In this document: piece after piece, positions 1 through 35,903 of the stretch
Layout: each line of letters begins with the position of its first letter
Position numbering within the stretch: the stretch's first letter is position 1
Assembly: GCA_003990765.1 (NCBI GenBank)
Contig: RBNJ01000233.1
Span: 1 to 35,903 of the forward strand
Reading direction: 5' to 3'
DNA: 35,903 nt
Source of the DNA: Jimgerdemannia flammicorona
Lineage: Eukaryota
Position numbers and translations under genes: made by a program
Notes under the pieces: generated by a model
Databases searched by the model: none
What the model saw: the letters and a program-made list of their open reading frames with translations, nothing else
What the model was told of the DNA's origin: nothing

Positions 1-3000
1 AAAGAAAAGCCAAAGAAAATGATCAGCCCCCAGAGCTTCAAGCTGACAGTGACGATGAGGAGGAACAAGAATCAGACATCACTCTCAAGGTCAAGAAGTT
101 TTACCCTGAAGCCAAGATCCCAGAATACAAGACTGAAGGAGCCATAGGAATGGACCTTGCCAGCATTCAAGATGCTACTCTTGAACCACAGACCACCACC
201 CTACTTGGCACTGGAATTGGAGTCAAGCTGCCAAAAAACCATGCTAGAATTATCAAGACCAGGAGCAGTCTGGCCAAAAGCGAAATCTCAGTTGAAGGAG
301 GAGTAATTGACTCTGATTATACTGGCGAGATCTTCCTCATAGTCAGAAATCACAACCACACCACCCCCTTCAAAGTCAAGAAGCATGACAGGATTGGCCA
401 GATGCTGATCCACGAAGTCAAGAAGCCAAAGATCATAGAAGCCATTGAACTCATCAAGACCAAGAGAGGAGAACAAGGCTTTGGATCTACTAGAAGAGGA
501 GCCTATGCCACTACTAAGATTATCAAACCTGAGCACAAGAAAGACAAGGACCAGAATAAGTACACATATACTATTGGAGAAAACTTTCCCCTGAAGGAAC
601 AACTTCTCAAGATCCTGTACCAGAATGAAGAAGTACTTGCTACAGACTTTAGGGATATCTACAATCAAGAACCCAAGTACTACCATAAAGTTGACACTGG
701 TGATATCAAGCCTATCTACCAGAAAGTCAGACCTATACCACCTGCCTACAGAGAGTGGCTGCGAGCAGAACTCAAAGAAATAAAAGAAGCTGGAATCATT
801 AAGCAAGCTATTAGCCCCTGGGTCTCACCCATTGTCCTAGTCCTGAAGAAAGGAAGCAAGCCTGGAGAGTTTGTGCTAAGACTCTGCATTGATTACAGGA
901 AACTTAATACCATCACCAAGAAGGATAGGCAGCCCTTGCCAAATATTCAAGAAATCCTTATCACCCTTGGAAGTAAAGCCAAATACTACACCACCTTGGA
1001 TCTGTTCTCAGGCTTCCATCAGATTAGTCTCACTTAAGATGCCAGTGAGAAATCAGCCTTCATCACATCTGATACCACCTATATCTATCTGTGAATGCCA
1101 TTTGGAATGTGCAATGCCCCAGTAAGTTTCCAGCAAATGATGAATAGAGTCTTCAGTAACGAGATTGGAAAATGGCTCTTTGTCTATGTTAATGATGTGA
1201 TCATCTTCAGCAACACTGCATGGGAACATGTCAATCACATACAGCTAGCCCTCAAGAGGCTCAAGGAGCATGGCCTCTATATCAAGCTCAAGAAATGCAA
1301 GTTTGCAGCTCAAGAAATTGCCTACCTAGGACACCTCATCAATCAGACTGGAATCCATACAGACCCCATGAAGATCAAGGCTGTTGCAGCCTACCCAAGA
1401 CCCAGAATAACTACAGAAGTCCACACCTTCCTTGGACTGACCAGCTACTACAGAAGATTCATCAAAGGATACTCCAACATTGCAGCACCTATCTATGAGC
1501 TACTGAAGAAGGAGACCAAATTTGAATAGACCAAGGAGGGCCAAGAAACCTTCAATAAACTCAAGACCAGGTTGATCCAAGCACCCATTCTCCGAAGACC
1601 AGACTGGAACCTAGAATTCATCCTGCAGACAGATGCGAGTGCTATAGGACTTGGAGCAGTCCTAGCTCAGAAGCAAGATGGACATGAATATGTCATCTCT
1701 TATGCAAGCTGAGGTACACATAAAGCAGAACAGAACTACAAGTTATGTAAGCTTGAATACATAGCAGTAGTTTGGGCAGTAGATAAGTTCCACTACTATC
1801 TAGCTGGGAAACACTTTACCATTCAAACAGACCATTCTGCTCTTGCTTAGCTATTCCACACTCTGAACCCCAAAGGAATATATATCAGATGGATCCACAG
1901 GCTACAAGAGTATAACTGTACTGTCAAGCACCACTCAGGAAAGACCAACACCAATGCCAATGCACTCTCAAGGACATCCCAAAACACTCTATCAAGACTA
2001 TTCAACATGAATAAGGAGCTATACTATGGATTAATTAGCTATTTTGGGCAGTGGAAGATGCCCAACCACCTTGAACCCTGGACAATCACCATCACCAACC
2101 AGACTTAGAAACAGTTTGAATTAGACAACACCACACTCAGAAAAGGAGGAAAGCTAATAATACCTGAACACAAGAAGTATTAAGTAATGAAGGAAGTACA
2201 TGAGCAAGGATACTTAGGAGGAACCAATATATATAATAAGACAAGAAGAACTATATGGTGGCCCAAGATGGAAGAAGACCTGTGCCAATTTGTCAAAGAG
2301 TGTGACAAGTGCCAAAAACAGAAATAAGATTAGCAAGACCAGACACCTGAGTCATCAAGAATTGAGCCTATCCTCTTCCACCACATCACAATAGATATCA
2401 TTGGACCACTACCAGTAACACTATCAGGAAACCGCTATATTATAGTTATTGTAGACCTCTTCACCAAATAGATAGAGGTAGGAGTATTACAAGAAGCCAA
2501 TGCTCTCTCTATAGCTGACTTCCTATACCGAGAAATCATCTGCCGCTACAAGACACTAAAGTAAATCATAACAGACCATGGAATGGAATTTGTTAATGGA
2601 TTCTATAAGATAATGTATCAGAAATACAAGATCCAGCATATCAAGACCACCACATACCACCCTCAAGGAAATGGACAGACAGAGAGAACCAACAAGACTC
2701 TCAAGAACATCCTAGTGAAGATCTCAGAGATATATGAGAATTGGGATAACTATCTCCCAACTGCCCTCTCTGTCCTATGAGACATATAGTCACAGAGTAC
2801 ACATTTTACCCCAAGAGAGCTGCTCTTTGGAGAAGAAGATTCTGATAGAACCTCAGCCACAAATCTAGACCTAACTTGGAGATAGGTTGATGCAGAAATC
2901 CAGAGACTACACCAAATCAGGAAGAAGGCTGAAGATTACATCACCAAGTTATAAGCACTGACAAGGAAGAATGCAGAAAAGAATCACAAGGCCCTAGAAC

Positions 3001-3254
3001 CCATCTGAATTGGAGAAAAGGTTCTACTGTATTGAAATATGGTAGAAGCCTCATGGTCATGAAAACTGGAGCCCAAATAGGAAGGACCCTTCTATGTGCA
3101 AGATATCAAGAGAACTACCTTCTGGCTTAGAAAAATCTCAGAGACCATACTGCCTACTATGGTACATAGGAACAGACTCAAGAAGTACTACAAACTTATA
3201 TAAGAGAAGCAAAATATGATGACTGCCCATGAGGTTCTAGTCTGCGAATCATAA
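1..3254 (+). pseudogene. pol: pol polyprotein of element A (dUTPase, RT, RNase H, integrase), with in-frame stops
   Basis: RT motifs SPWVSPIVLV.KK, RLCIDYRKLN, LDLFSGFHQI, MPFGMCNAP and YVND (decayed YxDD, 1185-1196). RNase H LQTDASAIGLGAVLAQ and TDHSAL. Integrase zinc finger ending in CDKC, YHPQGNGQTERTNKTLK, and GPF motif. Stop TAA at 3252-3254. Confidence 0.93.
90..495 (+). CDS. dut: dUTPase domain of element A pol (within ORF 150..1037)
   Basis: All five trimeric dUTPase motifs are recognisable: AIGMDL, RSSLA, GGVIDSDYTGEI, RIGQML, RGEQGFGST. Confidence 0.93.
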
Positions 3255-3557
3255 CAGCATGTCTTGTGACCAGCAGGCTATCTGTCTGGACCATTCTCTA
3301 AGGGATACAGTACTGACAACTACTCATCTGTGAGACTTTCAAAGTCAGAGGAGTTCATACCATCAACTGATTGGTCAAGATCAGAATCAGGCCCTTGCTC
3401 TATATGAAGGGAGCAATTCTTCACCATCATGCCAAAATACAAAGGGAAGACACCAGCTCATAAACACCACTTTTTGACCCCTTGCCTGAGGTTATGGGAC
3501 CAGCAAATTTTTCAGGACTAGACCAATGAATAAGGATACTCAAGAAGATCCTTATTC

Positions 3558-3567
3558 AAGAGGAAGA
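3558..3567 (+). promoter_or_regulatory. Polypurine tract of element A
   Basis: AAGAGGAAGA directly abuts the LTR start TGTAAT at 3568. Confidence 0.8.
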
Positions 3568-5101
3568 TGTAATAGTGACCCCAGAATGATAACATCAGCA
3601 CAGGAGACAGCCTTTCCTTACAAGCCACCAGATCAGAGCACAAGAAGATCATATGGCATACAAGATAAGCAATGATGACCAACTGTGAGTCATTGTGACC
3701 ACAGTACAAGCATTCTGAAGAATATAAAAGAAGGATCAAGGAACTGCAGTAGCAGCAACCACCAATCCCAAAATAACTCAAAGACTTACCACAAACGAAA
3801 TACCTACTGCCCGCCAAACCTCAAGGTCAAGGAACTATCAAGGTACCTTAGTTGAAGAAAGGATGTTCTAAGACATCAGAAGAGCCATGGAGACCCACTC
3901 AAGAAGGACTCCCAGTGTCAACCTGAGTACTGCAGATTCCTATCACTTTATCCTCTACTGCCATGAAATGGAAACAAGGATCACTATTGCTACCAAATGT
4001 CTCCAAATGTGGTAGGAGTATGAAATAGGAAACCTTCTCTGCTGGGAGTTCTCACAGGCCAGCACCCAAGAGCTACAAGATGCCACTTCCATGGATATAT
4101 ACGAAACAAGGACAGCTAAGAAGATCCATCAGATCTTCAGGCATGCACCATAGTCAATCCCCAACTTGGAGTATGTTAGAGTCTCAGACTTCAGAGATCT
4201 GTCATCCCGCCATATCAATGTACTAGAAGCCAGGGTGGCTACGGAAGCCCAGTCTACTATCACCCTCAATAGTGATGAAGTAGAAGACTTCTAGCACCCC
4301 ATTCTTCAGGACAACCCAGACCAATTTCTGTAAGGATTGATCTCAGTATTCTAGGGCCTAAGTATCTGGATTAGATCTCCCCAAGACCCCACATTTGTCC
4401 CCTATTTTGTAGAAGAGAACCTCATAGACTAGAGAGCTCCAGATCTTGTTCCTGATTTCCCCACTACAGCCGAATGTGATGACATCATCGGTGATGATGT
4501 CATCCCATGTGACATCGAAGCACATGAAATGCACAACCTGCATGACGAATTCATAGACCTCATCTCCTTCAATGATGATGATGATGAGGATGAAGCCCCC
4601 ATGGTCCTGAACTTTCTGCTCTAAGTTCTTTGTTATACTGGATAATGCCAGCACTGATATTCTCATGTATCACTGGATAATACCAACACTAGTATTCTGA
4701 GGTGATGCGAAATTGTTCCAGCACCAGTATTTTGATGTGACACTAAATAATGCCAGCATCCTGAACCTGTACAACCATCAGTGCCAACCCTGAAACTTAG
4801 TAGTTTTAGTTATTGGAATTTATATTTAGCTTTATATCTTAGCAACTATTGAATTATATTTTGTATAAATACTCCTCTCATTTCCTTTGAAATAAAGTCA
4901 GTTCTGGTTTCACTTATACACACTTCCTTGCAAGCAATCTAAGAGATAACAAGACAGTTAAAGATAAGAAGTTTGAGGACTATAAGACCTTGAGAAGATA
5001 CTCCAATAAGAACTTACTTACAACAAACTTGAGTTAGTCTAAGAGATACATTTTGAAGAGAATCTGACATATTTGAAGGACTCAGTGACCACTATGTGAC
5101 A
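3568..5101 (+). repeat. 3' LTR of element A (1534 bp), contains an ORF
   Basis: TG...CA ends. Matches both LTRs of B. TATAAATA at 4864-4871 and AATAAA at 4891-4896. Confidence 0.93.
3800..4624 (+). pseudogene. LTR-encoded ORF (~274 aa), decayed copy
   Basis: Colinear with intact ORF 24545..25357. Start ATG mutated to ATA, several TAG/TAA stops from TGG/CAG/CAA, same end (LNFLL*). Confidence 0.85.
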
Positions 5102-6250
5102 GTATATAGCTTGTTCTTCAACAGCACTTCTAAAGTTCCAATAAGGGTATAGAATCCTATACATTCTTGAAAATTTAACAAGAATAGGTTAGTAAAGAAA
5201 ATCTCAAAAAAAAGATAATGAATATAGAGAATTTCAGAAAAAACTCTGGGGAACCTATTCTTTATCAATATTATAGTATACTCAATTCTCATCCAAACTC
5301 CCCCTCTTTGCTTTTTATACTCTCTCTTTCCTACTATCTGGTATTTGATACAATCCTTGCAAATCTTATTAATATAATAATAAAACTTATTACTATAGAC
5401 ATTTCTTACCCTATTACAATAACCTCTCTATATTCATTAATAATGATATGGTTCTCTTTGTCATTAAATACTCCAGCAGGCTAATGGACTCCTTGATTGA
5501 GAATAATTAGCTCCAATTTAAATTTAGACCCCCAAGTCTTGATAGTAATACTAATATTGCTCATGCTGAATAACTTGCTCTCAAACTTCTCTATTTCATC
5601 AGATGCTAAATATAGTTGAACTTGGGTAACTTTGAATTCTCCTCTATAGTGGAACTGAGTCTTGATCTGAGTAGTGGGCTGAGTTAAGATTATATATAAG
5701 TATTATATAGAAATTTTTAGGAGAGAATACATAAAAATGAAGTTAAATAAAATATAGAGTGAGTATTTAGAAATGAGTATAAGAATGAGTTACATGTAGA
5801 TGAGTTGTACAAGATTGCTCATAAAGGCTTACTTCTGATCCTTTTGAGATCTCTACCATGTGATATATTGACTCAATAGCTTAGCCACCAAAAGCATATC
5901 TCACAATATTCTCCAGTCTTTCTTCATCTTGACTAGATATTGTGAATAAAGTCAGCAGATCTTACTGTAGAGCTATAGACTCTAAAAAAAAGAAGAACAG
6001 CATGAAATAAACTTGGTCATATTATGGGAATTTAAATATAATAGTGAAAAGGCAATCTATATCTACTATTAGCTATTCTAAAAAGGATACTATATATATA
6101 GCTATGAGATTTATAAATTCCAAGATCTAAAGAGTTATTGTGAGTTGTTTCTGAAATTCTCCCTCATCCTCATTATTGCTATTACCATTACTATTGCTAT
6201 CACTATTGCTACTACCACTTTGGCTCTTAATGAGTAGCTTGTATACTACC
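5102..6250 (-). pseudogene. 5' exons of the hAT cargo gene in copy H1
   Basis: Homologous to the minus-strand cargo exons of H2. The upstream limit is approximate. Confidence 0.55.
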
Positions 6251-6631
6251 TATATGAGAAAGAATTTTATATTGTTAGCAGAGAGTACTTTTCTATCTTA
6301 AATATTCTCTCTTTTGATGATCATTAGGTAAAAAAATGAGTAGATCAATATATGATTAAGGGCTGCTATTTATTCATTCATGATATGGTAGAAGAAACAA
6401 AAATGAGCATTAGAGAATAAAGAAAGAGAGAATAAAGAAAGAAAGAATAAAGAAAGGGTAATATAACTAAAGATAAAGAAAGAGTGATATCACTAAAGAT
6501 TTCAAGTAATCTGGATTAAGTTGAATTAATCCAGATCAGATTATGGAACTAATCTGAGTTAATTTAAATCTATCACATAATGAATCTGAATTAAATCTTA
6601 TCTAGATAAATTGCATCTATTTAGAGCACTA
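5102..6631 (+). mobile_element. Right arm of hAT DNA transposon copy H1, interrupted by element A
   Basis: Homologous to ~15797-16846 joined to 25604-26151 of H2. Ends in TIR ...GCATCTATTTAGAGCACTA, preceded by ATC(C/T)(G/A)-rich subterminal repeats. Confidence 0.85.
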
Positions 6632-7059
6632 ACTTGACTATTTTAACCCCTTCTTTGAACTTCTATTTCTTTATAATAATATAATAATAAATATATATTA
6701 ATATATAGAATATAGTAACATCTTGACTTCAAAGTTATAGAGAGCTTTTTTTTTTAATTTTATTAAATTTATAATAAGTAATAGCTGTTTGAGATATTAT
6801 ATAAAGATTTTGATTGTTTTTTTTTTTAACTTTAATTTCTCTATAATAGTAGTATAAAAAAATTATATGATAATATAATTTAATCTAAAAACTATCTAAC
6901 TTTAAGGCTATAGAGAATTTTTTCCAAAATAATAATCAGTATTGGTATAATTCTATTAATAAGAATTCAGTAGTGACTAGTCTCTATTGATGAGAATTTA
7001 GTAGTAATAAGCTTCCATTACTAATCTTTTATCAATAAGCCTCAATTGACAGTTATACA

Positions 7060-7320
7060 TATTATATTCCAGTAAAGTAGACAGAAGGATCAACAATGAT
7101 AATTTCTAGTAAAGTAGATAGGAGAATTGATGATAACAATTTCTAACAAACTAGGATAATAATGTTTTCTAATAAAAAAGAATGATAATTTCCAACAAAG
7201 TAGGTAGAGAAAGAATGACATTGATTTCTAACAAACTAGGTATATATAGATATATGGTAATTTCTTATAAAAGTGAGAGAATAGATAAATTTTCAGCAAA
7301 ACAGATAGAGGATAATTCTT
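7060..7320. repeat. Degenerate tandem repeat with core GATAATTTC(T/C)A(A/G)(C/T)AAA, unit roughly 25-40 bp
   Basis: About 7-8 recurrences of the core are visible by eye. Confidence 0.6.
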
Positions 7321-7605
7321 AGAAAGGATAGTTGATGAATAAAAATACTATAGACTTGATATATATTATATAGTAACTATAAACTAGCCAATAAGAATTG
7401 TGAAGATACAGATTTATGTCAAAAGAGATTATAGTTATGTGGCAAGAATATAGCTATATGATAAAAGAGATTACAGCTATTAGTATCTACTCTAAACTCA
7501 TTCATAAGCAACTCATGACCTCAACATTCTTATGTTCTATAGTATATATAGTTTAGTAGCATTTATTAATAAGTACTATATATAGCTATATAAGGCTATT
7601 AGTAT

Positions 7606-8542
7606 TGTAATAAGTAGTAGAATTATACTACTAAAATTATAAATTAGCTATATATCATATCTAATGTACCATGTAACTAAGACTGCTTTACTGTACCAAT
7701 CTGTATAATTAGTCAGAAATATCAGAAACAGTATGTTTACCTATTTCTGAACCAGTACACCATACTGGCCCAGTATACTATACTAGTCTAGGAATATTGT
7801 ACTAGTCCAGTATACTGTACCATTCAGAAATACTTACTATAGATAGTTATCTATAATTAGCCATAAAGCAATCAGATAGTAACTACTACTATATAAAATA
7901 TCCTAGAGATAAGAGTAAATAAATCTCAGTCTGAAAAGTTAAAGTACAAATCAAAGAAGTTACTAAAAATTGTGAGCATTAGTTCTCTTTTCTCTACTCT
8001 AGTCCACTTTCTAATATAAAGCTTAGAGATTTGCTATCATGTTCAAGTGAAGAACTTCACTATCTTTTGAAGAGAAATTCTTAGTCTACTTATCAGATAA
8101 GCCTGAAGTCTCTCTTGCTACAAAGTCAGTCTTTTGATATAACTTCACAGTCTACTTTCTAATATAAAGCTTAGATATTTGCTGCTAAGTTTAAGTAAAG
8201 AACTTCACTATCTTTTGAAGAGAAATTCTTAGTCTACTTGCTAGATAAGCCTGAAGTCCCTCTTGCTACAAAGTTAGTCTTTTGATATAACTTCACAGTA
8301 AACTTATTTGTATAAATAAAGGTAGTCTTGATATAACTTTGCCAAGAAAAGAATTCAAGTTATTATTCAAGAAGTCTACCATTCTCAGAGAGCCTGTCTT
8401 AAAAAATCTTGTCATAAGCCAGTCTTCTAATACAACTTTATAGTAGAGCCAGTTCTTGATATAACTCTATGTAAATAAAGCCAGTCTTTGATATAACTTG
8501 CCAGAAATTCCCATATCATCTGAGTTATTTAAGTTATCTAAA
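7606..8542 (+). repeat. 5' LTR of element D, left part
   Basis: TGTAAT start preceded by GTAT. TATAAAA at 7892 and AATAAA at 7918 in the same context as the other LTRs. GAGTTAT-type repeats continue on the far side of H2. Confidence 0.75.
8001..8299. repeat. 148-bp tandem duplication within the D LTR
   Basis: AGTC(C/T)ACTTTCTAATATAAAGCTTAGA starts at 8001 and again at 8149. Shorter AGCCAGTCTT..GATATAACTT repeats continue to ~8500. Confidence 0.9.
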
Positions 8543-8639
8543 TAATACTCTAAACAAGTCAATTCAAATTAAATATAGATTTGATTTATCATATGATAGT
8601 TTAACCCAAATCTCAAATCTAAAACAATCTAAATCAACT

Positions 8640-8880
8640 TGAATTAATCCAAATTACTCCATCTGACTCACTTTATCTAAATTACTCTATCTGAACTACT
8701 CTATCTGAACTACTCAATCCAAACCACTTAATCTGAATTACTCAATCCAAACTACTCAATCTGAATCACTCAATCCAAACCACTCAATCTGAACTACTCA
8801 ATCCAAACCACTCAATCCAAATCATCCCATTCAAATTATCCAATCCAAATTCTTTAATCCAAATCCTTCAATCTAAATCC
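8640..8880. repeat. 14-bp subterminal tandem repeats of hAT H2
   Basis: Unit ACTCAATC(CA/TG)AAC(C/T) occurs more than 10 times. The CA/TG alternation implies an ancestral CG. Confidence 0.85.
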
Positions 8881-8902
8881 TCTACATGACTTATATACTG
8901 GG

Positions 8903-8980
8903 TATATATATATATATAAATATATATATATAAACACATATATATGTAAATATATATACAAAAATATACAAATATACATA
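8903..8980. repeat. (TA)n-rich microsatellite
   Basis: Imperfect TA runs seen directly. Confidence 0.8.
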
Positions 8981-9676
8981 TTGACAGATCAGTCTTCAAT
9001 AGTTCATAGTACTGATAATGCTTCAAATTAAACATCCTTAATTATTTTATACTTTCTATATAATCCTTACTCTAAAATCTGGTAATATTATACTAAGATT
9101 GAAGATAATGTTATTTATAATTATTATAGATAAAAAAATTAAAAAAAAGAAGATGTATTTATAATACAACTGATGTTTTTATTTGATATATACATGATGT
9201 TGTTTCTACTAACTCCTTTATATTATACAGCCAGAAGTTCAAAATACTTGATAGATCAACTTCAAATATATATTGATATATAAAAGACAAATACTTTAAC
9301 AAAATAAAAAAAAAACTTAAAAACAAATAAAATCAATATCCAAGCTATAGTGGGTATATTTATCTAATTGTCTGACTATTTTTATATCGATAATTCTATT
9401 TTATCAAAAATATTTAGCTATATTCTTTAGTAGAATTTCAAAATTAACTTATTTGATAAATTATATATATAGACTAATCATTCATAACCATCAAGAGTAA
9501 CTGATTGTAGGTCTTCTCAAGTATGATTTATATCTGCCAAGTACTAACACTATTCACAAAGATGTCCTAGAGATCTATAGAAAGGGGTATGATAATCTTT
9601 GTCAGATACTTTAGGTAAAATAAATAAATAAGAATAATACTGTAATCATTGTAAGCTGAATTATATATATATATAT

Positions 9677-12152
9677 TGTGACATCTACAATTGACCCTGT
9701 CCAAATTCGGAGTACCCTGTGACCACAAGATCAGACGATATAATGGCGTGACAATCAAATAGACAGCCTGACCCATTAGGTGATCATCCCAAAAGAAGAC
9801 AAGAAGATCCGAGCCAAAATGAAGACCACGTTATTTAAGGAACCCTACTTCGCCTCAGGGATCGGCACCAAAGAACCAAGTACCCATCATACAATGCCTC
9901 CCACTCGCTGAACCAACCAGACCTCCCGCCGCTCTACCCCTCTGCCTGGCCCAAAGACCCTGATCTTTGAAGCTATCAAGAAGGCCATCTGGCGCCCAGA
10001 TACTTCCGAATACTTGAACTTCTACACTGAGGACCTTGGACACTTCATCAACTACTGGTATACAATGACCCAACAGCTCAAAGACACTACCGAATGAATG
10101 ACCCTCTGGCATGACTATGAAATCGGACACCGCCTTCACAATGAGACTCAAGAAGGCGACCAGGAAGACCTCATTGCCGAAATGTTAACCACCAGCTGGC
10201 TAATCAAGAGAGCCCTCTGTGTCCATCAAATCTTCTGCCATATTCCCTGGGCTATAGCACACTTGCAAGGAGTAACAGCTGGTAGTCTCTCCCGCCTATC
10301 AACCGAAGATGCTGACTGGATAGAATCCGAAGAAGCCAATGCTATTGGCAGCAACTGCATTGCCGTAGGAAGCCAACAAACCGAACCTACTCAACCAGGT
10401 TTCCACATCACCCCGCTCCGAGACAACCATCAAGGTCACCTAATGAGTCTTATGGAGATATTTGAAGGACCACCCATCACTATAGAGACACCCGTTGGAG
10501 CTACCCCAACCACCCACCACCCTGTCAGCTACAATTCACACCTCATCATTTGGGAACCAAATCAAGAAGAAGCCCAAGAAGTTCTTGTCTTTGAAGAGGA
10601 GGCCCAAGAACTCCAAGACCCTGCCCCTGAGGAAACCCCCTCTGACACTGAAACTGACGAGCCTTCAGAAGAAGAAGAGGATCAACAGAGAGTCTACCAG
10701 TCCTCTGTCCGCATTCAAGCTATTCAAGGGTTGGAGAATGTTGTTGAAGATGACTGGCCACTTTTCTACCCCCTCACCTCTTGGCCAGCGCTTCCCCCTT
10801 TTGAGGAGAGATATGATGAAGAAGAAATCACAACCCAGCAAGATTTGCCCACCACAGATGAATGGTACTATTCCCTCTAGAGTACCGTCTATCAGCCGTG
10901 AGAACCAAGCTTTTGTCAGCAAGTCCATTTTCAGCATTGCTACCCCCCACAACTGTTTCTGGCAACAATCAGCAATCATGTCAGCTCATCCGAATCCAGC
11001 GTTGCTACCCAGTACCACCATTTTCAGCATTTTGTCAGCAAGTCCATTTTCAGCATTGCTACCCTCTACAACCGCTTCTGGCAACAATCGCCGCATCCAT
11101 ATCCGTCCGTATCAGCAAGTCAGCAAGTCCGAATCCTGCGTTGCTACCCAGCACAACCGAATCCAGCATTGCTATCCAGTGCAACCGTTTCTGGCATCTT
11201 GTCAGCAAGTCAGCCCTTCACATCATGCAAGCCAATAGCATAGCGAAGTTTGCCACAACATAGTATACCTTAGCCTTAGTCGCGCCCCCTCATAGCTAGC
11301 AAACTTGTATAAATAACCCATATTCTTAGAGTGAATAAACCTCAGCCAGATAGTTTTACAGAGAAAACACACTGCCTCCAAGAGACTGGATAAATTCTGA
11401 GAACAAGATAACAACCTAGAGCAACGGATTGCTCGGAAGTTTGAGTTAAGGAATTTTCTCTTGCCACGGAAAGAAAATGTTACCCAACCGCCACCATTCG
11501 AGACCCAAGTTACCCAGCCAAGGATTCAAGACCACGGACCGCCCGAATTTCCAATTTTGCTGCCACAAAAAGGATTTGAGACCCAGAAACCCAAGTTACC
11601 CAGCCAAGGATTCAAGACATGACCGCCGCGCATTCGGACCTCCACGCATTCGACCGCCATTCGAGATTCAAGACCCAGAAAACCAAGGAAACCCAAGGAT
11701 ACCCAGCTAAAGGATACTAGACCGCCAAAGACCGACCCACTGCCAAAGAACCGAACAACCGCCAGGAACCTAACAAGTTAAGACAGACGAGCGAGCCGTC
11801 AACCTCCGCTTCTCCGATTCCCGACCCACTGCGCCACGAACCACATAAAGAGCAAGACCATCAAGACCGTTGCCGCATAAATTCAAGTTTGCCGCCAAGT
11901 TAATCGCCACCAGGAACGCCCTTTTCCACTGGATATTGAGCCATTGAACAACCGAACGACCTCATCATCGACGTCCTGAGCCACCATCGTTGAACAATCG
12001 AAGTCCCGCTATTATCGCACAAATCGAACGACCTGTCACGTGACCATCGACCCGCGAACATCACCAATGCACTCATATCCATTGCGCACTCCACCAAGTG
12101 TCACACATTGAGCTGTGCAGTCGAAGTTCATTATACATAACCGAACGTCACA
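9677..12152 (+). mobile_element. Solo LTR C (2476 bp) of a related but diverged LTR family, CpG-rich
   Basis: TGTGAC...GTCACA inverted termini with ATAT on both sides. TATAAATA at 11308 and AATAAA at 11334. No PBS, PPT or gag/pol flanking it, and the host intron resumes. Confidence 0.88.
9894..10880 (+). pseudogene. LTR-encoded ORF of solo LTR C (~328 aa, acidic C-terminus), homologous to the A/B LTR ORF
   Basis: ATG at 9894 is in frame with ORF 10098..10880, broken only by TGA at 9909 and 10095 (likely CGA>TGA). Shares D..HFI.Y, W..YEIG, HQIF.H.PW and F.GP.I motifs with 24545..25357. Confidence 0.85.
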
Positions 12153-12389
12153 ATATATAAAGAGCTCACCAATTTAATCTCATATTTAATAAACAGAATT
12201 TGGCAGATAGAATTTCATTTACAATCAATACATAGACATCCCTCAATATAATTTTATTTCTGAGCATTACCAATCATTAGATTGACCTCAATTGACAACT
12301 TAACTCTCTTATTCTTAACTTTATCAAAATTGCTGGTCCTCATTCTGGAGAAAACATCATGGATGCTTTTATTAGTTATATCTAAGAGC

Positions 12390-12699
12390 TAGTGCTCCTA
12401 ATGAATGATTCAATTTGAGGTCTGATTTGAACCCTATTTTTCAAAATATAGTAACTCAATGAATATATATCTAAATTCAATGGTATTTAGCTTGATAGAT
12501 TCATCTTATATAGAAAAATCTAATAAGCTAAAGATAATTGAATTTAAATATGTATTTATCAAGTTATTATATTTTGAAAAATAGGATTCAAATTGGACCC
12601 TCAATTTAATTCAAATTCAATTTAATTCAAACTTGATTCAAATTGAAAAATCCCCAATTCAATTCAATTCAAATTGATTTGATTTATTTGAGAGTACTA
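12390..12699. mobile_element. hAT-type MITE (310 bp)
   Basis: Termini TAGTGCTC / GAGTACTA and a ~36-bp internal inverted repeat (TTGAGG..ATTTGAA.CCTATTTTTCAAAATATA). 8-bp TSD CTAAGAGC / CTGGGAGC. The transposase frame resumes across it. Confidence 0.85.
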
Positions 12700-14506
12700 C
12701 TGGGAGCTTGAGATAATAACTAAAATAAAAAGAGAGGACTTACCATCTGATCAGTATTTTGAGAGAAGTCTTAAAACAAAACAGATTTTAATAATTATTT
12801 ATTTTTACATAAATTTGCCAACTAAAAATTTCAAGTACAGATTTTGGCCATTGTGATGAATAATATCACAAATAACTCAACATTTTTCTAAAATTTAACA
12901 GCCAACCTTCAATAGAAAAATATACCCTTTAGTATAGAAAACTGCTATATATATTATCAGGTCCATATACCGAACCTTGCTGTTCAGAATTAGCTTATAC
13001 ATATAGACAAAATATCCAGAAGTGAAGGAACTCTGAGTATTATCTCCAAGCTGTACAAACTGATTATATTGGTCTAATCATCTCTACAATGATAAGAAAA
13101 ATTTGCTACACAGTATGTATATAGCAATCAGTTTAGTTCTGAAAGAGTTGATATTAAATATCTATATATATTAGAACTCAATATTTGCAATAATTCAGTA
13201 TATATTGAAGTTTGCTATAGTATGTGTTCTTTTTTTAATTAGCTAAAGTAAATTGTTTTGAATGACTGAGGATTGTTAATTAATTTTAAAACAAAATTTT
13301 TCTTAAAAAAAAAAAAAAAAGATAAAAGTGAGTAGGATGTACTAAGGAATATTGTTAGAGTTTTGAAAGTAAGTGATAATTGCTTTGACTCTATATTCAT
13401 TTATCTATCTCTACATAGTAATATAATAATTTACTATTCTTAACTACCAGTGTTTTAAAAATAAACTATCTTGACAATAAGCTCTATAATACTAATATAT
13501 AATCTTCTGATTGATTGACTAGAGGATAAGCTCAAGAAAAGACTGGAGAGTAGTGGTGATTTCTAGTTTAGCCTGGATCAGAAAGATGCTGTAGAGGTTG
13601 CTCTGAGCAAGCTTAGAAAATACTACTCCAAAATAGATATCACTATATACTCAATTAGTATAGATATATGTATTAGTATAGTAGTTACCTCTTCCAAAAA
13701 AGAGAAACTCTTACAAAACTCACTCTCTTTCTCAAAACAGTGTTAGATCTATACTTAAAGCTACAATACCACAAAAATCAGGGCTGGGAGCAGTACTACA
13801 TTGAGAAAGTCAAGCAAGTTATAATAAAAACATACTGGAAAAACTATGTACTATTATAAGATTCTGGTCAAAGTTCAGATAAATATACTGAAGGATCTCT
13901 TCTATTATATATTTACTTCAGCAGAAAGAGGAAGAGAGAGCTATTAGTGAAAGAACTGCCACCAATAGATAAACTCACCATTTACCTCATTAGTAACTAT
14001 ATGATCCTGCTGGAGGATATAGAGCTGATGGAAGGTGGGTTGTCTTTTTACAGATGGTTAGTGGGGTTAGGCCATCATTCTGACTACTATTCTGACTACT
14101 ATTCTAACTATCATTCTATCCCCTAGGATATGTAGCCACAGATATATCAAACAGACTTTCTCAGCCTATGTAATATGACTCAGAACTATTTGATCATTTC
14201 TGCTATCAGTACTCCAGTTGAGTAGGTATTCTCTGATAGAGTGGATCTTATTTCTTCTAAGAGATGTATGCTGAATACTAAGGCAATCTAGGTCTATATG
14301 TACCTAAAGTCTTAGTAAGGTATGGGCTGCTAAAATTTGGTAAGTTCTGCAACATTAAATAAAAAAGAGTCAGAAATAAATTATTTTTTATAAATTATTT
14401 AAAAAATAAAAATAAAAGAGAAAGTTCAGCTCAGGGTACAAGATGGCAGATAGAGAGAGCATACTGGTATTTGTGGCCCTCTGTCTGCCCAAGTGGGGTA
14501 GAGGTC

Positions 14507-15109
14507 AGTGAAGTTATTGATAGAGAGAGTATGCAAAATTTGCAGCCCTCTACTGGCAACAAGGGGTAAGTTCAAGCTATAAGTTGGTGTAGAAGTCCAG
14601 ATTAGAGAGAGCATGTAGAATTTGCAGCTCAATGATCTACTGTAAGAAGCAACTTCAAGCAGATCAGACTCTGGTATAGATTTGGGCCCCATAGGCACCC
14701 TGGTTCTGTACTGCAGCACCATATTAGTAGTACTCCAAAGTGGGGTCAAGGGACCAGTAGAGCTCAGCAAAAGTTCAAACTAGTGCTACAAAATAAGATT
14801 AGTGAGGTTGACAGAGAGAGTATGCAAAATTTACAGTCCTCTATCAGTAACAAGAGATAGCCCCAAGCTACAAGCTAGTGTAGGAGTCTGAATTAGAGGA
14901 AGTATACAGAATTTGTAGTCCAATGATCCACTGCAAGAAGCATCATCAAGCAGTCAGACTCCAATACAGATCAGACTTCAATACAGATTGAACTCTAGTA
15001 TAAATTCAGACCCCTGGCTCGGTGCTGTAGTACTGTACCAGCAGTGCTATAATATAGGGCTAAGAGACTAGTAGAGCTCAGCAAAAAGCTAAAAACTAAT
15101 GCTACAAAA
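14507..15109. repeat. ~295-bp diverged tandem duplication between transposase and cargo gene
   Basis: GAGAGAGTATGCAAAATTT...AGTAGAGCTCAGCAAAA...GCTACAAAA occurs twice, with units starting at 14507 and 14801. Confidence 0.85.
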
Positions 15110-15184
15110 CAGTTATCTAACTCTCACAAAAGACTACTCAATCTTCACAAAAAGACTGTTTAGTCTAATCTTTACAAAACTGCT

Positions 15185-16380
15185 CTACTCATCAGGCTCA
15201 GGCCTTGATGAGCTTATCATCTATTGTGAGTACAATAACTATAGTATCTGAGCTCTCCTCAAAGATAATAGTGTCATAGAGGTCATATGGTTAGAATAGG
15301 ACAGCTGTATTGGCCACAAACAGGACTCTAAAACTATAGACAAGGTTATATCAGATACTACCACTATTCTTCCAAGTTGGGCCCTTTCTTTCTAGAATAT
15401 AAAATATTATCAGAGTAATATTGCTGTCTGTATGTGTGAGTAGAGAAACATTATACCTAATATATTCTGATGTAAACCCTTGGCCCAGGATCTCATATTA
15501 CCAAACAGTGCTAGAGAATGTCTGCCTTTCATCTAGTCCTAAGAGCTCTGGCTTAGAAATCTACTAAAATAGACAGTATCTAGTTAATTCTTTTTGCATA
15601 CAGGGGAGTAGAAACCCTCAGGCTACACCAAAAAAAAGTCAAGCTCCTCACCTTATATGGTATACTAAATTGCATCAAGAATGTATATATAGTAATACTG
15701 AGAGTACTACTAAGCTAGTCTGCTGTTTGCTCCAGCAATCTGCTCAAAGAACTCCAGATCATGGCCACTATTGCCATATAGACCATGTTATGCTTATATG
15801 TAGCTTATTCTTTAATAGCACTTCTAAAAATCTGATAAGAGTACAGAATCCTATATATCTCTGGAAATTTAATAAGAATAGAATAGTAAAGAAAATCTCA
15901 AAAAAAAGAAAGACAAATATAGAGAATTTCAAAAAAAAACTCCAAAGAACTCACTCTTTACCAATATTACAGTATATTCAATTCCCATCCAAAGTTCCTC
16001 TCTCTGCTTTTTACACTCCCTCTTTTCTGCCAATCAGAATTTGATACAATTCTTATAAATCTTATTAATATAGCAATAAAGCTCATCAATATAGAGATTT
16101 CTTACCACTATCATAACAACCTCTCTATGTTTGTTAATAATGATATAGTTCTCTTCATTATTGAGTACTCTAGTATTCCAATGAATTCCTTGATTGAGAA
16201 TAATTGGCTCTAATTTGAATGTAGACCTCCAAGCCTTGATAGTAATACTAGTATTACTCATACTGAATAACTTGTCCTCAAACTTCTCTATTTGATCAGA
16301 TGCTAGATGTAGTTGAACTTAGATAACTTTGAATTCTCCTCTGTAGTAGAACTGAACCTTGATCTGAGTAGTGGGCCAAG
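15185..16380 (-). pseudogene. hAT cargo gene, putative TET/JBP-like 2OG-Fe(II) dioxygenase (decayed; further 5' exons probably extend to ~25750, split by element B)
   Basis: One minus frame reads GFTSEYIRYNVSLLTHTDSNITLIIFYIL..KNSGSI*YNLVYSFRVLFVANTAVLF*PYDLYDT. HxD is at 15426-15434. YDT (15270-15278) is two transitions from HGT. GTGAGT..TTTCCAG intron at 15954-15861; the upstream exon includes ORF 16034..16261. Confidence 0.55.
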
Positions 16381-16846
16381 TTAAGTATGTGGACAGATTA
16401 TGTGTGCATATTATATAGAAGTTTTTAGGAGAGAATATATAAAAATGAAGTTAAATAAAATACAGAGTAAGTATTTATAAAAAAGTATGAGAATGAATTA
16501 CATATAGATGAGTTGTATGCAGATAAGTTGTATGCAGATAAGTTGTATAAGATTGCTCATAAAGACTTACTTCTGATCCTTTTGAGATCTCTGCTATATG
16601 ATGTATTGACTCAATAGCTCAGTTACCAAAGGCATATCTTATAACATTCTCCAGCCTTTTTCCAGCCTTTCTTCATCTTGATCAGATATTGTGAATAAAG
16701 TTAGCAGATCTTGCTATAGAGCTGTGGACTCTGAGAAAAAGAGAAATAGTATAAAATAAACTTGGTCATACTATAGAAATTTAAATATAGTGGTAAAAAG
16801 GCAACCTATATCTACTATTGACTGCTCTAAAAAGACTACTACATAT

Positions 16847-18368
16847 TGTCATGTAGTGGTCACTGAGTCCTTCAAATATGCCAGATTCTCTTCAAGATGT
16901 ATCTCTTAGACTAACTCAAGTTTGTTATAAGCAAGTTCTTATTAGAGTGCCTTCCCAAGGTCTTATAGTCCTCAAAATTCTTATCTTTAACTGTCTTGTT
17001 ATCTCTTAGATTGCTCGCAAGGAAGTATATATAAGTGAAACCGGAACTGACTTTATTTCAAAGGAAATAAGAGGAGTATTTATATAAAATATAATTCAAT
17101 AGTTACTAAGATATAAAGCTAAATATAAATTCTAATAACTAAAACTACTAAGTTCCAGAGTCGGTACTGATGGTTATACAGGTTCAGGATGCTGGCATTA
17201 TTTAGTATTATATCAAAATGCCAGTGCTGGAACAATTTTGCATTACCTCAGAATACCAGTACTAGCATTATCCAGTATTACATAAGAATACTGGTGCTGG
17301 CATTATCTAGTATAATAAAGAACTTAGAGCAGAAAGTTCAGGATCATGGGGGCTTCATCATCATCATCACTGAAGAAGATGAGATCCATGAATTCGTCAT
17401 GTAGGTTATGCATTTCACATATGTCGCATAGGATGACATCATTGCCAATGACATCATTACATTTGGCTGTGGCAGGGAAATCAGGAACAAGATCTGGAGC
17501 TCTCCAGTCTATGAGATTCTCTTCTACAAAATAGGGGACAAATGTGGGGTCTTGGGGAGATCTAACCCGAATGCTTGGGCCCTAGAATACTGAGATCAAT
17601 CCTTGCAGAAATTGGTCTGGGTTGTTCTGAAGGATGGGGTATCAGAAGTCTTCTACTTGAGGGTGATAGTAGACTGGGCTTCTGTAGCCACCCTGGCTTC
17701 TAGTGCATTTATATAGTGGGATGACAGATCTCTGAAGTCTGAGACTCTAACATACTTCAAGTTGGGGATCAACCATAGTGCATGCCTGAAGATCTGATGG
17801 ATCTTCTTAGCTGTTCTTGTTTTGCATATATCCATGAGAGTGGCATCTTGTAGCTCTTGGGTGCTGGCCTGTGGAAACTCTCAGCAGAGGAGATTTCCTA
17901 TTTCATACTCCTGCTATATTTGGAGACATTCGATAGCAATGGTGATCCTTGTTTCCATTTCATGGCAGTAGAGGATAAAGTGATAGGAATCTGCAGTACC
18001 CAGGTTGACACTGAGAGTCCTTCTTGAGTGGGTCTCTATGGCTCTTCTGATGTCTTGGAACATCCTTTCTTCAACTGAGGTATCTTGATGGTTCCTTGAC
18101 CTTGAAGTTTGGCAGGCAGTAGGCATTTCATTTATAGTAAGTCTTTGAGCTATTTTGGGATTGGTGGTTCTTGTTGGTTGCTGCTACTGTGGTTCCTTGA
18201 TCCTTCTTTTATATTCTTCAGGATGCTTGTACTGTGGTCACAATGACTCACAGTTGGTTATCATTGCTCATCTCATATACTGTATGATCTTCTTGTGCTC
18301 CAATCTGGTGGCTTGCAAGGAAAGGCTGTCTCCTGTGCTGATGTCATCATTCTGGGGTCACTGTTACA
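16847..18368 (-). repeat. 3' LTR of element B (1522 bp)
   Basis: TGTAAC...ATGACA on the minus strand; direct repeat of 24069-25599. Confidence 0.95.
17324..18126 (-). pseudogene. LTR-encoded ORF, decayed copy in the B 3' LTR
   Basis: Fragments 17914..18126 and 17653..17835 match 24545..25357, with stops and a 10-bp deletion near 17658. Confidence 0.85.
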
Positions 18369-18378
18369 TCTTCCTCCT
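18369..18378 (-). promoter_or_regulatory. Polypurine tract of element B
   Basis: AGGAGGAAGA on the minus strand abuts the 3' LTR. Confidence 0.8.
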
Positions 18379-18681
18379 GAATAAGGATCTTCTCGAGTGT
18401 CCTTATTCATTGGTCCAGTCCTGAAAAATTTGCTGATCCCATAACCTCTGGCAAGGGGTTGAAAAGTGGTGTTTATGGGCTGGCATCTTCTCTTTATATT
18501 TTGGCATGATAGTGAAGTGTCACTCCCTTCATATAGAGCAAGGGCCTGATTTTGATCTTGACCAATCAGTTGACAGTTCAAACTCCTCTGACTTCAAAAG
18601 TCTCATGGATGAGTAGTTGCCAGTACCATATCCCTTAGAGAATGGTCCAGACAGATAGCCTGCTGGTCATGGGACATGCTG

Positions 18682-21600
18682 TTATGATTCATGGACTAGA
18701 ACCTCACAGGCAGTCATCACATTTTGCTTCTCTTGTATAGGTTTGTGGTACTTCTTGAGTCTGTTCCTGTGTACTGTAGTAGGCAGTATGGTCCCTGAGA
18801 TTTTTCTAAGCCAGAAGATAGTTCTCTTGATATCTTGCACATAGAAGGGTCCTTCCCATTTGGGCTCTAGTTTTTGCGACCATGAGGCTTCTACCATATT
18901 TCGATACAGTAGAACCTTTTCTCTGATTTGGATGGGTTCTAGGGTCTTGTGATTCTTTTCTGCAATCTTCCTTGTCAGTGCTTGTGACTTGGTAATGTAA
19001 TCTTCAGCCTTCTTCCTGTTTGGTGTAGTCTCCAGATTTCTGCATCAACCCATCTCCAAGTTAGGTCTAGATTTGTGACTGAGGTTCCATCAGAATCTTC
19101 TTCTCCAAAAGCAGCTCTCTTGGGGTAAAATGTGTGCTCTGTGACCATATATCTCTTAAGACAGAGAGGGCAGTTGGGAGATAGTTATCCCAATTCTCAT
19201 ATGTCTCTGAGATCTTTGCTAGGATGTTCTTGAGGGTCTTGTTGGTTCTCTCTATCTGTCCATTTCCTTGAGGGTGGTATGCAGTGGTCTTGATATGCTG
19301 GATCTTGTATTTCTGATACATTATCTCATGGAATCTATTGACAAATTCCATTCCACAGTCTGTTGTGATTTGCTTTGGTGTCTTGTAGTGGCAGATGATT
19401 TATCAGTGTAGGAAGTCAGCTATAGAGAGGGCATTGGCTTCTTGTAATACTCCTGCCTCTATCCATTTGGTAAAGAGGTCTACAATAACTATAATATAGC
19501 AGTTTCCTTATAGTATTACTGGTAGTGGTCCAATGATATCCATTGCGATGTGGTGAAAGGGGATAGGCTCAATTCTTGATGACCCAGGTGCCTGGTCTTG
19601 CTGATCTTATTTCTGTTTTTGGTACTTGTCACATCCTTTGACAAATTGGCACAGGTCTTCTTCCATCTTAGAGCACCACATAGTTCTTCTTGCCTTGTCA
19701 TATATATTGGTTCCTCCTAAGTGTTCTTGCTCATATACTTCCTTCATTACTTGATACTTCCTGTATCTGGGTATTACTAGCTTTCCTCCTTTTCTGAGTG
19801 TGGTATTGTCTAATTCAAACTGTTTCCAAGTCTGGTTGATGATAGTGATTGTCTAGGGTTCAAGGTGGTTGGGCATCTTCTACTGCCCAAGGTAGCTGAT
19901 TAATCTATAGTATAGCTCCTTATTCATGTTGAATAGTCTTGGTGGGGGTGTTTTGGGGTGTCTTTGAGAGTGTATTGGCATTAGTGTTGGTCTTTTCTAA
20001 GTGGTGCTTGACAGTACAGTCATACTCTTACAGCCTGTAGATCCATCTGGTATATATTCCTTTGGGGTTCAGAGTGTGGAATAGCCAGGCAAGAGCAGAA
20101 TGGTCTGTTTGAATGGTGAAGTATTTCCTGGCTAGGTAGTAGTGGAACTTATCTACTGCCCAAACTACTACTAAGCATTCAAGCTTGCATGACTCATAGT
20201 TCTGTTCTGCTCCATAGATACCTCAGCTTGCATAAGAGATGACATATTCATGTTCATCTTTCTTCTGAGCTAGGACTGCTCCAAGTCCTATAGCACTTGC
20301 ATCTGTCTGCAGGATGAATTCTAGGTTCCAGTCTGGTCTTCTGAGAATGGGTGCTTGGGTCAACCTGGTCTTGAGTTTATTGAAGGTTTCTTGGCACTCC
20401 TTGGTCCATTCAAATTTGGTCTCCTTCTTCAGTAGCTCATAGATAGGTGCTGCAATATTGGAGTATCCTTTGATGAATCTTCTGTAGTAGCTGGCCAGTC
20501 CAAGGAAGGCATGGACTTCTGTGGTTGTTCTGGGTCTCAGATAGACTGCAACAGCCTTGATCTTCATGAGGTCTGTGTGGATTCCAGTCTGGTTGATAAG
20601 GTGTCCTAGGTAGGCGATTTCCTGAGCTGTAAACTTGCATTTCTTGGGCTTGATGTAGAGGCCATACTCCTTGAGCCTCTTGAGGGCTAGCTGTATATGA
20701 TTGATATGTTCCCATGCAGTGTTGCTGAAGATAATCACATCATCAATATAGACAAAGAGCTATTTTCCAATCTTGTTGCTGAAGACTCTGTTCATTATTC
20801 ACTAGAAACTTGCTGGGGCATTGCACATTCCGAATGGCATTCACAGATAGATATAGGTGGCATCAGGTGTAATGAAGGCTGATTTCTCACTGGTATCTTG
20901 AGTGAGACCAATCTGATGGAAGCCTGAGAACAGATCCAAGGTGGTGTAGTATTTGGCTTCACTTCCAAGAGTGGTAAGGATTTCTTGAATATTCGGCAAG
21001 GGCTGCCTATCCTTCTTGGTGATGGCATTGAGTTTCCTGTAGTCATTGCAGAGTCTTGGTACAAACTCTCCAGGCTTGCTTCCTTTCTTCAGGACTAGGA
21101 CAATGGGTGAGGCCCAGGGGCTGATATGTAGCTTGCTTGATGATTCCAGCTTCTTCCATTTCCTTGAGTTCTGCTCACAGCCACTCTCTGTAGGCAGGTG
21201 GTATGGGTCTGGCATTCTGGTAGATGGGCTTGGTATCACCAGTGTCAACTTCATGGTAGTACTTGGGTTCTTAATTGTGGATATCTCTAAAGTTTGTAGC
21301 AAGTACTCCTTTGTTCTGGTGCAGGATCTTGAGAAGTTATTCCTCCAGGGGAAAGTTTTCTCCAATGATATATGTGTGCTTGTTCTGGTCCTTGTCTTTC
21401 TTGTGCTCAAGTTTGATAATCTTGGTGGCAGCATAGGCTCCTCTTCCAGTAGATCCAAAGCCTTGTTCTCCTCTCTTAGTCTTGATAAGTTTGATGGCTT
21501 CTATGATCTTAGGCTTCTTGATTTTATGGATCAGCATCTGGCTAATCCTGTCATGCTTCTTGACTTTGAAGGGGGTGGTGTGGTTGTGATTTCTGACTAT

Positions 21601-23948
21601 GAGGAAGATCTCGCCAGTGTAATCAGGGTCAATTACTCCTCCTTCAACTGAGATTTTGCTTTTGGCCAGACTGCTCCTGGTCTTGATAATTCTGGCATGG
21701 TTTTCTGATAACTTGACTCTAATTCTAGTGCCAAGTAGGGTGGTGGTCTATGGTTCAAGGGTAGCATCTTGAATGCTGGTAAGGTCCATTCCTATGGCTC
21801 CTTCAGTCATATATTCTGGGATCTTGGCTTCAGAGTGAAACTTCTTGACCTTGAGGGTGATGTCTGATTCTTGTTCCTCCTCATCATCACTGTCAGCTTG
21901 AAGCTCTGGGGGCTGGTCATCTTCTTCAGCTTTCCTTTTTGCTTTGGTAGCTTCTTGCTCATGTTTCTGTTGGTGGATTTTCCTAACTTCACTGATACAG
22001 GACCAGCAGTCATTCAGGTGTTCAGAGCAGTACATTCTAGTACCATGGGGGCATCTTTCTTGAGGGGCATAGCCATTGATGATCTTATTATACCACTGCT
22101 CATCTGTGAGCTTGGATGTCTTGTTCTTGTTTTTGTTCACTGAGTGCATGAAGACCTCTGCATTCTCTTCATCTCCTTCCTCCATATCTGGTAGGACTCC
22201 TTTGTAGACATTGATAGAGACTTATACCTTTCTTCCTCTGTAGTTGATCTGCATCTTCTGGGCATTGAGGTCAATGATGGCCTTGGCCTTGTAAAGCCAT
22301 TGGTTGCTAATGAGGATGTATAGTTGGTGGCGCTTATAACAATCACATCTACTGGGATGGTAGCTACTCCTATCTTGATGGGGACTTCTCAGATTTTGTC
22401 AAGGGGGGTAGCTCATGTACCATCTACTATGACATAGACCATCTTGGTAGACTCTTCAATGTCCCAACCTAGGCAGTCAATTGCCTTCTTGCTCATGAGG
22501 TATCCTCCAGCACTAGTATCAATGATGGTATCAAAGATACAATCTTCAATCTGATATGGGGTATAGGCTGATGTCTTGCACTGGTCTTCAGATTCTTCAC
22601 CTGAGTTCTCAGATTCTTCCTGTACATTGTGAGCTTCTACAATCTTATATTCTTGATTCTTAGTGGTAGTTGCAAGTCCTACTCTCAACTGCTATCTGAA
22701 GGCAGGGACTTCAGCTAGCTGTCCAAAGGTAGCATTGACCTTCTGTTTCTTGAGATCCTTGTAGATATCATACTGGTGGATCTTGGTCTTGCACAGCTTC
22801 TGTTCCTTCTTGCTTTTGCTTTCTCCTGAGACTGGGGTAGTATCTTCAATAATTTGGCAGGCAGCTTCATCTAACTCCATGTCTTGATCAATCTCCTCAG
22901 GTTGAGTCTTGCTTTGAATAATGATGGCTGGGGTCTTCTTTGGTCTTCCAACTGGCTTGCTGTTGCTCTTCTTGTCATAGGGCTTGGACTGGGTTCTGGT
23001 ACCTTCAGTAGCAGGGTAGAATTCGAGCTCCTTGTAGTATTCTTCATCATCAGTGTCACCAATCTCCTCGATGACTACTGCATTGATTTGTTCTCTGGTT
23101 CTGCTTGCATTGCTTGGTTGGGCTTTGCATCTTGTTTCAGTCATGCAACTCTTTGTATAGTGGCCTTCTTCTCCACATCTAAAGCATGTGATATTGCATT
23201 CTTCTGTAGCAGCTACAAATCTCTGTACTGGTCTCCTGTTGATACTTCAGACTTCTCTAACAACATCACCAAGGTGTGCAGTCATTTCAGCAAACTGCTT
23301 GGCAAGTTCCTCCACTGGGTCAGCTTTGGCTATCTTGGGGGTAGGTGGGATTGATTGTCTGTTTATGACTGTGGTAGGTAAGATACTAGTTGGCTTTGAT
23401 GGCTCTATCTTGATGCTAGTTATTTTCTCCATTGAGTATTCAGCAAGATGTCTGGCAGTCCAATATCTCTGTACAAAGACCACTTTCTGATCAAGGGTCA
23501 GTGCAGCTGGGGTAGACCAGATTGCTAGAGCAATTTCAGGGTGAACTCCTTTGAGGAAGGTTGAATCTGCTATTTGTTCCTTGAGGTGGTCATCATAGCC
23601 AGCCAAGACAATCTGGTGGCAGATTCGAGTATAGAATGAGTTTGGATCTTCACTAAGTCCCTGGCAGATAGTATTGAGTTGATCCTTGAGAGCTTGCTTG
23701 ATCTCTTCGGTATAATATGTTGTTATGAGGAAGACCTTTATGTTGGCAAGTTTGGCTGCACTAGCATCAGCAATGGTGGCTGTATTGAACTTGTCTCTGG
23801 CAGGTCCTCTGAGGCTGACTGGTAGAAAGGCCAATTGAGCATCCACACCAAGGGTTTGTACAGCGGCGAATTGTTCAAAGTCTTCAATAAAGGTCAGAAT
23901 TGACTCTTCAGTAGTATATCCATAGAATGTGGGGGGATACATTTCCAT
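18682..23948 (-). pseudogene. gag-pol: gag-pol polyprotein of element B, probably ancestrally a single ORF of ~1750 aa
   Basis: Gag PPTFYG..EESILTFIEDF; zinc knuckle CFRCGEEGHYTKSC (23145-23186); protease IIDTSAG (~22515); dUTPase ~21440-21840; RT YIDD (20739-20750); RNase H QTDASAIGLGAVL; integrase YHPQGNGQIER and KLEPKWEGPF. Broken by transition stops and small frameshifts. Confidence 0.94.
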
Positions 23949-24048
23949 CTAGTCTTGAATTCTTGCAGGGGTAACTCTTGTTGTCAGGGTAGTTGTTGTG
24001 GGGGTTGTTTATTTTTCAGCTTGAAAGTGAGGGATTCATCTTGAATCA

Positions 24049-24065
24049 CCAGCCAATGGGCACCA
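24049..24065 (-). promoter_or_regulatory. Primer binding site of element B
   Basis: TGGTGCCCATTGGCTGG starts 3 nt after the 5' LTR. The first 9 nt resemble the tRNA-Lys-type TGGCGCCCA; tRNA identity is uncertain. Confidence 0.65.
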
Positions 24066-24068
24066 AGT

Positions 24069-25599
24069 TGTCACATAGTAGTTTCTGAGTCCTTCAAATA
24101 TGCCAGATTCTCTTTAAGATATATCTCTTAGACTAACTCAAGTTTGTTATAAGCAAGTTCTTATTGGAGTGCCTTCCCAAGGTCTTATAGTCCTCAAACT
24201 TCTTATCTTTAACTGTCTTGTTATCTCTTAGATTGCTTACAAGGAAGTGTGTGTAAGTGAAACTGGAACTGACTTTATTTTAAAGGAAATAAGAAGAGTA
24301 TTTATACAAAATATAATTCAATGGTTGCTAAGATATAAAGCTAAATATAAATTCTAATAACTAAAACTACTAAGTTCCAGAGTCGGTACTGATGGTTGTA
24401 CAGGTTCAGGATGCTGGTATTATTTAGTATCACATCAAAATACCAGTGCTAGAACAATTTCACATCACCTAGAATACCAGTACTGGCATTATCCAGTGTT
24501 ACATGAGAATACCAGTGCTGGTATTATCCAGTGTAATAAAGAACTTAGAGCAGAAAGTTCAGGATTATGGGAGCTTCATCATCATCATCACTGAAGGAGA
24601 TGAGATCTGCAAATTTATCATATAGGTCATGCATTTCATATATATCACATGGGATGACATTATTGCCAATGGTGTCATCACATTTGGCTGTGGTGGGGAA
24701 ATCGGGAACAAGATCTGGAGCTCTCCAGTCTATGAGGTTCTCTTCTACAAAATAGGGGACAAATGTGGGGTCTTGGGGAGATCTAACCTGGATACTTGGG
24801 CCCTGGAATACTGAGATCAATCCTTGCAGGAATTGGTCTGGGTTGTTCTGAAAGATGGAGTGCCAGAAGTCTTCTACTTCATCACTATTGAGGGTAATAG
24901 TGGACTGGGCTTCTGTAGCCACCCTGGCTTCTAGTGCATTGATACAGCAGGATGACAGGTCTCTGAAGTCTGAGACTCTAATATACTCCAAGTTGGGGAT
25001 TGACCATGGTGCATGCCTGAAGATCTGATGGATCTTCTTAGCTGTCCTCATTTTGTATATATCTATGGGAGTGGCATCTTGTAGCTCTTGGGTGCTGGCC
25101 TGTAAGAACTCCCAGCAGAGGAGGTTTCCTATTTCATACTCCTGCCACATTTGGAGGCATTCAGTAGCAATGGTGATCCTTGTTTCCATTTCACAGTAGT
25201 AGAGGATAAAGTGATAGGGATCTGCAATACCCAGATTGACACTGGGAGTCCTTCTTGAGTGGGTCTCCATGGCTCTTCTGATGTCTTGGAACATCCTTTC
25301 TTCAACCAAGGTGCCTTGATAGTTCCTTGACCTTGAGGTTTGGCAGGCAGCAGGCATTTCATTTATGGTAAGTCTTTGAGCTATTTTGGGATTGGTGGTT
25401 CTTGTTGGTTGCTGCTACTGTGGTTCCTTGATCCTTCTTTTATATTCTTCAGGATGCTTGTACTGTGGTCACAATGACTCACAGTTGGTCATCATTGCTC
25501 ATCTCATATGCTATATGATCTTCTTGTGCTCTGATCTAGTGGCTTGCAAGGAAAGGCTGTCTCCTGTGCTGATGTCATCATTCTGGGGTCACCATTACA
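24069..25599 (-). repeat. 5' LTR of element B (1531 bp)
   Basis: TGTAAT...GTGACA on the minus strand. TATA at 24306-24299 and AATAAA at 24279-24274. Confidence 0.95.
24545..25357 (-). CDS. Intact 270-aa LTR-encoded protein of unknown function (acidic C-terminus)
   Basis: Open from ATG to TAA, wholly inside the LTR and on the element sense strand. A homolog is present in solo LTR C. Confidence 0.82.
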   Translation of the reverse strand: MPAACQTSRSRNYQGTLVEERMFQDIRRAMETHSRRTPSVNLGIADPYHFILYYCEMETRITIATECLQMWQEYEIGNLLCWEFLQASTQELQDATPIDIYKMRTAKKIHQIFRHAPWSIPNLEYIRVSDFRDLSSCCINALEARVATEAQSTITLNSDEVEDFWHSIFQNNPDQFLQGLISVFQGPSIQVRSPQDPTFVPYFVEENLIDWRAPDLVPDFPTTAKCDDTIGNNVIPCDIYEMHDLYDKFADLISFSDDDDEAPIILNFLL

Positions 25600-26151
25600 A
25601 TATATAGCTATGAGATCTATAAATTCTAAGATTTGAAGGATTACTGTAAGTTATTACTAGAATTCTCCCTCATTCTTATCATCACTATTACTATCATTAT
25701 TACTATCACTACTACTACTTTAGCTCTCAATAAGCAACTTGTGTACTATCTATATGAGAAAAAATTTAATGTTGTCAGCAGAGAGTACTTTCTATCTTGA
25801 ATATTCCCTCTTTTAATAATTATTAGGTATAAAAATGAGTAGACTAATATACAATTAAGAGCTGCTATTTATTTGTTCATAATATAACTAGAGAAATAAA
25901 AAAGAGTATCAGAGAATAAAGAAAGAAAAATATTACTAAAGTTAAAGAAAGAGTAATATCACCAAAGATAAAGAAAGGGTAATATTACTAAGATAAAGAA
26001 AGGGTAATGTCATCAAAAATTTCAAGTAATCTAGATCAACCTGGATTAATCCAGATCAGATCATGAGACTAATCCAAGTTAATTCAAATTCATCATATAA
26101 TAAATCTGAATCAAATCTCATTCAGATAAATTGCATCTATTTAGAATACTA

Positions 26152-26638
26152 TATCTGAGTTATTAGAATTAACTATACTATTTAAGTTATTTCTCAGAGA
26201 GCTGCTGATTTAGGAGAATCTGTGCCAAATCAAGTTATCTACAAAATTGAGTTATCTACTAAATCACCCATTAAGGAATACTGCTGAGATCATCATACTA
26301 CATAGAAATCATCATGTTATACAGAGATCATCAGGTAGAAACTATATACTTTTAGAGATTATCACACTACACAAGAGATTGTTATGTTAGAAATCATATA
26401 CTTTTGGAGAATATCTATGCTATACACAAATCACTACTACTTCCAAGAATAGTCTCAATAAGGAAATTACCAGAACTACTTGCAGATATCCAGTATTAAC
26501 TATTATACTACTAAACACCAAGGGCCTCAAAAATCTTAGAATATTTTATTACTTTTTGACAAAGTAACTAGGAGCTTAAGCTGAACTACACCAACCCCCA
26601 ATCTTGTAATTTGTCTCTATTGAGTCAAACACATTACA
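26152..26638 (+). repeat. 5' LTR of element D, right part
   Basis: Follows the hAT right TIR and ends ATTACA immediately before TT-TGGGGGCT. Confidence 0.75.
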
Positions 26639-26640
26639 TT

Positions 26641-26658
26641 TGGGGGCTTAACTGAGAA
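26641..26658 (+). promoter_or_regulatory. Primer binding site of element D, tRNA-Pro-like
   Basis: TGGGGGCTTAACTGAGAA versus canonical tRNA-Pro PBS TGGGGGCTCGTCCGGGAT; most mismatches are C>T or G>A. Confidence 0.7.
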
Positions 26659-26699
26659 TATTTCAAAATTGATATAACTTTTTAGCTCATAAGAACCTA

Positions 26700-29600
26700 T
26701 AGTCAAACTGGATATATTTAATATAATACTAATCTCTACTATTACAGAAAAACTAATTATTACCAGTATTTAGATAAGAAGAGAAGTAATCACTTCAAAA
26801 CTTGTCAACTATCTATTATCAGAAAGATCTCAACCAGAAGCCAATATAGTACAGAACTCTCAGCCAGTATCAACAGACTTCCTATTAGACCAATCAGATT
26901 ACACAGATAGCCCTGCTACTAACTTTGATCAAATTTCTCAAAAACTAGAAGATCTCATTACATAAGCCCAACTTCTTACAGGAGATCTATCAATTTCACT
27001 CATTGAACCTCTACTACTAGCTATTATAGAACAAAAAGACCAAGGAGTAGCTCCTTTAAGGATACCTAGATCTATTCTACCTTACTCAAGATTCTAATAC
27101 CATCTTCAGAATACCCAAGTATCCTGAACTCCAGTAATAATTTAGAGAGCAAATCAGAATTAGAATTGAAATCAGAATTAGTACCAGAATCAGAACCAGA
27201 GTCAGAAGCAATAATGATGAAATAGCCACCCTATTGCCAATCTTTACAAGATACTCAAAAGAAGACCCAAGGGAATTCCTTGATATAATTAAAGAAATTA
27301 CAGCTCTGAAGAATTTCTCTTCTAAAAGGAAAGTTACTATCATAAGATCCAACTCAGAGAACCAGCTAAAGGAATTTTCACTCAAGTAAGAAATGATGTA
27401 TATTCAGACCTTAGAGCAGTCATCAATGCAGCAAGAAGATGGCTGGCAGAGTATAAAGCCATGATCTATTGACTTATTGAGAAGTATACAGAAAATGAGA
27501 CCTACTATAAGACTCAAAAATCTATTATAGGAATGAAGATAAATCTTGGAGAATTGTCCAGAGCATTCTTTACAAAAATTCAAAAAAGAATACATACCAT
27601 CAGGTTCAATGCTACAAATTAAGACATTATAGGTCCAATGATCTTTATGAATGGGATTCTACTGAACATTGCTCAGTATATCTATATCTTAGGCATCAAG
27701 AGGTCTGAAGAGTAAGTAGATATAGCTCAAGAATTTTTTGATATCAGATAAAGAACTATCTGGAGTGACTATAATAAGAAAGATAACAAGAAAGATATTC
27801 TGATCAAAGTCCTGTAAAAACTTCTTTAAGAATAACAGAAAAAAAATTTGAGACCTCAGTTCTAAGTTGGACCAATTGGTGGGACAGATTGAAAAACTCA
27901 CCACATACAAAAATCAGAGCTACCCACAAGATAACAGAGGGTATATACTACAAAGGAACCAAGGTTATCCACTCAGAGATAACAGGAGCTACTAGCAAGA
28001 GGAAAAAAGATACTCTGTCTGGGATAGAGCCCAAGTTCAGTGCTTTTACTATGGATAATTTGAATATTATACTACTGAATATAATAATAAAAGAAGTGAC
28101 TAAAGGGACTCAGAACTACTAAATTAAAGAAATGAAACTTAGTACAAGAAGACTGAAGCCCATCCTGTCAAAGACATTGAAGAAGAAAGTAACAGTAAAG
28201 ACAATAGTGATCTAGATCTATATCTAGTCAAAATTATTACCAGAAAGATAGTTTACCTAGTAGAGAAAAGGAAGAGATCCATAGGAAGACCATCCAGAAA
28301 TACCAATAGAAGAATCTAAGAGAAAGACAAAAGACATAAAGAGAAGTAAGTAGAAATACCTCCCTAGTCTCCCTCACCTTTTATTTCTGAAACAAATGAA
28401 TTATCTCTAGAAGATGAAGAAATGGAGCAAAAAGAATAGGAACCTATTTCCCCAAAGCTCCAAAAAAAATGTATATCCTGAAGACTATGCCCAGAGATAT
28501 TTACAATAAAGTCTGGCAAAATATTCAAGAAGCTAAGATGAAAGTTCCTCTCCTGCAGTTCCTACAACTGATGCCAGCTGGAGTCTAAAACAAACTGTTG
28601 AGAACTATTAGATCTAGTACTGACCAAGTCCCAATTCCACAGCAAGAATCAGCTTCTACTCCCATTCAAGCTACAGAGAGATATATCAGCATCTATCTAT
28701 ATAGAGACATTGGAGGACAAAAGACAAAAATCCTCATAGATACAGGAGCAGCTATCTGTATTATTGCCAAATAATTTCTAGACACCCTCCAATGGCCCAT
28801 TGATAGACCATATAACCTCAATATCACAGTAGCAGATAGAGCCCAAACTCAACCTTTTAGAGAAGTATGAAATATTACTATCTCTCTGGAACACATTCAG
28901 TTCTCTATCTTAAAAGCTGTTATCACCAAAGCTGTTACTTATGACATAATCCTTGACACTAACTAGATGAAGGAAATGAATATAATTATTGATATCAGTC
29001 AATAAGTACTCAAGTTTGATTACTGAGATAAGAAGTACTAAGTTAAGATATCCAGCTATGAGTAATCAAAGAAGAAGAAGAAGATCACTATCTAAGAAGA
29101 ATATACTAGTAGTGAAGAATCTACCATAGAAGAGGAAGAAGAATCTAAAGATAGAAATGATCCCAGACTCAGTCTATGAATCAATCTAGTAGATGACAGG
29201 CCAGAGGATAATGTGTAGACTAGGAACACTATCTCCATCACTAATAGAGCTATTTCAGAACAGATCAAAGGATGTCCCATCTGTCTCAAAAGATACAAGT
29301 GTCCTAAACACTCATTCAAGATTATTGGAATAAGAAATTTACCTGGCACAGTCTGCCCTAAGTGCAGAAAAAGAATGAAGAAGTATAGATATATTCCAAA
29401 GATACCCATAATTGAAGCTACAGAAGTATAAGTAATTTGGGGTCAAGAATCATCTGAGAAAGAAGAAACCTCTGAGCAAGAGATTCCTGAACAAGAAGTA
29501 CCTAAGGAGAAAGAGCCCTCTAAACTCATTCTCTAGAATAACTCTTACTGAATACCACTAGAAGATAATGATCCCTGGAATGTCAAAGAAGGACTCAGTA

Positions 29601-32600
29601 TAATCTCCATTATTCTAAAGTAAGAAATACATCAAGAAAGAGCCTTTCAGCTAAGAAGATGTCTATATCAAATAACTTTCCACTCTCTCTAAGACTACTG
29701 CTATCAGTACCACCTACTGGATCAATAAGAAAAACAGAGACCTCAAAGGTCAGAACTCCTGACTACAATTATATAGTTAATCATTTTCCAGAAAGTCACT
29801 ACAAGGTTACAAAGCCAAGCTAGAGGACAAGGTCTCTTCACCTGAACAGAAGTATACCCCTTGGCCACCCTTCTCTCAATTTATGATCAAGATAGATACT
29901 AATTCCCAAGATAATAAAAGATCAATAATCAAGAATAGCATTTTTGAGCAATGGGATATTATAATTATGGAAGGCACCCAGACTACTGAGACTACAGATA
30001 CCAGAAGATTCACCTCAGCCAGGATGTTATAGTCTATACTCTAAAGAGAGAAGACAACAGAACTCAGATTTGAAAAAGCTAGACCAAGAAACCAGGAAGA
30101 AGGGCCCTCAAGATCTATAATTTGAGAGAAGATATTCTAGCTCTCATCAGATATATAACTCACTAAGGATAGATAGAAGATGCCACCAACTTCATAAAGG
30201 CCCTAGACTTTATAAGAAAAAGAAGAATCAACTATCTTTGAGACCCTTCTACTGAAGCCAGATGGCTGCACCTCAATCTCAGAGTCTGGAGGCTTCCTGC
30301 CAGTAGAGCTTCAGCTCAAAGAGAGTCTGAACTTAGCAAAGATATTGCTCAGTATGTCCTACTACATCCTAAGGCCAAACCTCCAACTATAGCTCACTAA
30401 GATATAGGATATGATCTCTATAGTCTGGAGGATAAACTCATCAGATCTGGAAGAACATGGTGTTCAGAACAGGACTAGTTATGCAACCACCTAAAGGAAC
30501 TTACATCCAACTAATCTCAAGGTCTGGACTTGCCAGACAAGGAGTAACCATAGAAAGAGGAACTATAGACTCAGGATATACAGGTGAAATCAAGATCATT
30601 TTACATAACAGTAGTACAGAATGGTATCAAATTCTCAGAGGACAGAAGACTGCTCAAGCAGTCTTCATGAAAGTCAAGACCCCTCAATTATAAGAAGTCT
30701 CCAAACTAACTGAAAGAATAAGGCAGGCTGAAGGATTTGGAAGTTTAGATAAGAAAAAGTCTATCTCCTCTATGTCAACTATCTCAAGAAGGATGTTCCA
30801 CAGCAAGTGTATTACCAATCAGTCAAATTGTATAAGAATCTTATCCTGGAGCCAGAAGAGCAAATTACCTTTACCATCTGACCCCAGAAATCTCTTTTTT
30901 GAACCCAATGAAGACATCCTGAACCTGAATATTAAGGGATATATATTCTCTGATAAGATGAATCCTGTGCACTCCTGAGTAACTAACCAGAGCTAGAAAA
31001 GTATCAGAACTATCATAGGACATCTAGTATCTTTCCTCAACTGAATCCACAGAGAAGTCTATAAGCTAAACCTATTGGAAAATGGAAAAAGGTCTCAGAA
31101 AAAAGGAAAGACCCCTCTGTAACTCAGGAGACAGTAAAGTCTTTCACCAATATTGAAGAAGAATTGATACTCCAGTAATGACAATAACTAGTAGAACTCA
31201 ACAAATATCAAGATATCTTTATTACTGATTATGGCAACCTACTATATAACTTATTATATTACTATAGTATAAATATAGAAAATGCAACACCTATCTGGCA
31301 GAAACCCTATAGAATACCCCATTACCTAAAGATATTTGAAAAGGAATACATTTAAGAACTCTTAGACAATAGAGTCATCTGACTCTCTATCAGCCCTTGG
31401 GCTAGTCCCATACTTATTATACCAAAGAAAGGAAGATGAAGACTCTATATAGACTACAGGAAACTCAATTCAGTCACTAAGAAGAATGCTTATCTTTTGC
31501 CCAGAATCAATGATCTCCTAGATCAGTTACAAGATACCAGATACTTCAGCAATATAGACATTTTTGCAGAATTCTATGAGATCTCCATGAATCTCAAGGA
31601 TATTCAGAAAACAGCCTTCTTTGCTCTAGAAAAACTGTCTAAATACCTCTGAATACCCTTTAGACTTTACAATATACCCCCTATCTTTCAGAGAATGATG
31701 AACTTAGTCTATGGCCTATAGATCCACCACTCTCTAATTATATACATGGATGATTCTAATATCTATTCAGCAAATTTTGAAAAACATCTGCACTATCTAG
31801 AAGAATTCTTCAAGCTCACCCATAAGAACTACCTGAGGCTCAATGTTAAGAAATGCTACTTTGGAAAACTGAAACTTGAATTTTTTAGATTCATAGTTTT
31901 GAATGAAGAAATTCATATAGACCTAAAGAAAACTGAGAAGATTAACAATTGGCCAGTACCCAAGACCCTAAAGAAAATACTATTATTTCTAATATTAGTA
32001 TCTTACTACAGAAGGTTCATCAAGAACTTTACCCAAATTACTATCTCAATCTGAATCTTTATCAAGAAGAGAGTACTATATAAATAGACAGAATCACAAG
32101 TACTAGCCTTCAAGGAACTCAAACACTATATGACTATAGTACTAATCCTTATATATTCCAATCTATAGAAATTATTCATCTTATATATAGTTACTTCCAA
32201 AGATGACCTTAGAGCAGTTTTAGCCTAGAAGAATCTGATCAATAATACTATATAATAGCTTATACAAGCTGAGCTACCAATCAGCAGCAGATCAACTATG
32301 GCAACATCAAATTGAAATATCTTGCAGTTATATAGGCAGTTACTCTGTTCAAACATTATCTTATCAGAAAAAGATTCACCCTAATAACTGACCATACTGT
32401 CTTCAAATAACTATTCAACCACAAGAAACCCATTGAAATCCTGGTCTGCTAAATTCTTATCCTTTAGAATTATAAGATCACCATTATTCATAAAGTAGAA
32501 AAAGCTCACAACAATATTGATGTACTTTCCTATCAATCTTAATAACCAGAAGAAGGGTATACTGAGGAACTATACTCTAAAGAAAACTTCTCTGACTATT

Positions 32601-32690
32601 AAGGTACAAAATATCTCATTTGGAAAGAACACTAGAAGGCCTACTAAAGACAGGTGAATATAGAAGAAAAACTACAAATAATATACATCA
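26700..32690 (+). pseudogene. gag-pol: gag-pol of element D, heavily decayed, truncated near the start of integrase
   Basis: LPIFTRYSKEDPREFLD (~27230); decayed knuckle CFYYG*FEYYTTEY (28041-28082); protease LIDTGA (28733-28750); dUTPase; SPWASPILIIPKK and IDYRKLNSVT; YMDD (31743-31754); RNase H FTLITDH. Both ends are approximate. Confidence 0.88.
30350..30750 (+). pseudogene. dut: dUTPase domain of element D
   Basis: IGYDL, RSGLA, GTIDSGYTGEI, KTAQAV, RQAEGFGS. Confidence 0.9.
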
Positions 32691-32731
32691 GCAGTAGGAG
32701 ATAGGTGGCCTGCTTACTTATTCTCATATCT

Positions 32732-34002
32732 TGTTATAGTAGAGATATAGTAAACAACTAGTCTATAGTAGAGAGAGGTCCTGATAGAGGTATGATGGTA
32801 TCTGTCAGATGTAATCTACTCAGTAGCTACTTCTCTTACTGCAGGGGGTAAGATATAATCTAAAAATTCCTCAGTGACTACAATAGTAGATTCTTGAGTC
32901 TTAGTGATTCCAAGATGGCTATAGAGAAGTATATAGAACCTATAGTAGCTGACTATATTCCTAAAGCCTAGGTGGAAAATTCTAAAGGTCTGATATAGAT
33001 CTTTATATACTTGATCAATTACAAGCTAGTGGATCCCTGGGTCTGTAGTTTTCTAGTATTATCTGGCCCTAATGATAAGGGCTTGTCTGGCTCTAGTTTG
33101 GGGGTTTGTTTCTAGAGAATCCACAGTTAGTTCTGGGGTTTACTTCTGTCTAAGGTTGGTCTTATTCCAACTTCTCAGGAGTGTGTTCTTGATGCCTTCT
33201 TGGCTTGGTAATTTTGCTGCTGCCAAGTTGTAATAACTCTTATTTCTATCTCTCTCTTATTCTTTGAATAATTAGAGAAACAAGATATTACTTAGAGACT
33301 TATTACACAATATATATCAAGAAGCCTTCAGTATAAGGAAGTGCTTACTTGAAAGGAGTTGTAATGGCAGTGCTCTTCTTATCAACTATAGTTGTAAAGG
33401 ACTTGTTCTTTGCTATACACAGACTAAATTCATCTTGGAATTCAGATTTGATAGGTTTACTTAAGTCTTTGTGATTTATATACTAGTCTCAGTTCTATCA
33501 GAAGTTAGCTAAACTTCTAGAGTTTAGTCAGAAATACTAGAGTTACTTAGATATTATTACTAAGACTCAGAAGAATATGTATATGTGGAGGGAGACTTGA
33601 TTCTTATATCAAGAACTAAACTAAAACTGCTTTATTTTGGATAGAAACTAGGGAGTATTTATACAAGTTGGTTCACAATTTCTGACTAAGTATAAGTGAC
33701 TAATTTGATAACTATAGTGAGGTTTGTAATTATGATCTTTGTTAGGTGATTTGTGATCAAGAATACTTTGTGATCAGGATCTCTATTGCTAGGCAATAAT
33801 CAGCTGCTATGATATTAGTTACTGTGGTAGTGATTACTAGAGATAAGCTAGATATTGTTTATTTACATAATTTGTTTATTATATTTGTCATTCATATATT
33901 ATATATCATATGTTATACTCAATTGTGATATTATTACCAGGTGATCACTTATTGTTACATATCATATCTCATTTATTTATCTCATTTATTTGTTCTATTA
34001 TA
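32732..34002 (-). repeat. Decayed LTR (E) of another related family; boundaries tentative
   Basis: Minus strand CTTGTATAAATACTCCC...AAAATAAAGCAG (33663-33631) matches the A/B and C promoter/polyA block. A possible ...TAACA end lies at 32732. No clean TSD. Confidence 0.5.
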
Positions 34003-35770
34003 AATATGATCAGAGATGAGATGGCCTAGGTATATGGTATTATCAAGTGAGCTTACACTACTAGAGTAGATAGACAGCTAGCTTTTTTGAACCAAGAGAA
34101 GGCCTATAACAGAGTTCAGTGATTATAGTTGAAAGGGGTGCTTAAGTATATTGGGGTCCTCTCTGGAGTCTGGTAGGTCTTGGTCAGTCTACTGGAAGGG
34201 AGTTGGACAGCAATCATGATAAATGAACATAAGGGGGTTTTATTTCCTCTGGGAATGAGTGTGCTACAGGGAGATCCACTATCGCTGATTCTGTATGTGT
34301 TATCCCTGGAGCCTCTTTTGGATAAGATATGACATAAGGTGGGGGGGTTGGATATTCTGGGGATTAATTGGAAGGTGGGGGCCCTTACTGATAATATAGT
34401 AGTTGGGCTGAGGTTAGCTAAGGATATTGCAGCACTGAAAGATATAGTAGAGTAGTATGAGGAGTGCTTGAGTACTAAGCTCAACTGGTATAAGTGTGAG
34501 ACTTTAGTATTAGAAGAATAGTAGGTAGAGATGTGATTGGAACAATCATCTCTACAGGAGAGGCTGTTTGCTATCTGGAGATTTACTTTTCAGTATATGG
34601 TTCCTTATTATCTAATAGACAGTAGAAGCAGTAGTTGGTAGAGTGGGGGAGCACTCTCTTGAGATGAGGCAGTCATTATATATCTCTGGTAGAGAGAGTG
34701 ATAGTGCTGAATGTATACTGGCTATCTAAGCTATAGTATCTGAGATATTACTTAGACTTTCCAACATAGGTGGTCAAGCAATTGTTGAAAATGGTCTGGA
34801 CCTAGATATGAATAGGACAATAGAGTCAGATTGATTGGGAGGTATTGACCTGGTCTATAGACTGGGGAGGTCTGGGTCTGGTGGATTTTTCTAAGTATCT
34901 TTATTGCTTAAGAGTATAGTAGTTGAAGCAAGTGAGTAAGTTGAGGGGCAGAGAGTGGGTTTCTCTCATGCAGAGAGTATGAGAGGTCCAGTTCTCCCTT
35001 GTAGTACAACTAGGGACCTTCTATCTCTGGTGGCTTTGGAGGGGAGTCAGAGGATATACTATAGAGAATTCTGATAGGAGGTGGTTAATGGGGCTCATTA
35101 TATTGATCTCTGATAGTAGAGTAATGAGAGAGAGGAGGAATAGAGACCTCAGATGTGAAGGTAGGACTGCCTTTTGTTGAGTGGAGTGCCAGTGGATAAC
35201 TTCTGTTTAAAGAATAGTATAGAGTACCTTCAGGAGTATAGAAGAGATCTGTGGCCTGAGATATGGTAGGGAGTGGGAATTAGAGAAAAGTGGAACTGGA
35301 ATAGTATTTGGCTGTAGAGCAAGTAGGCAGTGAGATAAATCTCTTCTAAGTTCTGAGTAGTATAGTAGTGAATTTTATAATATAATGTGATATTGAACTA
35401 TCAGATGGGGCACTTGATAGAAGGAGATACCCAGGAGTATGAGGAGTGTCTGAACATTAGACAGGAGAGAGGAGTGGTACAGACTCCTAAATATTGGTTA
35501 AGAGAGTGTGAGGTGATAGAGAACTTTTGGAGGGCAATTAAAGAGCAGCTAGGGTATATCTACCTGAGTTGGTGGCAGGAGGGAGGTGGAGTAATCTCCA
35601 GAGAAGGCTGGTGGGGGAGTTGAGAGATAAGTGGTTGATATTAGGATGAATGCTAGTGATTTAAATTGAACTTATAGGATATTGGCTATATGTATTCAAG
35701 AAGGATCAATGGTTAATATTGGGAGTGAGAGTGGCTAGATAGGAGTGGTTGATGATGGACCTGTTGAATG
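34003..35770 (+). mobile_element. Non-LTR retrotransposon ORF2 fragment (L1/Tx1-like RT plus C-terminal zinc finger), decayed
   Basis: Plus-frame LAFLNQEKAYNRV (~34078-34116), VLQGDPLSLILYVLSLEPLL (34261-34320), GALTDNIVV (decayed xADD) and KLNWYKC. C-terminal ECLN..QTPKYWLREC..FW (ORF 35387..35623) resembles zf-RVT. Confidence 0.85.
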
Positions 35771-35903
35771 AGTAGTAGAGGGGTGGGGGTGCTGGTGGGG
35801 GGTATCAGAGGTAACTGGTGGAGATGATCTGTAGGAAAAGTAGAAGGAGGATTGGGGTAATAGGGGGGTTGATAGTATTTCAGGAGAATAGTAAGAGAGA
35901 GAG

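Follow-up and report, generated by a model that had tools for sequence, protein, structure and literature searches.

Genes of the TET/JBP family are known from eleven lineages of DNA transposons, hAT and ten others (Kojima 2025, PMC12730594, cited here and below from the part of that paper accessible to us). Among hAT transposons they were described in hAT7 elements of Puccinia, which encode proteins of the PU type and have 7-bp target-site duplications (TSDs). The PE type of TET/JBP proteins is very divergent, bears an HxE hallmark and was recognised only through structure-based comparison, with HHpred e-values of 1.4 and 19; the accessible part of PMC12730594 does not report it on hAT elements. 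The same source cites CcTET as an enzyme that oxidises 5mC and 6mA. Our literature search found no other publication on hAT elements with TET genes. The first-pass annotation of the DNA studied here had held that TET/JBP genes have no established association with hAT, a statement that is out of date because PMC12730594 describes them in hAT7 of Puccinia. As hAT-borne TET/JBP genes are already reported in that paper, the element described below is a divergent addition to what is known, a new family within the published phenomenon of transposon-borne TET/JBP genes.

We analysed a window of 35,903 nucleotides, this being the whole stretch of DNA under study. With a probability of roughly two in three, we interpret the locus as an old, dead hAT copy with a plus-strand transposase at its left and, in its right arm, an opposite-strand gene of three exons that encoded a 2OG/Fe(II)-dioxygenase-like protein some 300 residues long, whose closest counterparts are the PE-type TET/JBP-like proteins borne by other fungal DNA transposons.

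A hAT element among nested repeats

Self-comparison of the window revealed nested repeats that include two Ty3/Gypsy elements, A (1-5109) and B (16846-25599), and two copies of the hAT element. The principal features are as follows.

5103..6631, plus strand: hAT copy H1, right arm only, from exon 1 to the right terminal inverted repeat (TIR) at 6614-6631; from self-comparison, cut at 5103-5109 by Gypsy A
12190..14321, plus strand: hAT transposase remnant that lacks its N-terminal part and is interrupted by a MITE; from a Dimer_Tnp_hAT match and motifs seen by eye
12390..12699, no strand assigned: 310-bp MITE bounded by the TAGTG terminal repeats that the hAT copies also have; its target duplication of 8 bp occupies 12382-12389 and 12700-12707
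14426..15110, no strand assigned: spacer separating the two convergent genes and containing a tandem repeat of roughly 291 bp; from self-comparison
15168..16261, minus strand: decayed three-exon dioxygenase-like gene; from GT-AG introns, an in-frame join and homology to two proteins, P0001 and P0002
16846..25599, minus strand: Ty3/Gypsy element B, nested, splitting the right arm; LTRs at 16846-18368 and 24068-25599, RVT_1 (E 1.6e-07) and rve
25600..26151, plus strand: rest of the right arm, with subterminal repeats of 26 bp and, at 26134-26151, the right terminal repeat; from self-comparison

The only Pfam match of the transposase remnant is Dimer_Tnp_hAT (PF05699) at its C-terminus (about 14148-14312; E 0.0086 and 16.3 bits, below the cut-off of 21.4; profile positions 28-82 of 84). 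Transposase-like motifs at 12203-12223, 12335-12355, 12856-12876 and 12958-12990, seen by eye only, are what we take to be hAT-like catalytic-core motifs; when 24 further read-through transposase pieces were compared with Pfam, none gave a relevant match and no core family was detected. The remnant adjoins a CpG-rich stretch at about 12135, and the element's left end, like the N-terminal part of the transposase, is therefore missing or displaced. For the large element, no left end was found within the window. Two candidates for it were rejected: CAGATAGA at 12204 reads as a transposase coding motif, and the terminus at 12390 has flanks that agree with the right flank at 0/8 positions, against 6/8 when it is read as an end of the MITE.

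The short terminal inverted repeats of hAT elements begin with the consensus YARNG, which the TAGTG termini of this element fit. Its terminal repeat, TAGTGCTC, is present at 12390 (plus), 6631 (minus) and 26151 (minus). The terminus shared by both hAT copies (reverse complement, TAGTGCTCTAAATAGATG) lies at 6614-6631 and, with two transitions, at 26134-26151; beyond it the flanks of the two copies differ, and similarity stops there. In the MITE, the plus-strand terminus at 12390 has its inverted partner at 12699, and the flanking duplications, CTAAGAGC and CTGGGAGC, are identical at 6 of 8 positions, both mismatches being G/A; it is at this related MITE that the 8-bp target-site duplication of the hAT superfamily is found. 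This MITE also contains an internal 99-nt palindrome (12408-12610) and is inserted in a transposase remnant of its own family. Near the right terminus of both copies are 26-bp subterminal direct repeats (25890-25995 and 6395-6500), possibly binding sites for the transposase, and elsewhere, at 8001-8296 and 8601-8866, a tandem 148-bp duplication accompanies an array of 14-nt period whose AATCCAAAC-like units resemble the hAT subterminal motifs.

The dioxygenase-like gene occupies part of the right arm of the hAT-type element and, as first annotated, converges with the transposase remnant, with about 850 bp between the two. That annotation also placed both genes within one pair of TIRs. The gene occurs together with the right TIR in 2 of 2 copies; the sole left-hand TIR (12390) belongs to the MITE. 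The gene was further said to be present in copy H1, and its N-terminal part is. H1 matches the second copy only at 15797-16846 and 25600-26151, the two being about 80-84% identical, and it covers exon 1 and intron 1 together with the first 64 nt of exon 2, with a frameshift and stops of its own. The region of the C-terminal motifs is absent from H1 and would lie past the Gypsy insertion and the edge of the window.

These boundaries bear on whether the gene is hAT cargo at all, or instead part of another element, or host DNA, that came to lie beside a hAT remnant by chance. Adjacency to a transposase in one copy only, and a left end that was not found, would both suit such an accident, which we nevertheless consider improbable: in 2 of 2 copies the gene stands at an equal distance from the TAGTG terminus at which similarity ends, and a MITE with the same termini is flanked by an 8-bp TSD.

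The repeats of the window are strongly decayed. Their ratio of observed to expected CpG is 0.0-0.12, against 0.64 at 10000-12000. Nearly all differences between copies are transitions, with ratios to other changes of 119 to 3 in the LTR pair, 410 to 20 for the two Gypsy copies and 139 to 16 for the two hAT copies; among polarised C>T changes, 76 of 121 are at CpA, and the rate per site is highest at CpG. C>T and G>A transitions have ruined both the transposase gene and the dioxygenase gene, leaving neither of them functional.

Several further features accompany these repeats. The two Ty3/Gypsy copies are about 91% identical and each lies inside a different hAT copy; B, which is full length, has LTRs of 1.5 kb that are 92% identical. 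The LTRs at 16846-18368, 24068-25599 and 3568-5109 show an extreme transition bias, which points to a process of hypermutation or deamination that extends beyond CpG. A further reverse-transcriptase fragment lies at 31722-32051 on the plus strand (RVT_1, E 8e-06). The GC-rich island at 10000-12135, which retains its CpGs, abruptly adjoins the decayed hAT remnant and includes a 260-aa open reading frame (10098-10880) with no Pfam match, as well as internal repeats at 10911-11211.

A decayed three-exon gene with two metagenomic homologs

The dioxygenase-like gene was resolved into the following parts.

16261-15955, 15860-15652 and 15560-15168, minus strand: exons; introns at 15954-15861 and 15651-15561
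15426..15434, minus strand: HTD, still intact, which presumably supplied two of the metal ligands of a facial triad, the first and second; invariant in 3/3 sequences
15270..15290, minus strand: PYDLYDT, a mutated PHDLHGT in which the codon for the second His now encodes Tyr; from alignment with P0001

The two introns, of 94 and 91 nt, are both canonical GT-AG and link three frames into 909 nt of joined, in-frame sequence with 9 stops, in agreement with the intron-containing minus-strand gene proposed earlier. The motifs on which that proposal had drawn (HTD, NSGSI*YNLVYSFRV and AVLF*PYDLYDT) all fall in a single minus-strand frame, 15201-15560. By eye, exon 1 carries E.V..V.RN, and an N-x5-H stands before the first ligand.

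We compared the last exon (15201-15560, stops read through as X) with 1,835,955,588 representative proteins at E values up to 0.001. Only two matched: P0001 (136 aa, 67% identical, E 1.2e-42) and P0002 (134 aa, 41% identical, E 2.6e-13), neither of them named and both from short ENA metagenome contigs. In the reverse direction, tblastn of P0001 against the window gave an E value of 1.8e-51. Word-index protein searches revealed no longer or nearer relatives, and scans of JGI metagenomes with protein patterns and one DNA pattern returned no match.

Both homologs retain the HTD...GG...LFQPHDLHGT arrangement (HTDNN, then GGIWYDL or GGSFWYNL, then DLHGT), and in both the HxD...H facial triad is complete; the window has kept HTD and lost the second His to Tyr. 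The residues that had earlier been restored by reverting C>T and G>A changes proved to be those of P0001, in which H, G, Q and W occupy the positions that read Y, D or stop in the window. Of the stops within the stretch that aligns with P0001, 6 of 6 stand at a Q or W of that protein, relative to which the window copy also has 21 nt deleted.

With no open frame and 9 stops, one might ask whether the motifs are simply a chance pattern in AT-rich junk. The exact joining of the exon frames and the E values to an independent protein refute this, and we give it practically no weight.

Fold and family of the encoded protein

The family is invisible to ordinary profiles. Pfam, including both Tet_JBP entries (PF12851 and PF20515) and with E values up to 10, yielded no 2OG family match for any of six read-through constructs or for either homolog. 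Pfam comparison of 12 pieces of open reading frame and the long read-through frames gave no relevant family, PHROGs and NCBIfam profile searches gave no match for the gene family, and a sequence search of the PDB with the family profile retrieved no oxygenase, only a chance coatomer match (E 0.96). AlphaFold, run on three-sequence alignments, produced two models with pLDDT of 38.7 and 36.2 and no usable fold. Of the dioxygenase layout first proposed, HxDxD...GG...LF.P.DLHGT, the HxD...H arrangement is supported, HTD...HGT being intact in the homologs; the family drew neither a 2OG profile match nor a usable model.

Leads came from the ESM Atlas. Searched by features, P0001 was placed nearest to two clusters of unnamed Basidiomycota proteins (0.95 and 0.93) and then to a cluster assigned to PF20515, 'Tet-like 2OG-Fe(II) oxygenase' (0.91, with 178 features in common). 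Searched by structure, 8 of 10 rows were named or classed as 2OG-Fe(II) oxygenases at TM 0.54-0.63; these neighbours depend on the Atlas's own model of P0001 (pLDDT 0.69) and serve as leads, not as tests. Exon 1 alone scored 0.81 with low recognition and added no lead.

A second source of evidence is a comparison by eye with PE-type TET/JBP proteins, whose blocks appear collinear with ours and most similar near the second His, and which likewise lie beyond ordinary profiles (PMC12730594). The block GG..Y...YG.RV..AANT....QP.D.HGT is identical at 18 of 35 positions, ungapped, to the EnSpm-22_AB row of Table S1 of that paper, a by-eye count that carries no statistic. The N-x5-H before the first ligand and the E.V..V.RN of exon 1 belong to the same by-eye match with PE-type rows. 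Together with the Atlas leads, this resemblance suggests that the product probably had a dioxygenase fold, and it makes membership of the TET/JBP group a plausible assignment.

Alternatively, the gene might come from a different 2OG/Fe(II) dioxygenase subfamily, either prolyl-hydroxylase-like or 2OG-FeII_Oxy_3/5-like; it would then have been captured from the host, and its product would neither act on DNA nor take part in silencing. Clusters of P4H, PF13640 and PF13759 are indeed among the structural neighbours at the same TM of 0.54-0.63, no Tet_JBP profile matches, and the 2OG-binding Arg is missing, its position after the second His being occupied, by eye, by Thr in both P0001 and P0002. 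However, the best named cluster by features is the Tet-like one, and the collinearity seen by eye is with transposon-borne PE-type rows (PMC12730594); we regard another subfamily as unlikely, though a less distant prospect than a gene that is not hAT cargo.

Relation to described elements and significance

Read as a hAT element in which a TET/JBP-like gene accompanies the transposase, within a fungal-type genome that is CpG-depleted and rich in repeats, the locus resembles the TET-bearing hAT7 elements of Puccinia (PMC12730594). It departs from the account of hAT7 given there in several respects. The TSD, seen at the MITE, is 8 bp and so falls outside hAT7; hAT7 termini begin CAACGG or CAACAG, whereas those found here have the TAGTG start given above; in three named hAT7 families the TET/JBP gene precedes the transposase and is oriented like it, whereas here the gene follows the transposase and faces it; and the protein resembles the PE type rather than PU. 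Within the PE comparison, the window and both homologs have HTD where the PE type has HxE, and P0001 and P0002 have Thr in place of the Arg that follows the second His in the PE, PU and AG rows of PMC12730594, an Arg that in PE rows is part of the next strand. With CcTET and the AG type on Kyakuja and Zisupton (KDZ) elements, the locus appears to share the association of fungal TET-family enzymes with transposons, but no sequence match to them is detectable and the transposase superfamily differs.

These features raise the possibility, which we put a little below even, of a hitherto undescribed transposon-borne TET/JBP-like lineage, PE-like but bearing HxD and lacking the Arg that usually binds 2OG, on canonical hAT elements with 8-bp TSDs. 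If this is true, the lineage would represent a new pairing of dioxygenase and transposon, possibly with an altered cofactor mode or activity; the absent Arg raises the question of whether it handles 2OG in the usual way.

In an intact element, the transposase would cut and paste at the TAGTG terminal repeats, leaving 8-bp target duplications, and the dioxygenase would oxidise a methylated base, probably 5mC, on the DNA of the element itself. Such oxidation may have countered both methylation-based silencing and the C-to-T decay of the element. An anti-silencing role for the carried enzyme is speculation, and the same speculation is made in PMC12730594.

The locus is a further, independent example of a TET-like gene on a DNA transposon and fits the published idea that such genes aid the escape of transposons from methylation-based silencing (PMC12730594). 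Because protein databases contain almost no members of this family (2 of 1.84 billion representative proteins) and Pfam does not see it, similar cargo genes have probably been missed in repeat-masked fungal genomes.

Follow-up and report, generated by a model that had tools for sequence, protein, structure and literature searches.

Retrotransposon Copies in the Window

The DNA analysed here is a 35,903-nucleotide stretch of the Jimgerdemannia flammicorona genome (contig RBNJ01000233.1), referred to below as the window. Self-BLAST of the window revealed three copies of one long terminal repeat (LTR) family, termed B, at positions 3568-5101, 16846-18368 and 24068-25599. Two of these belong to an element on the reverse strand (copy 2), whose 5' LTR of about 1.53 kb (24068-25599, delimited by self-BLAST and sequence) and 3' LTR (16846-18368) form 1.53-kb direct repeats that are 91.3% alike. 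The third is the 3' LTR of a forward-strand element (copy 1; 3568-5101), which extends beyond the start of the window. LTRs of the B family start with TGTAAT and end with TGTGACA, giving the terminal TG..CA, and a 4-bp target duplication at the carrier element could be read off a paralogous empty site.

The internal region of copy 2 (18369-24067, reverse strand) runs from a primer-binding site through gag and pol to a polypurine tract, and contains many stop codons. The primer-binding site, beginning TGGTGCCC, lies at about 24065, 3 nt past the end of the 5' LTR. The polypurine tract AGGAGGAAGA (18369-18378, reverse strand) adjoins the start of its 3' LTR, as does the tract AGAGGAAGA that precedes the 3' LTR of copy 1. 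Pfam matches along 23948 to 18400 follow the order zf-CCHC, dUTPase, RVT_1, RT_RNaseH_2/RT_RNaseH, Integrase_H2C2 and rve. The gag of copy 2 carries a CCHC knuckle, and a D[TS]xxG-like stretch, spotted by eye alone, marks the protease; the dUTPase sits between protease and reverse transcriptase (RT). Between the integrase core match and the 3' LTR lie some 700 nt that contain no additional gene. Every Ty3/gypsy feature that was looked for was found, namely TG..CA ends with a target duplication, primer-binding site and polypurine tract, and the gag-pol order, which verifies the carrier as a Ty3/gypsy (Metaviridae) LTR retrotransposon with a dUTPase and its 1.53-kb repeats as true LTRs.

Among named RTs, those closest to the RT of the carrier come from insect elements and share about 40-56% identity with it over short stretches. 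A dUTPase in the same position, between protease and RT, is described in the available parts of one report for the bdelloid elements Juno, Vesta and TelKA and for basidiomycete elements (PMC5408684). As far as those parts go, the extra genes of these elements take the form of an ORF3 ahead of the 3' LTR, where the window carrier has none. The junction between internal end and LTR start of the B element was present in contigs of all four soil runs, and the element family is plentiful in soil metagenomes of several studies; its host is therefore a common soil eukaryote.

In addition to the B elements, the window contains a probable solo LTR of a second family, C, at 9677-12152 on the forward strand. 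It reads TGTGAC...GTCACA, is flanked by ATAT within a TA-rich stretch, and has a GC content of 0.49 against a background of 0.25-0.30.

An Open Reading Frame Inside the LTR

The 5' LTR of copy 2 encloses an intact open reading frame (ORF) of 270 codons (24545-25357, reverse strand), uninterrupted from ATG to TAA. Searching by tblastn and by a six-frame profile found four homologous stretches in the window, and the profile search of all six frames returned no further relatives. Besides the intact ORF, they comprise a broken copy in the 3' LTR of copy 2 (17324-18126, reverse strand), with at least two stops and one frameshift; a broken copy in the 3' LTR of copy 1 (3800-4624, forward strand), with its ATG changed to ATA and seven in-frame stops at Gln or Trp codons; and a C-family copy (about 9894-10880, forward strand) whose ATG is at LTR position 218. 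The C copy spans 329 codons including two in-frame TGA codons (9909-9911 and 10095-10097), both of which are Arg in its intact relative, P0135. The three B stretches occupy an equal place in their LTRs, from position 233 or 243 approximately to 1055. The ORF reads in the direction of gag-pol, and its conserved Met-Pro start falls roughly 220-240 nt into the LTR.

A preliminary description of the window had placed a sense-strand ORF inside these LTRs, and for the three B LTRs self-BLAST bears this out; the tBLASTn comparison that it proposed recovered the homologues at 3800-4624, 17324-18126 and about 9894-10880. Its statement that each LTR of this group carries an ORF of about 270 amino acids holds for the homologous stretch in all of them, but the frame is open at 24545-25357 only. 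The ORF of about 328 amino acids that it reported in the solo LTR is not open, given the two TGA codons. Thus, one of the four window copies retains an open frame.

The gag-pol genes of the window elements are decayed, like the broken ORF copies; the LTR gene decays along with dead element copies, as expected of a transposon gene. Stops in the broken copies arose through C>T or G>A changes. An alternative genetic code was ruled out as their source, as all three kinds of stop replace Gln, Trp and Arg codons. The intact copy has as many unique changes as its sibling copies, 39 in all, spread 13/9/17 over the three codon positions, so that selection on it after insertion is unsupported. Comparison with soil contigs gave 1424 variant places; among 40 of these, seven lie inside the ORF and are changes private to the window copy. 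By a hand estimate from 16 Gln (CAA/CAG) and five Trp codons and the change rates in the window, about 2.5-3 stops are expected per copy, and the chance that a copy stays open is therefore roughly 0.06-0.08. The window copies are dead and decaying, and the sole intact one is open by luck.

Relatives and Selection

The likeness of the B and C proteins, previously noted by eye, lies far above chance, with a Smith-Waterman score of 172 against 35.6 +/- 5.6 in 500 shuffles (z=24) and a BLASTP E value of 1e-17 between B and the intact C-family relative. Shuffling (500 rounds) gave z=78 for B against L001, a metagenomic relative, and z=39 for L001 against C. Database searches returned 15 relatives, all metagenomic. 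The closer ones, known as protein sequences, share 63-86% amino acid identity, while in the protein alignment the lineages are 26-41% identical to B and have the start and motifs in common; over aligned codons (NG86), 24-39% of residues are shared between lineages. Full-length open frames occur in five diverged lineages, the window copy included, and measure 270 (window B), 271 (P0003), 291 (L001), 342 (P0010) and 325 (P0135) amino acids. Protein databases contain only such frames as gene callers have judged open, a bias towards intact copies. A metagenome scan gave the DNA locus of one relative, L001; scans of viral and prokaryote genomes gave none. Among B, C, L001, P0010 and P0135, the LTR context of the ORF is established for B alone, and for C it is probable. 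A search of 1.84 billion representative proteins found no relative beyond this small family and hence no visible host parent gene.

Between lineages, the proportion of synonymous differences (pS) is 0.74-0.77 and saturated, against 0.43-0.54 for non-synonymous differences (pN). For the dN/dS comparison between families that had been proposed, pN lies well below pS, and saturation of dS allows no numerical omega. In DNA-guided alignments, identity at codon positions 1/2/3 is 0.50/0.64/0.40 for B and L001 (chi-square p=2.5e-4) and 0.49/0.54/0.38 for C and L001 (p=0.02); the same test for B and C was not significant (p=0.72). The order between lineages is 2>1>3. The sense frame scores 460, compared with at most 223 for any other frame. 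When neutral change was simulated 300 times with the third-position divergence that was observed, scores reached a mean of 35 and a maximum of 68, with about 12 stops each and the frames still open in none of the 300. In BLASTN comparisons of the B LTR, L001 and C (E<=0.01), alignment is confined to parts of the ORF and to 29 nt surrounding the ATG; these 29 nt are the sole non-coding stretch conserved between B and L001. The combination of saturated synonymous sites with unsaturated non-synonymous ones, the 2>1>3 order and the alignment of the ORF only points to purifying selection on a protein. As these comparisons show, at least five diverged lineages have retained an open, conserved frame of the family, around which the LTR DNA has diverged past alignment.

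The breakage of three of the four window copies, the neutral evolution of the intact one and the want of any known domain in its protein would also fit an ORF that has no present function and merely persists in young copies, having arisen from a captured host gene fragment or from an old ORF3 swallowed by the LTR. Such a relic would have to share 24-39% of its residues, its start and its motifs across lineages with saturated synonymous sites, stay open in five lineages where no neutral simulation did, and, if captured, have come from a parent that is not visible among the 1.84 billion representative proteins. This explanation is judged very improbable.

The Predicted Protein

AlphaFold models of two proteins from different lineages have a common helix pattern and a disordered tail. 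Model confidence is middling (mean pLDDT 62-63), with 70-93 in the helical core and below 50 in the tail. In the models the core is alpha-helical and comprises about 130-190 residues; it is acidic (pI 4.9-6.4), which disfavours direct DNA binding. The tails are more acidic still (pI 4.05, with D+E to K+R ratios of 14/2 to 32/3) and contain motifs with F, L and W residues; DLISFxD, FEDL and LNFLL are short hydrophobic motifs of the tail. A folded core with a disordered acidic tail would resemble, in architecture only, regulators with acidic activation domains, and the tail motifs may equally well fit a clathrin box or an Atg8-binding motif. No hydrophobic segment was detected in any of four proteins (maximum Kyte-Doolittle value over 19 residues, 0.64-0.74), ruling out a membrane or env-like protein.

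The protein had earlier been described as belonging to no recognised family, and this stands in all searches of Pfam, PDB sequences and folds. No Pfam family scored above its cut-off; at E<=1 the matches were ATG5_HBR, Thioredoxin_3 and Troponin, all below cut-off, of which ATG5_HBR (E=0.078) was taken as noise. PDB sequences gave no match at E<=10. Foldseek, a check likewise proposed at the outset, found nothing at E<=0.001 in PDB or BFVD with these moderate-confidence models. With VIA-align, the best Z values for the two models (4.1 and 4.0) were under the chance level expected of helical models, and weak ParB/KorB/SopB-type matches (Z 2.6-3.8 for the first model) were set aside, not being among the top rows for the second. 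Nothing usable for B came from the ESM Atlas, and its matches to the L001 ORF were solely clusters without names (0.89-0.92); the eukaryotic one among them (Mucoromycota) is taken as a lead and no more. An origin from gag was rejected, with an hhalign probability of 0.2% between the family profile and the element's own gag, and no gag family was among the Pfam matches of the ORF protein. The protein would add a new family with a fold that has no known match.

Signals Around the ORF

Upstream of the intact ORF, a TATAAAA box (25438-25444, reverse strand; LTR position 156) lies 87 nt 5' of the ATG and is a candidate promoter for it. The box is found at position 156 in all three B LTRs, C has TATTTAA at position 156, and the sole TATA[AT]A[AT] of L001 lies 80 nt before its ATG, so that across B, C and L001 a TATA-like box precedes the ATG by 62-87 nt. 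The preliminary description had named a TATA box downstream of the ORF, where a TATAAAT is indeed present; the upstream box is a second one, missing from that description. The downstream TATAAAT (24300-24306, reverse strand; LTR position 1294) is a candidate promoter for genomic RNA and is followed after 27 nt by the single AATAAA of the LTR, a candidate poly(A) signal (24274-24279, reverse strand). The solo LTR has the same pair 3' of its ORF (11308-11339, forward strand), with TATAAAT at 11308 and its only AATAAA at 11334, 26 nt apart. Thus, B and C alike have one AATAAA per LTR, 26-27 nt past TATAAAT.

Immediately 3' of the ORF stop (24473-24525) there is a pair of 18-bp palindromes (AATACCAGCACTGGTATT-like) spaced 35 bp apart. 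All nine occurrences of the motif in the window, where 0.02 would be expected, fall within B LTRs, and the length of the palindrome stretch differs among soil contigs. Together, repeats and palindromes occupy the gap between the ORF and the TATAAAT box.

The upstream box and the downstream TATAAAT/AATAAA suggest that each LTR may be a self-contained gene, a reading that takes promoter use, the ends of transcripts and translation from motifs. The upstream TATA-like box, 62-87 nt before the ATG, would drive the LTR gene, and the single downstream AATAAA would end its mRNA of about 1.1 kb, so that every LTR would bring together the promoter, ORF and poly(A) signal that it needs. Genomic RNA would start from the second box, the TATAAAT that precedes AATAAA by 26-27 nt, and the ORF would then have its place in a long U3 followed by a very short R, the layout of mouse mammary tumour virus (MMTV).

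The same signals can be read differently, with the upstream box as the sole promoter of the LTR and the ORF in a very long R/U5. Full-length genomic RNA would then carry the ORF as its first cistron, as would LTR-only RNAs that had been polyadenylated prematurely, and the TATAAAT..AATAAA pair would be a bipartite poly(A) signal and no promoter. The TATA-like box that B, C and L001 share 5' of the ATG, the 29-nt stretch at the start codon as the only non-coding conservation between B and L001, and the single AATAAA per LTR all accord with this, and UA-rich elements 5' of AAUAAA are usual in fungal and plant poly(A) signals. However, R would have to measure about 1.1 kb, and transcription would have to pass the poly(A) signal of the 5' LTR. 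Furthermore, the two families B and C, with unalignable flanks, both keep TATAAAT 26-27 nt ahead of AATAAA, a spacing that corresponds to a classic TATA box and start site beside a U3-borne poly(A) signal, and the repeats and palindromes between ORF and TATAAAT are where U3 enhancers usually lie. A leader ORF of this kind is considered rather unlikely.

Comparison With Known Systems

The sag gene of MMTV is a sense ORF of about 300 codons inside an LTR of more than 1.2 kb, upstream of the TATA box. It is duplicated in both LTRs, is retained in solo LTRs, and is unneeded for reverse transcription itself. The window ORF likewise lies wholly inside a long LTR, in sense, upstream of TATAAAT/AATAAA. 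In contrast to Sag, which is a type II membrane glycoprotein, the window protein has no hydrophobic segment and no Pfam match to cut-off, and its carrier is a Ty3/gypsy retrotransposon without env. A further difference is the TATA-like box directly 5' of the window ORF, which suggests a separate promoter. Given the match of long U3, sense ORF, TATA and short distance to AATAAA, the ORF might instead be translated, as for MMTV, only from the 3' end of the element RNA through a spliced subgenomic mRNA, with the upstream box incidental. A TATA-like box at a like distance in three lineages with otherwise unalignable surrounding DNA speaks against this, as does the fact that inspection by eye of the stretch 5' of the ATG showed no splice donor or acceptor, and this route is regarded as improbable.

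Other retroviruses, such as HIV/SIV with nef and the foamy viruses with bel/tas/bet, have accessory or regulatory genes at the 3' end that reach into U3. These merely overlap U3, whereas the window ORF is entirely inside the LTR, and Pfam, Foldseek and VIA-align, the latter two with moderate-confidence models, gave no sequence or fold likeness to the nef and foamy bel/tas families. Tas of the foamy viruses, a trans-activator that has an acidic activation domain and is expressed from an internal promoter, would by analogy be the closest functional parallel to the proposed action of the LTR protein.

Among retrotransposons, plant aORFs, ORF0 of rice Retrosat2 and bdelloid ORF3s are described, in the portions of the reports available, as extra ORFs of unknown role, conserved within families and without homologues outside the elements (PMC7264820; PMC3485330; PMC5408684). 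The window LTR ORF resembles them, on those descriptions, in being an extra ORF specific to an element family. These ORFs sit in the internal region, some 5' of gag and others after pol but ahead of the 3' LTR, with none placed inside an LTR in the same portions; they have no sequence likeness to the window ORF. The literature searched, which covered few subscription journals and so leaves absence unproven, yielded no Ty3/gypsy gene inside an LTR. Matches to "LTR ORF" in the literature meant MMTV or "ORFs of LTR elements". No already described Ty3 accessory ORF was matched in Pfam, PDB, folds or the literature searched.

Proposed Role of the LTR Gene

With a significant B-C alignment, pN below a saturated pS and no described match, the earlier proposal of a selected accessory protein of the element gains support. 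As to function, that proposal had suggested that it may be a trans-activator, a silencing suppressor or a copy-number regulator. The LTR ORF is probably a genuine transposon protein gene, with its own promoter in a self-contained LTR and a product acting in trans. As the gene lies wholly inside the LTR, there are two per full element and one per solo LTR. Its product would be a soluble two-part protein, a helical core with an acidic disordered tail, in the build of an adaptor or co-activator whose tail would recruit a host factor. It would act in trans for the element, most likely by raising LTR transcription, or alternatively by evading host control. The fuller proposal, that each LTR is an autonomous gene with a basal promoter, an ORF of 270-340 codons and a poly(A) signal, coding for a factor that acts in trans to turn on, or to shield, the main LTR promoter of the family, is offered as a tentative possibility.

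Retrotransposon LTRs are generally regarded as control regions that code for nothing, and are routinely masked, dated and classified on that assumption; protein genes in LTRs are otherwise known mainly from a few retroviruses. A selected gene inside a Ty3/gypsy LTR would carry the retroviral trick of MMTV sag over to retrotransposons and would enlarge the small list of transposon accessory genes by a new protein family. Solo LTRs could then be coding, and the LTR gene offers a handle on how an element regulates itself or deals with host control. If the fuller proposal is true, the hundreds of solo LTRs that recombination leaves behind, each retaining the complete unit, would keep supplying the factor as a "public good" whose dose grows with family history, and copy number would be coupled to activity in a manner undescribed for any LTR retrotransposon.

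Carrier element and its LTRs

The B repeats are true LTRs of a Ty3/gypsy element. Self-comparison revealed a complete minus-strand element (copy 2, 16846-25599), with terminal repeats at 16846-18368 and 24068-25599 that are 1.53 kb in length and 91.3% identical, and a second element on the plus strand (copy 1) that runs past the window start and has its terminal LTR at 3568-5101. B LTRs start with TGTAAT and end with TGTGACA; a primer-binding-site-like sequence (TGGTGCCC...) follows the LTR end, and a polypurine tract adjoins both 3' LTRs (AGGAGGAAGA and AGAGGAAGA). Between the LTRs of copy 2, gag with a CCHC knuckle, dUTPase, RT, RNase H and integrase are found in Ty3/gypsy order, full of stops. 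In addition, the flanks of copy 2 match, with a 4-bp overlap, a contiguous paralogue at 5103-6631, an empty site that implies a 4-bp target duplication. In contigs from all four soil metagenome runs compared, the internal end is joined to the LTR start at the identical base.

Copy 2 sits within another repeat (15797-16846 plus 25600-26151, against 5103-6631), whose uninterrupted paralogue, about 80% identical, adjoins copy 1. The dUTPase of the carrier lies between protease and RT (3-1037, plus strand, and 21337-21747, minus strand; Pfam E=1e-27 and 1e-19). In the available account, this domain is called rare in retrotransposons, with elements of bdelloid rotifers and basidiomycetes as its known carriers (PMC5408684). 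Among named elements, those of insects have the most closely related RT, at low identity. Soil metagenome runs from four separate studies contain the element family (18369-25599) in great abundance: 490-6801 contigs per run match at 80% likeness or more, and in the best run the LTRs are covered roughly 2-3 times as deeply as the internal part. The host of the element is therefore a widespread soil eukaryote.

The ORF within the LTR

The minus-strand frame from 25357 to 24545 runs from ATG to TAA over 270 codons with no interruption; within the LTR it spans positions 243-1055 and has the orientation of gag-pol. Searches with tblastn and with a family profile in all six frames located relatives of its product at exactly three further places in the window. 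At 3800-4624 (plus strand), ATA replaces ATG and seven in-frame stops all fall at Gln or Trp codons, while a frameshift and two or more stops break the copy at 17324-18126 (minus strand). The third, at about 9894-10880 (plus strand), belongs to a second family, C, and carries two in-frame TGA codons. Thus, the claim of the preliminary description that every LTR copy holds an open ORF does not hold, as only one of the four is open. The C sequence (9677-12152, plus strand) is a GC-rich block in AT-rich DNA with TGTGAC...GTCACA ends and ATAT on its flanks, and is probably a solo LTR, with the ORF starting at LTR position 218. The position of the ORF within an LTR is shown only for B and is probable for C. 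A gag origin of the ORF was ruled out (hhalign probability 0.2%).

The AT-rich DNA between the elements contains a tandem duplication of a 148-nt unit (8001-8316, 91%) and units of about 146 nt placed 291 nt apart (14517-14961, 78%). In the right third of the window, a piece of an RT (RVT_1, E=0.0013) and remnants of other ORFs (31746-32054, plus strand; 29092-29409, minus strand) are left from another, unrelated decayed retroelement without an LTR ORF.

A protein family from metagenomes

The likeness of the B and C products, previously judged by eye, is borne out by Smith-Waterman comparison against 500 shuffles (z=24), with z=78 between B and L001, a related metagenome DNA locus, and z=39 between L001 and C. 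When 1.84 billion representative proteins were searched exhaustively with the family profile, seven relatives and nothing else came up; word-indexed searches and cluster look-up brought the total to 15 database proteins, all from metagenome sources. These proteins represent five or more lineages: B-like (P0002-P0007 and P0133, with 63-86% identity to B), L001 type (P0009, P0134), P0010, C-like (P0008, P0011, P0135, P0136) and the distant P0012. Full-length open frames from a common Met-Pro are found in window B (270 aa), P0003 (271), the L001 ORF (291, observed at the DNA level), P0010 (342) and P0135 (325); protein databases favor open frames. P0135 shares 79% identity with the window C copy, and Arg stands in it at each of the two TGA positions, so the C-family ORF is intact outside the window; its length matches the earlier estimate for C.

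Conservation between lineages and decay of copies

Among B, C and L001, pairwise pS is saturated at 0.74-0.77 and pN is 0.43-0.54 (Nei-Gojobori). When the sequences were aligned purely as DNA, B-L001 identity over the three codon positions was 0.50/0.64/0.40 (chi-square p=2.5e-4) and C-L001 identity 0.49/0.54/0.38 (p=0.02), while B-C identity was flat (p=0.72), at a distance where such alignments are poor. The B-L001 sense frame scores 460, against 223 or less for every other frame pair. Neutral drift simulations of the ORF (n=300), run to the observed third-position divergence, gave a mean score of 35 and a maximum of 68; about 12 stops arose per simulation, and the ORF stayed open in none of them. 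Furthermore, only ORF pieces and 29 nt around the ATG align by BLASTN among the B LTR, L001 and C (E<=0.01); the ORF is the sole conserved part of an LTR that otherwise evolves fast.

The window copies, on the other hand, show neutral decay throughout, with 57, 65 and 69 private changes per B LTR. The open copy has 39 changes in its ORF, distributed 13/9/17 over codon positions and as many as its broken siblings; its open state is luck, the chance of staying open being about 0.06-0.08 per copy by hand estimate. Conservation between active lineages combined with decay in dead copies is the pattern that should be expected of a transposon gene, and counts against a host gene.

Nearly all of the decay consists of transitions, with 1-2 transversions among the 57-69 private changes per copy, and a transition excess is also seen in soil contigs. 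In the B LTRs (3568-5101, 16846-18368, 24068-25599), CpG is almost gone (7 left), and CpA>TpA is favored over CpC and CpT. A cytosine-methylation or RIP-like process could produce this bias. The LTR pair of copy 2 is no closer mutually than to the copy 1 LTR, giving a star-like pattern, and dating by LTR divergence would assign the copy 2 insertion the same age as the separation of the two copies.

Candidate expression signals

TATA-type heptamers are rare in the LTR-like sequences of B, C and L001. TATAAAA lies at LTR position 156 in each B LTR (87 nt before the ATG), TATTTAA at position 156 in C (62 nt before), and in L001 the sole TATA-type box precedes the ATG by 80 nt. B and C also share a TATAAAT downstream of the ORF; 27 nt (B) or 26 nt (C) after it comes the single AATAAA that each LTR contains. 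Judged from these motifs, the upstream box would be the ORF's own promoter, and the TATAAAT/AATAAA pair would place the genomic RNA start beside a poly(A) signal located in U3, giving a very short R, as in MMTV. In rival layouts, the upstream box is the sole promoter, making the ORF a leader ORF within a long R, or the ORF is reached through splicing. With a promoter of its own, RNA from the upstream box would contain AATAAA and terminate within the same LTR, so that each LTR, solo ones included, would be a complete gene.

LTR C additionally carries 28-nt tandem repeats between ORF and TATAAAT (11112-11187) and GC-rich 10-18-nt repeats (11621-11776) in the long stretch past AATAAA, which measures about 800 nt versus about 200 nt in B.

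Protein architecture and proposed function

The ORF protein has no Pfam family at cut-off and no match among PDB sequences at E<=10. AlphaFold models from two lineages agree on helices over residues 18-150 or so, more helices to about 185, and then a small beta unit plus a disordered tail (pLDDT 62-63 on average; core 70-93). Foldseek against PDB and viral models gave nothing at E<=0.001, the top hits of a wide structural search (Z 4.1 and 4.0) were under the chance level for helical models, and no membrane segment was found in the ORF proteins. The tails are strongly acidic (pI 4.05; 14-32 acidic versus 2-4 basic residues) and hold short hydrophobic motifs (FADLISFSDDDD, FEDLIIFEDL, DLINFS/DLITFS, LNFLL, DDWPLFYPL). 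The core is mildly acidic (pI 4.9-6.4), and direct DNA binding is therefore not suggested. As modeled, the protein is built like adaptors and acidic activators, with a folded core and an acidic, disordered tail bearing hydrophobic motifs.

A pair of 18-bp palindromes (AATACCAGCACTGGTATT-like), lying 35 bp apart, follows the ORF stop immediately in all three B LTRs (24473-24525, 17252-17304, 4644-4696), with nine matches observed against 0.02 expected. They are candidate response elements, and might bind a dimeric factor or form hairpins in RNA. The length of soil contigs varies right at the palindromes (joints at 24379-24483).

Extra ORFs described for plant LTR retrotransposons (PMC7264820), rice Retrosat2 (PMC3485330) and bdelloid rotifer LTR retrotransposons (PMC5408684) lie, in the portions of these accounts available, in the internal region, whereas the B ORF is within the LTR. 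The full-text literature, as far as its incomplete coverage extends, yielded no description of a Ty3/gypsy gene inside the LTR.

Retroviruses bear genes in or overlapping U3, namely MMTV sag, nef and the foamy bel genes. We classify the finding as a retrotransposon accessory gene that, as in retroviruses, is borne in the LTR, and that encodes a protein family without a known fold. Given the core and tail build combined with the seat in the LTR, and by analogy with retroviral regulators encoded at or in U3, a trans-acting factor is favored, which would raise LTR transcription or counter host control.
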